From a virus (Duplodnaviria; Caudoviricetes), in the IMG/VR virus record IMGVR_UViG_3300014933_000403, positions 1 to 63,981 of that record: a stretch of 63,981 bases of DNA; one strand, 5' to 3'. The first letter of the stretch is position 1. Each line of letters opens with the position of its first letter. Below the pieces are notes generated by a model. The model was not told the DNA's origin. It saw nothing but the letters and a program-made list of their open reading frames with translations, and searched no databases. Positions 1 to 63,981 of this stretch are shown one piece after another. The position numbers and the translations under genes are program-made.

Positions 1-376
1 CAAGATACCAGAACGGGTTTCCTACGACAACATGAACGACACCGAGAGAATTCAGCATCTCAAAGACGAGAATGAGCATTTACGCACAATTGTAAGAGAT
101 ATTGAGGAAGACAGCCGGTTCAATCTGCTATTTGCATGCAACCGTAAGAACAACGAGATGGCCAGAGTGCTCAACCGATCAGTGATCTCTCTGGAAGATA
201 AATCTATAGAGAACTACCAGAAGATGGTGAAGGGTATGAAGGATACACTGAAGGTTACCCAAGAACTTTTTGATGAATACCTACACCTTGACGAAAACGG
301 AATCAGGGACACTGCTAAGGAAATAGAAGAGAAGGGCACCCCACTCATTGAGCAGAGGGCTACAAAAAGTAAATAG
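1..376 (+). CDS. Hypothetical helical protein; N-terminus probably lies at the other end of the window (ATG 63956)
   Basis: Frame is open from base 2 through the tracked ATG at 32; joining the ends gives MEKDSHPYTKIPERVSYDNMNDTERIQ... with no stop. Confidence 0.65.
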   Translation, partial: KIPERVSYDNMNDTERIQHLKDENEHLRTIVRDIEEDSRFNLLFACNRKNNEMARVLNRSVISLEDKSIENYQKMVKGMKDTLKVTQELFDEYLHLDENGIRDTAKEIEEKGTPLIEQRATKSK

Positions 377-398
377 CCCCGTAAAGAGGCTATTTACT
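368..398. terminator. Bidirectional intrinsic terminator-like hairpin
   Basis: AGTAAATAGCC...GGCTATTTACT inverted repeat between convergent genes. Confidence 0.65.
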
Positions 399-416
399 AA
401 AAATTCACTGATCAAC

Positions 417-629
417 TTATGCATTCGCTAAAGTAACCAACTGGGCAACTGTTTCCACTACTGAGTACTGGAATTGGTTACCAATGGTCTGGATATTTGC
501 ATGCAATGCAGTGTTATTACCGTTGTAAGGTAAGAACTGACACTGAGCAACCGGGAAGCCTATCTTATAGATATTCTTTGCCGGGTAGCTGTTGATCTCA
601 TAGACGTTTACTGAAATGTTCTGTGCCAT
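417..629 (-). CDS. Small hypothetical protein, possibly a virion accessory protein
   Basis: 70-aa ORF rich in N/Q/V/A with few charged residues; ends at the shared terminator. Confidence 0.6.
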   Translation of the reverse strand: MAQNISVNVYEINSYPAKNIYKIGFPVAQCQFLPYNGNNTALHANIQTIGNQFQYSVVETVAQLVTLANA

Positions 630-705
630 GGTATCATGTTTAATGAACCATAAAGCTGCCCCGTATCAGTGGTTTAAAAAAAATTCTGAAAAAAATTGTA
701 GAAAA

Positions 706-740
706 TATTTGGAAAGTAATGTAAGGTACATTACCTTAGC
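706..740 (+). promoter_or_regulatory. Bacteroidota -33/-7 promoter with embedded palindromic operator, copy 1
   Basis: TTTG(708)-N20-TACCTTAG(732); GTAATGTA-agg-TACATTAC palindrome at 716-734; near-identical copy at 10341. Confidence 0.75.
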
Positions 741-762
741 GTCCATAATCAAATGAAAACAT

Positions 763-912
763 ATGGCACAGATTTCTGCATCATTCCCGCCCGAGGTTAT
801 TGAGGAAGTGAACAAAGAGAAAAGTAAAGAACCAAGGGAAACAACATTTTCATCCATGGTGCTTATCCTTGTTGAGGAAGCACTGGATGCCAGGAAGAAA
901 AAGAAAAAGTAA
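763..912 (+). CDS. Ribbon-helix-helix (Arc/CopG-like) DNA-binding protein, 49 aa, not in the ORF track
   Basis: MAQISASFPPEVIEEVNKEKSKEPRETTFSSMVLILVEEALDARKKKKK: strand-helix-turn-helix pattern, first gene after the promoter. Confidence 0.65.
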   Translation: MAQISASFPPEVIEEVNKEKSKEPRETTFSSMVLILVEEALDARKKKKK

Positions 913-999
913 AACCCATCCCCCGATAGCCGAGATCGAATAGAAACCCGATGATCCGTTCAAAGGTATTTCTCTTGGCACATTTTAAAACCTGATCCC

Positions 1000-1164
1000 A
1001 TGGAAGTAGAGTTTATTTATTTGGAAGGTTTTACCACTCCTATGCCTGTCGATGACAAACAGATAAGGGAAGGTTGGGAAGAATTTACTTATCCGTTCAA
1101 GGCTTTAATTGCTGTGGGTATATTGTGTTGTTTTTATGTTGCATATAAGGTATCAACATGGTAG
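1000..1164 (+). CDS. Small membrane protein, 54 aa, not in the ORF track
   Basis: MEVEFIYLEG...ALIAVGILCCFYVAYKVSTW with a C-terminal hydrophobic helix. Confidence 0.5.
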   Translation: MEVEFIYLEGFTTPMPVDDKQIREGWEEFTYPFKALIAVGILCCFYVAYKVSTW

Positions 1165-1249
1165 ATTACAGGGTCATAGAAGCTATTGAAATGCAGATGC
1201 GTGGGTTCGGGAAGAACCGAATTAAAAGGTCATTTAAAAACAAAAATAT

Positions 1250-1888
1250 ATGGGACTCAACAAGGATACAGGTTCAGCCACCTTTGTCAATATCAAGGAA
1301 GGCCAGTTGTACACAAAGAAAAAGGGCGGTGAACCCGAGTTCTTCAAATCTCTTACCGGTACCATTATTAAGGTCAACTTTAAGGAGGATGAATTCAATG
1401 GTAAGAAGTTTGAAGTGGCTCAGTTTACCATCGTAGATGGCGAAGAAACCTTTGTACTTCAGATGAGAACCGATAGCGGGTATTTCCGTGGTTTCTCTAA
1501 TTCCCTTCGTTCTGGATATCCTGATCAGGTGTTTACCGTATCTGCCTCTTCTGTTAAGGGGGAAGGCGATAAGCCAAAGACAACATGCTTTATTAACCAG
1601 GATGGGTTGGCATTGAAATGGTATTCTACCAGAACTGATCCAAAAGATGTTCCGGAATTAGAGTCCCGTGAGTGGAAGGGTAACACGGAGTGGGATGGCA
1701 GCAAGCAGATTAAATACTGGAAGGATTGGTGGCTGTCGATTAAGTTTAACCATCAGTTGATTGCTTCTGCTGTTTCGGAAGAACAATCAGCCGGAGGCCA
1801 GGCTGCTGATTTTTACAGTCAGAAAAACTCAACACATTCTGCAAATGCAAGTGATTTACAAGAACCGCTTGAAGATTTACCATTTTAG
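1250..1888 (+). CDS. Putative single-stranded DNA-binding protein
   Basis: Beta-rich N-terminal domain, flexible tail, acidic end EDLPF; located in the replication module. Confidence 0.6.
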   Translation: MGLNKDTGSATFVNIKEGQLYTKKKGGEPEFFKSLTGTIIKVNFKEDEFNGKKFEVAQFTIVDGEETFVLQMRTDSGYFRGFSNSLRSGYPDQVFTVSASSVKGEGDKPKTTCFINQDGLALKWYSTRTDPKDVPELESREWKGNTEWDGSKQIKYWKDWWLSIKFNHQLIASAVSEEQSAGGQAADFYSQKNSTHSANASDLQEPLEDLPF

Positions 1889-1919
1889 AATGGTAGTTTT
1901 TTAAAATAATTTTATAGTT

Positions 1920-2816
1920 ATGTCGGAATTTATAGAAGAACAACCTTCAACGCAGCCGGATAGCCAGCTTGTAAAGTTTAGCGAGTCTGCTGCTGCGGTA
2001 GCGGCCATGAAAGAAAAGTGTAAAGGGCTTACCGTTGATGGCGTGAAGGATCATAAAGGTCTTGCCAAAGTTCGTGAATCAAGACTTGAGGTGAAGAGAA
2101 CCAGGGTTGATCTGGAGAAGTATGCAGACTCAATCAAGGCACCGGCTTTGAAGTTCTTGCGTACTGTTAATGAACAACTGAATCCGTTGGTGTATGAGAT
2201 GGAGCAGATTGAGAAACCTCTATACCAGATTGAGAAGGATATCGAAAAAGAGAAGAAACGTCTGGAGGAAGAGCGTATCCAAAAACGTGTTGATCAGCTT
2301 GGTCAATATGCTGCACCGTTTGATTTCTCCATCGTTAAGAAGATGTCTGAGAAAGATTTCAAGAAGTTTTTAGCTGAGGCTAAATCTACTTTCGAAAGAG
2401 AGCAGTATGAAAAACAGGTAGCTGAACAGAAGCTTAAATTGGAACAGGAAGAACTCGCTAGACAACAGGAAGAGTTACTAGCGCAGCAACAGCAGAAAGA
2501 AGAGGTGACACCTATTATTACTGAGGTGGTAGAAGTTATGGAGTCGCAAACGTTTGCCCCGATTCCAGAAGATCAACTCCCGCCTAAATATTTTGTAGAG
2601 GTGGGTAGTGTAGAAACTGCTGTTTTTGACGCTACTAAAATTGATGAAAGGATTTCGTTACTCAAGCGTGATTATGCCAAAATAAATGACCTTACCAGAT
2701 GGCTTGATGCTATATTGTACCCTTCGTTAGAAGATGCTCACCATAATGAGGTTCTGTTCGAAGCTGTCAGACACATCACCCACATCAAACTTATTTTCCA
2801 GGATCTCATAAAATAA
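1920..2816 (+). CDS. Coiled-coil phage protein (DUF1351-like)
   Basis: Long E/K/Q heptads; KVRESRLEVKRTRVDLEK pattern typical of recombination-module coiled coils. Confidence 0.5.
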   Translation: MSEFIEEQPSTQPDSQLVKFSESAAAVAAMKEKCKGLTVDGVKDHKGLAKVRESRLEVKRTRVDLEKYADSIKAPALKFLRTVNEQLNPLVYEMEQIEKPLYQIEKDIEKEKKRLEEERIQKRVDQLGQYAAPFDFSIVKKMSEKDFKKFLAEAKSTFEREQYEKQVAEQKLKLEQEELARQQEELLAQQQQKEEVTPIITEVVEVMESQTFAPIPEDQLPPKYFVEVGSVETAVFDATKIDERISLLKRDYAKINDLTRWLDAILYPSLEDAHHNEVLFEAVRHITHIKLIFQDLIK

Positions 2817-2821
2817 TTATC

Positions 2822-3313
2822 ATGCCTTGTGCTTGGCCCGGATGTTCATTTCATAATGTGGACGGAGATTACTGTCCCCGTCATAGACCAAAGGGACAAC
2901 CTAAGGAGAAAAAAGTATACCATATACCTAAGGTGAGTCCTAAGACCCAAGCCAGGCAGGAACAGCATAAGCTTGAGAATGCCGAGATGGATTTATTCTG
3001 GATGCAAGCAGAACGCGAGATCGATAAGAATCCATACTGTATGGAATGCGGTGAGTTTATTGATAAAGAATATTACCGTGCTGCCACAGCCCATATTTTC
3101 CCAAAAGGGATATTTGATTCAATCAAGGCTCACCCAATGAACAAATTATTCCTAGGAGCAGGGTGTGGATGCCACGATCGGACCCATAGGCTTGATACTT
3201 TTTCAAAAATGAAGGTCTGGAAGATAGCAGTTCATCGATTCCAGATATTCCGTCCAATGATCACAGAGAAACATAAATACTTAACCGAATTCGAAAAATA
3301 CGCTAACATATGA
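2822..3313 (+). CDS. HNH/NinG-like zinc-binding nuclease
   Basis: CMECG...AHIFPK...HPMN...CGCHDRTH motifs. Confidence 0.6.
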   Translation: MPCAWPGCSFHNVDGDYCPRHRPKGQPKEKKVYHIPKVSPKTQARQEQHKLENAEMDLFWMQAEREIDKNPYCMECGEFIDKEYYRAATAHIFPKGIFDSIKAHPMNKLFLGAGCGCHDRTHRLDTFSKMKVWKIAVHRFQIFRPMITEKHKYLTEFEKYANI

Positions 3314-4395
3314 AAGCAGTAGTAAACACTAAAATGTTGTGGTCGGCACTAACAAGCATGTCTGCAGCACAAGAAAATAAAAGCTTGATCCCAGTTCTTG
3401 AAAATGTAAAGCTTGTGTTTTCAGAAACCCAGGTTACGCTCACCTTATCCAACCTTAACCTGACCATCATAAGGTCTGTGCCAGCTAATGTTAAAGAACC
3501 GTTCACTACTCTTGTTCCGTACGGGGAGTTGAACAGGATCTGTGGCGTTCTTGCCGATGCTCCCATGGTTATTGAAACCAAGACAACTGGTGTAGTTATA
3601 TCATGCAACGAGGATGTGTTCAAGATTGGTAAGACCGATGATGCTAAAGACTACCCACCGGTACCATTGTTCGATGTAACAGATTCTGTTAAGGTAGATG
3701 GGACTGTTTTCTTTGCTTTGAATGCCGCAGCCGATTTCGCTCTGCCATCACATATGAATATGGAGAACGTGTGTTTGAATGTACATGATGGGATGATTGA
3801 TGTTGTTGGGTTGAACGGTCAAATCATGTATATCTCCACGACTCCTGTTGAATCAAAAATGTCGAAGAGGATAGCATTCCATTATTCATTCGTTGAAGCG
3901 ATAAAAAAATTCCAGGAGGCAGAGTTGTTCTTCTCTGACCGGTTCTTAAAAATAGTATCTGAAGATACAGAGGTGATCATCCGTGTGTCAGAGGCAGGGT
4001 TCCTGAATTACGAGCATGTGATCAAGAATATCCGCGAACCAAACTGCACTATGTCACCTATTGATCTGTATGCGTGTATGAATAAGATCATGATCTACAA
4101 ACCGGTTCTTGGGTTCTTCTTATACAAAATGAGCCTGGTCAAAGGGAAGGCAGTTATTGAGTTCGTTGATACCAACAAGGAATTGCGTTCTGAGATCGCT
4201 GCAACACATGACCTTAAACTTAGCATTACATTCAATGCGAAGTTTACGAAGACAGTGTTGTCTAATTTGCCGCCAGAGTGTGACTCAATAACGCTATCCA
4301 TCGCTGACGAAAAAACAGTTGTGTTTGTCAAGCCAGTTAATGACCCAACCACAACTATTATTATCACACCAGTTTATAACCAACCCACAAAGTAA
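3310..4395 (+). CDS. dnaN: DNA polymerase III beta sliding clamp-like protein
   Basis: 361 aa; IPVLENVKL, SNLNLTI, DYPPVP, FLNYEHVI, FNAKF and IITPV match DnaN motifs. Confidence 0.8.
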   Translation: MKAVVNTKMLWSALTSMSAAQENKSLIPVLENVKLVFSETQVTLTLSNLNLTIIRSVPANVKEPFTTLVPYGELNRICGVLADAPMVIETKTTGVVISCNEDVFKIGKTDDAKDYPPVPLFDVTDSVKVDGTVFFALNAAADFALPSHMNMENVCLNVHDGMIDVVGLNGQIMYISTTPVESKMSKRIAFHYSFVEAIKKFQEAELFFSDRFLKIVSEDTEVIIRVSEAGFLNYEHVIKNIREPNCTMSPIDLYACMNKIMIYKPVLGFFLYKMSLVKGKAVIEFVDTNKELRSEIAATHDLKLSITFNAKFTKTVLSNLPPECDSITLSIADEKTVVFVKPVNDPTTTIIITPVYNQPTK

Positions 4396-4396
4396 G

Positions 4397-4615
4397 ATGC
4401 CAACCGAATTAAGCCAGGCATGCCTAGAACTGATTAAAGCTAAGGCTTCTCGTATATCCATAAACGAGCGTGAGCGGTTCTACTATGAAGCTGGCATGAA
4501 GGCTGCACTTACTACCGATGAGATACATCATGCTGCAGGCCTTATAAGCGGTATTCCTCCTAAGCCAAAACCAAAGTACAAATACCCATACAATCCCAAT
4601 TACAAGAAAAAATAA
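4397..4615 (+). CDS. Hypothetical protein
   Basis: ATG follows the dnaN stop; start refined from the tracked 4319. Confidence 0.55.
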   Translation: MPTELSQACLELIKAKASRISINERERFYYEAGMKAALTTDEIHHAAGLISGIPPKPKPKYKYPYNPNYKKK

Positions 4616-4621
4616 ACCGCC

Positions 4622-4792
4622 ATGGAAAAGATGATTCACATCCACGCTAAATGCGATCAGTTTGAAATATTTGAAATTGTACCAGAGAAAAAGTGTGTGC
4701 AGAGATTGAAGACCATTCGAGATATGTTTAAAAACAGGTATAGTGATAAGTTGGTAGTTAAAACGCAGATTCACAACCCAACACTATTCTAA
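4622..4792 (+). CDS. Hypothetical protein, 56 aa, not in the ORF track
   Basis: Fills the operon gap; TAATG coupling to the next gene. Confidence 0.5.
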   Translation: MEKMIHIHAKCDQFEIFEIVPEKKCVQRLKTIRDMFKNRYSDKLVVKTQIHNPTLF

Positions 4793-5136
4793 TGACCTTA
4801 CTATCCATCATAGAAGAGGGCGAACGCAGGAAGAACATCGGTATGGAAGAAGCCGCTGATCACGCTGAGGAGGAATCTCCACAGTGGAAGCAGCGAGCAT
4901 TTAACCTTCTGGTGAGATACCTCAGCGAATATCCTAAGCCACATCAATTCCAGGCAGAAGACTTCCGGAACTGGTGTGAAATGGGTAAGTTTATTCAGGA
5001 GCCGCCTAGCAAGAGGGCTTATGGATCTATCGTGCTCAGAGCCGCCAAGCAGGGATTGATCAAAAAGATTGGCCACGCAACAGTAAAAAACGTGACAGCC
5101 CACCGCTGTTTCGCAACACTATGGGAAAGTATATAG
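4792..5136 (+). CDS. Conserved-looking phage hypothetical protein
   Basis: FQAEDFR...PPSKRAYG...AAKQGLI...H..ATLW motif set; operon position. Confidence 0.65.
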   Translation: MTLLSIIEEGERRKNIGMEEAADHAEEESPQWKQRAFNLLVRYLSEYPKPHQFQAEDFRNWCEMGKFIQEPPSKRAYGSIVLRAAKQGLIKKIGHATVKNVTAHRCFATLWESI

Positions 5137-5420
5137 CTATTGGGAATATCAATAAAAAGCCGTTCCCGAAAGAACCTGCTTATCCAATTGCTAAGGAAAT
5201 CCCTGACGTTGATCCTGTGGCAAGAGATGTGGCATTTATAGGTATGCTGATCGGCAGACATAGGCACAGCCTCTCCAGAGGAGTGAATAATCATTTTGAG
5301 CAGGAATTGAGTAAATTTATACAACAGGTAAAATCTCAGGCATATAGCAAAGGATTAAAGGATATGGATAGAATGCATGGAAAAATAGACACCTTAAATC
5401 AAGAAGAAGATGGAAAGTAG
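5121..5420 (+). CDS. Hypothetical protein
   Basis: Overlaps both neighbours in the operon. Confidence 0.55.
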   Translation: MGKYIAIGNINKKPFPKEPAYPIAKEIPDVDPVARDVAFIGMLIGRHRHSLSRGVNNHFEQELSKFIQQVKSQAYSKGLKDMDRMHGKIDTLNQEEDGK

Positions 5421-6120
5421 TTTCCCACACCCGGTAAACCCAAAATCAAACCCAAAGATCGTAGCACTCATCGGTCTACATGGTGCAATAGGTTATGGCC
5501 TTTACTGGTCAGTAATTGAAATGCTGCTCGCAGAGCCTGCAGGTAGGCTACAGTTGAAGCCCTGGCTTTACAGTGCCCTGACATCACTCATGAATCTTCC
5601 TAAGGAATACGATATGGAAGGATTCGTTTCAGATTGTATCAACACGGTGGAGTTATTCGCTACCGATGGTGATTACTTCTGGGATGAAACTATACAACCG
5701 GCAGCATTCAAAAAGAAACCTGCTGCTAGGGTAGCCACCATAAAATCCAACCCGGAAATACAGAAGAAATGGGCTGAACTAGAGAAAATACTCCCTGCCA
5801 ATATCACAGAGCGTTGGGTAATCATTAAAACGTTTATCACAGATGAAAAGCCTGACTTCATAGAACCATACGCCACCGCATGGAACATCTTCGCATCCTC
5901 CCAAAAGCTTGCCCAGATAGAAGCCATCAACGAGACCAGGAAGAAGAAATTCGCCACCAGGATCAAGGATGAATTATTCAGCTTTTATGCTATCTTGGAG
6001 GTGATCAAAAAGGATGAATTCTACCGAGGGTTGAAACAGGGGCAAGATTGGAAGGTGACATGGGATCACATATTCGAGAATGAAATGAATTACCTCAAAA
6101 TACTTGAAAAAAGAAAATGA
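5410..6120 (+). CDS. Putative replication initiator (DUF4373-like N-terminal domain)
   Basis: PKIVALIGLHGAIGYGLYWSVIEML N-terminus; C-terminal WN..A....L...I...RKK...WKVTWDHIF..NYLKILE domain; upstream of the helicase. Confidence 0.65.
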   Translation: MESSFPHPVNPKSNPKIVALIGLHGAIGYGLYWSVIEMLLAEPAGRLQLKPWLYSALTSLMNLPKEYDMEGFVSDCINTVELFATDGDYFWDETIQPAAFKKKPAARVATIKSNPEIQKKWAELEKILPANITERWVIIKTFITDEKPDFIEPYATAWNIFASSQKLAQIEAINETRKKKFATRIKDELFSFYAILEVIKKDEFYRGLKQGQDWKVTWDHIFENEMNYLKILEKRK

Positions 6121-6649
6121 CCAAAGACATCGTACTAGTAGAGTTGTTCAGCGTCATTGGTGGCTTTCACTTAGGTCTCAAGAACGCAGGATTTAATATT
6201 ACCCATTGTCTCTTCTCAGAGATTGATGATCACGCTATTGCTAACTATAAATACAATTTCCCAGATGCAGAACACATTGGATCTGTTCTAGATGTAAGAG
6301 GAGAGGATATTAGAGAAATGTTTCCTGATTCAACCATCGTTGTTACCTTTGGTTTTCCTTGTCAGGATTTAAGTATAGCAGGTAAAAGGCTAGGTTTTAA
6401 AGGTGCTAGAAGTAGCCTTTTTTACCATGCTGCTAGGATTGTCAGACAAATTCAGGCAGATTTGTATATATGGGAAAACGTGCCAGGACTAATGTCTTCG
6501 AATGGCGGTGATGATATCAAGGCTGTTTTCGAGGAGATGTATTTAAGTGGGTATATTTTTGATTTTGAAGAATTAAATACTAACTGGGTTCTCCCTCAGA
6601 ACCGAAGTAGGATTTACTCGGTTGGATTCAACATAAAAAATCTACAAAA

Positions 6650-7276
6650 ATGTTTAATAGAAACAGATGGTCACCCGAAGAACTTGAATCATTACGTCAA
6701 AATTATACAAGGCGTTCTTCTAACGAAGTGTCCAGACTACTTAACAGAAGTCCCAAGTCAGTTCGATCAAAAGCGGAAAGACTTGGCATTAGATTACTGG
6801 AAAACAAGGGAGCAGGGTCAGTACCTTGGACAGAATCTGAAAGACAAATTCTTAGGGATAATACAAACTCTCCCATTAGAGAAATTGCAAAGCTTATACC
6901 TGCACATACAATCATTGCAATTAAAGCACAACGATCAAAACTTAAATACTTCCCAGACCAAACCCCAAAACATAATAGTAACGGATACAATGTCAGATAC
7001 GGAACAGATGAGTCTGGGAAAAGAAAGTCGTTCATGGTACATAGAGATGTTATCGAACAATCTATCGGCAGAAAACTACTTAGTAGTGAGCAGGTTCATC
7101 ATATTGATTTCAATAAACGAAACAACGAAGAACCAAACCTTTTCTTATGCAGAGATGCAGAGGAACATAGAACTATTCATCATACACTTAACTATCTTGT
7201 TTCCGAACTGCTGGGAAGAGGCGTTATATGGTTTGATAGAGAAGAAAAAAAATATAAACTATGCCCAGAAAAATAG
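6650..7276 (+). mobile_element. HNH homing endonuclease with N-terminal Myb/HTH-like repeats, nested in an alternate frame of the methyltransferase
   Basis: WSPEELESL and WTESERQIL repeats; HR.VIE..IGRKL...EQVHHIDFNKRNN...NLFLC...EH..IH. Confidence 0.85.
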
Positions 7277-7293
7277 AGTAAGCAAAAGAAACC

Positions 7294-7503
7294 TTGCATC
7301 AACTGATGATAGTAATGCCGTTCGATTTCCCTCTCCCAATGAAACGACAAATGAACCTGTCGGATATTCTGGAGCCGGATGCTTCGGAGGATTACTTCCT
7401 ATCACCGAAGACGATTGCGGGTCTCTTGAAGGGTCAAGCGCCTCCACAACTGTTAGAACAATCACAGCAGGAGGGAACTCAGCCGGGATGCATTCCAACA
7501 TGA
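7294..7503 (+). CDS. Putative EcoHK31I-type methyltransferase beta subunit in the third frame
   Basis: NLSDILEPDASEDYFLSPKTIAGLLK resembles the beta-subunit consensus as I recall it (SLSDILE...KYYLS...CAGIL). Confidence 0.6.
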   Translation: MHQLMIVMPFDFPLPMKRQMNLSDILEPDASEDYFLSPKTIAGLLKGQAPPQLLEQSQQEGTQPGCIPT

Positions 7504-8412
7504 CGCTGATCATTAATGACGAAGGTGAATTTAAAGATCGTGATATGGCAACTGCGATTGATTCCAATTACCATAAAGGAACAGACTCGCATCGGCAGAG
7601 GTCTATGGTTAAAATTGAAGCCACCACCTTATTCGACCAAGACACCATGCCTACCATGCCTACCATGCGTAAAGGCGGTGCGATGACGATGACCAAAAAG
7701 CACAACTGGGATGTTGTAAAAATAAAATCAGCAACAAAGGATGGTTATGAAGAAGCAACAGTAGGAGATTCTATAAATCTGTCCATCCCCAACTCTGCCA
7801 CCCGAAGGGGCAGAGTTGGGGATGGACAGGCGAACACATTGGATACTCAATCAAACCAGGCAGTGATTGTAGCAAGCAGAGGTCGCGGAGAAAATAATGA
7901 GCAGACGCTAGAACCGAACACCACGAACACCACGAACACCATTACAGGAGTGCAGAAAGACAATATGGTCATGCTTGACACCAGACAGAAAAGCCATGAT
8001 CAAAAATCTGGCAAATCGGGCATCAGAGAATACACAGATGAATCACCAACCATCAGTTCAACTATACAGAAGGATGTACCGAAAGTGATTTCTCAGGAAG
8101 ACAACATGATGCTGCGTGATGGCAGAGACAACAGGTCTTGTCTTAAATCTGGAAGACAGACTGAACTGGGAATGGAAGGCGTATCAATCAGAAGGCTGAC
8201 AGAGGTGGAGTGTGAAAGATTACAGGGATTCCCTGATAATTAGACTAAGTATGGCATCTATGACAGGATGACTAAATTCAACAGAGTTAAGTTTGATTTT
8301 GACTCTATATCTGGGATGAAAGAAATATCACGATCAAGCAGGTATAAATTATGTGGCAATGCAGTAAGCGTATGTATGCCAGAACTAATTGGAAGAAAAA
8401 TACTACAGCAGA

Positions 8413-9903
8413 ATGGAATTGACTAGCCTAAATAAAGACCGGAAGAGAAGAAGATCATCGGATGACTTGCCGATGTATGGTAAGGTACCCCCAAATGCAA
8501 GGGACTTGGAAGAAGCCGTTCTTGGGGCTATTCTTTTGGATGCGTCTGTATTCGATACGGTATGCGAAATCTTGAGGGCAGAATGCTTTTATGTAGAGGC
8601 AAATCAAAATATTTTCAGTTCAATGTTATCTCTCAGGCAAAAGCAAATGCCTATCGATTATTTAACCCTTATTGAAGAACTGAAAGCGAAAGAAGTGCTT
8701 GATGCTATAGGCGGCCCGATTGCTATAGTTAAGATCACCAATCGCGTCCCATCATCTGCACACGTAGAAGCCCATTCCAGGATCATACTGCAGAAGTTCA
8801 TACAAAGAGAATTAATCCGTGTGAGCGGGGAGATCATTGGCGATGCATATGAAGACAGCGCTGATGTGAAAGACCTGATCAGTGAAAGCGAAAGAAAGGT
8901 ATTGAATGTCGCAGGGTTCTTCCAGAAGAAATCATATTCCGACTCGGCATCAGTAATAGCACGTACATTAAACATCATCGATGCACAGAGAAACAGCACA
9001 GATGACTTTACTGGAGTACCAACAGGGTTCCCTTCCCTAGACAGAATAACATACGGGTGGCAGCCAACAGATTTAATCATCCTGGCAGCACGACCATCTG
9101 TAGGTAAAACCGCACTGGCTCTCAACCTAGCGATCAATGCAGCTAGGCATCACAGTAAGCCAACACCGGTAGGACTGTTCTCTTTGGAGATGAGTGAGAC
9201 ACAGTGCATGAACCGTATCCTATCAGCTGAATCAGGGATCATGTTCGAAAAAATTTCCAGAGGCAAGATGAGTGACTTTGAATATGATCACTTTATAAAA
9301 GAAGGCGTAAGGAAGGTAGAGATCGCCCCACTATACATAGATGACACCCCTGGTCTTAATATATTCGAATTCCGTTCAAAGGCAAGGAACATGGTCACCA
9401 AGCAGAAGGTTGGGTTGATCATCATTGATTACCTACAACTTATGACAGGTGATGCCGGCAAAGGAAACAGGGAGCAGGAAATCAGCAACATCTCCAGGAA
9501 CTTAAAGATAGTGGCCAAGGAACTCAACGTGCCGATCATAGCATTATCGCAGTTATCAAGGCAGGTAGAGAGCCGTAAAGAAAATAAGATGCCTCAGCTG
9601 AGTGATCTCCGCGAATCGGGAGCCATTGAACAGGATGCAGATTGTGTTATGTTCATATACCGCCCAGAATACCATGACATCCTTACCAATGAGAACGGGG
9701 AATCCACAGCTGGCGAGACTCATATCAAGACTGCTAAGAACAGAAATGGCAAGCTAGGCATCACCAGGCTCAGGGCAAGATTTGAGATACAGAAATTTGA
9801 GGAAGTTCCGGATGAGCCAAACCTCCCTAAATGGACACCGGTGCCAACAAACGTGAAATCATTCTCAGGATCTGCGGACAAAGAAGAAGACACCCCGTTC
9901 TAA
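8413..9903 (+). CDS. dnaB: Replicative DNA helicase DnaB
   Basis: PP...LEEAVLGAILLD, AARPSVGKT (Walker A), FSLEMS, IIIDYLQL, LSQLSR, DLRESGAIEQDAD, KNRNG. Confidence 0.97.
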   Translation: MELTSLNKDRKRRRSSDDLPMYGKVPPNARDLEEAVLGAILLDASVFDTVCEILRAECFYVEANQNIFSSMLSLRQKQMPIDYLTLIEELKAKEVLDAIGGPIAIVKITNRVPSSAHVEAHSRIILQKFIQRELIRVSGEIIGDAYEDSADVKDLISESERKVLNVAGFFQKKSYSDSASVIARTLNIIDAQRNSTDDFTGVPTGFPSLDRITYGWQPTDLIILAARPSVGKTALALNLAINAARHHSKPTPVGLFSLEMSETQCMNRILSAESGIMFEKISRGKMSDFEYDHFIKEGVRKVEIAPLYIDDTPGLNIFEFRSKARNMVTKQKVGLIIIDYLQLMTGDAGKGNREQEISNISRNLKIVAKELNVPIIALSQLSRQVESRKENKMPQLSDLRESGAIEQDADCVMFIYRPEYHDILTNENGESTAGETHIKTAKNRNGKLGITRLRARFEIQKFEEVPDEPNLPKWTPVPTNVKSFSGSADKEEDTPF

Positions 9904-9904
9904 T

Positions 9905-10354
9905 ATGAAAAAGGATTCAGGATTCACTATAGAGGCATTAAAAAAATCAGCGGTAGCTAATCTCAACCCTCACCTATTCGAAGAACAGCCAAAAATAGAA
10001 TCCAAACTACCAAGGAAGCCCAGAAAAGACAGTAAAGCTAAGAAGGATATAAACAGTTGGCTCTGGGCATGGTGCCGCGAAAAGGGCTTAGAATTGAAAT
10101 TAGAGCAAGAATTCCATCCTGCTAGGAAGTGGAGGTTCGATTGGCAGATACCAAAGCTTATGATTGGCATAGAGTACAATGGTATTATGTCGGATAAATC
10201 AAGGCACACGACCGTTGTCGGCTATACTGGTGACATGGAGAAAATAAACGCAGCCCAATCGCTCGGATGGACAGTTCTTCAATACACCCCACTCAACTAC
10301 AAAAGCTTAATTTCAGATGTAGAAAAAATATTTGATAAATTATTTGGAAAGTAA
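9905..10354 (+). CDS. PD-(D/E)XK endonuclease (DUF559/Vsr-like)
   Basis: FHPARKWRFDW...IGIEYNG...RH...D.EK.NAAQ.LGWTVLQYT. Confidence 0.75.
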   Translation: MKKDSGFTIEALKKSAVANLNPHLFEEQPKIESKLPRKPRKDSKAKKDINSWLWAWCREKGLELKLEQEFHPARKWRFDWQIPKLMIGIEYNGIMSDKSRHTTVVGYTGDMEKINAAQSLGWTVLQYTPLNYKSLISDVEKIFDKLFGK

Positions 10355-10375
10355 TGTACTGTACATTACCTTAGC
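10341..10375 (+). promoter_or_regulatory. Bacteroidota -33/-7 promoter with embedded palindromic operator, copy 2
   Basis: 33 of 35 nt identical to 706-740; GTAATGTAC-t-GTACATTAC at 10351-10369. Confidence 0.75.
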
Positions 10376-10392
10376 ACTTCAAATCAACACCG

Positions 10393-10632
10393 ATGATAGA
10401 ACTTATTTGCAAACAACCGGCACTATTCATTATCGGAGATGAGATTCAGCCAAGTAGTCCTATCGTTGTCGGTCAAAAATATCACCTTCTTGATTACAAC
10501 GTTCTTTTTGAAAGGCTGTATTTCACACTTGTTGAATTCGGTAAAGACTTTGGTTTTGAAGCAGAGTTGTTTGAGATCGTTGATAAGACCCCTCACTATC
10601 GTCAATGGCAAAAAGAATTAAATCTTAATTAA
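10393..10632 (+). CDS. Hypothetical protein
   Basis: First ORF after promoter copy 2. Confidence 0.6.
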   Translation: MIELICKQPALFIIGDEIQPSSPIVVGQKYHLLDYNVLFERLYFTLVEFGKDFGFEAELFEIVDKTPHYRQWQKELNLN

Positions 10633-10717
10633 TGGGAACCTTTATTTTATCATACTTCGGTGGTGCTGTAGCGATATTCTGTATTGTATCGGTGTCCCGT
10701 TATTTAACCAAATCAAA

Positions 10718-10996
10718 ATGAGATTGATACTTTTTATTGTTAGTCTGTGCCTTATTTCTATTAGTGTCTGTTATTTACTTAAACCTGCAACCGTAGTTAC
10801 TACTGAGTCTCTCCCGGTAGATGCCGCTATTGCTATTTATAAAGCAGGGTATATGTCTGGACATTACAGAGGGGTGCTCCACCAGAATATTGACTCCACA
10901 TGGATAAAAGATTCTACCGAATTCTCAAACTATTTCCATTTACCCGCACCACCAAAGAAGGATACTATTAAACCAGGGTCTCTGAGAGCCATATGA
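10718..10996 (+). CDS. Membrane-anchored or exported small protein
   Basis: N-terminal hydrophobic helix; DST, DST and DTI motifs in the soluble part. Confidence 0.6.
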   Translation: MRLILFIVSLCLISISVCYLLKPATVVTTESLPVDAAIAIYKAGYMSGHYRGVLHQNIDSTWIKDSTEFSNYFHLPAPPKKDTIKPGSLRAI

Positions 10997-12420
10997 AAGT
11001 AAACCTGCCAGATATAACCATCATCTGTGTTGACTGTGTAAACTACGGTCAGGCAGTACGAGCAATAAAGAAATGCCTACAGGAAGTTACACCTGCTAAG
11101 GCGATTCTTATTACTAACATCCACTACCCAAACCCAGATGGCTTTGAGGTAGTGAATATACCCACCATCCGGACTAAGGAAGAATACAGTTACTTTATGA
11201 TCAAGGAACTGTATAAGCATTTCAACACATCCCATTGTCTGGTAATTCAGCATGATGGGTATATCCTTGATGGTAACAACTGGAGAGAGGAATTTTTGCA
11301 ATACGACTATATCGGTGCTCCATGGATTTATGAGCACAACCGGAACATAGGCAATGGCGGTTTTTCTTTAAGGTCATTAAATATGCAATCGATCTTGGGT
11401 CAAGACCCTAATATTACCATTACGCACCCAGAAGATCAGGTTATCGGAATAAACTTCCGCACCTATCTTGAAGAAAACTATGGGCACTGTTTCCCATCAG
11501 AAGAACTAGCAGACACGTTCTCATACGAATTAAAAGAACCTGCCTGTCCCACATTCGGGTTTCATGGGAAGTTCCATAAACCATACCAGCCAACAATAGT
11601 GATCAAACGTTCTGGTGCATTAGGAGATATTGTAGCGATTGAGCCGGTACTTCAGTATTACCACAAGAAAGGATACCACGTAGCAATAGACTGCCCCCCC
11701 GCAGCCTATATGCTATTCCACAACCACGCATACCCTATTAAACACGTAAGCCATATTGATCACGGAAGAATCAAATGCGAATTCATTGATCTTGATATGA
11801 CCTATGAGAACAAACCTAAGCAGCTGCATCTGCAAAGCTACTTTGAAGCTTGCGAAATCACAGATTATAAACTCACCAACCCAAGACTATACTTCCCAAT
11901 CACCCCCCAGACAAAGCTGTTTAAGAAATACGCAGTGCTGCACATGGATAAAAGGGATCAGCCTGGCAGGAATGTTTATGGGGTAGCATGGCATACAATC
12001 GTTAAGGAATTGAATATCCTAGGCTATGATGTGATCCAGGTAGGCAACCGCGACTCAGAACTCACATCGGCACTCCATATGCAGACCCCATCCGTTAATA
12101 TGCTCATGTGGCTTATTGCCGGTGCCGATCTGTTCATAGGCATTGATTCCGGACCATCATGTATTGCGGTGGCTTTTAATATCCCATCGATCATATTCTT
12201 TGGGCAGGTGGCACCAGAGTATATCCATCCGGACATGGCCAATGTACACATTGTATCAAACGGTATCGTATGCGATAAACCAAGGTGTTGGCATGAGACA
12301 GTAACCACTACCGGTCAGGATTGCTATATCGACAAACAACTCCCACCCTGCGTACAGTTCACAACAGAACAGGTGATTGATGCTATTTATGATGTTTACG
12401 AAATAATTAATAACCAATGA
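10993..12420 (+). CDS. Two-domain glycosyltransferase (DUF5672-like GT-A domain plus GT9/heptosyltransferase-like domain)
   Basis: LVIQHDG, YDYIGAPW, GNGGFSLRS, PED, FGFH; then GALGD and FIGIDSGPSCIAVAF. Confidence 0.85.
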   Translation: MKVNLPDITIICVDCVNYGQAVRAIKKCLQEVTPAKAILITNIHYPNPDGFEVVNIPTIRTKEEYSYFMIKELYKHFNTSHCLVIQHDGYILDGNNWREEFLQYDYIGAPWIYEHNRNIGNGGFSLRSLNMQSILGQDPNITITHPEDQVIGINFRTYLEENYGHCFPSEELADTFSYELKEPACPTFGFHGKFHKPYQPTIVIKRSGALGDIVAIEPVLQYYHKKGYHVAIDCPPAAYMLFHNHAYPIKHVSHIDHGRIKCEFIDLDMTYENKPKQLHLQSYFEACEITDYKLTNPRLYFPITPQTKLFKKYAVLHMDKRDQPGRNVYGVAWHTIVKELNILGYDVIQVGNRDSELTSALHMQTPSVNMLMWLIAGADLFIGIDSGPSCIAVAFNIPSIIFFGQVAPEYIHPDMANVHIVSNGIVCDKPRCWHETVTTTGQDCYIDKQLPPCVQFTTEQVIDAIYDVYEIINNQ

Positions 12421-12575
12421 TAACACTACTAGTAATTTTCGCGGTAACCTATGTAAGATGCGTTTGGCTGTTTCTTAACAATAAAGAGACTGCTACATCT
12501 TGCGCTTTGTTACGTTTTATGTCAATTGTTCTTGCTTTTGTGGCCTGTGTGTTAATAGAAAAATATTTACCATAA
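12417..12575 (+). CDS. Small two-helix membrane protein, 52 aa, not in the ORF track
   Basis: MITLLVIFAVTYVRCVWLFL...FMSIVLAFVACVLIEKYLP; ATGA and TAATG coupling on both sides. Confidence 0.55.
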   Translation: MITLLVIFAVTYVRCVWLFLNNKETATSCALLRFMSIVLAFVACVLIEKYLP

Positions 12576-13327
12576 TGATATACGACTGCTTTACTTACAA
12601 CGGAGAAAGAGACCTACTGAAGATCAGATGCGAGGAAATGAAAGGATTAGATGTGCAGCACATCCTAGTTGAATCAACACACACCTTTACTGGTATCCCA
12701 AAGGAGATCACTTTTAACGAGTTCGACCGTGAGTTCATCCACTTCCCAATCAGGCAGATAATCGTTGATGATATGCCCAACACCGGTAATCCATGGGATA
12801 ATGAGAAACACCAGAGGAACGCAATCATCCGTGGGCTAATCACCGTACCAGACGATGCAATATGCATTATCTCTGATGTGGATGAGATTCCAAGAGCATC
12901 TGCATTACTAGCCATCACAGAACTCGGAGAAGGTATCACAGCCCTCAGGATGGATAAGTTCGGCTATTACCTCAACTGTCTGGAGGGAGTGCAGAGTTGG
13001 GAACGAGCCAGGATGTGCGAAGTAGGCTATGTGAAATCATTCTCCCCAGACTATGTACGTAATTCAGGGTATGAGCATGAGATCCTGAATGCCGGTTGGC
13101 ATTTCTCATGGATGGGTGGTCCAGAAGTAATGAAGAGAAAGCTTGACTCATTTTCTCACCAGGAGTGCAACACGCAAAAACTCAGGGATGCATTGGAGCA
13201 TAAATACCAGACAGGAGAATCTCTCTGGGGTGATGACCATTGGCTTTTTGTTAAGGTAGATGAAGCGTTCCCAGAGTATGTATTCCGTCACCAAAATGTA
13301 TTATCCCACCTAATAAAACCAATATAA
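12575..13327 (+). CDS. GT17-family (beta-1,4-GlcNAc transferase-like) glycosyltransferase
   Basis: IYDCF.YNGE, VES..TFTG.PK, E.HQRN, ISDVDEIP, GWHFSW, K..SFSHQE. Confidence 0.85.
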   Translation: MIYDCFTYNGERDLLKIRCEEMKGLDVQHILVESTHTFTGIPKEITFNEFDREFIHFPIRQIIVDDMPNTGNPWDNEKHQRNAIIRGLITVPDDAICIISDVDEIPRASALLAITELGEGITALRMDKFGYYLNCLEGVQSWERARMCEVGYVKSFSPDYVRNSGYEHEILNAGWHFSWMGGPEVMKRKLDSFSHQECNTQKLRDALEHKYQTGESLWGDDHWLFVKVDEAFPEYVFRHQNVLSHLIKPI

Positions 13328-13959
13328 TGCCATTATCACTTAATGAGATTGGACTTTCCCATGGAACAGACAAAGCATCCAATGGCCACAACTACCTGAA
13401 GTACTACGAGCAGCATTTTGCTTCAATGAGGTATAAACCGGTAAGCCTTCTGGAGATAGGAATCTGGGAAGGTGGCTCCTTAAAGATGTGGGAGGAGTAT
13501 TTCCCTGATGGGAAAATATTCGGTATTGATATCGATGAGAAGATTCAATATGATAGCACCAGAATCAAAACATTAGTTGCCGACCAGGGTGACTCAAACC
13601 AACTTCGTGCTATCCTAGGCGATGATACCGATCTGGATATTGTAATTGATGACGGTTCTCATGAGGGCCTACACCAACTGATATCTTTCAATACAATCTT
13701 CCCTATACTGAAGCCGGGCGCATTGTACTGCATTGAAGACCTCCTGTGTACTTACGATAGCAGATGGAATGATCCGATTAACTTCCGCGATCGGCTCAAG
13801 CAGATGATTGAGGAGGTGAATATGTCTGGCAACATATCCAACGACCATATCTGTGCCAACAAAGAAGAAGCCGTTACAAAATACGGTGGCAGTTACTGGG
13901 ATAAACACATCGAATGGATATTCGTTTCATGTGGATTGGTGATCATTAAAAAAATGTAA
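13327..13959 (+). CDS. Class I SAM-dependent methyltransferase, sugar O-methyltransferase-like
   Basis: GTDK...H.Y..YYE, LLEIG...GGSL.MW, GIDI, DQ, IVIDDGSH, GALYCIEDL. Confidence 0.85.
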   Translation: MPLSLNEIGLSHGTDKASNGHNYLKYYEQHFASMRYKPVSLLEIGIWEGGSLKMWEEYFPDGKIFGIDIDEKIQYDSTRIKTLVADQGDSNQLRAILGDDTDLDIVIDDGSHEGLHQLISFNTIFPILKPGALYCIEDLLCTYDSRWNDPINFRDRLKQMIEEVNMSGNISNDHICANKEEAVTKYGGSYWDKHIEWIFVSCGLVIIKKM

Positions 13960-14693
13960 TGGAATACATAACGCTAGCGACCGTAAACTGGAATCAAAGA
14001 CCAGCTCTGGAACTCATGCTGAAAAGCTATGTGAAATATCACTATGCCGGGGAGCCACTCAAGATCCTGGTATACGATAACGACTCCTCCGATGATTCGG
14101 TTAAGTGGATGCTTGATAACAACATCCCATTCACCAAGTCCCCCACCAATATAGGTCATGAGAATGCGTTAAACGTGATATATAAGCAGACCAGAACCAA
14201 ATATCTCCTTGTAGTGGACACAGATATCGAATTTAAGGTGGATACACATGAGCATTATCTTCCCCAGCTTGACCCGTTCGTGAACATAGCAGCGGGTGAA
14301 TACATCGATTGGGACCGCATGGGCGATAGTAAAATAAAACCCAGACTCAGCCCATGGTTCTTTTTATTCGACATCAAGAAGATGAAAGAACTAGGCGTGA
14401 CCTGTTTCCGTGATCCGAACTGTACAGATTGGAGTTATGACGTAGGGTCATGGCTCACCGAGAAGATCATCGCATCCGGCTACACCTTCGTGAACATCCC
14501 CAGGCTGCCATCCGATCAGGACAGAGACCCTGTAGGTATGAAGTACAAAACCCATGATCACTTCACCAGGGTATCCTGGAATCTGGAGAACCATATGGAC
14601 AGACATGACGAGGTAATGATGAGAAGGGAGCATATCCTGTCCCGCTTGGAAGAATACAAAGACATTGTTTTACGCGATAAATTCATGTTATGA
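13959..14693 (+). CDS. GT2/GT-A glycosyltransferase
   Basis: VYDNDSSD, NIGH, LVVDTD (DxD), YDVGS. Confidence 0.8.
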   Translation: MEYITLATVNWNQRPALELMLKSYVKYHYAGEPLKILVYDNDSSDDSVKWMLDNNIPFTKSPTNIGHENALNVIYKQTRTKYLLVVDTDIEFKVDTHEHYLPQLDPFVNIAAGEYIDWDRMGDSKIKPRLSPWFFLFDIKKMKELGVTCFRDPNCTDWSYDVGSWLTEKIIASGYTFVNIPRLPSDQDRDPVGMKYKTHDHFTRVSWNLENHMDRHDEVMMRREHILSRLEEYKDIVLRDKFML

Positions 14694-15448
14694 ACAAACA
14701 AACACTAGGAGGAACACTATTCGTCCGTGATGGTTTGAAATACGATTACTGCTTTATGGAAGCCATTAAGTGTTTACTGTCTCTGTGCGATCAGGTTGTT
14801 GTTTTGGATGCTGGTAGTGAAGATGGTACCAGAGAGCATCTCATTATAATGGCTGAAAAGAATCCTAAGATAAAGCTTATTTTTACCGAATATGAAGAAT
14901 GGGATGAACAGAAGGGTCCAGAGAAGCTTTCCTATTTCACCAACAAAGCCATCCAACATAATGAATGCGATTGGAACTTCAACCTACAGGCAGATGAGAT
15001 CATCCACGAGAAATCGTTTGGCACCATCAGGAAAGCAATAGAAGACCCGCTAGCCGATGCTTTTCTGTGCAGGCGTATAAACCTGTGGAAAGACCCTTAC
15101 CACTATTTAAACGTCCCACAGGAGCGATTACCATGCAGCGACTATGTGATTCGTCTAGCCAGGGCAGATAAGAAATCTGTGGGTGATGGGGAAAGCCTTG
15201 ACTCTCTGGCTGACATGAGGTTTATGGAAGACATCCGAATATACCATATGGGGTTCGTCAGGAAGAAGGAAGTGCATCCGGATAAGATTCGTCATATGCA
15301 GGCAGGAGTGTTTGGTATCAACCCAGACCCGAAGCTGGAAGGCATGACCACCTTTGATCCATACAAATGGTTCTCAGATGAAGACCTTCTCTCAATCACA
15401 GAGGAGTTGCCAATATTTATTCAGAAATGGGCTAGCACAAGGCCGTAA
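14690..15448 (+). CDS. GT2-family glycosyltransferase
   Basis: VVVLDAGSEDGT, LQADE, IYHMGFVR. Confidence 0.85.
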   Translation: MNKQTLGGTLFVRDGLKYDYCFMEAIKCLLSLCDQVVVLDAGSEDGTREHLIIMAEKNPKIKLIFTEYEEWDEQKGPEKLSYFTNKAIQHNECDWNFNLQADEIIHEKSFGTIRKAIEDPLADAFLCRRINLWKDPYHYLNVPQERLPCSDYVIRLARADKKSVGDGESLDSLADMRFMEDIRIYHMGFVRKKEVHPDKIRHMQAGVFGINPDPKLEGMTTFDPYKWFSDEDLLSITEELPIFIQKWASTRP

Positions 15449-15457
15449 ATAATTACC

Positions 15458-16390
15458 ATGGAAGCAAAAAATAAGATCATAACCATCAAACACACGGTCA
15501 ATTCGGGCGATTTAATTGCAAATCTAGCATCTATCAAACACGTTTGCGAATCTATGGGAAGGAAGGCTTTGATATATCAACAGTTGGATATGGAAGCTAT
15601 CTATTATCCTGGGGCTACTCATCCAGTAACAGATGACAAAGGGAAGATGGTCACCATGAACAAAAAGCAGTTCGATCTTCTCCAACCATTGGTCTTGGTG
15701 CAACCGTATGTAGCAGGATTCGCTCCGTTTGAAGGTCAGGAGGTAATGGTGGATCTTGGGAAGATGCGTGGTGAGATGAATATCAATATGCCATACATGG
15801 ACATCAGGCTCTGGCCTTCCCTCATCTGGCCAGATATGTGTCCAGACATCTCTCAGCCATGGTTGGAAGGTGCAAATGTGATACTTGGTATTGGGAGGGG
15901 TATAAAGATAAATTACGACAAAACAGTTACAGAAGAAACTCCTACGGGACCACATACTATTCTTGCAGGGTCTTCAGTAACTAAATACGGGATACCTATT
16001 GAAGACAAGGTGATCATCAACTTCACCGATCGCTATCGGAACAGCAACATCCATTACTACTGGCTGAAGGAATACCAGGATCATATCGTTTTTGCCGGAA
16101 CAGCAGGCGAGCATAAATCCTTCTGCGATAAATGGAAGCTGGACATACCGTATCTAGTAGTAGATAATTTCCTTCACCTAGCTGAAGCCATCAGACATTG
16201 CCGTTTTTTCATGGGCAACCAAAGTATGTGCTGGGGAATAGCAGATGCTATGAAGGTTACCCCAAGAATATTAGAGTACTGCACATGGGTACCAAACTGC
16301 ACATGGGGCATCGGTCCAGATAGCTATGCTTACCTGTATCAGCACAATGCGGAGTTTTATTTTAAGAAACTTTTTAACCAAACGAAATGA
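15458..16390 (+). CDS. GT9-like (GT-B) glycosyltransferase
   Basis: SGDLI at the N-terminus; FLHLAEAIRHCRFFMGNQSMCWGIADAM at the C-terminus. Confidence 0.65.
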   Translation: MEAKNKIITIKHTVNSGDLIANLASIKHVCESMGRKALIYQQLDMEAIYYPGATHPVTDDKGKMVTMNKKQFDLLQPLVLVQPYVAGFAPFEGQEVMVDLGKMRGEMNINMPYMDIRLWPSLIWPDMCPDISQPWLEGANVILGIGRGIKINYDKTVTEETPTGPHTILAGSSVTKYGIPIEDKVIINFTDRYRNSNIHYYWLKEYQDHIVFAGTAGEHKSFCDKWKLDIPYLVVDNFLHLAEAIRHCRFFMGNQSMCWGIADAMKVTPRILEYCTWVPNCTWGIGPDSYAYLYQHNAEFYFKKLFNQTK

Positions 16391-16394
16391 TCAT

Positions 16395-16715
16395 ATGGAA
16401 CTCCAAGACTACCTCCACTTCTACCTAGGCTGCCAGGTTGTAACCAATCTAGGCACCGGCACACTACTACAGGTATCAGACCTATCTCTAAATGAACCAC
16501 CATATAAGGTAGGATTCGATTTTGATATACCAGAAGGAGCGGAGGTAGAATGGTGTTCTCCAATCCTAAAGCCTGCTACTTTGTTACGTAACACTCCTGA
16601 TGGGGAAATATGCCTCAACCAAAAAGGTGTTGGTGGCAGGGTGAAATGGATGTGCGATAATGGCTATGATGCATTTGGATTAATAGAAGCAGAACTAGCT
16701 GTCCCTAATGAGTAA
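16395..16715 (+). CDS. Hypothetical phage protein
   Basis: YLHFYLGC...PILKP...DAFGLIE pattern; start refined. Confidence 0.6.
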   Translation: MELQDYLHFYLGCQVVTNLGTGTLLQVSDLSLNEPPYKVGFDFDIPEGAEVEWCSPILKPATLLRNTPDGEICLNQKGVGGRVKWMCDNGYDAFGLIEAELAVPNE

Positions 16716-17190
16716 GAAATTAGTCGATAAAAGAAACAAGCAGATACATAAGATCGTTCTCTGCATGAGAGACCCGACTATAATGCTGTGCCTAGGTGCT
16801 AACCTCATGAAGGTATGGGATGTTTATGTTGGTATCACCAAGGATCGGGTAAAGCACCCAGTTGATATGATGATGCTTGCATGGGCTGCCAGACACCCAT
16901 ATTTCAAAAAGAAAGCCTTCCAGGAGGCGTTAAAAGAAATCGACCCGTACTTTATACCGAATACCGAACACTACGCAAGCATAAACGCCATGTTGGGTAG
17001 GATGAAGAAGAGAAAGTGGGTCGATCGTGCTGTCTATAAGGGATCACAGACATGGTTTATAACAACAGAGGGTAAGCTATTTCTGATAGATGTGACGAAC
17101 GCTATCAGAAAGCTTACCCTCGAACTGTTGGTTAAGGCCAAAACACCCGAAGGGATGAGATGGCGAAAGTTTAAATCAATGGGCGGTTAG
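16708..17190 (+). CDS. Winged-helix (MarR-like) DNA-binding protein
   Basis: SINAMLGRMKKRKWVDR...WFITTEGKLFL wing motif. Confidence 0.55.
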   Translation: MSKKLVDKRNKQIHKIVLCMRDPTIMLCLGANLMKVWDVYVGITKDRVKHPVDMMMLAWAARHPYFKKKAFQEALKEIDPYFIPNTEHYASINAMLGRMKKRKWVDRAVYKGSQTWFITTEGKLFLIDVTNAIRKLTLELLVKAKTPEGMRWRKFKSMGG

Positions 17191-17309
17191 TGACCGGTAC
17201 ACAACATAACACAAAACCGCGAATGAGAATATCTGGCAGGCGATCTCCCAAAGCTGCCTTTTTTCCTGTTCTTTTTGCATGACATTAGATTTAAGGTTGG
17301 TTAATAATG

Positions 17310-17630
17310 TTATTCGTAAACGACATCCATCTCAGCTTTCATCTGTTGGATGATCCTCACCACTCCCCACCTGGTCTTACCCAAATGTTCAGCGATAAGC
17401 CTGGCAGAAAGCTTGCCTTCGGTCCGGAAATAATTCTCCCGAACAAATTGACGGTCTTCCTCACTCCACTCACGGGAGTATTCCTTCCTCCAGCCTTCCT
17501 TACGAGCCATGTTCCAAATCTGATCCTTAGTGATCCCGAACTGGGATACTAAATGTTTGATGTCGGTGTCAGGGAAGAGCAGAGACAACTCGGTCTTCTG
17601 CTCTGGTGATAAAATAGGTGTGTTTGCCAT
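17310..17630 (-). CDS. HTH/Myb-like repeat protein
   Basis: LSPEQKTEL and WSEEDRQFVRENY...IAEHLGKTRWGV. Confidence 0.65.
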   Translation of the reverse strand: MANTPILSPEQKTELSLLFPDTDIKHLVSQFGITKDQIWNMARKEGWRKEYSREWSEEDRQFVRENYFRTEGKLSARLIAEHLGKTRWGVVRIIQQMKAEMDVVYE

Positions 17631-17658
17631 AGATTAAATTTAATGAGGTTTGTTAATA

Positions 17659-17811
17659 TTACCACCACTTGGTTTTGCAAGAGGAGGCAATGCAGGCTCT
17701 CTGACCTTTGTTGATTTTGGAATAATTCCTCTCAGTAGCACAGGAAGAAAGGAAAGCAATCACGATGATGAGTCCAATCACTAGGATTGTGAAGTCTGGT
17801 GTTTTTTTCAT
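17659..17811 (-). CDS. Small lipoprotein
   Basis: MKK, hydrophobic core and lipobox LSSC; two further Cys. Confidence 0.65.
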   Translation of the reverse strand: MKKTPDFTILVIGLIIVIAFLSSCATERNYSKINKGQRACIASSCKTKWW

Positions 17812-17828
17812 GTTGGTTGTTTGTTTGG

Positions 17829-18098
17829 TTAATAATAAACGATGCGTAAGTAGCTGCAATCTTTCCGGTTCATAGCTTTCTGAATCTGTTCTAACTCAGC
17901 CACAACCTCTTCGCCAGGATGCTTGCAGTTAGCCATGGAAATGTTCTCGAGCATTCTAGCTACTGAATAGATATGCTCATGGGTGTCTTCATCATTATCA
18001 GTCCACACTTCTTTCTGTGTTCCGATAAGACATACTGTCTCTGCGGTAATTTGGCTAACATGGATGTCAGCGATTCTCAGGATGTTGTCTAGTTTCAT
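17829..18098 (-). CDS. Hypothetical early protein
   Basis: In the tandem minus-strand operon; directly downstream of hammerhead 1. Confidence 0.65.
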   Translation of the reverse strand: MKLDNILRIADIHVSQITAETVCLIGTQKEVWTDNDEDTHEHIYSVARMLENISMANCKHPGEEVVAELEQIQKAMNRKDCSYLRIVYY

Positions 18099-18111
18099 TT
18101 TAAATAATATT

Positions 18112-18163
18112 GGTTAAGACCCTCCGAAGAGGGTTTCGCATATTCAATGCTCGTCAGTTAACC
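18112..18163 (-). ncRNA. Type I hammerhead ribozyme (HH1)
   Basis: Minus strand reads GGUUAA CUGACGA GCAU-UGAAU-AUGC GAAA CCCUC-UUCG-GAGGG UC UUAACC: full core, three stems, GUC site. Confidence 0.93.
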
Positions 18164-18367
18164 TAATTCAGCAACGGTTTCGTTTATTAATTCAATGACA
18201 ATATTGCATGTCCTATAGTCATTATGAATAAAGAACACCTTCTTAGTATCCCTGCATACAATAGCAACTGTTTTACCTTCTGCATCGTCATCATCTGACT
18301 CCCATAAATCTATATGGGTGTAATTTTGGTCATCGGTGTAATCGTTTCTTACTTCGAAAGTTTCCAT
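18158..18367 (-). CDS. Hypothetical acidic early protein
   Basis: 69 aa; its TAA stop forms part of HH1 stem I. Confidence 0.65.
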   Translation of the reverse strand: METFEVRNDYTDDQNYTHIDLWESDDDDAEGKTVAIVCRDTKKVFFIHNDYRTCNIVIELINETVAELG

Positions 18368-18378
18368 GGTTCGTAGTG

Positions 18379-18684
18379 TTATTGGTTAATAATTGGTTGT
18401 GAGGTTTGTTTATCCCGTGTGTAGGCTGAGATGGTTTCGTATACGCGATTCTCGCAGCCTTGGGGGAGGGTAATTGTGGCAATCCCATTAGAAAAAGAAG
18501 GTTTTACCTTTTCCAGGATCGTATCACCCAATTCTTTTTTAAGGTGGGTGATGAAAATTGCCTGAGCGAATGCCGGATATTTTCCATGATCATTGAGAAC
18601 AATGTGCATGAGAGTCGGTCGGGTGGGGACAACAACCAATGGCTGCTGATCCCAGAATGCGTTGGTGTGGGTGGATGGTTTCAT
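18379..18684 (-). CDS. Hypothetical early protein
   Basis: Operon position; ATGA coupling. Confidence 0.6.
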   Translation of the reverse strand: MKPSTHTNAFWDQQPLVVVPTRPTLMHIVLNDHGKYPAFAQAIFITHLKKELGDTILEKVKPSFSNGIATITLPQGCENRVYETISAYTRDKQTSQPIINQ

Positions 18685-18929
18685 TTGCTAAAGGATTGTG
18701 CAGCGTTAGATAATAAGAGTCCTAAAGCCTCTGCCTGTTCTTTGGTATCACAGTCAGCAACACACAGAACATATTCAGATGACTTACGCAAGTAAACACT
18801 CCAATAAGAATGCTGACCTTCGGCACACATTTCAACGTTGCCTTTGCCGTCATCAAATACAGGGCAGATTTCAACATTATCCCATTGGCGATTAGCGGGT
18901 TGGGGATAGAAATTAAGGTTTGTTTTCAT
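18681..18929 (-). CDS. Hypothetical early protein
   Basis: C...WSVY.R....CVAD.DT..QA pattern; operon position. Confidence 0.65.
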   Translation of the reverse strand: MKTNLNFYPQPANRQWDNVEICPVFDDGKGNVEMCAEGQHSYWSVYLRKSSEYVLCVADCDTKEQAEALGLLLSNAAQSFSK

Positions 18930-18935
18930 GGTTGG

Positions 18936-19121
18936 TTATGGGTTTATAGTTCCGTTAGCAATAAGGTCTTGGGCAGTTCTTCCAAACCAACCTTGCAGTT
19001 GGTAGGCAAGACCCGTGTCATGTAAATACTGCCATGCCTCTGTCTGTAATTCCTCAGATGCATCTTCTCCCGGGCCGAATCCTTCGGCAATGGAGGTAGC
19101 TAAGTAGGGTGTCATTATCAT
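18936..19121 (-). CDS. Conserved-looking small phage protein
   Basis: AWQYLHDTGLAYQLQGWFGRTAQDLI; start refined to follow the structured intergenic element. Confidence 0.7.
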   Translation of the reverse strand: MIMTPYLATSIAEGFGPGEDASEELQTEAWQYLHDTGLAYQLQGWFGRTAQDLIANGTINP

Positions 19122-19124
19122 GTT

Positions 19125-19195
19125 GGTTAATTTTTTTACCGACAATGCCCCGAACCATTTACGATTCGAGGCTGCCAGGCTACAAGGTGTTAACC
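19125..19195 (-). ncRNA. Candidate structured intergenic RNA of unknown class
   Basis: Closed by the same GGUUAA/UUAACC helix as both hammerheads; inner CUGGCA/UGUCGG helix and an 11-bp GCCUCGAAUCG/UGGUUCGGGGC hairpin. Confidence 0.5.
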
Positions 19196-19906
19196 TCACC
19201 TTATCACAAATCCGGTCATATCTTTCTTAGCATCTCCCTTGGCTTTTAAGCCTACCACAACACCTGATGGGTCATAATACCTCAAATCGGTCTCATCGCC
19301 ATTAATTACAGGGAATCCGTTCCAACTAGCAGGAAGTTCATTAAAGACAGCAGCAACATTCCCGCCTACCTTCAATATCTCCAGTGCATCAGCCTCATTA
19401 ACCTCAGAACGGGAGAAGGTAAGCTTGTATGGGGTGTTAAGGTATCTGCGGATATGGTTGGGGTTCTTGGTGTAATCGTAGAACAGGATGTTACGAACAT
19501 ATGGCTGACTCAAGAAATCGTTCCCTGTCTTCCTTTTAAGGATGGCAAGATGGTCAATATCAGATGTGCCATTAAGCCTGATGGCAACCATGGTGTTGGT
19601 CTTCTGTGCATGACGGTGAATAGCTTGTATTTCGATAGCCAACTGAAAGTAGAATTGCTCAATATCTTCAATCCAAAAAAGAGATTTGTTGATCCTGGAC
19701 AACTGCACATTGGAGAAACGACCTCTGCCTGCCGTATACAGACATGACTTGCGGCAGCCTTCAGAAGAGTATGGGCAGAGGTTAAAGCCTCTCAGAGCGG
19801 TCTCTGCCGGTGCCATGTACAGGATAAACGTTTCTAGAGCATTCTTAGCGGTCTTAACATTGGTAGAACCTTTGGAAAGAAGGTTTTTTACAGGTTTGTG
19901 TTGCAT
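19196..19906 (-). CDS. GP88-like Cys-cluster phage protein
   Basis: NLCPYSSEGCRKSCLYTAGRG, IRLNGTSDI, FYDYTK, LTFSRSE, GDETDLR, VGLKAKG; start refined to MQHKP. Confidence 0.7.
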   Translation of the reverse strand: MQHKPVKNLLSKGSTNVKTAKNALETFILYMAPAETALRGFNLCPYSSEGCRKSCLYTAGRGRFSNVQLSRINKSLFWIEDIEQFYFQLAIEIQAIHRHAQKTNTMVAIRLNGTSDIDHLAILKRKTGNDFLSQPYVRNILFYDYTKNPNHIRRYLNTPYKLTFSRSEVNEADALEILKVGGNVAAVFNELPASWNGFPVINGDETDLRYYDPSGVVVGLKAKGDAKKDMTGFVIR

Positions 19907-19921
19907 GGTAGTAGTTTTTAT

Positions 19922-19993
19922 GGTTAAGACGGGACAGAATCCTAGGGGGAGGATGTCTGCCCGTTTCGCGGATTCACCGCTCATCAGTTAACC
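19922..19993 (-). ncRNA. Type I hammerhead ribozyme (HH2)
   Basis: Minus strand reads GGUUAA CUGAUGA GCGG-UGAAU-CCGC GAAA CGGGCAGA...UCUGUCCCG UC UUAACC. Confidence 0.93.
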
Positions 19994-20592
19994 TAGAGCA
20001 TATTCATTGCTAGTTCATAGATATCAAGGTCATTCTCTTCACAGTAATCGAATGCAGCAGCCATACGCTTATTGTAGATGGCAGCCTGTTCAGCAGAATA
20101 CAAGGTTTCATTGTTTCTCACATCTATGTACTGAGTGAAATCGGTATCAGGATGGAAGCCCAAGCCTATGTAGTCAATACACTCTCTGAGGAAAGCAACA
20201 ACCTCAGCCTGTAGTGTATACTTGGCAAGCATATCAGCCTCCTCAGTATCATAAGCCTCTACAGAGTCATAAGACACCCAACAGAAACAATAACCTTGCA
20301 GAGAGTAGAAGGTCTCACCATTGAATTCTACAGAGTAGCATTCCTCATCTGTGGCAATACCATTGGCGTATGACCTGTTATAAAATTTGTTGGTGTCTGC
20401 ATTGTACACGATGGTGTCCGCATCATAGTCAGCTACCTCTTCATTCGATAGCATCTCAGTCACTACCTTCAGACTGTTCTCATGGTTGAAGTAGGGGACA
20501 TCCCAACCATTCCATAGGTCACCAAATGTGATACCTGCAATAGGTTGTCTGAAATGGTCTAGTGCGAAGAATTTAAGTGTGGGTGTGTTCAT
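19993..20592 (-). CDS. Hypothetical acidic early protein, probably two domains
   Basis: WNGWDVPYF N-terminal domain and GLGFHPDTDF..Y...DIYELA C-terminal domain. Confidence 0.7.
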   Translation of the reverse strand: MNTPTLKFFALDHFRQPIAGITFGDLWNGWDVPYFNHENSLKVVTEMLSNEEVADYDADTIVYNADTNKFYNRSYANGIATDEECYSVEFNGETFYSLQGYCFCWVSYDSVEAYDTEEADMLAKYTLQAEVVAFLRECIDYIGLGFHPDTDFTQYIDVRNNETLYSAEQAAIYNKRMAAAFDYCEENDLDIYELAMNML

Positions 20593-20627
20593 GATGTGTT
20601 TGGTTTATTGTTAGTAAATAAATGTGA

Positions 20628-20807
20628 TTAATACCCAAGCCAATGGGCAACCTTTGTGAGTGACCAATCTGTAACGTCAACCCAATTGCTAGCGTCTGTG
20701 CTGCTGCCATCAGGATAGAACTGAGTAGCTACCTCGAATGCTAATATTCTGCCGCAGCATTCTTTGGTGTCGATTCCGTGTTGGTGTAATGCGGTAAGTA
20801 AATCCAT
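20628..20807 (-). CDS. Small hypothetical protein, 59 aa, not in the ORF track
   Basis: MDLLTALHQHGIDTKECCG...WVDVTDWSLTKVAHWLGY; first gene after the putative promoter. Confidence 0.6.
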   Translation of the reverse strand: MDLLTALHQHGIDTKECCGRILAFEVATQFYPDGSSTDASNWVDVTDWSLTKVAHWLGY

Positions 20808-20852
20808 GGTTAAAAGTTTTAATGTGATGCCCTACATCGGGCGATTGTGAGT

Positions 20853-20886
20853 GCAATATACACAAGAAAACAATAAACACAACAAA
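20853..20886 (-). promoter_or_regulatory. Putative promoter of the early operon
   Basis: Minus strand TTTG-N21-GTATATTGC, an imperfect Bacteroidota -33/-7 match in an AT-rich gap. Confidence 0.45.
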
Positions 20887-21092
20887 ACAACAAAGAAATA
20901 TTTTCAGACATGACACAAGTGATTGAAACACATCCAATTGCGGTGTGAAATATTTTTTTCTTTAATGAGTGGTGAATTGTGGCAAATTATAAGCTTTACC
21001 AGTCAGCATAAATTGGCTGTAATGCAGGATCACCGGGCATTTCAGCGGTTTAAAGCCTCTGAGAATCGCACGGATGAGAATGAGTTGGGAGA

Positions 21093-21563
21093 TTATGCAG
21101 CAGTCTTGTTCTGAAGTGCTAGCTGATAGGCATTGATAGCAGCCTCAACCCTATTCCATTTCCATATGGAAGAATCGAATGAGTTGGCATCTGAATAGCC
21201 AAGGAATCGGGCTAATGATTTGCCTTTGAGACCTGTTGCAGCCTTGAATAATGGCAGCCTTGGGCGAGTGTTTAACCTGTGGTGGCAAGTGTATTTGAAG
21301 TATGACTCTAGGGCAGCATTCCTAGCATATGCAACCCTATCCTTCATCACACACCAATCTCTGAAGTCTGCGACCATAGAACGAACATTGGATGGGTAAT
21401 TTGCCCTTATGTACATCTCACCTTTGGAGTTGAGGAATGTCTCAATCCACTTGTATGAGTTGAACTTACTGTACTGTGAGTTGTCCATGTCTATATCTTC
21501 GGGTGATACGACAAAGGTAAATGCATAGCCATATACAGACCAAATTAGCCCTGATGTCAGCAT
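21093..21563 (-). CDS. Hypothetical protein with a possible C-terminal HTH
   Basis: FKAATGLKGKSLARFLGYSDANSF; start uncertain. Confidence 0.5.
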   Translation of the reverse strand: MLTSGLIWSVYGYAFTFVVSPEDIDMDNSQYSKFNSYKWIETFLNSKGEMYIRANYPSNVRSMVADFRDWCVMKDRVAYARNAALESYFKYTCHHRLNTRPRLPLFKAATGLKGKSLARFLGYSDANSFDSSIWKWNRVEAAINAYQLALQNKTAA

Positions 21564-21908
21564 CCTGCACCTGATAGCTATCTCTCACACAGAGCGACCG
21601 CAGCAGCCTGTTGCCACATCAGCTTTGCCTCGTTCGATGGTGGGGTAGGGGAGGGGCTGCGACCTCATGACACGATGTCTACTTAACATAATTATAGTTA
21701 TTAGGCTGATTTAGAGCGAGCGATTCCATGCGTCTGAAGTCAGTCTGGGCGATGGTTTCCGATAGCTGAAAAGCGACCCACCCCATGCGGCAGGAGTGCG
21801 TTTGCCCCTGTACCCTGGCGGCCGGTGGATCAGGTATGAACCCCTACTCACAGATTACAGGGTACCCGGGTCGTAATAGAAGGTACCCTCCCACTGACCA
21901 CTGGGCAT

Positions 21909-21935
21909 AAAAAAGCCCCCGTAAAGGAGGTCTTT
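21909..21935 (-). terminator. Intrinsic terminator
   Basis: Minus-strand GC hairpin followed by TTTTTT, downstream of the 21954 gene. Confidence 0.55.
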
Positions 21936-21953
21936 CTGCTCACAGAAGAAAGC

Positions 21954-22220
21954 TTAATCATCATAATCCCATGGCGATCTATACCCATACTCCCTCACCA
22001 GATCAGCTACAGTCTCCACATACTCAGCCGGTATTTCTCCTTCCTTCAGGTACTTATCGAACCTGGATCTTATTATTCCGGACCCTCTACAGATGCCAGA
22101 TCGGTTTAAAAGCGGCCTTTCTCTTAGCCAGGATGCCAATATCTGACCTTCAGGCTGCTGAATCGGTGGCTCCCATCCTTCTGGAGAACCGTATACCATG
22201 ATCACATGTTGAGTTGCCAT
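21954..22220 (-). CDS. Putative HTH DNA-binding protein
   Basis: WL......NRSGICRGSGI.RS.FDKYL...IP...L...VREYGY; resembles the C-terminal part of 23912..24178. Confidence 0.55.
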   Translation of the reverse strand: MATQHVIMVYGSPEGWEPPIQQPEGQILASWLRERPLLNRSGICRGSGIIRSRFDKYLKEGEIPAEYVETVADLVREYGYRSPWDYDD

Positions 22221-22274
22221 AATCGTTCTTTAATCTTTTTTTTAAGGGTCTAAACCCCGTGTTTTGGAGCATTT

Positions 22275-22793
22275 TTAGCCTTTTCTGCCTCTAAACTTAG
22301 CAGAAATCAGCTTCATCGATAAGTTCAATGCCAGATGTTGGTACATCCTGGTAGTACATAACGCATCCTTCGAAAGCTGTTTAGCCACTTTTACTATCCG
22401 AAAAGTGTATCTGATGTACGGTTTACCATACCTAGGCGTGTATTCATACGGTGTTGCGTATATCAATCCGCATTGCCCAGGCACTTCCGCATGATCAATA
22501 AGCCCTTCTGGGACCACATAGTAAAACCGGTTCACCCTCTTTCCCTGCAGCAGTATATCGTGCTTACTGGTTAGTGTGCCGTATCTGACCGAACCCATCG
22601 TCTTATTGAAATCAGCCTTAAAGTCTGCCCTAGACACCTTTACCTCGTATTCATACAGGTGTCCAGATGTAGAAACTTTCAATACATCACACTCCCATGT
22701 GCCTATGTAGTAGTTGGGCACAACAATCTCAGCCCTGGCTCTTGCTACCCATGACATCAGTGATACGGTTATATCGCATGCTCTTATCTTCAT
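22275..22793 (-). CDS. MmcB-like PD-(D/E)XK nuclease-fold protein
   Basis: ECDVL...EYEVKVSRADFKADF.K...NRFYYVVPEGLI...GLIY. Confidence 0.75.
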   Translation of the reverse strand: MKIRACDITVSLMSWVARARAEIVVPNYYIGTWECDVLKVSTSGHLYEYEVKVSRADFKADFNKTMGSVRYGTLTSKHDILLQGKRVNRFYYVVPEGLIDHAEVPGQCGLIYATPYEYTPRYGKPYIRYTFRIVKVAKQLSKDALCTTRMYQHLALNLSMKLISAKFRGRKG

Positions 22794-23284
22794 CTTCTTT
22801 TAAAGTCCTTATCATCATAGGTTAATGCACCAAACTTGAGGAAAAAGCTTCCTGTACCCTCTTTTGGGTCACCAGGCATCCATTTAACGCTAGCGGAAGG
22901 TGTGAATACTGGTCTGTCATTCTTATCTACCTTATACAAAGGCATTGCCTTGATCATATCTTCCTTAGTAGCCTCTTCCTCGGTAATACTATTCCCCTTC
23001 GTCACTGTTATTACCGGTGCCTTATCTGCCTTGATACCATATCTGAAGTGGCAGAAGCCATGCTGTGGGTGTCTGGGCAACCCGTTTAACCTGATCAGAA
23101 GTATATCCATATCTTCCTTGGTGAAGCCCGTAGCATCAAACTTAACTACGAATGTTTCTGATCCTGGTAGCTTGTCCTGTGCTTTCTTCCAGTATACGGA
23201 CCTGCAGGTACTATTGCAGAACCTCTTTTCCTTTTTGCCTGGCGTGGCAATTATTGGTTTATTACAGTTTAAACATTCGCTCAT
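22790..23284 (-). CDS. Zinc-finger protein
   Basis: N-terminal CLNC...KRFCNSTCR. Confidence 0.65.
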   Translation of the reverse strand: MSECLNCNKPIIATPGKKEKRFCNSTCRSVYWKKAQDKLPGSETFVVKFDATGFTKEDMDILLIRLNGLPRHPQHGFCHFRYGIKADKAPVITVTKGNSITEEEATKEDMIKAMPLYKVDKNDRPVFTPSASVKWMPGDPKEGTGSFFLKFGALTYDDKDFKRR

Positions 23285-23296
23285 AATGTAAAGTTA

Positions 23297-23320
23297 AACG
23301 ATTTAAACGTTTAAATCGTT
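23297..23320. promoter_or_regulatory. Perfect 24-bp palindrome, probable operator
   Basis: AACGATTTAAAC|GTTTAAATCGTT just upstream of the minus-strand -7-like TAACTTTA and ATG 23284. Confidence 0.6.
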
Positions 23321-23366
23321 GCAGGTGTGAACTCTTTACCGCATTTGGTGTATTGGCAGATCATGG

Positions 23367-23597
23367 TTACGGCTTTACTAGTTCTAACTGGTCTTCATTA
23401 AACCAAGATCCTTTCTCCGGTATGCCTGATACGGAATAAGACGGTTTATTCTGTACTGTGCTCACCTTGGTTACCATACCTTCCTTACCTACGATGCCAG
23501 GCAGTGCATCATACTCTGATCTCACACCATTTGATGTGGTGAATACTTGGTGTCCGTAGTTAACCACCTTTACTTTGTCTCCTAGATTGAATTTCAT
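23367..23597 (-). CDS. Small SH3/KOW-like protein
   Basis: KFNLGDKVKV...GMVTKV...Y.V...WFNEDQLELV. Confidence 0.65.
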   Translation of the reverse strand: MKFNLGDKVKVVNYGHQVFTTSNGVRSEYDALPGIVGKEGMVTKVSTVQNKPSYSVSGIPEKGSWFNEDQLELVKP

Positions 23598-23645
23598 ATT
23601 TGTTATTTTAATCCGTACACCCGCCAGATAAGCTGTTGACTGTCC

Positions 23646-23915
23646 TCATAAATCCTTCAATTTAAACTCTATGCAATTCCCTGCTCCATTACCCGCATCC
23701 TCACTCATTAATATCGGGAAAGCCACGAATGTGTCCAGGAATACCATACATACCCTGCATGGGATTTTGTTTACGGTAACACATGACCCTACCTTTAACT
23801 GGCCAATAGGTACGATCGCCTTATCTACCGGCACATTTACTCCACTCAGGTCTTTAATGATGGACGGAGCAACGATTATGGTCGCTATTGATTTTAAGAA
23901 GTCGCTTCTTTTCAT
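23646..23915 (-). CDS. Hypothetical protein with a TAT-like N-terminus
   Basis: MKRSDFLKSIATIIVAP. Confidence 0.55.
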   Translation of the reverse strand: MKRSDFLKSIATIIVAPSIIKDLSGVNVPVDKAIVPIGQLKVGSCVTVNKIPCRVCMVFLDTFVAFPILMSEDAGNGAGNCIEFKLKDL

Positions 23916-24178
23916 TTCTTATACCCATATTTACTGATCACCTTTATGATCTTCCCCAGGTTCTCCTCGCTGATCTGTCCCTTACTGATGCCGGTAGATA
24001 GATTCCCTTGGTTCACTCCTGCCTCTTGGCAAATAGCGGATATCTTTATCTGTTGGTTATCTCTGAACCATTTTAGCACAGATGTGTTGGTATCTGCCCA
24101 GTTTTTCACATGGCTCATATCCACGGTAGCTTTACCGTCTGTTAACCTTACTGATAGTATTTTAGTTCCTTTGCCCAT
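23912..24178 (-). CDS. HTH (Cro/XRE-like) regulator
   Basis: ISAICQEAGVNQGNLSTGISKG; first gene of a divergent promoter. Confidence 0.6.
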   Translation of the reverse strand: MGKGTKILSVRLTDGKATVDMSHVKNWADTNTSVLKWFRDNQQIKISAICQEAGVNQGNLSTGISKGQISEENLGKIIKVISKYGYKK

Positions 24179-24195
24179 GGTTGTTGTTTATTTGT

Positions 24196-24243
24196 CAAAA
24201 GTAAAATAATTATTTGGGAATACAAATAATATTTATAGCTTTG
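24196..24243. promoter_or_regulatory. Overlapping divergent Bacteroidota promoters
   Basis: Plus strand TTTG(24213)-N19-TAGCTTTG(24236); minus strand TTTG(24226)-N19-TACTTTTG(24203); both match TTTG-N19-21-TAnnTTTG exactly. Confidence 0.85.
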
Positions 24244-24261
24244 AGTTCTAAATAAAAAAAT

Positions 24262-24612
24262 ATGCATAACTACAAAAACGTACAAACAGGGCAGGTGATC
24301 TCTGCCACAGACTTTATGTCTTTAACTAAAAGCCGTAATGAATGGGCTGTATCTGATGAGCCGGTTAACGCAAAGGTCGAAACTATTGTTTCCCCCGCCA
24401 CACCTGCGGCAGAATTTCCTGAGTTCCCAGTTAATGAAGACCTGAACCATGATCAACCTACTATTGATCATGTTGTAACAGAAGATGATTTGAAAGATAA
24501 CCCATCACTGGTTGAAGAAGGTGTGCAGGAAGGAGAAACGATTCAGGTACCGGCTCCGGTTATTGAGGATGGTATTCCTGGTACCGAGCCAGAAGTGGAT
24601 CCCGCAGCATAA
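24262..24612 (+). CDS. Highly acidic hypothetical protein
   Basis: E/D/P-rich; HVVTEDDLKDNPSLVEEGVQEGETIQVP is LysM-like in pattern. Confidence 0.65.
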   Translation: MHNYKNVQTGQVISATDFMSLTKSRNEWAVSDEPVNAKVETIVSPATPAAEFPEFPVNEDLNHDQPTIDHVVTEDDLKDNPSLVEEGVQEGETIQVPAPVIEDGIPGTEPEVDPAA

Positions 24613-24746
24613 AGATAATCCGCTATTGTACGTTGGGGGTATATAAGTGAGCGTACTAACACCTGCCTGAGTAGGGTTTATTTGATCTCGGTGGTTAAAT
24701 ATGTCCTGGGTTATGAGTAAAATCAGAAGGCTCAGGCGGGTGAAAC

Positions 24747-24816
24747 GGGGAGGTAACTCAGGGGCAGAGTAGCAGCTTAGGCTTGTTAGTCGGTGGTTCG
24801 AATCCACCCCTCTCCA
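24747..24816 (+). tRNA. Atypical tRNA with a UAG (Leu) anticodon and an alanine-type acceptor stem
   Basis: GGGGAGG/CCTCTCC-A acceptor, ACTC/GAGT D-stem, CT-TAG-GC loop, GGTGG-TTCGAAT-CCACC T-arm; 70 nt, short variable loop, no encoded CCA. Confidence 0.75.
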
Positions 24817-24817
24817 C

Positions 24818-25054
24818 ATGACAGAAGAACAGCAGGCTAACTGGGATGTAATCCTGTAGTACTTAAAGGAGGAAAGATTTAAGATTGTTCCTAAGATATA
24901 TGATTCTCTGGAAGGTATTGGATGGATAGGTGCTCATCCGGACCGGATTACTATTGATCATACTACCAGGGCATCATATGTTCTTGGATTGCTTTCTAGA
25001 TTAGCAGACGATCTTACAGAGCGTAGGCATCGTGTTCAGTCTAGAATCAGGTAG
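24818..25054 (+). pseudogene. 78-codon ORF with an internal TAG at 24857
   Basis: MTEEQQANWDVIL*YLKEERFKIVPK...QSRIR. Confidence 0.4.
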
Positions 25055-25412
25055 TTCTGTTTTGAGATGGGTGACTAAGTTGGATAACATTGTAAAGTCA
25101 GTGCTGCCAACAGTTATTAAAGAGATGAATTAACAATACCCACTCTATCAAAACAGGATAATGATTATGTATCCTTTATAGGATGTAAAATTAATGTATG
25201 CTGACGGTACTAAGTATTGGCATCTTGTGATACTAAAAGTGAACTTGGTATTGAATCCAAGAGTATCGTAACAGGTTTTAAACATTAATTTTGACTTTAA
25301 ACATAATTAAACAGGATAATAACGGTTGTGGTATGTTGAGTTGTGGGATAAAAACCTGTTAAACAATCTTTACCACACCGTTATTTATTTAACAAATTAA
25401 AAATGAAAAAGT

Positions 25413-25631
25413 ATGAGTGCTGAAAAAGGTAAATGTATGGCGTGTGGTACTCAAATAGGGTACAATTCTATTGGATATTGTCATAAGTGTGCTTCTGATT
25501 ATTGGGCAAAACATGATGAAGAATACCCGTTTATAGTAAGATTTGGCGATGACCAACAAGAATTTAAAACAGAACAAGAAGCAGAAGATTTTGTTCGTGA
25601 ATTAAGAAGAGTATTTGTTGAAAGAAAATAA
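25413..25631 (+). CDS. Small zinc-ribbon protein
   Basis: CMAC...CHKC. Confidence 0.6.
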   Translation: MSAEKGKCMACGTQIGYNSIGYCHKCASDYWAKHDEEYPFIVRFGDDQQEFKTEQEAEDFVRELRRVFVERK

Positions 25632-25664
25632 CCCCTTAACCCTCTTCCCTTAAATAAAAAAGTT

Positions 25665-25952
25665 ATGATAAATATTTGCGATAGCTGCGGTGGAGTAATT
25701 GGTAGAGATTGTTTTAATCCTATTGAGTGCGCTCAAATTACCGCTAATCTAAATAATTATCAGGAACAACCCGTATTTGATAATAAGTTTAAAGAAGCGG
25801 TTGAATTATTGAGAAGTTTGGCTGATATACAAAACGGTGCGCCACTTGTTCGGGATGAGAAAGAATGGAATAATATTATGGAAGATGTTTACTCTTTCCT
25901 AAATGAATATGAGCCGTTAATAAAAACCCAATCTGAACAAAATATATTCTAA
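25665..25952 (+). CDS. Small Cys-rich hypothetical protein
   Basis: CDSCGGVIGRDCFNPIEC. Confidence 0.6.
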   Translation: MINICDSCGGVIGRDCFNPIECAQITANLNNYQEQPVFDNKFKEAVELLRSLADIQNGAPLVRDEKEWNNIMEDVYSFLNEYEPLIKTQSEQNIF

Positions 25953-25991
25953 CCCTCTCCCCTTAATGGGGGGGAATAATATTTAATAAGT

Positions 25992-26303
25992 ATGAGTAAG
26001 ATGATGGATGAAATGACAATTAATGAAATTGCAGAAATATTAAACATTGCAATGGATGATGGCGAATATCACACCCCTTATGCATCAGATATAAACTTAC
26101 ATGAGTTGTCAAATTCAAAAGCTGCCTATGGTTGGTGTAATATATCTAAGCATAATACTTACCATGATAAAGAAGTGTGGTTCAATATAAATTCAAACAC
26201 GGTTAAAATTTGGGAAAATAAGTATGTAAAAGGTAAAGCAGATTTAAACCTATACCGACCTATATACAATATTAAAAAATTATCTAACCTACTTAACCCC
26301 TAA
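25992..26303 (+). CDS. Hypothetical protein
   Basis: Member of the AT-rich tandem small-ORF array. Confidence 0.6.
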   Translation: MSKMMDEMTINEIAEILNIAMDDGEYHTPYASDINLHELSNSKAAYGWCNISKHNTYHDKEVWFNINSNTVKIWENKYVKGKADLNLYRPIYNIKKLSNLLNP

Positions 26304-26305
26304 CC

Positions 26306-26617
26306 ATGAAAGAGAACACAAAAGAACAAATGAATCTATCTAAGCATACATTGGAATTGATTGAAAGATTAGCAAATGATTTTGTATTACAGAATCACAC
26401 TGGATACCCACATTATAAAAAACTTGAAATTGCATCAGATATAAAACAAGGTGCAATTATAGCGTTAACCAGCCCCGACATTCTTGCATCAGCAGGATTA
26501 GTAAGGAAGGAGGAAGTAAAAGAAGACTTGCAAAATATGTCAAATAATTACGTAGTTCTTAACGGTCAATATGTAATTCCAAAAAGTGTTCTTGATATAT
26601 ATATTGAAAATCTATAA
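26306..26617 (+). CDS. Hypothetical protein
   Basis: Array member; shares G...ALT...I...AGL with the 4397 ORF. Confidence 0.6.
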   Translation: MKENTKEQMNLSKHTLELIERLANDFVLQNHTGYPHYKKLEIASDIKQGAIIALTSPDILASAGLVRKEEVKEDLQNMSNNYVVLNGQYVIPKSVLDIYIENL

Positions 26618-26635
26618 CCTCCAAAACAATAACAC

Positions 26636-26890
26636 ATGAAAACAGCAGAAGAAATACTTTCTTACCATGATTTCGATGTTCATTATTATGGTAGTGGTAA
26701 ACTGGAAGTATTATCCGCAATGGAAGAATACGCCTTCCAATTCAAACAACAACCCCTACATGGGGAAGATGTTAGTAAGATCAGATTAGCAGTAAGTGAA
26801 GCATGGGAAGAATGTAGTAAATGGGAAATGCACGATGGAACGGCTTTAACTCTTGCAGAATATTTGGATAAAAACCACCCAATAAAATAA
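26636..26890 (+). CDS. Hypothetical protein
   Basis: MKTAEEIL...AMEEYA.Q pattern; array member. Confidence 0.6.
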   Translation: MKTAEEILSYHDFDVHYYGSGKLEVLSAMEEYAFQFKQQPLHGEDVSKIRLAVSEAWEECSKWEMHDGTALTLAEYLDKNHPIK

Positions 26891-26894
26891 AACA

Positions 26895-27443
26895 ATGAAC
26901 AAAACACAAGAAATATTAAATAAGAAAGTAGCAATAGACTTCCCTGATGGTAATGGGAATATATTGAAAGTGTATAAAGAAGATGCAGTATTGTCTATGC
27001 TAGACGAGATGGTGTCTTCCTACACAACCGCAAAATCTACTGTACTCCAGATGATCCCATTCGAACTCAAAGGAGATCTTGACCGTTTTCAGGACGCTTA
27101 CCTACCGACATTGGTTGAAGCTGGCGTTAAGTATGAGACGGCTGTTACGATCATATCATCTGTATGGTTGTTCGTCAATAATGTATATTCCGGCTCTGAC
27201 GGTATGCCAACCGATATTGCCTTTGAAAAAAGACTTTCCTCACTGATCAATATGCATTCAAAGGAGAACGACAGTAACACCCCTGATTTCATCCTGGCTA
27301 AGTTTATATCTGATTGCCTGGAGAACTTTAATAAGGCTACGGTGGCTAGAGATAACTGGCAAGGCCGAGGCACCAAGCAAGACATAGAACCGATAGCGAT
27401 ACCAGGTTTTGAAGAAGCCTTATCCAAACTACCGATAGGCTAG
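26895..27443 (+). CDS. Hypothetical multidomain protein
   Basis: C-terminal LIN.HS.EN.SNTPDFILA...CL..F......RD.W domain. Confidence 0.6.
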   Translation: MNKTQEILNKKVAIDFPDGNGNILKVYKEDAVLSMLDEMVSSYTTAKSTVLQMIPFELKGDLDRFQDAYLPTLVEAGVKYETAVTIISSVWLFVNNVYSGSDGMPTDIAFEKRLSSLINMHSKENDSNTPDFILAKFISDCLENFNKATVARDNWQGRGTKQDIEPIAIPGFEEALSKLPIG

Positions 27444-27547
27444 TAGCGCCCGTTTTACCTTCCATACACCTATGAACTTGGTCTAAAAAGCCAAGTTTTT
27501 TTTGTTTGTAAACATTTTTCCGCAACTTTATGGTCTAAATCTATTTT

Positions 27548-28816
27548 ATGACCAACTCATACGAAGCAGCACTTCTTACCGCAACAGGCGGTGGTAGCCC
27601 TGCTCCTGACGCTGGCGCAGCCCCTGCCCCAGATACAAATGCTGCCCCTGCAGCACCACAACAACCTGCCCCATCTTTAGAATTACCTGAGCAACAACCT
27701 GCAGTAGAAGGTTGGGCACAGCTTTCTGAAGAACAGAAGTTTGATCTTGCTGAAGCAGCCAAACAGAATGCTGCCGCCAATGGCGGTGCTGCCCCTGCAG
27801 GAGATCAACCTACCGCCCCTACCGCCCCAAACACCGGTGCATTTGATGAAGCCACTTTCTTTGGCGAAAAAACTGGTGGTAAATTTAAAAGCTGGGATGA
27901 GATTGTTCCTCAGTTAGAGAAAGCACCTGTGACCGTTGAGGTGGTTAAAGCACCTGAGTTCATTAATGAAGAATCTAAGAAAGTATACGAACTGATTGCT
28001 GCCGGTAAAATAGATGAGGTGACTCCTATCTTACAGCAAAGAGCATTCATTTCTAATTTAGCTAACCAGGAGCCTAGAACTATCCTGGCAGCACATATCA
28101 AAGAAGAATACCCATCCCTCACCGCTGAACAAATCAATTACGAGATCGACCGCAGATACAGCGTGAAGGAATCCGATTACGATGAAGATCCTTTAGGATT
28201 AAGCACTGCGAAAGCCATGGCGGCCGACCGCATGAAGCTTGATTCAGAAAAGGCTAAAACATATTTTACCAGTAAGCTGGGTGAATTGAAATTCCCTGAT
28301 CACTCCCCTGTCGGCCAACAGCCGCGTGCAGCTGCAGAACCGGACCTATCGACTCCAGAAGCTAAAAAAGCATTGGATTTTGTAACCGGACTCCCTGAGT
28401 TGACAAAATCAGAGAAACTTTCTTTTTCCTACAAGTCTGATAGTCCTGTAAATCCTATTACTGTTGGAGGAGATATCCTTTTCCCTCAGGAAAAGATCAC
28501 AGCGATTAAGGATGCTATTGGTGATCACCCTGAACTTTATATTTTAAATCGATTCTTCTCGAAAGACGGGACGTTCGATGGCGATAAATTTGCTCAGGCG
28601 ATATACAAAATAGAAAACACTGACGAGATCATTGCCCAGGCAGCTAGTCAATCTCTGACCCAGACTCAAAAAGAGATGCTGATTCGGAGTAAAAACTACA
28701 ACCCTAGTCTCAATGCACCCGGAGGTGACTTCGACAAAACCGCTGATCAATCTAACCGTGAAGCCATGGAAAGATTTTTCAACATTCCCGCAGCAACTGC
28801 AGGATCGCCTGTATAG
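27548..28816 (+). CDS. Putative capsid scaffolding/assembly protein
   Basis: Acidic, A/P-rich N-terminus and helical body; directly upstream of the MCP, as in crAss-like head modules. Confidence 0.6.
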   Translation: MTNSYEAALLTATGGGSPAPDAGAAPAPDTNAAPAAPQQPAPSLELPEQQPAVEGWAQLSEEQKFDLAEAAKQNAAANGGAAPAGDQPTAPTAPNTGAFDEATFFGEKTGGKFKSWDEIVPQLEKAPVTVEVVKAPEFINEESKKVYELIAAGKIDEVTPILQQRAFISNLANQEPRTILAAHIKEEYPSLTAEQINYEIDRRYSVKESDYDEDPLGLSTAKAMAADRMKLDSEKAKTYFTSKLGELKFPDHSPVGQQPRAAAEPDLSTPEAKKALDFVTGLPELTKSEKLSFSYKSDSPVNPITVGGDILFPQEKITAIKDAIGDHPELYILNRFFSKDGTFDGDKFAQAIYKIENTDEIIAQAASQSLTQTQKEMLIRSKNYNPSLNAPGGDFDKTADQSNREAMERFFNIPAATAGSPV

Positions 28817-28898
28817 GTGACTAATCGTTGCTAGGGAGACCTCAGGTGGCAGAAAACCGCCTGATCAATTATTGTATTAACCCTAACACGAAAATAAA

Positions 28899-30308
28899 AT
28901 GACTACTCTTCCCGGTTTTTCACAGTCCGGCTTTGCGACCTCGCAGTTTAGCTATCCGGTGCTGTTGAATGACCTCAACTCAAACGACAGGTCTTTCTTA
29001 AAGACCCTTATCCGCAAGTATGGCGTAGAAAACTACGGCTTGTGGCAGTTACTCATGGGCAAAACTGCTACCTATGAGCGCTCAGATAATAAGCAGTTCT
29101 ACCATTATGAGAAGCGTCAGCTGCACCCTTCTGTATCCGTACAGACAACAGTAGCATCTACCGGTGCCGGTAATGCCGTGACCTTCCAGGTAGGAACGGA
29201 TTCTTACTACCAGAACGGAACCCTGTGTCCTGTTCGTGTAGGTGAGACCATGATCCTGGATTCATCAGGTATTCAGGTGAAGGTAACAGCCATCCCTTCT
29301 ACGGCTACTAATGCGTGGACTGTGACCGTTGTTCCAAACCTGACCACAGATAATATCGCTTCCGCAAATTCTTCATCCATTCTTGCAGGTGATGCCTTCC
29401 TTTTCCGTGGTAACATGGACGCAGGTGAGGGATCAAACAAAACCGCTGGTCTCGCTCCGGTGTATGACAAGATATTCAACTACACCACAGAACATCGTGA
29501 TGATTTTGATATCTCTGACTTCGCCTTGATTGAGAAGCAGGAGGTTATCCTCGCTGATGGCCAGCAGTACTACTACAACCTGGCTCAGGATGATATGAAT
29601 AAGAGGTACATGAACAACATGTTCTTCAAAGTAATGGAAGGTAATACCGTAAACAACCTGAACAACGGTACCTATGGTACTATCGGTGTTCAGCAAAGGG
29701 TTGCTGCCAACGGTTCTCAGGTTCAGTATACTGCCGGTAACCCAATGCGCTACGATTTCCAGACTCTGACAAGAGCCTTGAACTTCTTCGGTGCGCCTGG
29801 TGAATACCATATGCTGAATGAGTTCTACGCAAAACAGGCCATCGACAACATGTTGTTTGATCTGTTCAAAGGAACTTTCAATGCATGCACCTACGAATCA
29901 GTGGGTGGTAGCAAAGAAAGCGCTGCAGCTTACGGTTTCGATACCTTCAAGATGGACAACATCACCTTCCATATGTATTGCAATGCAATGTATAACACGG
30001 AGATGGTGTACAAGAGAGTGCCTCAGGCCTCTACCGGTTCTATCTACCGTGGGTATGCGATCTGTATTCCTCAGCGTATCAACCAAGATCCTAAGATGAG
30101 AGACGGAAGCGGTAACGCGATGTCTTACCCATCTTTCCAGATCGTTTGGCAGAAAAGCCCCGACGGAACACGTATCCAAACATGGGAAACTGGCGGTGCC
30201 GCCCCTGCGAACAAAACAACCGTTATGGAGCGTAATATCTCTATGATGAGTTATTTCGGGGTGCGTACTATTGCCCCTGTGCAGTATGCGTTATTCCTTG
30301 GTTCTTAG
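28899..30308 (+). CDS. Major capsid protein, crAss-like
   Basis: 469 aa with strong C-ending codon bias; YHYEKRQLH, RVGET, GT.GV...V...G, YGFDTF...TFH motifs. Confidence 0.8.
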   Translation: MTTLPGFSQSGFATSQFSYPVLLNDLNSNDRSFLKTLIRKYGVENYGLWQLLMGKTATYERSDNKQFYHYEKRQLHPSVSVQTTVASTGAGNAVTFQVGTDSYYQNGTLCPVRVGETMILDSSGIQVKVTAIPSTATNAWTVTVVPNLTTDNIASANSSSILAGDAFLFRGNMDAGEGSNKTAGLAPVYDKIFNYTTEHRDDFDISDFALIEKQEVILADGQQYYYNLAQDDMNKRYMNNMFFKVMEGNTVNNLNNGTYGTIGVQQRVAANGSQVQYTAGNPMRYDFQTLTRALNFFGAPGEYHMLNEFYAKQAIDNMLFDLFKGTFNACTYESVGGSKESAAAYGFDTFKMDNITFHMYCNAMYNTEMVYKRVPQASTGSIYRGYAICIPQRINQDPKMRDGSGNAMSYPSFQIVWQKSPDGTRIQTWETGGAAPANKTTVMERNISMMSYFGVRTIAPVQYALFLGS

Positions 30309-30333
30309 TGAGTTAGGAATATTAATTTAAACA

Positions 30334-30357
30334 ATACGCCCCTTTATTGGGGCGTAT
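30334..30357. terminator. Hairpin between the convergent MCP and HNH genes
   Basis: ATACGCCCC-tttatt-GGGGCGTAT followed by a T-rich tract. Confidence 0.55.
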
Positions 30358-30781
30358 CTGTTTTCTTCCATGTCTTCCCGTTTTTTACTCTATTGATTGC
30401 AGACTTGCACATGCCGAACTGAACCATCAGTTCTTTTGTTGACTTACCGCAAGTCCGTATGTATTCAGCAGACTCTTCCGTTAGCTTTGCAACAGTGCTA
30501 TTTCTTGTATTCTGTAAATGGGTGGCCCATCTAAAATTATCTGGGCCGTAGTTGCCGTCATTATCTACCCGATCTAGTTCTAATCCTTCCTTGTATCCTT
30601 CTATAACATCATCATAGAAATTTTTGAAATCGTCCAACCATCTTTGGCAAACGGTTATTCCGCGACCACCATATCTATGGTACCTGACTCTGGTAGTATT
30701 GTAGCACCGATCTTTCATGTCAGACCAAATTCCGTATAGTTTATGGCTTCTTAGTTTGTGCTGTTTTTTACGTTCTTTCAT
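30344..30781 (-). mobile_element. Free-standing HNH-type homing endonuclease
   Basis: LYGIWSDMKDRC...YGGRGITVCQRW...LDRVDNDGNY.PDNFRWAT...N, with a C-terminal HTH; start refined to MKERKK. Confidence 0.85.
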
Positions 30782-30969
30782 AAAATAAAAATACCCCAGA
30801 GGATGATTGGGGTAGAACCGAATTGAGACTTTCTCTCTCTTCGCCCAACCGCCCTCTGGGGCAGTTTCTGTGATAATTAATCTGGGTTCTACTTCAGACA
30901 TCACAAATCTAAAAACTTTTTCTCAAATCAACCCAACCAATTCATTAATTTTGGGAAGACACTACCATC

Positions 30970-31641
30970 ATGACAGCCAATTACGCATATCAATTCATAA
31001 ACTTTATGGCCCGTAAGAACCAAATCGCTCAGATCACTCCTGATGAATTTGGATACGCCATGACCGCTGGACAGAAAGGGTATCAAGAATATTTACTAGG
31101 ATTTGTTCAGCAGTTCCAACCAGGTAGACCTGTGCCGGTAGTTGGTTTAGGTATGAACAACAAAATATCTACCGATTTGTCCCCATTTAAAGTAGAGGAG
31201 AAGACGATAAATATAGCATCAAACATTGCCCCATACCCAGATAAATTCAGGTATTTAGCCCTTATGACTGACCCGTCAGGAAAAAAAGTGGACTGGATAA
31301 GTGATAACAAGCTTCCTGGAAGGATGAATTCAGTGATCGATCCTCCTACTGATACCGGCAAGTGCTGGTACAACGAAGCGGCAACCGGTTGGCATGTGTA
31401 CCCAAATGGTCAAATAAGTTCAGTTATTGTTAACTATTATGTAAAGCCTGATGATGTTGTTTGGGGTTACGATATTGTAGGCGGCAGACCTGTTTACAAT
31501 CAGGCGAAAAGTGTAAACCCGCAGTTCAATGATTCAGCTATGACAGAAGTGCTCGGAAGGGCGTGTAAGATACTTGGCCTCTCTTTCCAATCAGAAAATC
31601 TCGTACAGTTTGGTATGGAGGTTATAAACAAAGGAGAATAA
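30970..31641 (+). CDS. Tail ring (tubular) protein 1, crAss-like
   Basis: Y..INF.ARKNQ..QITPDEF...Q N-terminus; Y..KP.DV.WGY. Confidence 0.7.
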   Translation: MTANYAYQFINFMARKNQIAQITPDEFGYAMTAGQKGYQEYLLGFVQQFQPGRPVPVVGLGMNNKISTDLSPFKVEEKTINIASNIAPYPDKFRYLALMTDPSGKKVDWISDNKLPGRMNSVIDPPTDTGKCWYNEAATGWHVYPNGQISSVIVNYYVKPDDVVWGYDIVGGRPVYNQAKSVNPQFNDSAMTEVLGRACKILGLSFQSENLVQFGMEVINKGE

Positions 31642-31642
31642 T

Positions 31643-32308
31643 ATGATCACTCAAGTAACTTTTGGTGTTTTTGTAGAGCGAATCAAGCGTTATCTTTCTA
31701 ACGGATGGCCAGATATTGCCGACAACTATACCAGCAACGAGATCCTCCTTTACGTATATGAGGCTTTAGCAACCGCTATTACTACGAGTGCAAAGGAATC
31801 TTACAAGGTTGATGGGATATATTCTACGTACGAAGGATTTATTACAACATTTTCATTTGCTGCAAGTGCATTTACCCGGGACGCTAAGACCGGTTACTTC
31901 AAGGTTACACTTCCTGCACCACCTGTCGGGTTGCCACTAGGTTATTCCATAAAGGCACCCACTTTTGTTGGCGATGGAGCAGAGAGTTACCCTTTGATCT
32001 TCCTGCAATCGTTTAACCGTGCTAATGCACTGAAGATGCCAACGCCAAACTTTGGTATTTACTGTTGGCCAGAGAATAGAACATTGTTTTTATATGCTAA
32101 TGGTCAAAATTTAATGGCTCTTCCCCAGACACTTAATGTGCCTATGTTGACAGCTAGAGGCGCTACAGGATCAGATACCGATGTAATCAATGCACCGGAT
32201 GATGATATTGAGATGGCATTTAAAATAGTTATTGATAATATTACAGGACGAGTTGACAGACCAAAAACTCTCACCAATGCCGGTAATACAGTCCCAACAG
32301 CAAAATAA
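31643..32308 (+). CDS. Tail ring (tubular) protein 2
   Basis: Size, helix-sheet-helix layout and position between ring genes. Confidence 0.55.
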   Translation: MITQVTFGVFVERIKRYLSNGWPDIADNYTSNEILLYVYEALATAITTSAKESYKVDGIYSTYEGFITTFSFAASAFTRDAKTGYFKVTLPAPPVGLPLGYSIKAPTFVGDGAESYPLIFLQSFNRANALKMPTPNFGIYCWPENRTLFLYANGQNLMALPQTLNVPMLTARGATGSDTDVINAPDDDIEMAFKIVIDNITGRVDRPKTLTNAGNTVPTAK

Positions 32309-32314
32309 TAACCC

Positions 32315-33100
32315 ATGTCAGCACCTATACAGACAAATATTAAACTCAGAGATGCTGTTTACTCTTATCAGGAGCAGGCAAAGGGTAATGAAGCAGAGTT
32401 TCTGAGGCTGTGGAGACTTGCGTTCCGTGGGTTTAAATTCATGGGATTGAATGGATTCTGGGAGCCACAGACAGTTGAATTGGTTGTCAATGCAAACAAA
32501 ACAGCCACATTCCCCGCAGATTACATCAAATGGTGCAAGGTTGGGCAGTTAAATGCAGCTGGGGAATTCCAGACGCTTGCCGTCAATAACAACCTGACTA
32601 CTTACCGCGATAACGGGCCTAACCGATTAGCTGATATCACACCAGAGATTCAGCAGGCATTGCTAGGACCTTACTGGATGACCGGTACCGGTTTCTATGG
32701 ACCGACCGATGGCGAGTGGGCAGGCAACCAACAGAACTTCGGTTTGGGCAGCCACTTGATTCAGCCTGGGGAGTTTAAGATTGATGAGACAAATCGTGTA
32801 ATTATACTGAATACCAACTACCCGTATCCAAACGTGTGGCTGATGTATCTGTCTGCACCGATTCAGAATATGGACTACGAGATTCCTATGCAGTTTGAGG
32901 AAGCTATGATCGCCTGGCTAGCTTGGAAGGATACGCAGTTTATGCCTGCAAACAGTCATATGGCAGGTAATGATAAGCAGATGAGGGCAAGAGATTTTGC
33001 TCGCGCAGTGAGTCTTTCTAAGAAGATGTACAAACCATTTAATCTGGCTGAGGCAGAGCAGTATTACAGAGAATCATTCCTATGGGGGGTTAAAGGATGA
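32315..33100 (+). CDS. Tail ring (tubular) protein 3
   Basis: FPADYIKWCKVG, FKID....IIL, L.YLS, IPMQFEEAMIAWLAW. Confidence 0.65.
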   Translation: MSAPIQTNIKLRDAVYSYQEQAKGNEAEFLRLWRLAFRGFKFMGLNGFWEPQTVELVVNANKTATFPADYIKWCKVGQLNAAGEFQTLAVNNNLTTYRDNGPNRLADITPEIQQALLGPYWMTGTGFYGPTDGEWAGNQQNFGLGSHLIQPGEFKIDETNRVIILNTNYPYPNVWLMYLSAPIQNMDYEIPMQFEEAMIAWLAWKDTQFMPANSHMAGNDKQMRARDFARAVSLSKKMYKPFNLAEAEQYYRESFLWGVKG

Positions 33101-33402
33101 CGGGACAACAAAACATAACGCTTATTGTCGGATATCCTGGTCCGGACCAACAAAGGATGATCACATTTACTTTGGGTACATCTTATTTCGATGCCGCCCA
33201 GACAAATGTTATCTACAATTGTACTGGTGTTGATCCTTCAGGGAATAACTACACGGCCAAGGGTATGTTTGATAGGTTGTATAAGTTCAAGGTGACAGAC
33301 ATAGTACTCGTGGTACCTACACCTGTACGGACGGTTCGATATTTATTAACAAGCGGTAGCGGTCGTTTATTAACGAGCGGTTCCGGCAAATTTATACTGT
33401 AA
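33097..33402 (+). CDS. Small structural protein
   Basis: C-terminal repeat YLLTSGSGRLLTSGSGKFIL, like fibre-attachment peptides. Confidence 0.5.
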   Translation: MTGQQNITLIVGYPGPDQQRMITFTLGTSYFDAAQTNVIYNCTGVDPSGNNYTAKGMFDRLYKFKVTDIVLVVPTPVRTVRYLLTSGSGRLLTSGSGKFIL

Positions 33403-33863
33403 TGGCAGGAGAAGACGCTCGTATAAACCAGTTAATAGTTGCAGCTATTGACCTTAGCTACAAGTTTCCATTTGAGGCACCATCTGGCGATGTTGACCCT
33501 GTATGTAATACTTTATTAGCGTTAAAAGAAAATTTTAGACCTTATAAAACTTATGCAGCCCTAATAAGCCTTAGTACATTGAACGCACCTAAAGTATTAA
33601 ATTCTGATTTCGGGGCTACTACTTTTGCTTTTACTAATCCATCAAACGGAACTATCAATATAGTCCCGTCAACGGCTATTTTTACAGCTAACAAAACAGC
33701 ATTAGTTTGTGGTTCATATAATAATAGTGGACAACCATATTTTGTAACAGGAGTTCCCGTAGGAGATTCTTTATTTATATTAAAATTCACTCTTTACGAT
33801 GGAACAAGTACAGGCACACCTAATTTTAGCGATACATTCATTGAAATAAGAGTATATAATTAA
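33402..33863 (+). CDS. Short fibre or decoration protein
   Basis: RINQL N-terminus, PYKTYAALIS, C-terminal IEIRVYN; AT-rich. Confidence 0.55.
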   Translation: MAGEDARINQLIVAAIDLSYKFPFEAPSGDVDPVCNTLLALKENFRPYKTYAALISLSTLNAPKVLNSDFGATTFAFTNPSNGTINIVPSTAIFTANKTALVCGSYNNSGQPYFVTGVPVGDSLFILKFTLYDGTSTGTPNFSDTFIEIRVYN

Positions 33864-33864
33864 T

Positions 33865-36800
33865 ATGGGACCACAGACTCAATCTTTACGGCTACTAGGA
33901 ATGATGGATTACGACACCCCAAACGAGGTGTGGGTACCTGGCCGCCATAAGGTTGCGAGAAATATTATATTCAAGGGTGAGCCAGGCAACCTTCGAGGAG
34001 AAAAAATACCCGGGAATCGCAAGCTTAACTTTACTCCACCTGCAGGTAATAATGTGAACATCGGAAGATTTTGGGACCCCGTTCAGAAGAGGGTCTTTTT
34101 CTTTAACTATAATAGCAATGGTAATTCTGGAGTATACATCATCAATGATGACGAGAGTATTGTCACGCTGATACAAGACGGTACAAATACTACCGGTATC
34201 CCACTTTCTTTTACAGCAGACGGGGTAATTACTAGCGTAGATATTTTTTATGGCGATGATAACACTGGTGATATTTTATATTTCCTTGATAGCTTGAAAC
34301 GTCCGACTAAGATCAATATCAAAAGTTTCTTGGCTGGAACGTACAATCCTATTATCCGATCTTATATTGATGTAGCTAAAGCACCTCCACAGATGCCTAT
34401 CAAACCTGTGTATGAGAATGATGCTGATGTTACATCCAATCAATTGAGGAATATTTTATTCCAATTCAGCTACCGTTTTGTCTATGATGACAACGAGAAG
34501 TCTGTATGGAGTCAATATTCCATCGTGCCATTACCTTTTCAGCCGTATACCACACTTACGCAGGATGATTATCACTTAAACTCCAGGATCTCATTGTTTA
34601 TGAGCACTGGACCGTCTAACGTGAAAAAGATTGAGGTATCGTTCCGGTATGTGAAAGATGGAATTTTAAGCCCATGGTATCTGATATCAAGCTTTGATAA
34701 GGCAGCCTTGGGTCTTACTAGTAACGATGTATTCTGGTATAAGTTCTATAATAGCGACAATTACATACCTGTAGATCCTTTGGAGCAAAGAGAATTGCAG
34801 TCAATGGTTCCTCAGGAAGCTGCTGCTCAGTCCCTGATCAACGGGAATGTCTTAGCTTACACCAACATAAAAGAAGGCTACAACATTGTAAATGCCAATA
34901 CATCTGTTAACTCGCCTACTGAAAGTGGGAATACTTACTTCTTTGATTACAATGGATTACTGTTCTTTGCAACAATATCAGGTGTCGATAGCGGTGTAGC
35001 AGGCACAAGGATTAAAATTTACGTAGCAGGCACCGGTACGAATGTTAGTGGTACCGTAAGTGTATTCAATAATAGTGCAGCCTACTATAAAATAAATATG
35101 GTTGATGGGGCAGGTGCTGATAAAAGTATCAGCTACCTAGAGTCGGCATCGGTTCAAACAGTGAATGCCGTTCTTGCTGCTGTGTCTGGGTTGTTAGTAG
35201 CAGAAGGGTTTACTCAGGTATCTTTAGTGGATAATGTATTGATCGTAAGCTATCCAACAGCGATTACACTTTATTCTTCTGGAACTAGCACAACCGGTAC
35301 AGGGTTCGCATCACCTGTTAATGCCGCCACAACCAAATTTTCATACGCATTCCAATCTGCCTACACATTTGGTCAGATGTATTTTGACGAAGCGGGTAGG
35401 ACAAACGGTGCTGTAATAGCTGCAGGCGGTACATTCCAGACTGCTTTAGATAACGGGTCACAGAATATGTCACCTCAGTTAGTGATCAATCAACGTCCAC
35501 CTAAATGGGCTAGATCATGGGTGCCCGTAAGAACTCCGAACCTTACTTATTCCAAACGCCTGAACTGGGTGACCAATGGTGCTTACTCTGATGCTCAGGC
35601 TAATATTCTTGGGGTTAGATACGCTTATCTAGAGATTGATAATATCCGTCAGTATAATGAATTGATTCATGCTACCGAAGGGGTTGTTTCATACGGGTTC
35701 ACTCCTGGAGATCGTGTACGCATATCAGGTAGGTTTGCAGCTACCGGTGCTCCTGCTACATTGAATGCTACTTACGACTATGAAGTGTTGGGTGTTGTGA
35801 ATAGTTTCGTGGTAGATGGTATCACTAAGATTGGGACGTTTGTCCAAATATATTACCCTACTGCCGATATAGATGCCAACTTTAAGTTTGACGGCGCTGG
35901 TAATTTCCAGAACTACCAGATTCTTTTATATTCTTTGGCTAAACACCAAAATGCCACCAACCAGATATACTTTGAGTGTGGTAAGGCATTTGGTATAGGT
36001 AACCCAGGCACTGACCAGGCATATCATATTGGGTTGGAACAAACGCAGAGCGCTGATCTTGTCACACCGGCTAAGGTTACTCTTGCCAATGGAGATATGT
36101 TCGCTCGCCAGAGGGTCGTTTTTATAGGTCGTTCCGCAGTACTTAGTGCTGTTCCGATCGGGAATGGATTTTACTATGTGCGTCCTGAACTTACTATACC
36201 TACGACAATCACTAACGCAGTGTACACTCTGCAAGCTGCTACCGGTGCACAGGCAAACCCCCCACTGGTGCCTAGCTATGACCCTGCTGCTAATTTCTTC
36301 CTTAATAATTCAGTCAACCCTATAACTGTAAGGTTGAGGGCTAGCATTCCAATAACAGTTGACCTTGCTTTAAATGCATCTGTTCTGGCTACCATCAGTA
36401 CGCCTGGCCCTGTTGAGAAAGTGATCACACTTGTGAATCCGATCGCTATGAGTCCATCTGTTGGCTATACGGTAGAGGTTGATTCATATGTTACCGTTCC
36501 TCCAAGCGGTTATCTTAACATGCTTTTGGTAAACAGTGCCAATGTCGTGAACATGAACATAGGATCGTACAGTCTGACTGTTGATGTGATATTGAATGTT
36601 ACTATACCAATCATAGAAACCAGCTTCAGTGACGTATACAATATGATGATCAATAGCAATGGCCGTCCATCTGTATATGACCCTAACGCAAAGCAGGTTA
36701 CTGATGGTGTTTTGTTCCGGTACAGTCGACCGTATGATTTCGGAACAAATTTTAACGGGATGAGTATGTTTTACCCGCTCAACTATGATCGCTTTGATGA

Positions 36801-37830
36801 TTCATTTGGCCCTGTTATCCGTACCAGGATCAATCAAAATGAATTGAGGGTATTCCAGAAGGTTCGGGTTGGAAGAGTTGGTATATATGCTAGGTTCATC
36901 AAGAACAACGCAGGTGATACAACATTGATCACTTCTGATACTATCATCACGCCAAATAATATTGAGTACTATATTGGGGACTTCGGTTTATCGATACCTA
37001 GTTCTTTGGTTAGCAATGGCAATGTAGACTACTTCCCAGCAATTAATAAAGGAGTGTGGGTTAGGTTAAGCCAAGACGGTATGACACCTATCTCTGAGAT
37101 ATATCATATGCAGACATGGGCAGGGAATGTTTTACCTGCTTATAATACAGATACGGCTTACCAGTACGGTGGCATTGCTCGCATATGGGGTACGTTTAAT
37201 TACTTGAAAGATCGCCATGGGGAGGTTATATTCTCTCTTCAGGGTGGCGGCAGTAAAGTTCCGTACGCATTATCATTTGATGAAAAAGAGAATGCGTTTA
37301 GTTCTTTTTATGATTTCCAATCAGAAGCAATTCAGTCGGATAACATCGTTTGTGCCGGAAACAAGTTGATCACCTGGCAGGCAGGTATCCCGTATGTGCA
37401 TGATGATGTCGGAACAAACAGAAGATTCTATGGTTCTGGGTTCTTCCCATCCATTGATCTTGTGTTCAATGATAACCCAAATGTTAAAAAAGAATTCACT
37501 ACTGTCGGGTATGCTTCACCAATACAAAGCCAGGACTTATCTGAGCCTAGTGTGCCGCTGTGGGATGCACCGGTTATCGGTGATATATACACTGCATTGA
37601 ACCAACAAAGCAATTTGATATATGGTGACTTTGAGGCGAGGGAAAATATGTATTACGCAGCGTTCTGGAGAGCGGCCGTGTACAGCAATGTGTACAATGT
37701 TTATGATGTCTGGTCTGGAGATTACCTGAAAGGATTGTGGTTGCAAATGCACCTGAGATGTGGAACATATGGAGCAACTCATATCTTCTCACCGTTCGTC
37801 AATTACCTGGTATCACCAAAAGTCCTTTAA
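33865..37830 (+). CDS. Tail muzzle/stabilisation protein, crAss-like
   Basis: 1321 aa, beta-rich; GMMDYD...ARNI, P.KINI, FSYRFVYDDNEKS.WS, NVLAY.N.KEGY, RLSQDGMTPIS, LSFDE..NAFSSFYDF. Confidence 0.8.
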   Translation: MGPQTQSLRLLGMMDYDTPNEVWVPGRHKVARNIIFKGEPGNLRGEKIPGNRKLNFTPPAGNNVNIGRFWDPVQKRVFFFNYNSNGNSGVYIINDDESIVTLIQDGTNTTGIPLSFTADGVITSVDIFYGDDNTGDILYFLDSLKRPTKINIKSFLAGTYNPIIRSYIDVAKAPPQMPIKPVYENDADVTSNQLRNILFQFSYRFVYDDNEKSVWSQYSIVPLPFQPYTTLTQDDYHLNSRISLFMSTGPSNVKKIEVSFRYVKDGILSPWYLISSFDKAALGLTSNDVFWYKFYNSDNYIPVDPLEQRELQSMVPQEAAAQSLINGNVLAYTNIKEGYNIVNANTSVNSPTESGNTYFFDYNGLLFFATISGVDSGVAGTRIKIYVAGTGTNVSGTVSVFNNSAAYYKINMVDGAGADKSISYLESASVQTVNAVLAAVSGLLVAEGFTQVSLVDNVLIVSYPTAITLYSSGTSTTGTGFASPVNAATTKFSYAFQSAYTFGQMYFDEAGRTNGAVIAAGGTFQTALDNGSQNMSPQLVINQRPPKWARSWVPVRTPNLTYSKRLNWVTNGAYSDAQANILGVRYAYLEIDNIRQYNELIHATEGVVSYGFTPGDRVRISGRFAATGAPATLNATYDYEVLGVVNSFVVDGITKIGTFVQIYYPTADIDANFKFDGAGNFQNYQILLYSLAKHQNATNQIYFECGKAFGIGNPGTDQAYHIGLEQTQSADLVTPAKVTLANGDMFARQRVVFIGRSAVLSAVPIGNGFYYVRPELTIPTTITNAVYTLQAATGAQANPPLVPSYDPAANFFLNNSVNPITVRLRASIPITVDLALNASVLATISTPGPVEKVITLVNPIAMSPSVGYTVEVDSYVTVPPSGYLNMLLVNSANVVNMNIGSYSLTVDVILNVTIPIIETSFSDVYNMMINSNGRPSVYDPNAKQVTDGVLFRYSRPYDFGTNFNGMSMFYPLNYDRFDDSFGPVIRTRINQNELRVFQKVRVGRVGIYARFIKNNAGDTTLITSDTIITPNNIEYYIGDFGLSIPSSLVSNGNVDYFPAINKGVWVRLSQDGMTPISEIYHMQTWAGNVLPAYNTDTAYQYGGIARIWGTFNYLKDRHGEVIFSLQGGGSKVPYALSFDEKENAFSSFYDFQSEAIQSDNIVCAGNKLITWQAGIPYVHDDVGTNRRFYGSGFFPSIDLVFNDNPNVKKEFTTVGYASPIQSQDLSEPSVPLWDAPVIGDIYTALNQQSNLIYGDFEARENMYYAAFWRAAVYSNVYNVYDVWSGDYLKGLWLQMHLRCGTYGATHIFSPFVNYLVSPKVL

Positions 37831-37873
37831 CAATGAGAGAGATTTCGTTACTTTACTATATAAATCATTCATT

Positions 37874-38560
37874 ATGCCACTCCCATTATTAATCCCAGCT
37901 GCAATGGCAGCTTACAACCTGATCTCTGGGGCTGTAAAGAAAGGGAAGGCTAATAAGCTTGCAAAAGAAAATAAACGCCCTACAGCTGTTATACCTGATG
38001 AGGTAAAAATAAATCAGCAGATATCAAGAGATATGGCTCAGGAAGGTCTTCCTGCAGCCCAATACGCAAAGGCTCAACAAGAGATTGAAAAAAGTGCTGC
38101 AGCAGCTACCGGTGCTGCTACCGAAAGGAAGGGCGGTCTAGCTACTGTAAGTACTATCCAAGCTAATACTGACGCAGCTAAGAGTAATCTAGTGGCTCAG
38201 GACGCTGCTGCTAGGGTGGGGAATATAAAGAACATGATGTCACGTAACGATGTCACCGCCCAATGGAAAGATAAAGTGTGGGATTACAACGAACGTCAAA
38301 AATACGAAGAGAATGCTGCTGCAATACGTGGTTTAAGGGGTGCTGCTGCTGCTGATACTAATACTGGCTTAGAGATGGGCGCTAGCACTGCTGCTATGGC
38401 ACTGGAGTCTTTTGGAGGGAAAGGAAGTTCAGATGGGGCTATGAGTATACTTGGTGGTAAAAAATCAGCATCGGGTGGTGGTGGCGGCAGTTCACAAGAT
38501 ATCTTATCAAAATTAGACCCTGCTACGATAGCTAAACTACTACCTCTTTTAGGGTTATAA
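37874..38560 (+). CDS. Internal virion/ejection (cargo) protein 1
   Basis: A/G/Q-rich helical protein with a hydrophobic N-terminus, right after the muzzle gene; start refined. Confidence 0.65.
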   Translation: MPLPLLIPAAMAAYNLISGAVKKGKANKLAKENKRPTAVIPDEVKINQQISRDMAQEGLPAAQYAKAQQEIEKSAAAATGAATERKGGLATVSTIQANTDAAKSNLVAQDAAARVGNIKNMMSRNDVTAQWKDKVWDYNERQKYEENAAAIRGLRGAAAADTNTGLEMGASTAAMALESFGGKGSSDGAMSILGGKKSASGGGGGSSQDILSKLDPATIAKLLPLLGL

Positions 38561-38572
38561 AAAACAATAACA

Positions 38573-40228
38573 ATGGCTGATAATTTCTCAGGATTAAACG
38601 TTTCAACAGGGCAGGGCGAAGGTGCTGCTCATATCAACCATTGGGAGAACTTCTACAACACTATTGGCCAAATACAACAACGTGATCTAGCTCACCAAAA
38701 AGCTATTGTTGATGCAGCTAATAAGGGTAATCTTGAGATGGGCGAATTAGCTAAAGGATTACGCCCAAAAGATATACCTAAGTTTAAACAATATACTGAT
38801 AAGTTTACTGAAGCTGCTTTAATGGCGGCAAGTAAGGATGTCCAGAAAGACCCACACCAACTTGCCGAGTGGACAAAGAAAAAGAACGATGCCTACACCG
38901 GTGCTATGGCATGGGCGAGTACATCAAAACAGATTGGCGAATTCCGTAGCAAAACAATACCTAGTGCCGTCTTAAAAGATAAGGGTGTTGGCTGGAGGTC
39001 ACCAGAAGAACTGGATGAAATGTATAAGCAGTACGATGATATGGATTCTGATCAAATCACAAAGGCTCAATTAAATACTCCAACAAAATGGGTAATCCCT
39101 GCAGATACATTCCCTAAACAAGATTATGATAAGCATATTTTCGGTGACGTAGTTACTAAACCGGATATGCAGGAAGTAAAAGACCCTTCTGGCCGCACTA
39201 TCGCTAGGGAAACAAAGCAGATACAATCGTACGCACACAATACCCCGACTATCGCAAGTAAGACGGCGCAGGTTATTAATGGTGTAAGGGATGTTCGTCA
39301 AGCAGCTAAGGCTGAATTTGAAAAAGCAGACCCTGCTGTCATTAAACAAACTATGGATGATGCACAGAAGATTGTTGAGGCTGATCCTGACTCGAAGGGA
39401 ATGAAGTTACCTGTAGATTATGTTGGGTACGCCACCGCAAAAAATATTATCCAAGGAAAGCCAAAGGTGGTTGGCACCTCAGCATACGCAGAAGATCCTG
39501 GTTATAAACGTGAGCAGGATGAAGCATTTAAGATGAAGATGGCTGACAAAAATGCAGCAAAGGCTAAGAGCCTTGTTTATTTACATGCGTCACTGGCTAA
39601 AAAAACAGATGCTCCTCAGTCTGTCAACACTCAATTCATGTACGATGCGGCTAGGAATCCAACCAAAGATATTGTGGTGGGTAAAACAGCTAGCGGTAAC
39701 CCAATCTACATGAAGGGGACTCAGATCATTAATAATGCTATCCAAGCCATAGCCGGGGATAATCCTAAGAATGTTGACGGAGTTCAGCTGGACAGGTGGA
39801 CACTGGTTACCGAGGATGGCAGGAGGAGAATTCTGGAGAAGTTACTTCCAGAACTTGATGACACTAAAGGAGTAACAATTGATCAGCTTGCGAAAGGGAA
39901 TCCAAACAACCACAACGAGACAATCCAGGCTATTTTAGATCAGGTAAACTCCAAGTACAAACAGAATATTAAGATGGATGATATCAACAAGTATGCGATA
40001 CCTGTTTTTATCACCAAGAAGTATGTTCCAGACCCGATTAATAGCGGTCAAAAAATGTTAGTACTTACCCCTACATTTATCAACCCGGCTACCAATGATT
40101 TTGGTCAATTCCATAGTGCTATTTCAAATCAGGTTAACACCAAAAAGAAGAATCAGATGAGTACTGAGAACCCGAATTTTATCAGTTTCCTGCAACAGAA
40201 TGCAGGAAATGATGATGACGAGCAATAA
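38573..40228 (+). CDS. Internal virion/ejection protein 2
   Basis: 551-aa helical protein without Cys, in the cargo locus. Confidence 0.55.
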   Translation: MADNFSGLNVSTGQGEGAAHINHWENFYNTIGQIQQRDLAHQKAIVDAANKGNLEMGELAKGLRPKDIPKFKQYTDKFTEAALMAASKDVQKDPHQLAEWTKKKNDAYTGAMAWASTSKQIGEFRSKTIPSAVLKDKGVGWRSPEELDEMYKQYDDMDSDQITKAQLNTPTKWVIPADTFPKQDYDKHIFGDVVTKPDMQEVKDPSGRTIARETKQIQSYAHNTPTIASKTAQVINGVRDVRQAAKAEFEKADPAVIKQTMDDAQKIVEADPDSKGMKLPVDYVGYATAKNIIQGKPKVVGTSAYAEDPGYKREQDEAFKMKMADKNAAKAKSLVYLHASLAKKTDAPQSVNTQFMYDAARNPTKDIVVGKTASGNPIYMKGTQIINNAIQAIAGDNPKNVDGVQLDRWTLVTEDGRRRILEKLLPELDDTKGVTIDQLAKGNPNNHNETIQAILDQVNSKYKQNIKMDDINKYAIPVFITKKYVPDPINSGQKMLVLTPTFINPATNDFGQFHSAISNQVNTKKKNQMSTENPNFISFLQQNAGNDDDEQ

Positions 40229-40261
40229 TAATCTTATTTTTATGGGAGATTCATTCTACCC

Positions 40262-43200
40262 ATGACCGATCCACAAACACAAATAGACGAGGTTACACTA
40301 GATAAACCTATCGCAGGTACTAAGTTTAAGCCTGTGGGCGATGTGCCTGAAGGTATGTTTGATAACAAAATGTCCGATCAGGACTTCGCAGAACTTTTAA
40401 AGAAGCAAAAACCAAAGACTGTTGGCGAGGCTGCCGTCATTGGCATGTCACAATACATGCTTGATCAGAAGAAAAACTACCAAGGAATTAAGAATAATGA
40501 GCAGGTTTCTAATAGGATGATTGCTCAGTCGGCCGACAAACTAAACAAAGTAAATACTCAACAGGTACCCATCGAAGATGATAAGGCAGCAAAGGATTTA
40601 GCTAAACGCCAGGCTGAATTCGAGAGAGACCTGTATGCAGATTATAGTATCCCAGAAGATCAGCGTCATGAAGGATCTATCGTTAAGATGCCAAAAGGCA
40701 TGCGTAGTGATTACGTTGATCACCTAGGCATGAAGAATCCTGCTTGGACTAGAGAATATGTTCAATTGCGTAAAGACCCAGATACCGGTAAATTATCCTG
40801 GCAGGGGTACAACAAGCCTTCTGTAATCAGAGGAGAGAGTGATATTACTATGTTCAGTACCAGGTTTAAGGACGAAGGATTTACTGAGCAGGTTGATGAT
40901 AAGACAGGGCTTAAAAGCAAAGTGCCCACCAAAGAAGTGCAGGCGTTTTGGGATAAGCAGGCTACCGATAAAGATTACAGTGAAGAAGCTACCAGAGCAA
41001 CGAATTTATTGCGTAACATGGAGGCATCAGGCAACTACCGTGTGAGTAAAATGATGGCATCCAACCCTGAGTTATGGAAGAACTTCAAGGCAGAGACAGG
41101 TTTTTTAACTGGGCAGGATCTAAATGAAGGTGGTGCTATGCAGGCTGCCGACAATGCTATCATGAAGACATTTGAGATGGATACGCCATTATCCAAGGTA
41201 GCACCTCATTATGCTCCATGGGCAATCATGGATGCTATTGATAAGCATAACCAGTTCGCAGAATACACCGATAAATATAATCAGGATCAGGATAATATAT
41301 CAGCAAAACTTCGGTTAGCAGGAGAGCCTTCGCTTTACCAAAAAATGCCGGAGGCTTTCGACAGGTTGCACGAGATCGAAGCACAGATGATGCGTGATCC
41401 TAAAAGTGTATCCCCGGCAGACCAGAAACAGTACAACGCCATCAAGCTTGAGCTGACCAAACACACTCTGGAAACCATGAAGGATTCTCCTCTGTCTGCT
41501 GCGTTTAAAATGAAGGCTGCTGAATACAAGGTGAAGAATGATCAGCATTTAAAAGATATTGAATTACTCGGCACACCCGATGGCCAGGCTGCACTCTCCC
41601 TGTTATCCAAACAGGCAAAAGGATATGAGATGTCGCAAAGGCTGCCAGATTACTTCCCGGGTATGAAACAGGCAGAAAAAGAGCAGAAAGCTATCGATGA
41701 GAAAGGGGATTACTTTTCTTCTATAAAAACATTCCTGAGAGGAGTGCGTAATTCTACCGAGTCAATCAGGTCAGGAATCATGCGTGATATCGGGTTTACT
41801 GAAGACCAGATTGGGAAAGAAATTTCTGGTGAAAAAAAGTCAGAACTTGATTTAAGAACTCCTATACGTGCAGGTAATACCGCATGGGAGAAGTTAGCAA
41901 ATTTCTCAGACGGCTTGGGTGAAATGGCTGGTGGGTTAGCCCCGGTGATGGCTATGACCATGGCTGTCGGAGGCGGTTCTATTAGCGGCACCATACCTTT
42001 TATTCTACGGGAAGGTGTCCCATTCTTTCTACAAGGGCAGAACGATTATTACCGTGAGGCTAGAGCCAACGGGTTGGATAATGTAACCGCCCACTTAAAA
42101 GGAATTCTTGGCGGTTCTGCGTTAGTACTCAGCCAAAGTATTCTTCCAAAAGGAAAACTACTTGACCATGGCGTTATCAATAAGGAAATTGAAGAGGTGA
42201 TCAAGAAGGGTGTGGTTGATAAATCAGCACTTGAAAGTTTTTATTCAAAGTTCATATCTTCTGGTATCCACGCAACTGGTGCCGGCGCTGCCATCACTAC
42301 CGCTAACGGCATGGCTGATTGGGCTATGAATAGCTACATCAATATGCAGAAAGGGACGAAGCTTCCTGCCGACCAGCTTGAGCCAGGCAAGATTTCTGAG
42401 TCTGCACTGATGTTTGGTGTGATGGGATCGATTATGAATGGGGTCTCCTCATTTGGAGACAAGTCTGCAGCACGATCTATGGTGCTAAAGATGGCAGAAG
42501 ATCATCCGCTTACCACTCTCCGGGCCATAGATGACGCAATTACCATTTCAAAAACAGATGCATCTTATAACGAGACCGCACTGCAGCGAATGAAAAAGGA
42601 TGTGTCTGAGGCTATACAGATGAGTTACCCGGAAAGCTTTACCAAGGAACAAAGAATAGCAACGTTCGACCTGATCAAGAAAAAAGAAGAACTACAACAG
42701 GAGCAATCAACGGTAGGCTCTGAATTTAAAGGATCATTTGAGCAGAAGATTAAGGCAATTGATGATAAAATAAAAGAGGTAGCCGACAAACCAGAATCGG
42801 CACAAAAACATTTGGATGAGGTATCCGACCCATTATATAAAAAACTTGAATCAGAAGGCTACTTTGATGTTCCATCTAAGAAGGAAGAGAAGAAAGCTGA
42901 AGACCAATCAAAAAAAGAAGCAGCTGTGGCCAAGTCGGAGTCGGCCCCTGTATTGATTCGCCATGGCGAAACTGATTCAAACAAGCTAGGCCTTACCGGT
43001 GCAGCTGATGATCCATTGAATGAGAAGGGCAAAGTGCAGGCTGAAAAGCTTGGCGAAGAATTGGCGGCAAGTGGGATTAAGAACGTTGTTACGTCACCAA
43101 TGACCCGGGCACAGGAAACAGCTGAAGCGATTGTTGGGAAGACAGGTGGCGAGGTGGTTACTAATGATAAGCTTGCCGAGTGGAATACTGGTGCAGATAA

Positions 43201-43654
43201 AACACCAATCTCTGAATTCGATACCAAATATTGGGTTAACCATCCAGATGAAGCACCTCCCGGTGGTGAAAGTTTTAACCAGTTCAAAGGAAGGGTGCAG
43301 TCGGCCAGAGATGAGATATCGGGTTTGAATAAAGAAACTGCTGTGGTTACCCACGGTAAGGTTCTTAAAATGATGGACGCTCTTGATCATAACAATGGGG
43401 AGTGGAATGAGAAAGCAAAGGCTGAGTTTTTGAAGGATAAAGATTTTGAGAATGCCACCCCGTACAAGGATGGGAAGAAATTCTCGCCAGAAAAAGTTGA
43501 GGTAGAGAAAACCATCGATGATAAGATTCAGGAGAAGCATGGCCGCACACCAGAAGAAATTATTAAACAAATGAAGGAAGAAGGTTCTCTTAAAATCAAA
43601 TGCCCTCCAGGATCAAAAAGAAAAATGCCACTCAGAGAAATCGTTAAATCATGA
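40262..43654 (+). CDS. Large ejection/polyvalent protein with a C-terminal histidine phosphatase domain
   Basis: G/A-rich hydrophobic central helices; IRHGET...SPMTRAQETA...LAEWNTG...GGES...VVTHG. Confidence 0.8.
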   Translation: MTDPQTQIDEVTLDKPIAGTKFKPVGDVPEGMFDNKMSDQDFAELLKKQKPKTVGEAAVIGMSQYMLDQKKNYQGIKNNEQVSNRMIAQSADKLNKVNTQQVPIEDDKAAKDLAKRQAEFERDLYADYSIPEDQRHEGSIVKMPKGMRSDYVDHLGMKNPAWTREYVQLRKDPDTGKLSWQGYNKPSVIRGESDITMFSTRFKDEGFTEQVDDKTGLKSKVPTKEVQAFWDKQATDKDYSEEATRATNLLRNMEASGNYRVSKMMASNPELWKNFKAETGFLTGQDLNEGGAMQAADNAIMKTFEMDTPLSKVAPHYAPWAIMDAIDKHNQFAEYTDKYNQDQDNISAKLRLAGEPSLYQKMPEAFDRLHEIEAQMMRDPKSVSPADQKQYNAIKLELTKHTLETMKDSPLSAAFKMKAAEYKVKNDQHLKDIELLGTPDGQAALSLLSKQAKGYEMSQRLPDYFPGMKQAEKEQKAIDEKGDYFSSIKTFLRGVRNSTESIRSGIMRDIGFTEDQIGKEISGEKKSELDLRTPIRAGNTAWEKLANFSDGLGEMAGGLAPVMAMTMAVGGGSISGTIPFILREGVPFFLQGQNDYYREARANGLDNVTAHLKGILGGSALVLSQSILPKGKLLDHGVINKEIEEVIKKGVVDKSALESFYSKFISSGIHATGAGAAITTANGMADWAMNSYINMQKGTKLPADQLEPGKISESALMFGVMGSIMNGVSSFGDKSAARSMVLKMAEDHPLTTLRAIDDAITISKTDASYNETALQRMKKDVSEAIQMSYPESFTKEQRIATFDLIKKKEELQQEQSTVGSEFKGSFEQKIKAIDDKIKEVADKPESAQKHLDEVSDPLYKKLESEGYFDVPSKKEEKKAEDQSKKEAAVAKSESAPVLIRHGETDSNKLGLTGAADDPLNEKGKVQAEKLGEELAASGIKNVVTSPMTRAQETAEAIVGKTGGEVVTNDKLAEWNTGADKTPISEFDTKYWVNHPDEAPPGGESFNQFKGRVQSARDEISGLNKETAVVTHGKVLKMMDALDHNNGEWNEKAKAEFLKDKDFENATPYKDGKKFSPEKVEVEKTIDDKIQEKHGRTPEEIIKQMKEEGSLKIKCPPGSKRKMPLREIVKS

Positions 43655-44040
43655 TAGAAATACACATCAAGTCAATACCTAAAAGCCAGCACAGATATGA
43701 AACATGTGGTGACTATTTTTATGATGCTGATGGTGTATTACAAATCAGAGTTACAGAGATGGGTAACTCATTCTACGAGACCGCAGTAGCAATCCACGAA
43801 ATGTTTGAAGAGGTATTAACAAAATTTCGTGGACTATCTGAACAAGAGATCATGGATTTCGATCTGTATTATGAGAAGAGAAGGGAATTGGGATTAGTCC
43901 CAGAAAACTCTGAACCAGGCTTTTCTAATGAGGCCCCGTATATGAAAGAGCATATTGCAGCACAAGCAGTTGAAATGCAGATGTTCGCTATGGCTGGTCT
44001 GTCTTGGGCTGATTATGAACAAAAAATAGACTCGTTATGA
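43651..44040 (+). CDS. Small putative metal-binding enzyme (HExxE)
   Basis: RYETCGDY, AVAIHEMFE, EPG, APYMKEH; ATGA-coupled to both neighbours. Confidence 0.55.
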   Translation: MIEIHIKSIPKSQHRYETCGDYFYDADGVLQIRVTEMGNSFYETAVAIHEMFEEVLTKFRGLSEQEIMDFDLYYEKRRELGLVPENSEPGFSNEAPYMKEHIAAQAVEMQMFAMAGLSWADYEQKIDSL

Positions 44041-45305
44041 AGTCAGTAAAAAATACAACGGTGTGCGTAGTGGATTATGGATACTTTTTCCCCATTGCGG
44101 AGAGGCTAGCCAGGGACTGCGATAAAGTATACGTTACTACTATGTGGCAGGATTCAATGCCCAAATGGAATAAGTATGCCATCGGAATGGGGATGGATAA
44201 TGTTGAACGTGTGGATAGCATTTGGGATGTGATTGACGAGTGTGATTGGTTTGTGTTCCCCGATCTGTATCAGGCAGGGCTGCAGGAATATCTGGTATCC
44301 ATAGGTAAGGTTGTATTCGGTGCTCGTTATGGTGAGGATATGGAAATTTACCGAGATGATCTCAAAGAACTGATGGAGAAAGTAGGATTACCAGTAAACG
44401 ATTACAACGTTATCGAAGGGTTCTCAGCACTTAAAAAATACCTTAAAAACAAAGAAGACCTGTATATAAAGACCAACCTTATCCGTGGGTCTGGAGAAAC
44501 ATTCCATTATATCAGCCATAGGCTATCTGAAAGCCGCCTTGACCGCATGCAGGAGATCCTTGGAGCGTTTAAGGAAGAAGCTGTGTTTGTGGTGGAGAAA
44601 CCAATACCTGATGCCGTTGAGGTAGGATATGATGGATTTTCTATAGAAGGACAGTTCCCTGAGATCGCGATGTGCGGTATTGAGGTGAAAGATTGCGGAT
44701 ATGTTGGCGGTCTGGTACCGTATGAATCGTTGCCGGAATGCGTTACCGAGGTGAATGAAAAACTATCCAAGGCGTTTAAAAAAACCAATTACCGGTGTTT
44801 CTTCTCTTCTGAGATCAGATGGGATAAGAAGACAGGATACCTTATTGATTCCACCAACCGTGCTCCAAATCCTCCCGGGTTTCTGATGTGTGAGATCATA
44901 GATAATTTCTCTCAGGTTTTGTGGGAGATCGCTAATGGGGAAGTACCGGTTATTAAGCCTGCTGCCAAGTTTGGTGCTCAGGTGATCATTAAATCCTCAA
45001 TGGCGGCACATTCCCCACAGGCTGTGTATTTCCCTTCCAAGGTGAAAGATCGGGTTAAAATCCAGTGCCCAATGATCAAGGATGGCGTTTTGTATTACAT
45101 ACCGCTTACTGAAGATCATGAAGAGGTGGGTATTGGAAGTGTGATCGGGCTTGGTGATACCATGGAAGAAGCTATCGAAGATGCGAAAAGGATAGCCGAG
45201 ATGGTGGAAGGTGACAGTATTTCCATAAATTGCGATGACTTGGTGAAGGCTAAAGGCCAAATCGAGAAAGCTGCTGAATACGGAATAGAACTCTTTAAAA
45301 AATAA
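44037..45305 (+). CDS. PurD-like ATP-grasp ligase
   Basis: VFG...MEIYR..LKELM...GLP, YIK....RGSGETF, VVEKPI, YLIDSTNR.P.P; 422 aa. Confidence 0.75.
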   Translation: MKSVKNTTVCVVDYGYFFPIAERLARDCDKVYVTTMWQDSMPKWNKYAIGMGMDNVERVDSIWDVIDECDWFVFPDLYQAGLQEYLVSIGKVVFGARYGEDMEIYRDDLKELMEKVGLPVNDYNVIEGFSALKKYLKNKEDLYIKTNLIRGSGETFHYISHRLSESRLDRMQEILGAFKEEAVFVVEKPIPDAVEVGYDGFSIEGQFPEIAMCGIEVKDCGYVGGLVPYESLPECVTEVNEKLSKAFKKTNYRCFFSSEIRWDKKTGYLIDSTNRAPNPPGFLMCEIIDNFSQVLWEIANGEVPVIKPAAKFGAQVIIKSSMAAHSPQAVYFPSKVKDRVKIQCPMIKDGVLYYIPLTEDHEEVGIGSVIGLGDTMEEAIEDAKRIAEMVEGDSISINCDDLVKAKGQIEKAAEYGIELFKK

Positions 45306-45308
45306 CCA

Positions 45309-48300
45309 ATGCCATCATACTCTCCAGACTGCATATTCACTCTTACGCTACCGGATGGATCAAAAAAAGAATTCAAAGGGGAAGAAGCGTTTAAGCAGCA
45401 TTTGGCTGAGAATGATTTAAAACCCCCTAAACCAATAGAAGAAGGTAGTGGTAGTGTAGGGGATGCAAAAGGAGTAACCCCATCTGATTTTTCAAAACAA
45501 ATGGAAGAAAAGCATGGTATTACTTTGGACTTAATGGGTGATTTGAATAAAAAAGGTGCATTAGGTGATTTAACGCTATCGAGAATAGAAGTGCCAAAAG
45601 ATAAACAAGGAAGTGGTATCGGTAGTAAAGCAATGGAAGATATTGTAAAGTATGCAGACGAAAATGGTAAGCGTATTGTATTAACACCATCAACCGATTT
45701 TGGTGCAACCTCCGTTAATAGACTTAAAGACTTTTATAAACAATTCGGGTTCGTTGAAAATAAGGGAAGTAATAAAGACTTTACTACCAAAGAAACAATG
45801 TACCGAGAACCAATTAAAAATGAAACAACCCCAACAGAAGTAAAACAATCACCAAAGCAATTAGCCGATCGTATCCGCAGCCTAAAAAGCGATAAAGGAA
45901 CATTGAACGTATTACCAGACCTAGGTCTTACCAAAGCTATTTATGATGGAGCACTTGAATTCTTAGCTAGCCAGGTAGAAAAAAATACAGAATTCGGTAA
46001 AGCTATTGAAGCTACCGTTAACTGGGTAAATGAAAATATGTCCGGAAAGAAGTGGGGCGAAGCGATGTTTAGAAAGCATATGGAAGATCAGGATCAATCA
46101 TTATCCAAGCCTGCAAAATTTGATATAGCCAAAGAAGATGCGAAACACGTTGCTGAGTTAAAAAAGGACGATGTAGAAAATAAAGTCATCTCTGGTAAAA
46201 CAGTTTCCACCAGAGTCCCAACATCTGCCGGCACTGATCAGTCTGCGGTACATAAAACAGGTGACAACGTAGCTAATCTGAAAGAAGCACGTAAATCTCC
46301 TAGTAATTACATGACCATCGCCCAGACGATTGCCAGCTACGACCTTATGAGAAGATTTACTGATCCTAAAGATGTAAAAGCGATAGAGAAGGGTCTCCTT
46401 CCAAAATCAAAAGGTGGTAGCCCAGAACTGCAGGCAAAAGGAATGGAAGCTGCCGATCGTGTGTATAAGGATTTTGTGCGTAAAGTAGCAGATAACCTAT
46501 TGTGGCTGCACGATAGCGTTCCGGATGATGTTCGCAAGGTTTCCGAGAGGTGGTATGACGGGGCTAATGTATTGGCTCAGAATCTTGCCAAAAAATATAA
46601 GATGTCAAATGAACAGGCATCAGCAGTACTAGCATCTTTAAGCCCACAGATGGATTGGTATAAAAATATCAGTCTAGCTGAACGTGTTATTGATATTGTT
46701 AAAACAAAATCAGATTTCATTATTGATCAAAAGATCATTGATAAATACGTAGAACTTTCTGGCAGAGGTCAGGTAATGAAAGGTGAATCAAAAGAAGCAT
46801 TCGATGCCAGGATGCAGAAACAAACAGAAGATGCAAAGAAGAGTGCAGCCGGGTTACTTGGCAAAAAACTATCCGAAGACCGCGACTATTTCCCTCAAAT
46901 GTTACGATCTTATGATGAGGCATACAATTCAAAATCATACAACGTATACTCTCCAAATGGTGACATTATAGGCGTTGCAAAAAACAAACCAGATAAAAAA
47001 GGAGTTGCTGCCTATTCAAAGGTGGGGTGGCAAGGGTATAGTACTATTGATAAAGCAATATCGTTAGCACAGGACGGCTCCCCTGAAAATATATCAAAAC
47101 AGTTGGGAGAAGAACATAAGGTTCGAAGCTTTAATAACAACATCTCTGATCCTAATTCAAAAACACCGCATGTTACTATTGACACACATGCAGTAGCTGC
47201 TGCATTTCTGGAGCCATTGGCAGGCAGTGATCAAAAAGTGAAGGATAACTTATCCGGCAAAGGATCTGCTGAAACGGGTATATCCGGTACGTATGCTGCA
47301 TTATCTGAGGCTTACGATATGGCTGCAAAAGAAAGAGGAATACTTGCTCGCCAGATGCAGTCGATAACCTGGGAAGCTGTAAGGGGGTTATTTAAAGACA
47401 CGTTTAAAAGTGATGCAAAAAACAAAGAAGCTGTATCTCAAATATGGAAAGATTACGCTAACCATAAAATAAATATCCATGAAGCAAGACAACGGGTTAA
47501 TGATGCTGCCGGAGGAATTGAGACCCCAAGCTGGTCAAGATCAAGTAATAAAAATGCTGTTGAGGGAAAAGACTCCAATAAATCAGGAGACGTATCTGAA
47601 CCAGGCTCTGTGGGGAGCGACCGAGGAACCGGACGAGGAAATGATAAACTCGGTAAAGCCGAAGTGGTTCGACCAGCTGCCAAAAAATTAGCAGACCAGG
47701 TTCGTGAACTTAAATCCAAGAAAGGTAAGCTGTATGACGCAGGCTTAGGTGTTCCTGTCGCTATCTGGGATGGTGCAATAGAAACTATCGCCACAGCTAT
47801 TGAACTCGGAGAATCGATCGTAGATGCCGTTAAACAAGGAGTGCAGCATATTAAGGATAATCATACTGGTGACCCGGTAACAGATAAAGATATCGTTGCT
47901 GCTCTGCATAAAGAGTTGGTTGATTCTGGTCATCTTGATGATCAGCAGAAAAAAGAACTTACCCAGTACAGAGTTGCAACTGCTATCGGTAACCTAGACA
48001 AGGGCAAATCTGTATGGCAGAAAATAAAAGATTTCGTATCCAAGCCGAAAGATATGATCAAAGCCGGTGTTAAAATGTTCCATGCGGCATCGTTTGAAGG
48101 AAGAGAAATGGCTAGAGATACCATGGCTGCTATCAGGGGTATTAAAGGAGAAGAGAACAGAAAGAATGAGCAGGCAGATGCAGAGCACCATAAATTAATG
48201 AATGATTGGAATAGCATCCCTCATCAAGATAAAGTAAACTTCATCCTTAGCATTGAGAACCCGAAGATGTATGGAGATGCTACTCCTGAATATAAAGCCA

Positions 48301-50486
48301 TGGCTGATATGTACCGCCAGCGTATGGATGATGTATTCGATATTTTAAGCAAGATCAAGGATGTTCCATACACCGAAGATTACTTCCCTCACTTCTGGGA
48401 GAAACCAGATAAAGCAGGTGCTCACTTTGCAGCAGTGCATGCGAAAGCACCATTAGAGGGTAATAAATCATTCTTGAAGCAGAGGTTCTTTGCTGATATC
48501 CTTTCCGGATTAGAAGCTGGTTATAAGTTGGCAACTGACAACCCAGAAGAAATGGTACGTTTGGCTGAGACCAACGCCTGGAAGTTCGAGGCTGCTCATA
48601 AGGTGTTTAAGGAAATGAAGAGGGACGGCCTGTTGAAATTTTTCAAGACCGGTGGTCAGCCGGAAGGATGGCAGTTGGTGGAAGATCCTTTGTTTAAACG
48701 TATGAGCAGCTTTGTTACGGAAGAAGGCACCGCTAAATCAAGTTCTGGTGGGTACTATATGCCAGAGCCTGTAGCTTATGTGGTTAATAACTACCTGAGT
48801 CGTGGATTCGCAGGTAAAGGCGTGATCATGAAGAATGCCTTCCAATCAGCAAGAGCATACAACAACGTTAAGAACTTGTTCCAGTTAGGGTTTGGGATGT
48901 TCCACTTAACTACCACAACCATGGATGCTACCGTAACCGGTGCCGCTGAGGGGGTTAGGTTACTTACTGCAGGCAAGCCAAGCGGATTTGGACAGTTACT
49001 GAGTTCGTTGGCTGTTCTTCCTAACATAGGCAAAACTCTGTATGTTGGCGATAAAGGCATCAAATCGTACAGGCAAAAGGGGATAATGGATGAATCTGTG
49101 CGTGGGATGATCGATGCGAACGCAAGAACCGGTTTAAGCAAAATATACACTCTTGATTCATATTACAACCTGAAGAAAGGGATTGGTAAACTCAGAGCAG
49201 ATAAAGATTTTTCACAACTGCCGGGAGTCGTTAAGAACCTTGTGCTCACCATCCCTGAGATTGCCGCCAAACCATTGATGGAATGGTATGTTCCCCGTCT
49301 TAAAGTGGGAGGTATGATCCGTACCGCAGAGAACGAAATTATCATGAAAGGTGGTCGCGGTGAACTTTCTCCAAAAGAGATTGCCAGAATATACCAGAAA
49401 GCCGGTGATTCCATGGACGATCGTTTAGGACAGATGGTTTATGATAACCTGTTCTGGGATAAAACTATGAAGGACATGGCATTTCTTACCATCCGTTCGT
49501 TCGGTTGGACAGGCGGTACTATCCGGGCCTTCGGTAAAGGAACACTAGAAGCCCCTGAGTCAGCTAAACGATTACTGAAAGGGCAAGGACTTACTTCAAA
49601 CACAGCCTGGTTACTTACCCTACCTGCCATGGTAGGAACTTACGGGGCAATGTACCAATACATAATGACTGGGAAGAAGCCAGAAGAATGGCGTGATTAC
49701 TTCTTTCCTAAGGACGGTACAAAGAATGCTGACGGAACTGATCACAGGGTTTCTCTTCCCTCCTACATGAAAGATGCATTCTCATATGCCAAAGATCCTG
49801 GTAAGACATTGGCTGATAAAACATCACCAATTATCAACGAAGTGATCAGCCTGTTTGAGAATAAAGATTTTTATGGCACTGAGATATACTCTGGGAATTT
49901 GATTGAAAAAGGAGTTGATATTTTAAAATACGAGGGGGAATCATTTATTCCATTCTCCTTCAAACCACAGAGTTCTTCCGAAAAGGAGCCATCACTCAGA
50001 CAGAAGGTTGAACAGAAGTTCGGTATTATGCCGGCTAAAAAGGAATTCCAACAAACCCCAATACAAAATAAAATATCCGTGGCGGCACAGAAATCATTTA
50101 AGGATGAGGTTAAAACAAAAGCTGATGCCGAACGTATATCTGCTCGTAGAGAACTCAGGAATGACTTATTTGCCGGAACAAAGTGGAATGACATACCTAA
50201 GGAGGTTAGAGATAAAGCCAGGCTTACGAGCAATGGGCAGCAGGCATACATCAGGGATGCCAAGCTGAACCCTTACCATAGAATCTTCCGCGATCTTCCT
50301 TCCGAGCAACAGCTGAAGGTGTGGACAGAGATGAAGCCTGAGGATAAAAAAGAATATAAACAATACATCAACAGGGTATCATCGTTCATAAACCTGGCTA
50401 GGACAAAGCCGGAGTTCTTTGATACCCCAGAACTCAAGGATGCTTATAAGGAAATCACTCATCATGACCTTCCTAAGGAGAAATAA
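45309..50486 (+). CDS. Giant polyvalent ejection protein with GNAT, DNA-glycosylase-like and LPD38-like domains
   Basis: VPKDKQGSGIGS...LKDFYKQFGF; LSPQMDW..N, VTIDTHA, MQSITW; C-terminal SP...ENKDFYG.EIY. Confidence 0.75.
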   Translation: MPSYSPDCIFTLTLPDGSKKEFKGEEAFKQHLAENDLKPPKPIEEGSGSVGDAKGVTPSDFSKQMEEKHGITLDLMGDLNKKGALGDLTLSRIEVPKDKQGSGIGSKAMEDIVKYADENGKRIVLTPSTDFGATSVNRLKDFYKQFGFVENKGSNKDFTTKETMYREPIKNETTPTEVKQSPKQLADRIRSLKSDKGTLNVLPDLGLTKAIYDGALEFLASQVEKNTEFGKAIEATVNWVNENMSGKKWGEAMFRKHMEDQDQSLSKPAKFDIAKEDAKHVAELKKDDVENKVISGKTVSTRVPTSAGTDQSAVHKTGDNVANLKEARKSPSNYMTIAQTIASYDLMRRFTDPKDVKAIEKGLLPKSKGGSPELQAKGMEAADRVYKDFVRKVADNLLWLHDSVPDDVRKVSERWYDGANVLAQNLAKKYKMSNEQASAVLASLSPQMDWYKNISLAERVIDIVKTKSDFIIDQKIIDKYVELSGRGQVMKGESKEAFDARMQKQTEDAKKSAAGLLGKKLSEDRDYFPQMLRSYDEAYNSKSYNVYSPNGDIIGVAKNKPDKKGVAAYSKVGWQGYSTIDKAISLAQDGSPENISKQLGEEHKVRSFNNNISDPNSKTPHVTIDTHAVAAAFLEPLAGSDQKVKDNLSGKGSAETGISGTYAALSEAYDMAAKERGILARQMQSITWEAVRGLFKDTFKSDAKNKEAVSQIWKDYANHKINIHEARQRVNDAAGGIETPSWSRSSNKNAVEGKDSNKSGDVSEPGSVGSDRGTGRGNDKLGKAEVVRPAAKKLADQVRELKSKKGKLYDAGLGVPVAIWDGAIETIATAIELGESIVDAVKQGVQHIKDNHTGDPVTDKDIVAALHKELVDSGHLDDQQKKELTQYRVATAIGNLDKGKSVWQKIKDFVSKPKDMIKAGVKMFHAASFEGREMARDTMAAIRGIKGEENRKNEQADAEHHKLMNDWNSIPHQDKVNFILSIENPKMYGDATPEYKAMADMYRQRMDDVFDILSKIKDVPYTEDYFPHFWEKPDKAGAHFAAVHAKAPLEGNKSFLKQRFFADILSGLEAGYKLATDNPEEMVRLAETNAWKFEAAHKVFKEMKRDGLLKFFKTGGQPEGWQLVEDPLFKRMSSFVTEEGTAKSSSGGYYMPEPVAYVVNNYLSRGFAGKGVIMKNAFQSARAYNNVKNLFQLGFGMFHLTTTTMDATVTGAAEGVRLLTAGKPSGFGQLLSSLAVLPNIGKTLYVGDKGIKSYRQKGIMDESVRGMIDANARTGLSKIYTLDSYYNLKKGIGKLRADKDFSQLPGVVKNLVLTIPEIAAKPLMEWYVPRLKVGGMIRTAENEIIMKGGRGELSPKEIARIYQKAGDSMDDRLGQMVYDNLFWDKTMKDMAFLTIRSFGWTGGTIRAFGKGTLEAPESAKRLLKGQGLTSNTAWLLTLPAMVGTYGAMYQYIMTGKKPEEWRDYFFPKDGTKNADGTDHRVSLPSYMKDAFSYAKDPGKTLADKTSPIINEVISLFENKDFYGTEIYSGNLIEKGVDILKYEGESFIPFSFKPQSSSEKEPSLRQKVEQKFGIMPAKKEFQQTPIQNKISVAAQKSFKDEVKTKADAERISARRELRNDLFAGTKWNDIPKEVRDKARLTSNGQQAYIRDAKLNPYHRIFRDLPSEQQLKVWTEMKPEDKKEYKQYINRVSSFINLARTKPEFFDTPELKDAYKEITHHDLPKEK

Positions 50487-50529
50487 ACATTTTCCGATAA
50501 AATAGGTATTTTTGGTAAACTCTACTAAA

Positions 50530-51039
50530 ATGTTCACTGCAAACTACTCTGTATCTCAATCAGCAACCGGCACAACTGGTTATGTTACCGATACAAGCGA
50601 TTATACTTCTGAGCCGCACAATACATTTGTTTCCAGAACATTGAATATTTACGATGTTTATGGGAACAACCTAGGGCCAGGGTTGTGGCCATTTACTGAT
50701 GGAGATACATACCCATTTGCAGTTACCCCATGGGATTTATCACTTAGAATAGAATTAAAACTAGTTTCCAGCGCTCCTGTTACTGGTAGTGTATACACGA
50801 AGACAGGCATAGCAGTGCTCACTGTTTTATCATACTTGTTTGGCGTGGCAATCGCACAGAATATTGCAGCCAACCCATCTATCGTTAACCAAGTTGGATA
50901 TCAGGACGCTATGTCTAGATTCTGGACTGACCTGAAGAATGCGGTTAATATGGGTAGCTACTCCCAACAACAGCTTGCCCAAACCTTTCTGGATGATATT
51001 TACTACCTGTACCAAAATAAAACAACCTTTTTCGGATGA
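50530..51039 (+). CDS. Putative tail hub or fibre adaptor
   Basis: Beta-then-helix layout; upstream of the fibre gene; preceded by the -7-like TATTTTTG. Confidence 0.5.
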   Translation: MFTANYSVSQSATGTTGYVTDTSDYTSEPHNTFVSRTLNIYDVYGNNLGPGLWPFTDGDTYPFAVTPWDLSLRIELKLVSSAPVTGSVYTKTGIAVLTVLSYLFGVAIAQNIAANPSIVNQVGYQDAMSRFWTDLKNAVNMGSYSQQQLAQTFLDDIYYLYQNKTTFFG

Positions 51040-51635
51040 TACCATCAACTACCATAACTCTGTCGGGCGAACTAGCCAAGATCAGCGGAGGTTTATCCGG
51101 TGCCGATAATAAGGTGAAGGCTATGCTTTCTGATGGCCCGGGTGAGGCTGATATTCGCACTGTGTTCCTGCTTAATTTTTACTCAGACATGATTGACTTT
51201 GCTGCTGCTGTTCTTCCAGGATCTGCAGCACTTAGCCAGATTGCGTTATATGCATATTCTCTTTGTGGCGAATATATCCCGAGAGCAGTTGAGATTGTAA
51301 GTGGCCAGACAGGCGTTATTGTGGTGAACCCCGGTACGAACGTATCGTCCTTTGTCAACTATCAAAGCGATTTCGTTGTTGGGGATGTCGGTGCTCCTAT
51401 AGCCGCAGGAGACACATCGTTCACCATTAACATTGGTAAGAACAGGGTATGGAGTAACCAGAGTGTTACCGTTAGCCGAGATCAGGCTATTCTTCCTCAG
51501 GATAAGCCTGGGTACGTAAGCTATAGTGCCATATACGATACCGTATCTGGTTTAGTCACCATTACATTCACCGAGGCTGTGCAAAATTCACAACTTTACA
51601 TCATAGCATTTAATTACCTAGTCATTTTATCATGA
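51036..51635 (+). CDS. Putative tail hub or fibre adaptor
   Basis: Helical N-terminus and Ig-like beta C-terminus; ATGA-coupled to the fibre gene. Confidence 0.5.
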   Translation: MIPSTTITLSGELAKISGGLSGADNKVKAMLSDGPGEADIRTVFLLNFYSDMIDFAAAVLPGSAALSQIALYAYSLCGEYIPRAVEIVSGQTGVIVVNPGTNVSSFVNYQSDFVVGDVGAPIAAGDTSFTINIGKNRVWSNQSVTVSRDQAILPQDKPGYVSYSAIYDTVSGLVTITFTEAVQNSQLYIIAFNYLVILS

Positions 51636-54600
51636 AAAAGTTTTTACTGATCCTTACGTGCATCTGCATTTCCTTTTTGGCAAAATCTCAGGTGCCGGCA
51701 GGAGCGGCATCTCCTAAATCACCGTCTGGCTTTGCTGAGTATGGGTACCTACTTACCGATAGTGCTGGAATCGCTGCTAAAAGAGATACATCTTGGAGTC
51801 CAAAGTATACAGGATCTTGGGTTTACTGGCAGAATCCAGGCGTTGACTCTGCCTTCTGGGTATTTAACGGGAAGGCTACCGGGAAGAGATGGGATAAGGT
51901 TGTGATCGTAAGCGGAAGTTATTCCCCAGGCACAGGTACGGTTACAGCTGTTATAGCAGGAACTGGCATGAACTTCTCAACCATAACATCGTCTGGTCAG
52001 GTAAAAGCTGATACGCTTGTATTATCAACAAGACTTCATGTTGATAGCGTTGCTATGCGTAAGGTTAATTACACAGACACGGCAGCAATGCTAAGTGGTT
52101 ATGCAAAGACAGGTAATGTACCTGCACAATTTAATTTATCAGTAAATGCACCAATAGTTAAGTCAGGTACTTACCCTAATATTACTGTATCAGCAGATAC
52201 AGGTAGGGCAGTAGCAGAATTAGTTACGGGTGGTTCTTTAAATAAAGTAAGGGATAGTTTGCAAGCCAATATAACCGCAGCGACAAGCGGAGTAAGTTCA
52301 TTTGGATTTACTAATGCAAACGGTATTTCAGGTATAGTAACTAACCCAACATCAACCCCAAATCTTACATTAAGTTTAGGGGCTATTACACCAACATCAG
52401 TATCAGCAAGCGGTGGAATATCATCTGCTACTTTATATTCAAGTGGGACTATATTAGCAGGTAATACTATGGCTTTAGGTGGTGCTACTATTATTCCAAC
52501 TACTGGGTTAAATATGAATAGTGTTAGTGGTACATTAGGTAGAGGTGTAGATGTGCAAATATCAGGCACAAGTTCAGACGCTAATTATGCTTATATAGGG
52601 GCATCAGTTGGTGCTGCAACAGGGGTAAATTATGGTGCTTATTTACGTGCAGAAAATTCTTCTGCAAATAACTATGCTTTATGGACTGAAACGGGTAATG
52701 TTTATTTCGGTTCATTACCTTTTGGGTCGGCAGGAACAGACTCCTTATTGGTAACAAGTGGTGGTGTAGTGAAAAAGATAGCTGCTTCTTCTTATCCTTT
52801 ATCATCATCAGTAGTTAAATATACTGATACTTCATCAATGTTATTACCTTATTTAAGGAAAAGTGATACTGCATTTATGATGAGTAATCACTTGCTTATT
52901 TCAGATACAGCTAATATGCTTGCAAGGGGATGGTTGGCTAACCGTTCAAAAGATAGTATATCTGTTTTAAGAGCATTAATAAATACTAAGGGTGCAGGTA
53001 CAGTAACATCCGTAGGGCTTTCTTTACCATCCTTTATAACAGTATCAAGTTCTCCTATTACAAGTTCAGGAACAATAGTAGGTACACTTGCAACCCAAAC
53101 CGCTAATAGAGTATTTGCATCAGCTACAAGCGGTTCACCTGAACAGCCTACTTTTAGGTCATTGGTAGCAGCAGATTTACCCGACCTTTCGGGTTCTTAT
53201 ATAGTAAATGGTAATTCTCAACAAACAGCAGACTTCAACATTAGCGGCAACGGTGTAATAGGTGGTAAACTTGCTTTTGCTTCAGCTTCTTTATCAGATG
53301 CAACTTTAATAAACGCAAGCGGTGGAAGTACGGGATATTCAAGGGGATTTGATTTGAATATAAACCCAACTACTTCTGAAAATAGAGGTATATCATTAGG
53401 GGTGGGAGGTACTACTACGGGAACAAATTATGGTATTTATTCTTCGGTATATGGCGGTAGATATAATTATTCTTTCTATTCATACAGAGGAAACCAAAGA
53501 TTTACAGATACTACGTTCATGCCCGATAGTGGCAGAATATATATCGGTTCATCGGGTTATTATTCAACCAATACAGCCGTTCAGGTTTCAAGGTTACTAA
53601 ACGTATCAAATTTTCCGTCAAATTCGGCACACGCATTTAGTGATGCATCGCAATTTGATGTACCAAATGCGCCTTACGCAAGCTATGACGCTGCATTGAG
53701 ATTTTACTATCATGGCGGTTCGGGTTCGCCTCACGAACACTATAACGGGTTTCAGTTTGCCCCGTCAACACTTGGTACACCTGTTTATATAGGAAGATTA
53801 ACAGGTTTATATTCGGGAACGCATAATATGACTGATGCCGTAATTACTAATTTCTTCGCTACTGTTTATGAGGACACAACACACTTCGCATCCGTTCCTA
53901 CTGATAGAAACTTTCTGTTATATAGTACAAATCCGAATGGGGGAAGAATACAGACACTTGGTGCATTGGATATATCTGGTAAATCTTATTTGAGAAATAT
54001 GTCAAATGGCAGTAGTTCAGATAGTGTTGTTACTGTGGTTAATGGAGAATTAAAAAAGATTGCACAAACATTTGGAAGTGGTACTGTAACAAGTGTTGCA
54101 GCAGGAATAGGAATGAGTTTTACTACTATTACGGGAAGTGGTTCTGTTAATGCAGATACAACTGTATTATCTACAAAAGCAAATGTTACAGCATCTTTAT
54201 TGCCTAAATTAAATCTATCCGATACGGCTTCGATGCTAAGTAACAGACTTAAAATAAGCGACACACTAACAATGCTATCTCCTTATTTAAACGATGCTTA
54301 CAATGGTCTAACCAAATCAAGTAAAAAGGTAAAATTAGGAGGGTTGCTTACTGAAAACACAACCATAACGGATAGCACATTCTCAATGTTATTTACTAAC
54401 ACCAAAAAAATAAACAATTCAAGCAAATTTGGGCAGAATGGTGAATTGAATTTATGGGGGGTAACAGCAGATGATAATACCCAACTTTTGTATGCAGGTA
54501 ACTACGGTTCACTATCGGTTAATTCAGCAGCTACATACAACCCATATTACAACGGTATTTACACAGCTAACGCAGGTATTACTTACTATAATAACGCAGG

Positions 54601-55594
54601 GAATATAGGTGGTTCGGTTCCAGTTAGTTCAGCAACAGCATGGGGCTTATTTGCTAATACAGGTAACATAGCAAACGCAGCAGGAGTTCATGTAAAAACA
54701 CCAAACCAAACAGTAGGCGGTACGACAGTAACAGGTAAGACAACAACATACGGAGGTATAGTAATAGATAATTTTAGAGATAGTTCAAGTATCCAAAGTA
54801 AGTTTCAAAACCTATACGCTATAAATCAAAAGGGAGCGCATGACACATCATTATTCAATGGTATAATCACAGGTAATATAATCAACGCTACTACATTAGG
54901 CGGTACTTTATCAACAGCAGCACAACCAAACATTACAAGTGTGGGGATATTGAGTAGTATTAATTCATCAGGGGCATTATCAGCAAATACAGGAACATTC
55001 ACCACATCAACTAATGGACAGCTAGTAATTAATCATACAAATACTTCTGGAACAAGGGAGGGAGATATATTATTTACAGAGAATGGGACTAATAAAGCAT
55101 TAATTAGAAGTACCACAGGCGGTAATTCATTTGCTTTTTATGATTATGCTTTAGGGGCTTACCCCCTTATATTATCATCAACAGGTACTGCAACATTTTC
55201 TAGTTTAGCGGGTAGCGGAAGTAGGGCTGTATTAGCCGATGCTAGTGGGGTATTATCTGCCCCTGTATCAGATAGAAGTGTAAAAGAAAATATTAAACCA
55301 CTTTCATTTAGCACTAACGATTTTATGAAGTTGCGACCTGTATCATTCACTTATAAAAAAGGGTGGCAGAATTACGGGACAGGGAATCAGATAGGATTTA
55401 TTGCACAAGAAGTAAAAGAGGTATTACCTAACAGTACATTCACTACACCATCCACAGGTAAAATGGGTTACAATGAAATTGACATGATACCCGTATTAGT
55501 TGACATAGTTCAGAAACAACAAAAAAAAATGGATGAATTGAAAGCCATGAATAAAGCATTATTACAAAGAATTATTAAATTAGAAAATAAGTGA
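51632..55594 (+). CDS. Tail-fibre-like protein with an N-terminal signal peptide and a C-terminal S74 intramolecular chaperone
   Basis: MKKFLLILTCICISFLAKS|Q; GTVTSV repeats; SDRSVKENI, LRPVSF.YK, GFIAQEV, terminal coiled coil. Confidence 0.85.
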   Translation: MKKFLLILTCICISFLAKSQVPAGAASPKSPSGFAEYGYLLTDSAGIAAKRDTSWSPKYTGSWVYWQNPGVDSAFWVFNGKATGKRWDKVVIVSGSYSPGTGTVTAVIAGTGMNFSTITSSGQVKADTLVLSTRLHVDSVAMRKVNYTDTAAMLSGYAKTGNVPAQFNLSVNAPIVKSGTYPNITVSADTGRAVAELVTGGSLNKVRDSLQANITAATSGVSSFGFTNANGISGIVTNPTSTPNLTLSLGAITPTSVSASGGISSATLYSSGTILAGNTMALGGATIIPTTGLNMNSVSGTLGRGVDVQISGTSSDANYAYIGASVGAATGVNYGAYLRAENSSANNYALWTETGNVYFGSLPFGSAGTDSLLVTSGGVVKKIAASSYPLSSSVVKYTDTSSMLLPYLRKSDTAFMMSNHLLISDTANMLARGWLANRSKDSISVLRALINTKGAGTVTSVGLSLPSFITVSSSPITSSGTIVGTLATQTANRVFASATSGSPEQPTFRSLVAADLPDLSGSYIVNGNSQQTADFNISGNGVIGGKLAFASASLSDATLINASGGSTGYSRGFDLNINPTTSENRGISLGVGGTTTGTNYGIYSSVYGGRYNYSFYSYRGNQRFTDTTFMPDSGRIYIGSSGYYSTNTAVQVSRLLNVSNFPSNSAHAFSDASQFDVPNAPYASYDAALRFYYHGGSGSPHEHYNGFQFAPSTLGTPVYIGRLTGLYSGTHNMTDAVITNFFATVYEDTTHFASVPTDRNFLLYSTNPNGGRIQTLGALDISGKSYLRNMSNGSSSDSVVTVVNGELKKIAQTFGSGTVTSVAAGIGMSFTTITGSGSVNADTTVLSTKANVTASLLPKLNLSDTASMLSNRLKISDTLTMLSPYLNDAYNGLTKSSKKVKLGGLLTENTTITDSTFSMLFTNTKKINNSSKFGQNGELNLWGVTADDNTQLLYAGNYGSLSVNSAATYNPYYNGIYTANAGITYYNNAGNIGGSVPVSSATAWGLFANTGNIANAAGVHVKTPNQTVGGTTVTGKTTTYGGIVIDNFRDSSSIQSKFQNLYAINQKGAHDTSLFNGIITGNIINATTLGGTLSTAAQPNITSVGILSSINSSGALSANTGTFTTSTNGQLVINHTNTSGTREGDILFTENGTNKALIRSTTGGNSFAFYDYALGAYPLILSSTGTATFSSLAGSGSRAVLADASGVLSAPVSDRSVKENIKPLSFSTNDFMKLRPVSFTYKKGWQNYGTGNQIGFIAQEVKEVLPNSTFTTPSTGKMGYNEIDMIPVLVDIVQKQQKKMDELKAMNKALLQRIIKLENK

Positions 55595-55800
55595 CCAGGT
55601 ATCAAAAGGTAATGATCATTGTGGTAGCTTTTATTATAGTAACTGCCTTCTTATATGTGATAGCTTCTCTTATTAAGATTTATGCAGATAAATAGGTAAT
55701 AAAATCAAATTAACAAAATGTAAAATCACCGAAATTTTCAGTAATTTTTCGGTGTATAACCCAAACCAAGCACTATTACCTTCGTAAAATTTAATAAGCA

Positions 55801-56100
55801 ATGGAATTCAACATGGAACAGGTGGTTAAAAATCTTCAAGATGATTTCTCTCAGATGAGGCAGGACTTAACTATGATAAAAGATGCATTGATAGGAACGG
55901 AGTATAACGAAGATGGATTTGTTCATAGGGTTAAGAAGCTAGAGGGGAAAGCAGAAGAAACTGATAAATATATCAGAAGCGAAAAAGACCGCCTTATTGC
56001 CAGAGACCAGCGTGAAAAAAGATCGGCACTATATCACGGGATCGTAGGCGTTTTGATCACAGTAATCTGAATTCTTTGGTCATATAATTCACACAAATAA
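55801..56100 (+). CDS. Coiled-coil protein with a C-terminal TM helix (holin/antiholin-like); TGA at 56068 interrupts the helix
   Basis: ...YHGIVGVLITVI*ILWSYNSHK; first gene of the lysis cassette. Confidence 0.5.
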
Positions 56101-56111
56101 AACACATATAA

Positions 56112-56345
56112 ATGGATACTTCAAACATTAAAGACACGCTCACGACCATATTTGGTGTGGCGGCAGCGGTATCAGGCAGCATTTTAACAGCGGCATCTAG
56201 CGGTTTACATATACCAGCATCGGTGCAAGCCATCTGCGGTGTATTGGCCGCTGTATCTGTTGGAGTGATTGGGTACCTTACTGGGAAGGCACCTAACGCT
56301 ACTAAAAAAACAGATTCCCAGGCTGCTGACGGTAACACAAAATAA
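56112..56345 (+). CDS. Holin (two TM helices)
   Basis: NIKDTLTTIFG plus two hydrophobic helices and a charged tail. Confidence 0.7.
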   Translation: MDTSNIKDTLTTIFGVAAAVSGSILTAASSGLHIPASVQAICGVLAAVSVGVIGYLTGKAPNATKKTDSQAADGNTK

Positions 56346-56350
56346 TACCT

Positions 56351-57037
56351 ATGAAAACATGGAAGGACGTGTCTCCACCATGGCAAAAGATCATACTTTT
56401 TACATTGCTATCAGCGTTAGTAATCGCATTACTTTGTGCATGCAATACGGAAAAGAAAATAGCCAGGGATGACCAGAAATCTGTGGATAGGGTAAATGCA
56501 AAAGCCCCCCTTCAAATACCAGTTGTTAATGCTTATCTGCAAGGTCATCCTATAGATACCGCTACCAAGATCATACTGTCCCCTGGAAAGGAAATTATAG
56601 TCCACCAGACCAAGATTGTTAAGGATACATCTGGACGGCAACAACTGATCGATTCTGTAAAGAAAGCACACGAGAACGAGTTAAACTGTGGGCAGGCCGC
56701 TGCAGATGCGTACGACCTAGGTTGGGACGAATGCGAGAAACAATACCTGGCTAATAAAATAAAAGCTAAGTGCCCTCCGGATACCACTAAGTTGTCATTC
56801 ATGACCAGTGAGACAAGGCGATGGCAGGATAGCTTTCATTTAAAAGATAAAGAAGGTGCAACAAAGGATGGCGTTATCCAAACATTACATACAAACGTAG
56901 CAGACGGTAAGAAAGAGATAAACCGGCTGATGTGGTTTCTTATCGCAAGTGTCGCTATTCTTATTTTGTCCCACGTAGCTAGAAGTTATATGTGGAGTGC
57001 AATCTTATCAGTTAAAAATTTATTTAAAAAGGCTTAA
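56351..57037 (+). CDS. Unimolecular spanin-like lipoprotein
   Basis: Lipoprotein signal ending LLCAC and C-terminal TM helix LMWFLIASVAILIL; between holin and endolysin. Confidence 0.65.
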   Translation: MKTWKDVSPPWQKIILFTLLSALVIALLCACNTEKKIARDDQKSVDRVNAKAPLQIPVVNAYLQGHPIDTATKIILSPGKEIIVHQTKIVKDTSGRQQLIDSVKKAHENELNCGQAAADAYDLGWDECEKQYLANKIKAKCPPDTTKLSFMTSETRRWQDSFHLKDKEGATKDGVIQTLHTNVADGKKEINRLMWFLIASVAILILSHVARSYMWSAILSVKNLFKKA

Positions 57038-57038
57038 T

Positions 57039-57485
57039 ATGAAATACTCTCCAGTTGATATAGCAAGGCAATATTTATTCGTTAGGGAAGCTAGCCCGAA
57101 TTCTGGAAACAGGGTAGAGGCTATCCAAAAGTGGTGTGGCGGGTTGAAAGGAGAGTCATGGTGCTGCTATTTTGTTACAATGGTACTTGATATATGCTTT
57201 GAAGGGAAGTCTATAATACCAAGACTTGGCGCATGTCAGGATGTATATGATTTGGCAAAGAAAAATAACTGGATCACCGCCAAGCCAGTTAAAAATGACC
57301 TGTTCGTTTATGTGGATGCTAATGACCATGCTCACCACATAGGGATAGTGACAGAAGATGGCGGTAAAATTGGTATAGCCGGTAACACAAGCGAGGACGG
57401 GAATAGTTCGAACGGGACCGGCACATTTGAGCATTCAATATCCACAAACCCAAAGTCTGTTAAGTATATACGTTACCCAAGATGA
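57039..57485 (+). CDS. CHAP-domain endolysin
   Basis: RE...NSG, WCCYFV, HHIGIV, IAGNT; start refined to MKYSP. Confidence 0.85.
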   Translation: MKYSPVDIARQYLFVREASPNSGNRVEAIQKWCGGLKGESWCCYFVTMVLDICFEGKSIIPRLGACQDVYDLAKKNNWITAKPVKNDLFVYVDANDHAHHIGIVTEDGGKIGIAGNTSEDGNSSNGTGTFEHSISTNPKSVKYIRYPR

Positions 57486-57539
57486 TTGTTACAAATGAAA
57501 AGTATACTTTTATCCAGCAGTTATACAGCTATGGTTTTA

Positions 57540-57578
57540 AAGAAGACCCCTTTGTTGGTTAAGGGGTCTTCTTTTATT
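57540..57578 (+). terminator. Intrinsic terminator after the lysis cassette
   Basis: AAGAAGACCCCT...AGGGGTCTTCTT followed by TTATT. Confidence 0.75.
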
Positions 57579-57607
57579 AAAGTCCTAATCCGTAAAGTTT
57601 CGTTATT

Positions 57608-59986
57608 TTGTATGAAAATAATATCAAAGTGAGCAACAGACCATTTACCACACCGGATTTTGACGCTTTACTGAGCATGCAGTTTGATGTTCCTAGCGAA
57701 AAAAGAAAACCCGAATACGGGTTGAGGGTGTCAGAACAGATGTGGAATTTTGTTTCTTTTGGCAACAATGGGTATTATCAACAACGATACGAGCAGTGGA
57801 ACTTAAATGAACAATACGCCAAGGGTACCACCAGTAACAAGGAATTTAAGCCGCTGATGGGTGTAGAAGGTAACCAATCGTTAATTAATATCGATTGGCA
57901 GTTGATCAAAGTAATACCAAGATATGTTCAAAATATATTAGGAAGCTTTCTTTCCCGCGATGAAATACCTTCAGTAAAAGCTACCGATGCCCTAGCCCAA
58001 AAAACAAAGAAAAGAGAGAAAGCCATCTCCCAGATGTACATGGAGGAGCAAGAGAAGATCAGAGCACTGGAACAAGCAGGCGGTATCAAGATTGCTACAG
58101 GGTTTGTTCCGGAAGACGAAGATGAGCTGGATATCTACTACAAAATTGAATACCGGTTGCCTGATGAGTCCTTCTTTGAAGAAACTACCGCTCAGATCAT
58201 AGAGAACAGCGGCAAGGATTATTTAAAAAGAAGACTGTGCCGCGATGGTATCATTACCAACCTGATGGCCACCAAGCTGATCAAGCTTCCAAAACAGCCA
58301 GGCAAAACATTATCCAACAGATTACGCATCAGAAGGTGCAAGCCAAAGAACTCTGTTTACAATATTTTTGAGAATGAGAACGGTAGTGACGTATCAATTT
58401 TTGGTGAAGCCTATCCATTAAAGATTTCTGAAGGCAGAAGGTTATATCCTAATGTCGATGAGAAAACATGGTTTGAATTAGCCCAGGTTGCCCAGACAGG
58501 TCTTAACCAAACGGATAGCCTTACTTGGTACGAATCCTATATTTCTTCTTTCAACCGCCCGTATGACGATTATTCGATCCTCGTGTATGATTACGAGGTA
58601 AAAGTATTTGATCAGGAATATCACGTTGAATTTAAGCGTGAGGATGGTTCTATGGGTCTCCATCAGAAGAAAGGTAAACCTGGACCATCTGCGACCACCA
58701 CACCGGTTAAATCAGACATGGTTAATATTTACTGTGGCGTATGGGCAGTTAATACCAAGGTGATGCTTAAATGGGGTATTGCCGAAAACATCCTTCGTCC
58801 ATACCAAAACGGGGTGGATGCGTTTTTAAACTACTCTGTCGTTTACCCGGATGCAGATGGATTTTATGTTCCTTCCTTACTAGAGCGTGGCATTCCTTGC
58901 GTTCGTGCTATGATCATGACCGTTCTCAACATTGAGAAGATGGTGTCTCAGATGAAGTCAGATGGTCTTGAAGTGGATATCGCACACCTACATGATCTTG
59001 ATATCGGCACGGGGCCACTGAACCCACTCCAGCTTCTGAAAGTTTATGATCAGACAGGTCGTGCATATTATGATTCTACCGATACTACCGGTACCGGCTT
59101 TGGTGACCAAGGCAAGTCTCCTTTCCGCGAGATAAAGACAGGCGGGAATGCTGCTCAGATAAATATGCTTATCGCTCTCTATAATTTTTGGCTGCAGAGG
59201 CTGAATGATGAGTGGGGGGTGAATCAAGATAGTTTGGGAGGTATAGTTCCGGCTAAACGAGGTAAGAGTGTAAATGAAAGCCAGGTTAACGCAGCTAATA
59301 ACAACACTGAGTATATCTACGATGCATATACCGAACTGATGGAGCAGAACGCCACCAAGATTGCATACGCTTTGTGGGATATGATCGTTCTGGAAGGTGA
59401 GGAATATAAAGAAATGGCAGGCATCTCCAGAGAGATGATGGATGCCACATACGATGTGAACATCAACATGGTATCTAAGGCTGCCGATGCTGAGATGGTT
59501 AAGATGATCGTAGAAGAATCGATCGCTGCAAAAACACTTTCTCCTGCACAGGGTGCGAAGATTTACAAGATGCCGCTTAAACATGCTATCCTGTATCTGG
59601 AACAGAAAGAGAAACAAGCTGCTAAGAAAGCTAAACAACAGCAGCAGATGTCAATGGAGATGAACCAGAAGATTCAGGAGATGTCTACTCAGACTAAGAC
59701 CAAGGGTAAGATTGATGAGATTGCTGCTCAGGCTCAAGCTAAGGTTCTTATTGAGAAGGCTCGCGGCAATACTGAATCATACAAAGAGGTGGTTAAATTA
59801 GTAGCTAAGGTGTACGAAGATGCGATTGCTTCTGGCGATCGGGCTAGTTTGGATAAACTTACCCCACTGATGGATTATATCATACAGGCTACCGTTGGGC
59901 AGCATGAGCAGGATAATCAACCTCAACAGCCTCAGGGTCCGCAGCAAGGCCAGGAGCAGCCACAACAACAAAATCAAGCAGCGTAA
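57608..59986 (+). CDS. Portal protein, crAss-like
   Basis: 792 aa; EK.K.EYGL, YAKG, NIDW..I.VIPRYV, YDQTG..YY, GVN...G, Q-rich tail; exact start uncertain. Confidence 0.85.
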   Translation: MYENNIKVSNRPFTTPDFDALLSMQFDVPSEKRKPEYGLRVSEQMWNFVSFGNNGYYQQRYEQWNLNEQYAKGTTSNKEFKPLMGVEGNQSLINIDWQLIKVIPRYVQNILGSFLSRDEIPSVKATDALAQKTKKREKAISQMYMEEQEKIRALEQAGGIKIATGFVPEDEDELDIYYKIEYRLPDESFFEETTAQIIENSGKDYLKRRLCRDGIITNLMATKLIKLPKQPGKTLSNRLRIRRCKPKNSVYNIFENENGSDVSIFGEAYPLKISEGRRLYPNVDEKTWFELAQVAQTGLNQTDSLTWYESYISSFNRPYDDYSILVYDYEVKVFDQEYHVEFKREDGSMGLHQKKGKPGPSATTTPVKSDMVNIYCGVWAVNTKVMLKWGIAENILRPYQNGVDAFLNYSVVYPDADGFYVPSLLERGIPCVRAMIMTVLNIEKMVSQMKSDGLEVDIAHLHDLDIGTGPLNPLQLLKVYDQTGRAYYDSTDTTGTGFGDQGKSPFREIKTGGNAAQINMLIALYNFWLQRLNDEWGVNQDSLGGIVPAKRGKSVNESQVNAANNNTEYIYDAYTELMEQNATKIAYALWDMIVLEGEEYKEMAGISREMMDATYDVNINMVSKAADAEMVKMIVEESIAAKTLSPAQGAKIYKMPLKHAILYLEQKEKQAAKKAKQQQQMSMEMNQKIQEMSTQTKTKGKIDEIAAQAQAKVLIEKARGNTESYKEVVKLVAKVYEDAIASGDRASLDKLTPLMDYIIQATVGQHEQDNQPQQPQGPQQGQEQPQQQNQAA

Positions 59987-60678
59987 TGGCACCCATCAAC
60001 CCAACCGATAGTACAAAAATATCTGACAAAATACGTCAGACTATGGCTGTTAAGCCGGATAAGGCAAAGACTGCTGATAAACCATTGACTAAGGCCGAGT
60101 TCATGGCCAACACGGCCGCTAGTAAGCCTGCTCCTAAGAAATTAAAAATATCCGATCTGAGAGAGGTGGATGCCGCTACCGGCTTAAAGGTTGGCGAGCA
60201 AAACAAGATGGGCACTTCCGTTGACCCTATAGTAGTAAAGAAAATAGTTGCCGCAGCCAAAAAGCATGGTGTTGACCCAGCAACTGCTTTAAGTATAGCA
60301 CTTAATGAGACAAGCTTGAACCCAAAGAATGGGTACATGGGCAAGGATAACTACTTTATGCTTAACACGACTGATGAGTTGCCTAACAAAGAGAATGTGA
60401 TGCACTCCATAAAGGATGTTGGAAGTATAGAGACCTTCATGAAAGTGTTTAAGCATAAGATGGAATACTCGGCCAAACTTGGAAAGACAACCGAAGAGGA
60501 CCTCATCCAAGGATACAATGGTTACGGTAAATTAAAGAATACCGGTAACCTATATGGCATGAAAGACCCTGTGATTGATTTCGCTAAGAACCCTGTTTAT
60601 GGTAAGAAAATAGTAGACCTCAGGGAAAATATTATTAAAAAGTCACCAGAGATCATGGCGATGCTTAATGACGAATAG
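59986..60678 (+). CDS. Lytic transglycosylase (SLT)/lysozyme-like protein
   Basis: IVAAAKKHGVDPATALSIALNETSL, IQGYNG, Y.KKIV. Confidence 0.6.
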   Translation: MAPINPTDSTKISDKIRQTMAVKPDKAKTADKPLTKAEFMANTAASKPAPKKLKISDLREVDAATGLKVGEQNKMGTSVDPIVVKKIVAAAKKHGVDPATALSIALNETSLNPKNGYMGKDNYFMLNTTDELPNKENVMHSIKDVGSIETFMKVFKHKMEYSAKLGKTTEEDLIQGYNGYGKLKNTGNLYGMKDPVIDFAKNPVYGKKIVDLRENIIKKSPEIMAMLNDE

Positions 60679-62772
60679 TTACGCATTCATTGAGTACAGG
60701 TTGATCACCTTCCTAGCTTTAGGTTTTTCTTTTTTCCTCTGTTGAAAATCACCCATGATATTTAAGAGCATCATCATGAACCCGATAACCTGGTCATATT
60801 TTGTCCGGTTGGAAGGATCAAATTCTTTAAGTTCTGCGAGCAGGCCCGGATACCAAATTTTATGGCAGTATTTTTCTATGTATAAAACAGCCAATTCAAT
60901 TTGCTTGGCAAACACGAATGGATCGGCAGAACTTGCACCGTATCCCATGTCTTTATCTGAGTTCTTCCTTGTTTGATCAATAGCCACATCCGGTTTTTTA
61001 CCTAGCATCGGTAGACAGTTGGCATCCATGAAATTCGGCATAGTGTTCCCGAAGTATTTAATGAATTCCTGGGTGGCATCCTTTTCCACGGTGATCGTAC
61101 AGCCAAAGTACATGGAAGAAAGCAATAATTCCCGCCAAAATAATTCAGTCAGCTTAGGTCTCCCAATATAAAACGCCACAGGGTCTCCACCCTCCTCATC
61201 CTCATCTTTACTAATATCCAGCTTCCTTCCTATCCAGATCGTTCCCTTTGACCCCAATTCGACCGTTTTATCGAATCTGTATGTATCTGACCCGCCACCG
61301 TAGTTGTGCCCGTTTAGCGGCCTTACAATGCCATAGCCATCCATGGTGAATTTATTGGATTCCCCATCGTTAAGGGTCTTCCTCATGTACCATTGCCCAG
61401 CTTTGTCATCATGGAATTCAACTTTCTTTGAGATCAGGTTGTAAACGAACTTACCCCTTCTCAAAGGTTGGGGGTTTTCTTTCATGACTTTCTCCTGTGC
61501 CTCTATGTTCGCCAGGTTGAACGGGGACACGATATCACCGAAGTCGAACATGTGGCTTTCCTGAGTGGGATACATCCTCTTTTCCTCAGAAATATCATCA
61601 TCGTCCTCCAGAAGGCTCAACCGGTGCTCCAGGTACTTCTTGGCACCCATTATCAAATATTCTTCAGGCACACGCTCAGATGCCTCTACTTCTAGATTTT
61701 TTTGCTTCAGATATTCTAGCGTCTCCTCATCTGGTGGTTCAATAACACTTTCGCCATACTGGTCGATAAACCCACCCAAGCCATCGTATGCCGGCTTGAA
61801 GTATTTAACCATCTGCTTAGGAAGCTTATTGATGGCGTATTTGAATTGATCAGCGAGTTCGTAAAGTTTTTTGAAGTTATTACCACCTTGGTTTGGTGGG
61901 TTGACAGTAGATGGGAAATAAGCAAAACCTACCCTAGCGGCACCACGAACCAACACCTGCTTTAAGATTGACCAGTACTTACTGATATCCATTTTGAGCA
62001 TCTTACCACCTTCGTCCACCAATACGAATGACCAACGACCAGAGTCATAGGCATTAAGGGTGGTATCCCTTTTGGTAATGATACCATTCAAACCCTTCCT
62101 TGACGTATCAGCAACGCCTTTTTTTGTCTTGCTTTTAGATGGTCTTCTCAGCACAATCTTTTCCTGAGGATCTTCCGGACCATCGGTAACAGGTCTCAGG
62201 AAAATTGGTAATCCCTTGAATCCTGGCACGATCATGTTGGTAAACATATCCGATACGTCAGCACCGGTCTTTGATATGTTACCAATCCTTTTGTTTGCAG
62301 AAAATGTAGCTATATGTGTCTCAATACAGGTACCGTGTGAGGTAGCGCCTTCCCTTCTAGCCTTGCCTCTGATAATTGCCGCGATGAATGGGATATTATA
62401 ACAGAACTGAAAGAACAAGAAAAACAACCTGTCACACTCACGGTAATCTGGTCTTCTTCCATCCTCCAAAGTCCAGTAGGTAAGCCAATAATAGTACCAC
62501 ATGTTTAAAAACTTGGGCACCCCCTTGACCATGATCCAATGTCCTTTCTCACATTTATCTAGTTCTTCATTGGCGTATGCAAGTTGTTCTTTTGTGTAGA
62601 TAGGATCACCATCAGAATCAAACCTGATGTTCTCGGCTTCCATGAACTCTGGTAATTCCCGCCTGCGGAAGTACTGCTTCTTCTTAGGTAGATCATGACC
62701 TTCGATGGTGCTCAGTTCTGGCACATCTGGTATCTCACCTTCGATTCCGTATATGGTTATTTTTTGCGGCAT
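60679..62772 (-). CDS. terL: Terminase large subunit, crAss-like
   Basis: PDYRECDR, KARREGAT (Walker A variant), VDEGGK (Walker B), STVN, GGSD, FY..RP, RTKYD nuclease motifs. Confidence 0.92.
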   Translation of the reverse strand: MPQKITIYGIEGEIPDVPELSTIEGHDLPKKKQYFRRRELPEFMEAENIRFDSDGDPIYTKEQLAYANEELDKCEKGHWIMVKGVPKFLNMWYYYWLTYWTLEDGRRPDYRECDRLFFLFFQFCYNIPFIAAIIRGKARREGATSHGTCIETHIATFSANKRIGNISKTGADVSDMFTNMIVPGFKGLPIFLRPVTDGPEDPQEKIVLRRPSKSKTKKGVADTSRKGLNGIITKRDTTLNAYDSGRWSFVLVDEGGKMLKMDISKYWSILKQVLVRGAARVGFAYFPSTVNPPNQGGNNFKKLYELADQFKYAINKLPKQMVKYFKPAYDGLGGFIDQYGESVIEPPDEETLEYLKQKNLEVEASERVPEEYLIMGAKKYLEHRLSLLEDDDDISEEKRMYPTQESHMFDFGDIVSPFNLANIEAQEKVMKENPQPLRRGKFVYNLISKKVEFHDDKAGQWYMRKTLNDGESNKFTMDGYGIVRPLNGHNYGGGSDTYRFDKTVELGSKGTIWIGRKLDISKDEDEEGGDPVAFYIGRPKLTELFWRELLLSSMYFGCTITVEKDATQEFIKYFGNTMPNFMDANCLPMLGKKPDVAIDQTRKNSDKDMGYGASSADPFVFAKQIELAVLYIEKYCHKIWYPGLLAELKEFDPSNRTKYDQVIGFMMMLLNIMGDFQQRKKEKPKARKVINLYSMNA

Positions 62773-62805
62773 AATAAAAAAGCCCCGCTCGGAAAGATGC
62801 GGGGC
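62773..62805 (-). terminator. Terminator-like hairpin abutting the terL start
   Basis: Minus strand GCCCCGC-N10-GCGGGGC-TTTTTTATT-ATG. Confidence 0.6.
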
Positions 62806-62833
62806 CGACCGTATCGGTCCTTATATTTTGTGA

Positions 62834-63790
62834 TTAATCTTCTTCAAATCCGGTAACCTTAAAAGCATTAAGCTGCTTACCAAATGTTTCGCCATCAGAT
62901 GTCATAGCAAATTCGCTCAGAGCATCTACCGGTGTTTTATCTGGTGGTATGTCGGTGATAGGTGCCTTGGTCTTATTCCAGATAGCTGACCCGTTTGATA
63001 CCAGGATCTCCTGCTTATCCAATAAGTCCTGTACCCAGTAAGCAATCTTAACGCGAGGGTCAGAGAATGTTCTGAGGAAGAATTCAGGATTAGTGTAAGC
63101 AATATCCTTGTAATCTTCCCTGATTGAATCGATCTCTCTGTCTTCGCTGGTCTCTGGGATGATGAATGGAATATTCAGATACTTGGCATGTGGCAACATT
63201 TCGCTGTTACGTGCATCCTGAGCGAGTTTAAATGCTTTCTCTCTTTGTGCTCCTTTCTCTGCTTTAGCACGATCGATAGCACCGAAATCAAGCATTTTAT
63301 ACATAGGCTTGGCGTTGTTATAACGCTGTGCTAATGGGTGTTGATTTTCGCATTGGTTCATGCACCAAAGGAAATTCATCCTTACCTGATCATAGGAAGG
63401 AATACGTAATTCGCCATCAACCATAACCAATGCATCTCGGTTGGTGTGATTCTCCAGAACTTTAGGAGATACTTCTTTCCCGCCTGGCTCCTGCTCATCT
63501 TTAAAGAAGGTCTGCAGACCATGGATGTATCTGATTGTTCTTGGCAGCCACTGGATCATCCTTCCCTTTTTCTGAAGTTCTACCAGCTGCTCTACCGATG
63601 TGGTATGCGGGATAGGCTTTGTATCTTCTGTCACATCGTATGGCCAGAGGATAATGTCTTCAATCTTTAAATACGTTGGAGGTCTCGTGTTTCCAATTCT
63701 GTGTGCGGGGTCGATTGTTTGAATCTTCCGGAAGTAAGTCAGCGTTGCTGTCTTCTTCAGTGATGGGGCCTTGGTAGGTTTAGGTGCCAT
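62834..63790 (-). CDS. Conserved-looking crAss-like head-module protein
   Basis: RTIRY..G.QTFFKDEQ...LVMVDGELRIP...A...PEFFL...D pattern, recalled from genes that flank crAss-like MCPs. Confidence 0.5.
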   Translation of the reverse strand: MAPKPTKAPSLKKTATLTYFRKIQTIDPAHRIGNTRPPTYLKIEDIILWPYDVTEDTKPIPHTTSVEQLVELQKKGRMIQWLPRTIRYIHGLQTFFKDEQEPGGKEVSPKVLENHTNRDALVMVDGELRIPSYDQVRMNFLWCMNQCENQHPLAQRYNNAKPMYKMLDFGAIDRAKAEKGAQREKAFKLAQDARNSEMLPHAKYLNIPFIIPETSEDREIDSIREDYKDIAYTNPEFFLRTFSDPRVKIAYWVQDLLDKQEILVSNGSAIWNKTKAPITDIPPDKTPVDALSEFAMTSDGETFGKQLNAFKVTGFEED

Positions 63791-63981
63791 TTTTAACGTT
63801 TTGAGGAGGGCTGAGTTTACAGTGCTCCGGTTAATGATGGCATAAAATTAGGGGATATGGTAAAATAAAAATTAAAAATATTTTTGGGATATCAAATGAA
63901 GATGTATTTTCACATCGTCAATCCGAATTAAGTAGGCGTGTTTAATTCGGGTTGGATGGAGAAGGATTCACATCCCTACAC

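What the first reader, a model, noticed from the sequence alone, without database searches (positions are those of the whole stretch)
24747..24816. tRNA with alanine identity elements but a leucine (UAG) anticodon
Seen: G1:C72, G2:C71, G3:U70, G4:C69 and A73; anticodon loop CU-UAG-GC; short variable loop; anticodon arm slightly short with two G-U pairs. Known: G3:U70 with A73 specifies AlaRS, which ignores the anticodon, and bacterial tRNA-Leu has a long variable arm. Inference: if charged and used, it would insert Ala at CUA/CUG codons; alternatively it is a non-ribosomal Ala donor, a decoy for anticodon nucleases, or a degenerate tRNA.
Basis: partly seen in the sequence, partly recalled or inferred. 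Interest (0 to 1): 0.75.

Follow-up and report, generated by a model that had tools for sequence, protein, structure and literature searches.

The report
Orphan phage tRNA: alanine end, leucine anticodon
A single tRNA gene in an uncultured phage joins the charging end of an alanine tRNA to a leucine-reading anticodon on a weak anticodon arm; it has no relatives and the phage still reads those codons as leucine, so it is probably a stray hybrid gene.

Summary
ARAGORN and Rfam (48 bits) both call a tRNA at 24747-24816/7 with G1:C72, G2:C71, G3:U70, G4:C69, A73, anticodon loop CUUAGGC and a 4-5 nt variable loop. The anticodon stem has two G-U pairs and lacks either nucleotide 26 or one base pair.

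The full alanine acceptor set is not a chance feature. It occurs in 0 of 205 non-Ala phage or viral tRNAs surveyed, against 10 of 12 tRNA-Ala. G3:U70 alone occurs in 5 of 205. The body is generic type I and not leucine-like: it scores 25.2 bits on a Leu model where true Leu tRNAs score 66 or more.

Nothing shows that the gene is used.
- The phage's CTA/CTG codons align to Leu, not Ala, in its two relatives, and their usage is ordinary.
- The closest complete relative has no tRNA.
- Pattern scans of viral, metagenome and genome collections found no homologue.
- The canonical anticodon hairpin is unstable (+0.5 kcal/mol).

Best reading: an orphan hybrid tRNA, probably alanine-chargeable but a poor decoder. 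Efficient mistranslation, leucine charging, or a role for the upper half alone remain open.

The parts
24747..24816 (+). tRNA gene, 70 nt to the discriminator, no CCA encoded (the next bases are CAT)
   Evidence: ARAGORN 24747-24817 Leu(tag). Rfam RF00005, 48.0 bits.
24747..24753 (+). Acceptor stem 5' strand GGGGAGG. G3 is at 24749.
   Evidence: Read. It pairs 7/7 with 24809-24815.
24756..24770 (+). D arm ACUC-AGGGGCA-GAGU: a 4-bp stem, a 7-nt loop with G18G19, and an A10:U25 pair
   Evidence: The 5' motif GGGGANNTARCTCAGGGGYAGAGY was hit 12 times in viral contigs. Of the 7 hits that are complete tRNAs, 6 are tRNA-Ala(TGC).
24771..24787 (+). Anticodon arm AGCAG-CUUAGGC-UUGUU. The anticodon UAG is at 24778-24780, with U33, G37, C32 and C38. 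There are two G-U pairs, and either nucleotide 26 or one base pair is missing.
   Evidence: ARAGORN drawing and Rfam alignment with one deletion on each stem strand. The canonical hairpin is +0.5 kcal/mol, against -3.0 for a collapsed tetraloop form.
24788..24791 (+). Short variable loop AGUC (UAGUC in the Rfam register)
24792..24808 (+). T arm GGUGG-UUCGAAU-CCACC
24809..24816 (+). Acceptor 3' strand CCUCUCC (U70 at 24813) and discriminator A73 (24816)
   Evidence: The last 22 nt (24795-24816) are identical to the 3' end of tRNA-Tyr(GTA) genes in 9 of the 10 viral contigs hit. Those genes have A3:U70.
24662..24675 (+). Terminator-like hairpin followed by a T-rich tail, 70 nt upstream of the tRNA (context only)
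   Evidence: Consensus scan. Not evidence of function.
24459..24961 (.). Segment bounded by an exact 13-nt direct repeat, TACTATTGATCAT, at 24459-24471 and 24949-24961. It contains the tRNA (context; significance unknown).

Best explanation
This is a real, singleton phage tRNA gene of hybrid identity. It joins a generic type-I body and an alanine-type acceptor end to a UAG (Leu CUA/CUG) anticodon on a substandard anticodon arm. It lies in a variable block of small genes in a roughly 64-72 kb phage. No integrase was found, and the genes lack Shine-Dalgarno sites, which suggests a Bacteroidota-type host.

Shown here: the gene, its cloverleaf, its acceptor set, its unlikeness to tRNA-Leu, its lack of relatives, and the standard meaning of the phage's CUA/CUG codons.

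Inferred mechanism: the intact upper half (acceptor, T and D arms) should let host enzymes trim the transcript and add CCA. Host AlaRS should then charge it with alanine through G3:U70 and A73. The anticodon arm lacks nucleotide 26 or one pair, has two G-U pairs, and its loop can close on itself, so it is probably a poor ribosomal decoder. At most it would cause low-level Leu-to-Ala errors at CUA/CUG.

The most likely origin is a recently arisen or recently acquired tRNA copy that is drifting. It is an evolutionary by-product of the fast turnover of phage tRNA genes, not a recoding device.
For: - Real tRNA with the full alanine acceptor set.
- The full set occurs in 0 of 205 non-Ala phage or viral tRNAs and in 10 of 12 tRNA-Ala.
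- Not Leu-like. On Leu model R2 it scores 25.2 bits and ranks 112 of 128 matches. The model's own tRNA-Leu score 66.0-91.3 and one held-out tRNA-Leu scores 74.8. The Leu-type U8-G9-G10 and D arm are absent.
- No reassignment. Against G001, window CTA aligns to Leu in 73 of 123 positions and CTG in 185 of 278, the same range as CTT, CTC, TTA and TTG (59-66%). Ala is not among the six commonest partners (at most 4 and 7 positions). GCN codons align to Ala at 46-53%.
- No codon-usage adjustment. CTA+CTG make up 375 of 18066 codons in the window, 425 of 19971 in G001 and 430 of 20857 in G002. They occur in 65 of 66 ORFs.
- Orphan status. G001, the closest relative (complete, with terminal repeats, 87% identity in the capsid-like protein), has no tRNA by ARAGORN or Rfam and no remnant. 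The tRNA lies between two genes conserved with G001, in a stretch that differs.
- No homologue found: 0 hits for three tRNA-derived patterns in viral contigs and 0 for an acceptor, anticodon-loop and T-loop pattern in genomes of 185,579 species.
- Weak anticodon arm: the canonical hairpin is +0.5 kcal/mol against -3.0 for the alternative; the cloverleaf is -22.3 against an MFE of -27.6 kcal/mol; the Rfam posterior is low only in this arm.
- G3:U70 arises sporadically in phage tRNAs. The tRNA-Asn of Vibrio phage PG07 has G3:U70, while the similar tRNA-Asn of phage Ceto has G3:C70.
- Published basis for alanine charging: G3:U70 is sufficient for AlaRS (PMC11415595 passages), and allo-tRNAs with G3:U70 inserted Ala in E. 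coli (PMC5389517 section 15).
Against: - The upper half is flawless, and the anticodon loop has the features expected of a working CUN reader (U33, G37). A long-decayed pseudogene would not look like this.
- The gene has the orientation of the flanking small genes on the + strand.
- With no relatives, neither decay nor conservation can be measured.
- Charging and decoding are inferred from rules worked out in E. coli and other models, not from this phage's unknown host.
- tRNA(UAG) is a common kind of phage tRNA, so the anticodon may have been selected, not arisen by accident.
Confidence: 0.45

Rival explanations
1. Upper-half function. The RNA works as an alanine-accepting tRNA mimic and the anticodon arm does not matter. 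It might act as a sponge or decoy for a host factor or a tRNA-targeting defence, as a tmRNA-like or AlaRS-directed RNA, or as a processing signal for the phage transcript. The UAG 'anticodon' would then be incidental.
For: - Only the anticodon arm is defective. The acceptor, D and T arms and all elbow nucleotides are intact.
- The more distant relative G002 also carries a tRNA-like gene whose anticodon arm is shortened (Rfam 40.4 bits, not called by ARAGORN).
- Unchecked notes from this scan report alanine-type tRNA mimics without anticodon arms in several other phages. These are leads only.
- Phage tRNAs have been proposed to counter anticodon nucleases (PMC10264068 passages).
Against: - The G002 element has C3:G70, so it is not alanine-type.
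- No homologue shows the upper half conserved while the arm varies.
- A full 7-nt loop with U33 and G37 is more than a mimic would need.
- No partner gene (AlaRS core or the tRNA_SAD editing-type domain) is found in the phage.
Confidence: 0.2
2. Working leucine tRNA. It belongs with the short-variable-arm tRNA-Leu(UAG) genes that some phages carry. Host LeuRS charges it through A73, and it supplies CUA/CUG decoding. G3:U70 is either tolerated or makes it dual-charged.
For: - Short-arm tRNA-Leu exist in phages and viral contigs: PG07 Leu(tag) and Leu(taa) at 77 nt and Csp-D17 Leu(taa) at 78 nt; L093, L095 and L102 Leu(tag) at 75-77 nt.
- L093, L095 and L102 start GGA and end UCC-A, so they have A3:U70, one transition from G3:U70.
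- The phage uses 144 CTA and 231 CTG codons, and they mean Leu.
Against: - Of the six short-arm Leu tRNAs, the three aligned keep U8-G9-G10 and a Leu-type D arm, as does L095 by my reading. L093 and L102 keep the large Leu-type D loop but have U8-A9. The window tRNA has neither feature.
- As I number it, it has G15 and C48 where the review gives A15-U48 as essential.
- It scores 25.2 bits on the Leu model, below almost every non-Leu tRNA tested.
- The complete alanine set should make AlaRS a strong competitor.
Confidence: 0.13
3. Deliberate mistranslator. An efficiently used Ala-tRNA(UAG) puts alanine at CUA/CUG across the proteome during infection, as a phage strategy such as damaging host proteins or diversifying its own.
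For: - The complete alanine set combined with a well-formed 7-nt anticodon loop.
- Precedents for encoded mistranslation: tRNA-Ala(CAG) in the CUG-Ala yeast clade, tRNAProX in Streptomyces, and allo-tRNAs (PMC11415595 sections 16-18; PMC5389517).
- Allo-tRNAs with Leu anticodons were toxic when induced in E. coli.
Against: - The phage's own 375 CTA/CTG codons mean Leu and are neither avoided nor shifted compared with relatives that lack the tRNA.
- The anticodon arm is weak.
- The gene is absent from the closest relative and has no homologue anywhere searched.
Confidence: 0.12
4. Attachment-site relic. The 3' half is a copy of a host tRNA-Tyr 3' end carried as a phage attachment site, and the rest resembles a tRNA only by accident.
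For: - The last 22 nt are identical to tRNA-Tyr(GTA) genes in 9 of the 10 viral contigs hit.
- The tenth hit (L013) is a bare 3' tRNA fragment of the kind seen at attachment sites.
Against: - A complete cloverleaf, with a matching 5' acceptor strand and D arm, scores 48 bits.
- No integrase or resolvase domain is found in the record, though the record is only 89% complete.
- The same T arm occurs in bacterial tRNAs of five isotypes.
Confidence: 0.03

Closest known systems
tRNA-Ala(CAG) of the 'CUG-Ala' yeast clade (Pachysolen, Nakazawaea, Peterozyma); PMC11415595 section 16, read
   Same: An alanine-identity tRNA with an anticodon from the CUN leucine box. This is possible because AlaRS ignores the anticodon.
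   Different: - Those are eukaryotic nuclear genes, derived from tRNA-Ala and conserved across a clade.
- They come with a real change in the meaning of the codon.
- Here the gene is in a phage, has no relatives, its anticodon is UAG and not CAG, and the genome's CUA/CUG positions are Leu.
Allo-tRNAs with G3:U70 and non-alanine anticodons (Mukai et al. 2017, PMC5389517; passages and section 15)
   Same: Natural tRNAs from bacteria and metagenomes that combine G3:U70 with non-Ala anticodons. Allo-tRNAs also occur with Leu-box anticodons. Amber versions inserted mainly Ala or Ser in E. coli.
   Different: Allo-tRNAs have an 8/4 or 9/3 acceptor/T-stem build and a long variable arm. This tRNA has the canonical 7/5 build and a short variable loop.
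Canonical phage tRNA-Ala(UGC), for example in Caulobacter phage CcrColossus and Vibrio phage Ceto
   Same: - The acceptor pairs GGGGA/UCUCC and A73.
- A 7-nt D loop, AGGGGYA.
- 53 of 70 positions identical to two such genes, and 73% by blastn.
   Different: - The anticodon is UAG, not UGC.
- The anticodon stem is one layer shorter.
- A10:U25 replaces G10:C25.
- On the Ala model it scores 61.6 bits, against 83-99 for the members, which is inside the range of generic type-I tRNAs.
Short-variable-arm tRNA-Leu(UAG) of phages (Vibrio phage PG07; viral contigs L093, L095, L102)
   Same: The UAG anticodon with U33 and G37, a short variable loop, A73, and carriage by a phage.
   Different: Those keep a Leu-type D arm or D loop and have U3:A70 or A3:U70. 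This one has a type-I D arm and G3:U70.
Dual-identity tRNAProX of Streptomyces and Kitasatospora (PMC11415595 section 17 passages)
   Same: A bacterial-world tRNA whose acceptor identity and anticodon disagree.
   Different: Those have proline identity, odd A33 and A15-A48 features, a dedicated ProRSx partner, and are conserved across species. None of this applies here (for the lack of a partner synthetase).

Membership tests
tRNA (Rfam RF00005) | Cloverleaf and conserved core scoring above the gathering score | tested here: met
   48.0 bits against 29. ARAGORN also calls it.
tRNA-Ala (AlaRS substrate) | G3:U70 wobble pair, with A73 and G2:C71 | tested here: met
   Read directly. The full set is found in 10 of 12 phage tRNA-Ala and 0 of 205 non-Ala tRNAs.
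tRNA-Ala (AlaRS substrate) | Actual aminoacylation with alanine | not testable with these tools
   Inferred from published sufficiency of G3:U70
tRNA-Ala (decoding family) | Anticodon NGC that reads GCN codons | tested here: not met
   The anticodon is UAG.
tRNA-Ala (isotype-style covariance model of 8 phage or viral tRNA-Ala) | A score in the range of the members | tested here: inconclusive
   It scores 61.6 bits. Members score 83.3-98.9, one odd held-out tRNA-Ala scores 47.7, and other type-I tRNAs reach 74.1.
Bacterial or phage tRNA-Leu | Anticodon in a Leu box, and discriminator A73 | tested here: met
   UAG and A73
Bacterial or phage tRNA-Leu | Leu-type core: U8-G9-G10, a 3-bp D stem with a large D loop, and an A15-U48 pair | tested here: not met
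   The window has U8-A9-A10, a 4-bp D stem, a 7-nt loop and, as I number it, G15 and C48. All 16 aligned tRNA-Leu have T8 and G9. The A15-U48 requirement is from PMC9976931.
Bacterial or phage tRNA-Leu | Long variable arm | tested here: not met
   The variable loop is 4-5 nt. Six phage or viral tRNA-Leu also lack the long arm, so this feature is not strictly defining in phages.
Bacterial or phage tRNA-Leu | A score on a covariance model of 16 phage or viral tRNA-Leu | tested here: not met
   It scores 25.2 bits, rank 112 of 128. The model's own members score 66.0-91.3 and one held-out tRNA-Leu scores 74.8.
Sense-codon reassignment (CUA/CUG read as Ala) | The genome's CTA/CTG codons fall on alanine columns of homologues | tested here: not met
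   They fall on Leu in 59% and 67% of positions against G001 and 46% and 52% against G002. Ala is not among the six commonest partners.
Allo-tRNA | An 8/4 or 9/3 acceptor/T-stem arrangement | tested here: not met
   The arrangement is 7/5.
Phage attachment site in a tRNA gene | An integrase in the phage, with only a partial tRNA copy | tested here: not met
   No PF00589 or PF00239 match, and the cloverleaf is complete. The record is only 89% complete.

The most novel reading that the evidence does not exclude
The gene is a full-length member of a wider, undescribed habit of phages: carrying alanine-chargeable tRNA look-alikes whose anticodon arm is free to vary or to vanish. Selection would act on the alanine-accepting upper half, for example to engage AlaRS, a tmRNA-like pathway or a host defence. 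A bolder alternative is a working Ala-tRNA(UAG) that a phage uses to mistranslate Leu codons on purpose.
Probability: 0.2. Interest if true: 0.8.

Novelty: new member of a known kind. Interest (0 to 1): 0.45.

Why it matters
Natural tRNAs whose charging identity and anticodon disagree are rare and closely studied, because they show how the genetic code can bend. Known cases include the CUG-clade yeasts, tRNAProX, allo-tRNAs and human variants.

I found no phage example in print. The mistranslation review has 0 mentions of 'phage', and so does the tRNA identity review. Full-text searches listed no paper on such a phage tRNA. Supplementary tables of PMC5389517 and PMC10264068 could not be opened and may list some.

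If this tRNA were shown to be charged with alanine and used, it would be a phage-borne Leu-to-Ala mistranslator. As it stands it is one orphan gene.

The survey here also gives a baseline for judging similar finds. G3:U70 alone occurs in about 2% of non-Ala phage tRNAs. The full alanine acceptor set did not occur in any of them.

Tried and rejected
**Homologue hunts that found nothing**
- Megablast of 24000-26000 against 50,697 phage records: no match.
- Viral-contig patterns for anticodon loop plus T arm, the 5' half, and D arm plus CUUAGG: 0 hits each.
- Genome-contig pattern for acceptor, CUUAGG and T loop: 0 hits.
- Metagenome scan with the capsid-like protein: only the same two relatives, plus three distant loci (28% identity) that have no tRNA.
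- The scan's own index by sequence: nothing.

**Donor hunt**
- blastn of the tRNA against 401 Bacteroidota genomes matched in 62. Most hits cover only the 3' half or so, in Tyr, Ser, Gly and Phe tRNAs. None is Leu or Ala and none is close.
- The D-arm plus T-arm pattern in genomes gave 12 tRNAs: 5 Val, 3 Ile, 2 Arg, 1 Met and 1 Asn. The body is therefore not diagnostic of any isotype.

**Expression**
- No RNA holder was listed among the sequencing runs. The four runs, all from one study, are DNA-type contigs that cover only parts of the stretch. They show presence only.
- The promoter scan found no sigma-70-like site between the upstream hairpin and the tRNA, but that scan does not cover other promoter types.

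**Other ideas set aside**
- Attachment site: no integrase or resolvase.
- A phage-encoded AlaRS core or tRNA_SAD editing-type domain: none.
- Functions of neighbouring small ORFs: no Pfam or PHROG match above threshold.
- Local codon signal: CTA/CTG occur in 65 of 66 ORFs with no telling cluster.
- An alternative register that would give a different anticodon does not pair (my reading).

**Literature**
- Two searches returned 0 papers, probably because 'G3 U70' did not match the way the term is printed.

Full report
**1. What is there**

The window is a whole IMG/VR virus record of 63,981 bp, linear, estimated 89% complete. ARAGORN finds exactly one tRNA in it, at 24747-24817 on the + strand, and calls it Leu with anticodon tag at position 32. 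Rfam's tRNA model matches 24747-24816 at 48.0 bits against a gathering score of 29 (the same hit in a local search).

From the cloverleaf reads as follows.
- Acceptor GGGGAGG/CCUCUCC, with G3(24749):U70(24813) as its only wobble pair.
- U8 and A9.
- D arm ACUC-AGGGGCA-GAGU.
- Anticodon arm AGCAG-CUUAGGC-UUGUU.
- Variable loop AGUC.
- T arm GGUGG-UUCGAAU-CCACC.
- Discriminator A73. No CCA is encoded.

The anticodon arm is the one abnormal part. ARAGORN draws five pairs (A-U, G-U, C-G, A-U, G-U) starting directly after the D stem, so nucleotide 26 is missing. Rfam instead keeps A26 and deletes one position on each strand of the stem.

Taken alone, the canonical 7-nt-loop hairpin costs +0.5 kcal/mol. 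A collapsed form, in which G31-C38 and C32-G37 close a UUAG tetraloop, gives -3.0 kcal/mol. The full cloverleaf is -22.3 kcal/mol against an MFE of -27.6.

**2. Is the alanine set more than chance?**

These were tRNA clusters of five GenBank phages plus IMG/VR loci brought in by pattern hits. The window was left out, identical sequences were counted once, 4 oddly named calls were dropped, and 6 calls with fewer than 6 acceptor pairs were dropped.
- Of 205 tRNAs with non-Ala anticodons, 5 have G3:U70: PG07 Asn and Trp, Csp-D17 Arg-UCU, Erwinia phage pEp_SNUABM_01 Arg-ACG, and a 95-nt element in L097.
- None of the 205 has G1:C72, G2:C71, G3:U70, G4:C69 and A73 together.
- Of 12 tRNA-Ala, 11 have G3:U70 and 10 have the full set (a smaller first count is).

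A lone G3:U70 in a phage tRNA is therefore unremarkable, at about 2%. A G:U pair with the G on the 5' strand is no rarer at position 3 than at positions 2, 4 or 5. The whole alanine-type acceptor end on a non-Ala anticodon was unique to the window in this sample.

The sample is not random. The loci were reached by similarity to this tRNA or by patterns taken from it, although most tRNAs in them were bystanders.

**3. What kind of tRNA body is it?**

Against the GenBank phage collection, the best near-full-length matches are as follows.
- tRNA-Asn(GUU) of Vibrio phage PG07: 75.7% identity, E 4e-3. This tRNA itself has G3:U70, but with G73.
- tRNA-Ala(UGC) of Caulobacter phages: 73% identity, E 0.2.

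In a global comparison with 197 distinct tRNAs, the top hits were Asn, Ala, Ala, Phe and Asn. None of the 20 tRNA-Leu reached the top 25.

The 5' motif GGGGANNTARCTCAGGGGYAGAGY was hit 12 times in IMG/VR. Six hits are tRNA-Ala(TGC); by their contig lengths, three of these are the Caulobacter phage genomes again. One hit is an odd tRNA with G3:C70. Five are fragments or interrupted genes.

I built two covariance models as a stand-in for isotype models.
- On the Ala model (8 sequences) the window tRNA scores 61.6 bits and ranks 27 of 122 matches. Members score 83-99, and ordinary type-I tRNAs of other isotypes reach 74.
- On the Leu model (16 sequences, three of them short-armed) it scores 25.2 bits and ranks 112 of 128. 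The model's own members score 66.0-91.3 and one held-out Leu scores 74.8.

All 16 aligned tRNA-Leu have U8-G9, and nearly all have G10. The window tRNA has U8-A9-A10.

The body is a generic type-I tRNA. Its alanine character lies in the acceptor end and partly in the D arm, and it is clearly not a leucine tRNA.

The D-arm and T-arm combination occurs in bacterial tRNAs of five isotypes. A search of 401 Bacteroidota genomes gave mostly 3'-half matches to Tyr, Ser, Gly and Phe tRNAs. No donor was identified.

The last 22 nt are identical to the 3' end of tRNA-Tyr(GTA) genes in 9 of the 10 viral contigs hit. Those genes have A3:U70.

**4. Is the tRNA used? Tests on the phage's own genes**

Only two relatives exist in the viral and metagenome collections.
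- G001: 72,030 bp, terminal repeats, 87% identity in the capsid-like protein.
- G002: 72,043 bp, 65% identity in the same protein.

I aligned window ORFs to these genomes with tblastn and asked what lies opposite each window codon.
- Against G001, CTA pairs with Leu in 73 of 123 positions and CTG in 185 of 278. CTT, CTC, TTA and TTG pair with Leu at 59-66%.
- Ala is not among the six commonest partners of CTA or CTG.
- GCN codons pair with Ala at 46-53%.
- G002 gives the same picture, at 46% and 52% Leu.

One caveat is that tblastn scored these positions as Leu. That bias is the same for all six Leu codons.

CTA+CTG make up 375 of 18,066 codons in the window, 425 of 19,971 in G001 and 430 of 20,857 in G002. 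They occur in 65 of 66 ORFs. The phage has not reassigned these codons, does not avoid them, and has not shifted its usage compared with relatives that lack the tRNA.

**5. Orphan status and setting**

G001 has no tRNA at all by ARAGORN or by Rfam, and no remnant of this one. G002 has a tRNA-Asp and, elsewhere in its genome, a tRNA-like gene with a shortened anticodon arm and C3:G70.

The window tRNA lies between two genes shared with G001 (24262-24612 and 26895-27443), in a stretch of small ORFs that differs between the two phages. None of those small ORFs matches a family.

An exact 13-nt direct repeat at 24459-24471 and 24949-24961 brackets the tRNA. I could not tell whether it marks an insertion.

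No integrase, resolvase, AlaRS core or tRNA_SAD editing-type domain is encoded in the record.

Only 2 of 48 ORFs have a Shine-Dalgarno-like core upstream, and the upstream regions are A-rich. From what I recall of Bacteroidota translation starts, this suggests a Bacteroidota host. That is an inference, not a result.

Contigs in two runs of one study carry the tRNA with no differences. This confirms the sequence but says nothing about expression.

**6. How it most likely works**

The gene and its features are shown. What follows is inferred.
- The intact acceptor, T and D arms should make the transcript a substrate for RNase P, 3' trimming and CCA addition.
- G3:U70 with A73 is described as sufficient for AlaRS (PMC11415595 passages).
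- Natural allo-tRNAs with G3:U70 and foreign anticodons inserted mainly Ala or Ser in E. coli once given an amber anticodon (PMC5389517 section 15).

I therefore expect charging with alanine.

Leucine charging cannot be excluded. E. coli LeuRS relies on A73 and core tertiary contacts, not on the anticodon or the long arm (PMC9976931 passages), and phages do carry short-armed tRNA-Leu. But the Leu-type core is missing here.

On the ribosome, an Ala-tRNA(UAG) would put Ala at CUA/CUG. Those codons mean Leu throughout the phage, and the anticodon arm is one layer short and weak. The most economical reading is a marginal decoder: a recently arisen or recently acquired tRNA copy that is drifting, not a recoding device. 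I give this 0.45.

The rivals are:
- a function of the upper half alone, as mimic, decoy or processing signal (0.20);
- a true Leu or dual-charged tRNA (0.13);
- a deliberate mistranslator (0.12);
- an attachment-site relic (0.03).

**7. Comparison with what is known, and novelty**

In function it would resemble tRNA-Ala(CAG) of the CUG-Ala yeasts (PMC11415595 section 16) and the G3:U70 allo-tRNAs. It belongs to neither group. There is no reassignment, and it has a 7/5 build, not 8/4 or 9/3.

Human tRNA-Ala anticodon variants (PMC12084884) and yeast tRNA-Ala anticodon variants (bioRxiv 10.1101/2022.11.23.517754) are further parallels. I saw these only as search listings and abstract openings.

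I found no printed description of a phage tRNA with the alanine set and a Leu anticodon.
- Searches listed none.
- The two reviews have 0 mentions of 'phage'.
- Supplementary tables could not be opened.

Unchecked notes of this scan report similar alanine-type oddities in other phages, including a 70-nt one with an Arg CCU anticodon and several units with no anticodon arm. These are leads that hint at a class. None was tested here, and none shares sequence with this gene.

**Verdict:** a real and unusual gene. It is a new member of the known kind 'tRNA with mismatched identity', with no evidence of use. Interest 0.45.

Noticed in passing
L004 1501-1568 (-), which is G002:C1:69313-69380: The distant relative phage G002 carries a 68-nt tRNA-like gene (Rfam tRNA, 40.4 bits) that ARAGORN does not call. 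Its acceptor, D and T arms are intact, but the anticodon region is about 4 nt too short to form a normal arm. It has C3:G70.
   Followed up: partly
L030 20001-20077 and 24699-24771 (Vibrio phage vB_VpS_PG07); L033 15893-15967 (Cronobacter phage Csp-D17); L034 29476-29551 (Erwinia phage pEp_SNUABM_01): Cultured tRNA-rich phages carry tRNAs with G3:U70 and non-Ala anticodons: Asn-GUU and Trp-CCA in PG07, Arg-UCU (with A73) in Csp-D17, and Arg-ACG in the Erwinia phage. The similar tRNA-Asn of phage Ceto has G3:C70.
   Followed up: partly
L030 23550-23626 and 23661-23737; L033 15809-15886; L093 11667-11741; L095 1055-1130; L102 6104-6180: Six phage or viral tRNA-Leu (UAG or UAA) are only 75-78 nt long with short variable loops. 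They keep a Leu-type D arm or D loop. L093, L095 and L102 have A3:U70.
   Followed up: partly
L043 2234-2308 (-) and 2354-2428 (-): Two adjacent tRNAs in a 190-kb viral contig have enlarged anticodon-loop regions. For the first, ARAGORN reads a four-base anticodon (gcaa) on an alanine-like 5' half with G3:C70.
   Followed up: no
L038 1783-1861 and 1989-2113 (the start of the second unit also recurs at L040 3329): An odd 77-nt tRNA-like unit with a GGGGAAG...CUUCUCC-A end (G3:U70, A73) gives a weak tmRNA match. Downstream is an alanine-like tRNA interrupted by about 59 nt in the anticodon region (Rfam tRNA, 32.9 bits).
   Followed up: no
L035 3092-3200 (the same 5' motif also in L036 and L046): A weak match to the Y-RNA-like family YrlA (32.3 bits against a gathering score of 69) includes the tRNA-Ala-like 5' motif. 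These 'half tRNAs' may be part of a Y-RNA-like module in viral contigs.
   Followed up: no
L097 12375-12469 and L099 5089-5183 (-): An identical 95-nt element occurs in two viral contigs. ARAGORN calls it tRNA-Ile(gat). It has a GGGAGGG...CCCUUCC-A end (G3:U70, A73) and a long internal insertion.
   Followed up: no
window 24459-24471 and 24949-24961: An exact 13-nt direct repeat, TACTATTGATCAT, lies 490 nt apart and brackets the tRNA. Both copies read T-I-D-H in an open frame. It may be a recombination scar or chance.
   Followed up: partly
window, upstream of 48 ORF starts: Only 2 of 48 ORFs have a Shine-Dalgarno-like core at -20 to -5, and the upstream regions are A-rich. This suggests a Bacteroidota-type host.
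   Followed up: partly
window 10993-15448: A run of sugar- and methyl-transfer genes: DUF5672 plus a GT9-like domain, GT17, a methyltransferase-like ORF, and two GT2-like ORFs. It follows the DnaB-like helicase gene. A 708-aa DNA methyltransferase lies at 6117-8243.
   Followed up: no
window 16326-16715: This 129-codon ORF uses CTA for 8 of its 17 Leu codons, the highest CTA density in the phage. It overlaps its neighbours at both ends and may not be a real gene.
   Followed up: no

Follow-up and report, generated by a model that had tools for sequence, protein, structure and literature searches.

What does a tailed phage gain from an ATP-grasp ligase that resembles an enzyme of purine biosynthesis, translationally coupled to a small protein with an HExxE motif? 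The question is raised by a pair of genes in a 63,981-nt stretch of a Caudoviricetes genome (IMG/VR record IMGVR_UViG_3300014933_000403), which was analysed as a whole and is referred to here as the window. The first gene, P0001 (43651..44040, plus strand), was defined from its open reading frame and translation and encodes a 129-aa HExxE protein. The second, P0002 (44037..45305, plus strand), encodes a 422-aa PurD-type ATP-grasp ligase, an assignment based on the ORF, a structure model and profile comparison. The two genes share a 4-nt ATGA overlap, and the stop of the gene upstream overlaps the P0001 start likewise by 4 nt. That upstream gene (40262..43654, plus strand) encodes 1130 aa with a histidine-phosphatase domain at aa 897-1038 (Pfam His_Phos_1, 116.1 bits vs a cut-off of 21.7; phrog_12933). 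Downstream, 3 nt after the P0002 stop, begins the largest ORF of the window (45309..50486, plus strand), whose 1725-aa product contains DUF7178 (Pfam, 95.6 bits vs a cut-off of 27; phrog_10691 and phrog_3842) and, near its N-terminus, two sub-threshold GNAT-like matches (Acetyltransf_CG, 21.3 bits, cut-off 30; Acetyltransf_7, 20.5 bits, cut-off 27). A preliminary description of this DNA had given the same coordinates, sizes and ATGA coupling for the pair, all of which were reproduced. It had also placed the pair between the two largest cargo genes, which proved inaccurate: the flanking genes rank fourth (1130 aa) and first (1725 aa), with ORFs of 1321 and 1320 aa between them in size. Neither an excess of promoters or terminators at the pair nor a composition break at P0001/P0002 was seen. 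Homologues of the 1130-aa protein occupy the equivalent position at loci L004, L005 and L015, and homologues of the 1725-aa protein lie 3' of the ligase gene at L004 and L015. The 1130-aa neighbour is treated here as context, and might be a substrate of the pair or a protein packaged with it.

Fold and substrate site of the ligase

P0002 is modelled with high confidence (pLDDT 95.4) as a four-domain N-B-A-C ATP-grasp fold of the PurD type. In Foldseek searches with this model, the best 14 matches listed were all GAR synthetases (E 6.5e-19 to 1.1e-14, TM 0.65-0.74), at an identity of 12-16%. Beyond PurD, the nearest structural relatives were PurT, PurK and biotin carboxylase, which are small-molecule enzymes. 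A profile built from 56 sequences of the P0002 family matched the GAR synthetases 2yw2 (E 4.9e-8) and 1vkz (E 9e-6) in the PDB, and the ESM Atlas agreed on a PurD-like ATP-grasp assignment. By hhalign, P0002 8-391 is collinear with E. coli PurD 2-409 (probability 45.9%). The family is invisible to simpler searches: no relevant match to P0002 was found in Pfam or PHROGs, no GARS match appeared at E <= 1, PADLOC was empty, and a single-sequence search of the PDB gave nothing meaningful. The PurD-like label of the preliminary description is thus backed by profile, Foldseek and ESM Atlas. Another ESM Atlas lead was PF26092 (T4_Y16D), which we presume to be T4 NrdC.4; it was rejected as a relative of the ligase after profile comparison with the ligase family (probability 0.5%).

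Invariant residues in the 56 ligase-family sequences are E103, R106, K145, E195, E216, K218, E259, D271 and R275. All of these except E195 align with positions that serve ATP, Mg or the acyl-phosphate in PurD. As judged by sequence alignment only, the family-invariant positions correspond to PurD E100, K103, K143, K214, D212 and R287. Among these PurD residues, E100, K103, K143 and K214 are assigned to ATP and Mg binding, and D212 and R287 to the glycine carboxylate, in the accessible text of PMC8880213. The Asn of the PurD E-F-N motif is replaced by Thr in P0002. Moreover, seven homologues of the ligase are interrupted by inteins of 350-429 aa, all inserted between T273 and C274-R275, that is, between T and C of a D-x-T-C-R motif. 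Because the inteins sit in this catalytic motif, the active site of the ligase is considered to be under selection. P0002 is predicted to be an active ATP-grasp carboxylate-amine ligase evolved from PurD (GAR synthetase, EC 6.3.4.13), with which it shares the four-domain fold, collinearity over 8-391 and the retained ATP, Mg and catalytic Arg positions. Such an enzyme would form an acyl-phosphate from ATP/Mg and pass the acyl group to an amine.

In contrast to this conserved core, the substrate site differs from that of PurD. The positions of the PurD GGREH motif read D-Y-G-Y-F-F-P in P0002, and in 21/21 aligned phage sequences, including those of a sister clade, GGREH is replaced by hydrophobic, non-basic, non-acidic residues. 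In the human enzyme, R13 and E14 of GGREH have been proposed to contact the phosphate and ribose of phosphoribosylamine (PMC2978367, accessible text). Within the RxGDPE motif, R275 is retained and the remainder reads A-P-N-P-P, so that PurD E292 lies opposite P280; GDPE has become P-x-P-P, or Y-D-x-x in a second clade, and the D/E of RxGDPE is absent in all 21 phage sequences. R287 and E292 of this motif are proposed to contact glycine in PurD (PMC8880213, accessible text). A 9-residue PurD loop is also deleted in the P0002 clade. Against the NCBIfam purD equivalog TIGR00877, with its cut-off of 288 bits, P0002 scored 18.9 bits and a sister-clade protein (L126) 77.8 bits. Pockets for both acceptor and donor appear to have been rebuilt, and P0002 would therefore no longer join glycine to phosphoribosylamine.

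The preliminary description had held that P0002 is not a purine auxiliary gene and that no other purine genes exist in the window, and both statements stand. Purine-biosynthesis families were found in none of 50 window ORFs scanned against PHROGs and none of 21 scanned against Pfam, and a six-frame search of the whole window with GARS_A gave 0 matches at E <= 0.01. That P0002 might nevertheless be a divergent, working GAR synthetase that raises host purine synthesis is suggested by its full-length and collinear PurD fold, by the few homologues annotated at source as 'phosphoribosylamine-glycine ligase' or 'phosphoribosylaminoimidazole carboxylase', and by the sister viral clade, in which 5/9 sequences tested reach the Pfam GARS_A cut-off. 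However, the loss of GGREH and of the acidic residues of RxGDPE extends across the aligned phage sequences, sister clade included, the purD scores of P0002 and L126 fall far below the cut-off, and the gene lies in a late virion operon, away from nucleotide-metabolism genes and with no pur operon around it. This makes a purine role very improbable. With the PurD substrate motifs gone, a purD equivalog score this low and no other pur genes in the window, P0002 is read, on its sequence features, as a descendant of PurD and not as a purine auxiliary gene.

The small HExxE protein

P0001 belongs to a large, viral family (1825 cluster representatives at E <= 1e-3) for which no model was matched in Pfam, PHROGs, NCBIfam or PADLOC. 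The HExxE...EH motifs named in the preliminary description are present as H49-E50-M-F-E53 and E100-H101. Across 179 sequences, conservation was nearly complete at H49 (178), E50 (179), E53 (179), D71 (177), E88 (173), G90 (179), H101 (178) and E108 (178). The HExxE form was found in 179/179 members, and the HExxH variant was never seen. The model (pLDDT 96.2) consists of three beta-strands (4-9, 20-24 and 30-35) followed by four helices, of which helix 40-60 bears H49, E50 and E53 and helix 98-115 bears H101 and E108.

No match to this model was found by Foldseek at E <= 1e-3 in PDB or BFVD, and a profile of the family gave 0 matches to PDB sequences. The top fold matches were zincin-like, namely minigluzincins (selecase, jannalysin), ImmA/IrrE-M78 proteins (CapP, PprI), SprT/SPRTN and YbeY, at Z 5.0-4.0 and thus under the reliability range of the tool. 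The highest of them, selecase (Z 5.0) and CapP and PprI (both 4.8), lie below its caution line of about 8, and the TM scores of the zincin-like matches were 0.47-0.52; MATCAP was also among the weak matches (Z 3.5). P0001 is small like these minimal zincins, and in its model, too, three strands lead into a helix of the H-E-x-x-ligand type, a weak resemblance at such Z values. It differs from them in that its motif is always HExxE, never HExxH, and in the additional invariant residues D71, E88, H101 and E108. P0001 is best described as a candidate metal-dependent enzyme, in which a putative zincin-like scaffold would present two invariant His together with several invariant carboxylates. Its seven conserved polar residues, with E replacing the second His, could also fit a two-metal or redox centre. 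The preliminary description had cast the two proteins as a writer/eraser pair; given fold matches of Z <= 5.0 and a motif that is never HExxH, a peptidase or 'eraser' role of the small protein stays hypothetical.

Linkage of the pair and its place among virion genes

The pairing recurs well beyond the window. When viral loci were surveyed from the ligase, an HExxE gene was directly adjacent in 33/58 (13 upstream, 20 downstream). When surveyed from the HExxE gene, a PurD-like ligase was present in 41/54 loci, adjacent in 34, the 54 loci being those with at least 3 kb of sequence on both flanks. Near-identical loci are counted in each survey, and the one that started from the HExxE gene was seeded with the partner itself. 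The commonest ligase/HExxE junction is a 4-nt overlap (27 cases), and on a 74-row ligase tree the gene order of the pair has flipped at least 7 times. The co-occurrence elsewhere that the preliminary description had anticipated was therefore found. Given that both genes belong to large homologous families and that their adjacency recurs widely, P0001 and P0002 are taken as real genes, and because they are neighbours in so many phages, they probably form one enzyme module and do not represent a borrowed purine gene. Six phage records at least 90% complete carry the ligase without an HExxE gene, so the ligase does not need the HExxE protein. When loci without an HExxE gene were searched with iterated HMMs for a diverged copy, no new matches appeared. 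Co-divergence of the two genes was not detected among 49 adjacent pairs (Mantel r 0.051; 480/2000 permutations as high).

Both families are almost purely viral. Searches by tblastn revealed neither gene in a cultured phage: P0001 and P0150 had no match, the match of P0186 was confined to its HNH part, and the ligase was found only in two uncultivated Aquificae virus genomes. A megablast search with 10 kb of the locus had no match. In bacterial and archaeal genomes, nothing matched a ligase pattern, and the one match to an HExxE pattern was a 72.5-kb contig of a Bacteroidetes MAG; as the patterns are narrow, these searches are weak evidence of absence from cellular genomes. Bacteroidota are suggested as hosts of phages with the pair.

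The setting of the pair is late and structural. In 26/58 loci the ligase has an ORF of 1000 aa or more within 3 genes, and in the other 32 it has none, whereas only 42 of 1023 called genes reach that length. Elsewhere, the neighbours are a terminase, a major head protein, or a tail fibre or decoration protein. In the two Aquificae viruses, the ligase is flanked by portal and terminase, and the small flanking ORFs are not HExxE relatives; no mention of the ligase gene was found in the accessible text of the paper on these viruses (PMC7689252). The association with cargo genes claimed in the preliminary description is thus only partly borne out: giant ORFs accompany the ligase at many loci, and at others head, tail and packaging genes stand beside it. 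Because the neighbours vary in this way (terminase, portal, head, tail), the context is that of the morphogenesis module in general and not of ejection proteins specifically. Altogether, the pair is a conserved cassette of a ligase and a putative metalloenzyme in tailed-phage late (virion) operons.

Other partners occur as well. One clade, with 9 distinct sequences from 13 loci, joins the HExxE domain and an Erv1/ALR thiol-oxidase domain in a single protein. The thiol-oxidase domain was above the Pfam cut-off in 4/4 fusion proteins tested, and this fusion hints at a protein-directed theme. At L004, L049 and L061, a possible M28-like metallohydrolase gene lies directly upstream of the ligase, where the window has P0001, and offers a similar hint; the label derives from one sub-threshold Pfam match in 1/3 sequences, and a PDB profile search gave the M28-like identity no support. 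In one ligase clade (SH-aLRT 99; 5/7 rows), an AdoMetDC-like pyruvoyl-enzyme gene stands upstream in place of the HExxE gene. Its representative at L007 scored 36.3 bits against Pfam AdoMet_dc (cut-off 25), and 7 sequences all have the E-S self-cleavage pair. The proximity of this gene to the ligase in one clade is a pointer to small-molecule amine chemistry.

Possible functions of the cassette

The reading that we favour, tentatively and at slightly less than even confidence, is that of a conserved late-operon cassette in which the ligase and the metalloenzyme act on a common substrate, preferably a protein or peptide that is produced or packaged as virions assemble. The ligase would add a tail or a side-chain amide, and P0001 would most likely act on the substrate of the ligase, for instance by hydrolysing an amide or as a processing enzyme that trims or prepares it. 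Known protein-tailing ATP-grasp ligases with hydrolase partners include RimK, tubulin tyrosine ligase (TTL) with MATCAP, and LysX with LysK. The phage pair would resemble them in placing an ATP-grasp amide ligase beside a metallohydrolase that acts on the amide made by the ligase; unlike RimK, TTL and LysX, P0002 is structurally closest to PurD. Neither a carrier or acceptor protein nor an acceptor motif was found, and the lack of a motif counts against this reading. A more specific version, which we regard as rather doubtful, is that many uncultured tailed phages carry a dedicated ATP-dependent system that modifies proteins of the virion or proteins to be ejected after their synthesis. The ligase would write an amide onto a structural or packaged protein, whether as an extra residue, as a tail or as a cross-link, and the HExxE metalloenzyme would prepare or remove it.

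Two other explanations compete with a protein or peptide target. The ligase might instead turn a free amine or amino acid into an amide, for example a polyamine-type or dipeptide-like compound, that P0001 hydrolyses or tailors; the product would help to condense or package DNA, or would act as an effector. The PurD ancestry of P0002 and its nearest folds, all of them small-molecule enzymes, fit such chemistry, as do the replacement of the HExxE gene by an AdoMetDC-like gene in one well-supported clade and the occurrence of the ligase alone in the six near-complete genomes. However, the AdoMetDC-like proteins score 19.9 bits against an equivalog cut-off of 75.65 and match the PDB marginally (E 0.045), their gene is close to the ligase in only 8/58 loci, no other amine-pathway gene was noted next to the pair, and the steady placement among virion genes, together with the Erv1/ALR fusion, suits a protein target better; small-molecule synthesis is considered rather unlikely. 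It could also be hypothesized that both proteins are packaged, ejected with their giant neighbours and active on host targets at an early stage of infection; they would then be stand-alone equivalents of the enzyme domains of 'polyvalent' proteins. Zincin-like peptidases are the commonest domain of polyvalent proteins, where they are proposed to process packaged proteins, and solo versions occur among late genes (PMC5512222, accessible text). P0001 resembles these domains in its phage late/virion context beside giant multi-enzyme proteins, the pair being translationally coupled between the histidine-phosphatase protein and the DUF7178 protein with its sub-threshold GNAT matches, and ORFs of at least 1000 aa are frequent near the ligase relative to their share of all called genes. 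It differs from them in its metal motif and in being stand-alone in the loci examined. Moreover, no giant protein was found to contain either domain (a search for longer forms yielded just 5 intein-bearing ones), HMM scans of all locus ORFs gave stand-alone genes only, many loci have no giant neighbours, and in the accessible text of PMC5512222 ATP-grasp is mentioned only for RNA ligases. Injection as early effectors is held to be unlikely.

The cassette can also be set beside another widespread phage gene pair built on an amide ligase. The fold of the PF12224 amidoligase is glutamine-synthetase-like. This amidoligase forms a two-gene set with a glutamine amidotransferase and is counted among auxiliary metabolic genes (PMC10580990, accessible text). 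The pair containing P0002 has another fold, another partner and a virion-module location. No published description of the ligase and HExxE pair was found, and a 2009 amidoligase survey may bear on its novelty.

Current libraries leave both families unnamed or mislabel them as purine or biotin-carboxylase enzymes, and automatic pipelines would score the pair as auxiliary metabolic genes, a label that the substrate-site evidence contradicts. Recurrent adjacency with changing order, inteins in the catalytic motif and a consistent position amid virion genes point to a function that phages care about. If the modification system proposed above is real, it would add an enzymatic step to particle maturation for which no description was found in the literature. 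If the target is a free amine, the phage would be making a compound of its own that is linked to packaging; if it is a virion protein, phage assembly would include a modification step driven by ATP.

Late-operon setting of the pair

In the window, an entire 63,981-bp viral contig with a completeness estimate of 89%, the late region forms a single long same-strand gene run. Within it, the open reading frame of a giant 1130-aa protein (40262-43654, plus strand) is followed on the same strand by those of P0001, the 129-aa HExxE protein (43651-44040), of P0002, the 422-aa PurD-like ATP-grasp ligase (44037-45305), and of a second giant of 1725 aa (45309-50486), with ATGA overlaps of 4 nt at the first two junctions and a gap of 3 nt at the third. 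The pair is native to this late operon, because neither promoter-like sites (35 found, 43.5 expected) nor terminator-like sites (19 found, 14.3 expected) are in excess in the window, and G+C content shows no break across the two genes. Genes around the pair are assigned by PHROGs to portal, large terminase and "virion structural protein". The 1130-aa neighbour contains a histidine phosphatase domain (aa 897-1038, well above cut-off), and the 1725-aa neighbour has DUF7178 and sub-threshold GNAT matches. A 1321-aa protein (33865-37830) matches the crAss muzzle C-terminal family only weakly (21.3 bits against a cut-off of 27), and a 1320-aa protein (51632-55594) is likely a tail fibre or spike, since it carries a C-terminal S74 chaperone-of-endosialidase domain. 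An HNH endonuclease gene (30344-30904, minus strand; several PHROG HNH families, best E 1.1e-38) lies antisense within the otherwise same-strand structural run. Judged by terminase, the closest cultured relatives are Flavobacterium and Cellulophaga phages (27% identity). Among the species-representative genomes searched, the HExxE gene had a single match, L143, a 72,509-bp contig of phage-genome size; its binning with a Bacteroidetes MAG hints weakly at the host and is in line with the relatives found by terminase.

In other loci the pair is likewise placed in the late or virion module, with neighbours encoding large terminase, major head protein, virion structural protein, tail fibre and head decoration protein, and in two Aquificae virus genomes the ligase is flanked by portal and terminase. 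Giant neighbours, called cargo genes in the preliminary description, recur in part: in 26 of 58 ligase loci an ORF 1000 aa or longer lies within three genes of the ligase, and the remaining loci have none in that range.

The PurD-like ligase

P0002 was matched by nothing in Pfam, PHROGs or PADLOC. Among 5.8 billion proteins searched, 156 proved homologous (120 listed, all at E <= 3.2e-72), and a 56-sequence ligase profile matches GAR synthetases in the PDB (2yw2, 4.9e-8). With the AlphaFold model (pLDDT 95.4) as Foldseek query, GAR synthetases occupy the first 14 places among the matches listed, followed by biotin carboxylases, PurK, PurT and an L-amino-acid ligase. In the ESM Atlas, P0002 belongs to a cluster of 1438 members, 96% of them viral. 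A nearby, structurally near-identical viral cluster (516 aa, about 90 residues more than P0002; 93 members) carries Pfam T4_Y16D on 48% of its members; this family might be T4 NrdC.4, but NrdC.4 itself proved unrelated to the ligase profile.

Residues kept in the ligase family appear to align with the ATP, Mg and acyl-phosphate positions of PurD: E103 (PurD E100), R106 (K103), K145 (K143), E216-x-K218 (D212-x-K214) and R275 (R287), a mapping made by sequence alignment, in which hhalign differs from HMMER and MAFFT by one position at the catalytic Arg. PurD numbering is that of the 423-residue protein in PMC8880213. The substrate sites have diverged. Hydrophobic residues replace the N-terminal G-G-R-E-H of PurD, whose Arg and Glu are, according to PMC2978367, the proposed contacts to the phosphate and ribose of phosphoribosylamine (PRA). 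P-N-P-P stands in place of G-D-P-E at the site of the glycine-binding E292, and a PurD loop of 9 residues is deleted. P0002 is very unlikely to serve a true purine function, since the PRA and glycine motifs are gone and the protein scores 18.9 bits on the purD equivalog model (cut-off 288); the preliminary description, which had argued against a purine auxiliary gene and proposed inspecting the PurD substrate site, is supported on this point. A second viral clade of ligases, which likewise adjoins HExxE genes, is more PurD-like: of 9 sequences tested, 5 reach the cut-off of Pfam GARS_A. Both motifs are missing from this clade too, and it scores 77.8 bits against the equivalog cut-off of 288. 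As judged from these alignments, P0002 is a PurD-derived ligase with its aligned ATP-grasp core intact and its substrate sites rebuilt.

Diverse homologues of the ligase are split by inteins, inserts of 350-429 aa, seen in two loci (L015:9992-12319 and L061:9998-12337) and in five longer database proteins (P0300-P0304). All seven, of which L015 and P0300 have identical flanking letters and may be one sequence, lie between T273 and C274-R275 within the invariant D-x-T-x-R motif; each opens with Cys, and a Cys directly follows it. The L061 insert has a LAGLIDADG domain above cut-off; Pfam matches to intein-splicing families stay below theirs. Inteins usually sit in conserved active-site motifs of genes that the phage cannot lose. 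A search for longer homologues found no fused ligase forms beyond the five intein-bearing ones.

The HExxE protein family

P0001 had no match in Pfam, PHROGs, NCBIfam or PADLOC, and it represents a protein family with a metal motif that is new. When 1.84 billion representatives were searched with a profile, 1825 relatives appeared at E <= 1e-3, of which 1568 also passed E <= 1e-10. Among 179 aligned members, G20, E50, E53 and G90 are conserved in all, H49, H101 and E108 in 178, D71 in 177, Y97 in 176, Y16 in 175 and E88 in 173, and HExxH was never seen. In the predicted structure (pLDDT 96.2), three strands precede four helices, with H49, E50 and E53 on the first helix. Exhaustive structural alignment placed selecase on top (Z 5.0, rmsd 2.9, 78 residues aligned), then CapP and PprI (Z 4.8), then YbeY, abylysin, jannalysin and SPRTN, mostly small zincin-like enzymes; all these matches fall below a Z of about 8, where a match may mean merely a shared arrangement. 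Named structural neighbours in the Atlas are SprT-like and M78 clusters (TM 0.47-0.52), and Foldseek gave no match at E <= 1e-3 in PDB or BFVD. We read the model as that of a putative metal-dependent enzyme on a zincin-like scaffold. Hydrolase activity is the simplest guess, and a two-metal or redox site would likewise be compatible with the two His and five carboxylates. An N-terminal HNH nuclease match occurs in 14 of 24 longer members (P0152, P0164, P0166, P0178-P0180, P0184, P0186, P0197, P0217, P0245, P0258, P0287 and P0295), one of which also matches NUMOD3; these may be homing endonuclease genes, either fused or mis-called with their neighbour.

Recurrent linkage, other partners and possible substrates

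Adjacency of the ligase and HExxE genes is recurrent, not obligate. Across 58 distinct viral ligase loci, the HExxE gene was present in 37, adjacent in 33 (13 upstream, 20 downstream) and farther away in 4; whole-record search of the other 21 found it elsewhere in one. Conversely, among the best 80 of 317 HExxE relatives, a PurD-like ligase lies within 6 kb in 51 loci, and in 41 of the 54 with at least 3 kb on both sides (34 adjacent). The two surveys are not independent, as near-copies are included and the partner itself served as seed for the second. The pair, for which the preliminary description proposed a gene-neighbourhood survey, co-occurs widely from either starting point; in six ligase-bearing records at least 90% complete, whole-record search found no HExxE gene. 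The commonest ligase/HExxE junction is an overlap of 4 nt (27 cases). A tree was built from 74 ligases, drawn from the window, the two surveys and the two Aquificae virus loci after removal of redundancy at 90% identity (11 of 111 ORFs dropped for lengths outside 380-480 aa). HExxE is adjacent in 49 rows and farther away in 8, an AdoMetDC-like gene is upstream in 5 and an M28-like gene in 2, and 10 have no partner; partner position switched between upstream and downstream at least 7 times. Speaking against tight coupling, pairwise ligase and HExxE distances over the 49 adjacent pairs were uncorrelated (Mantel r 0.051, 480 of 2000 permutations as high), a weak test because distances are near saturation. 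A full-text literature search found no description of the pair; a 2009 survey of ATP-grasp amidoligases might mention the ligase family.

In one clade of the tree (SH-aLRT 99), the HExxE domain is followed, in the same protein, by an Erv1/ALR thiol-oxidase domain at the C-terminus, detected in all four proteins tested (28.4-37.9 bits, cut-off 27.6). The fusion, unusual for phage, occurs in 13 loci with 9 distinct sequences (L017:11262-11966, L020:11262-11972, L030:5399-6115, L031:11266-11967 and 9 further loci) and has a C-P-C motif; the Erv1/ALR family usually has CxxC. The window yielded no Erv1/ALR domain. Upstream of its ligase gene, this clade has small ORFs, some directly adjoining and others one or two ORFs off: some are very basic, of 88-91 aa with two Cys, and others acidic, of 59-74 aa and Glu-ended (…TEE, …STE, …NDE) (L025:9729-10004, L031:9735-10004, L017:9586-9852; L040:9822-10004, L058:9386-9565, L030:3497-3721). 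It is conceivable that they are substrates. In L004, the closest relative of the window with the same flanking genes, the slot of P0001 is taken by a protein of about 190 aa (9411-10004), also found directly upstream of the ligase in L049 (9436-9999) and L061 (9424-9996). It has the pattern H-x-D / D-N / E-E / W-H and is a possible M28-like metallohydrolase, as a lead only: one of three sequences reaches 18.3 bits on Pfam M28 (cut-off 21.3), and the PDB gives the label no support.

A small-molecule product is a serious rival to a particle protein as substrate, favoured by the PurD ancestry of the ligase and by an AdoMetDC-like partner. The gene for this partner precedes that of the ligase in eight loci, in a clade without the HExxE gene (L007:9580-9999, L011:9553-10008, L016:8052-8534, L024:273-743, L029:9189-9584, L034:3542-3910, L036:7102-7470 and L038:3600-3965). 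These proteins, resembling a pyruvoyl enzyme, have an invariant E-S pair and score 36.3 bits (L007) and 19.3 bits (L011) against a Pfam cut-off of 25; they reach 19.9 of 75.65 bits on the NCBIfam equivalog, with a PDB match at E 0.045. The giant neighbours could instead point to a pair acting as injected effectors, a less probable role. Our preferred reading is that the ligase and the HExxE protein would act on one substrate, with a particle protein or peptide as the candidate.
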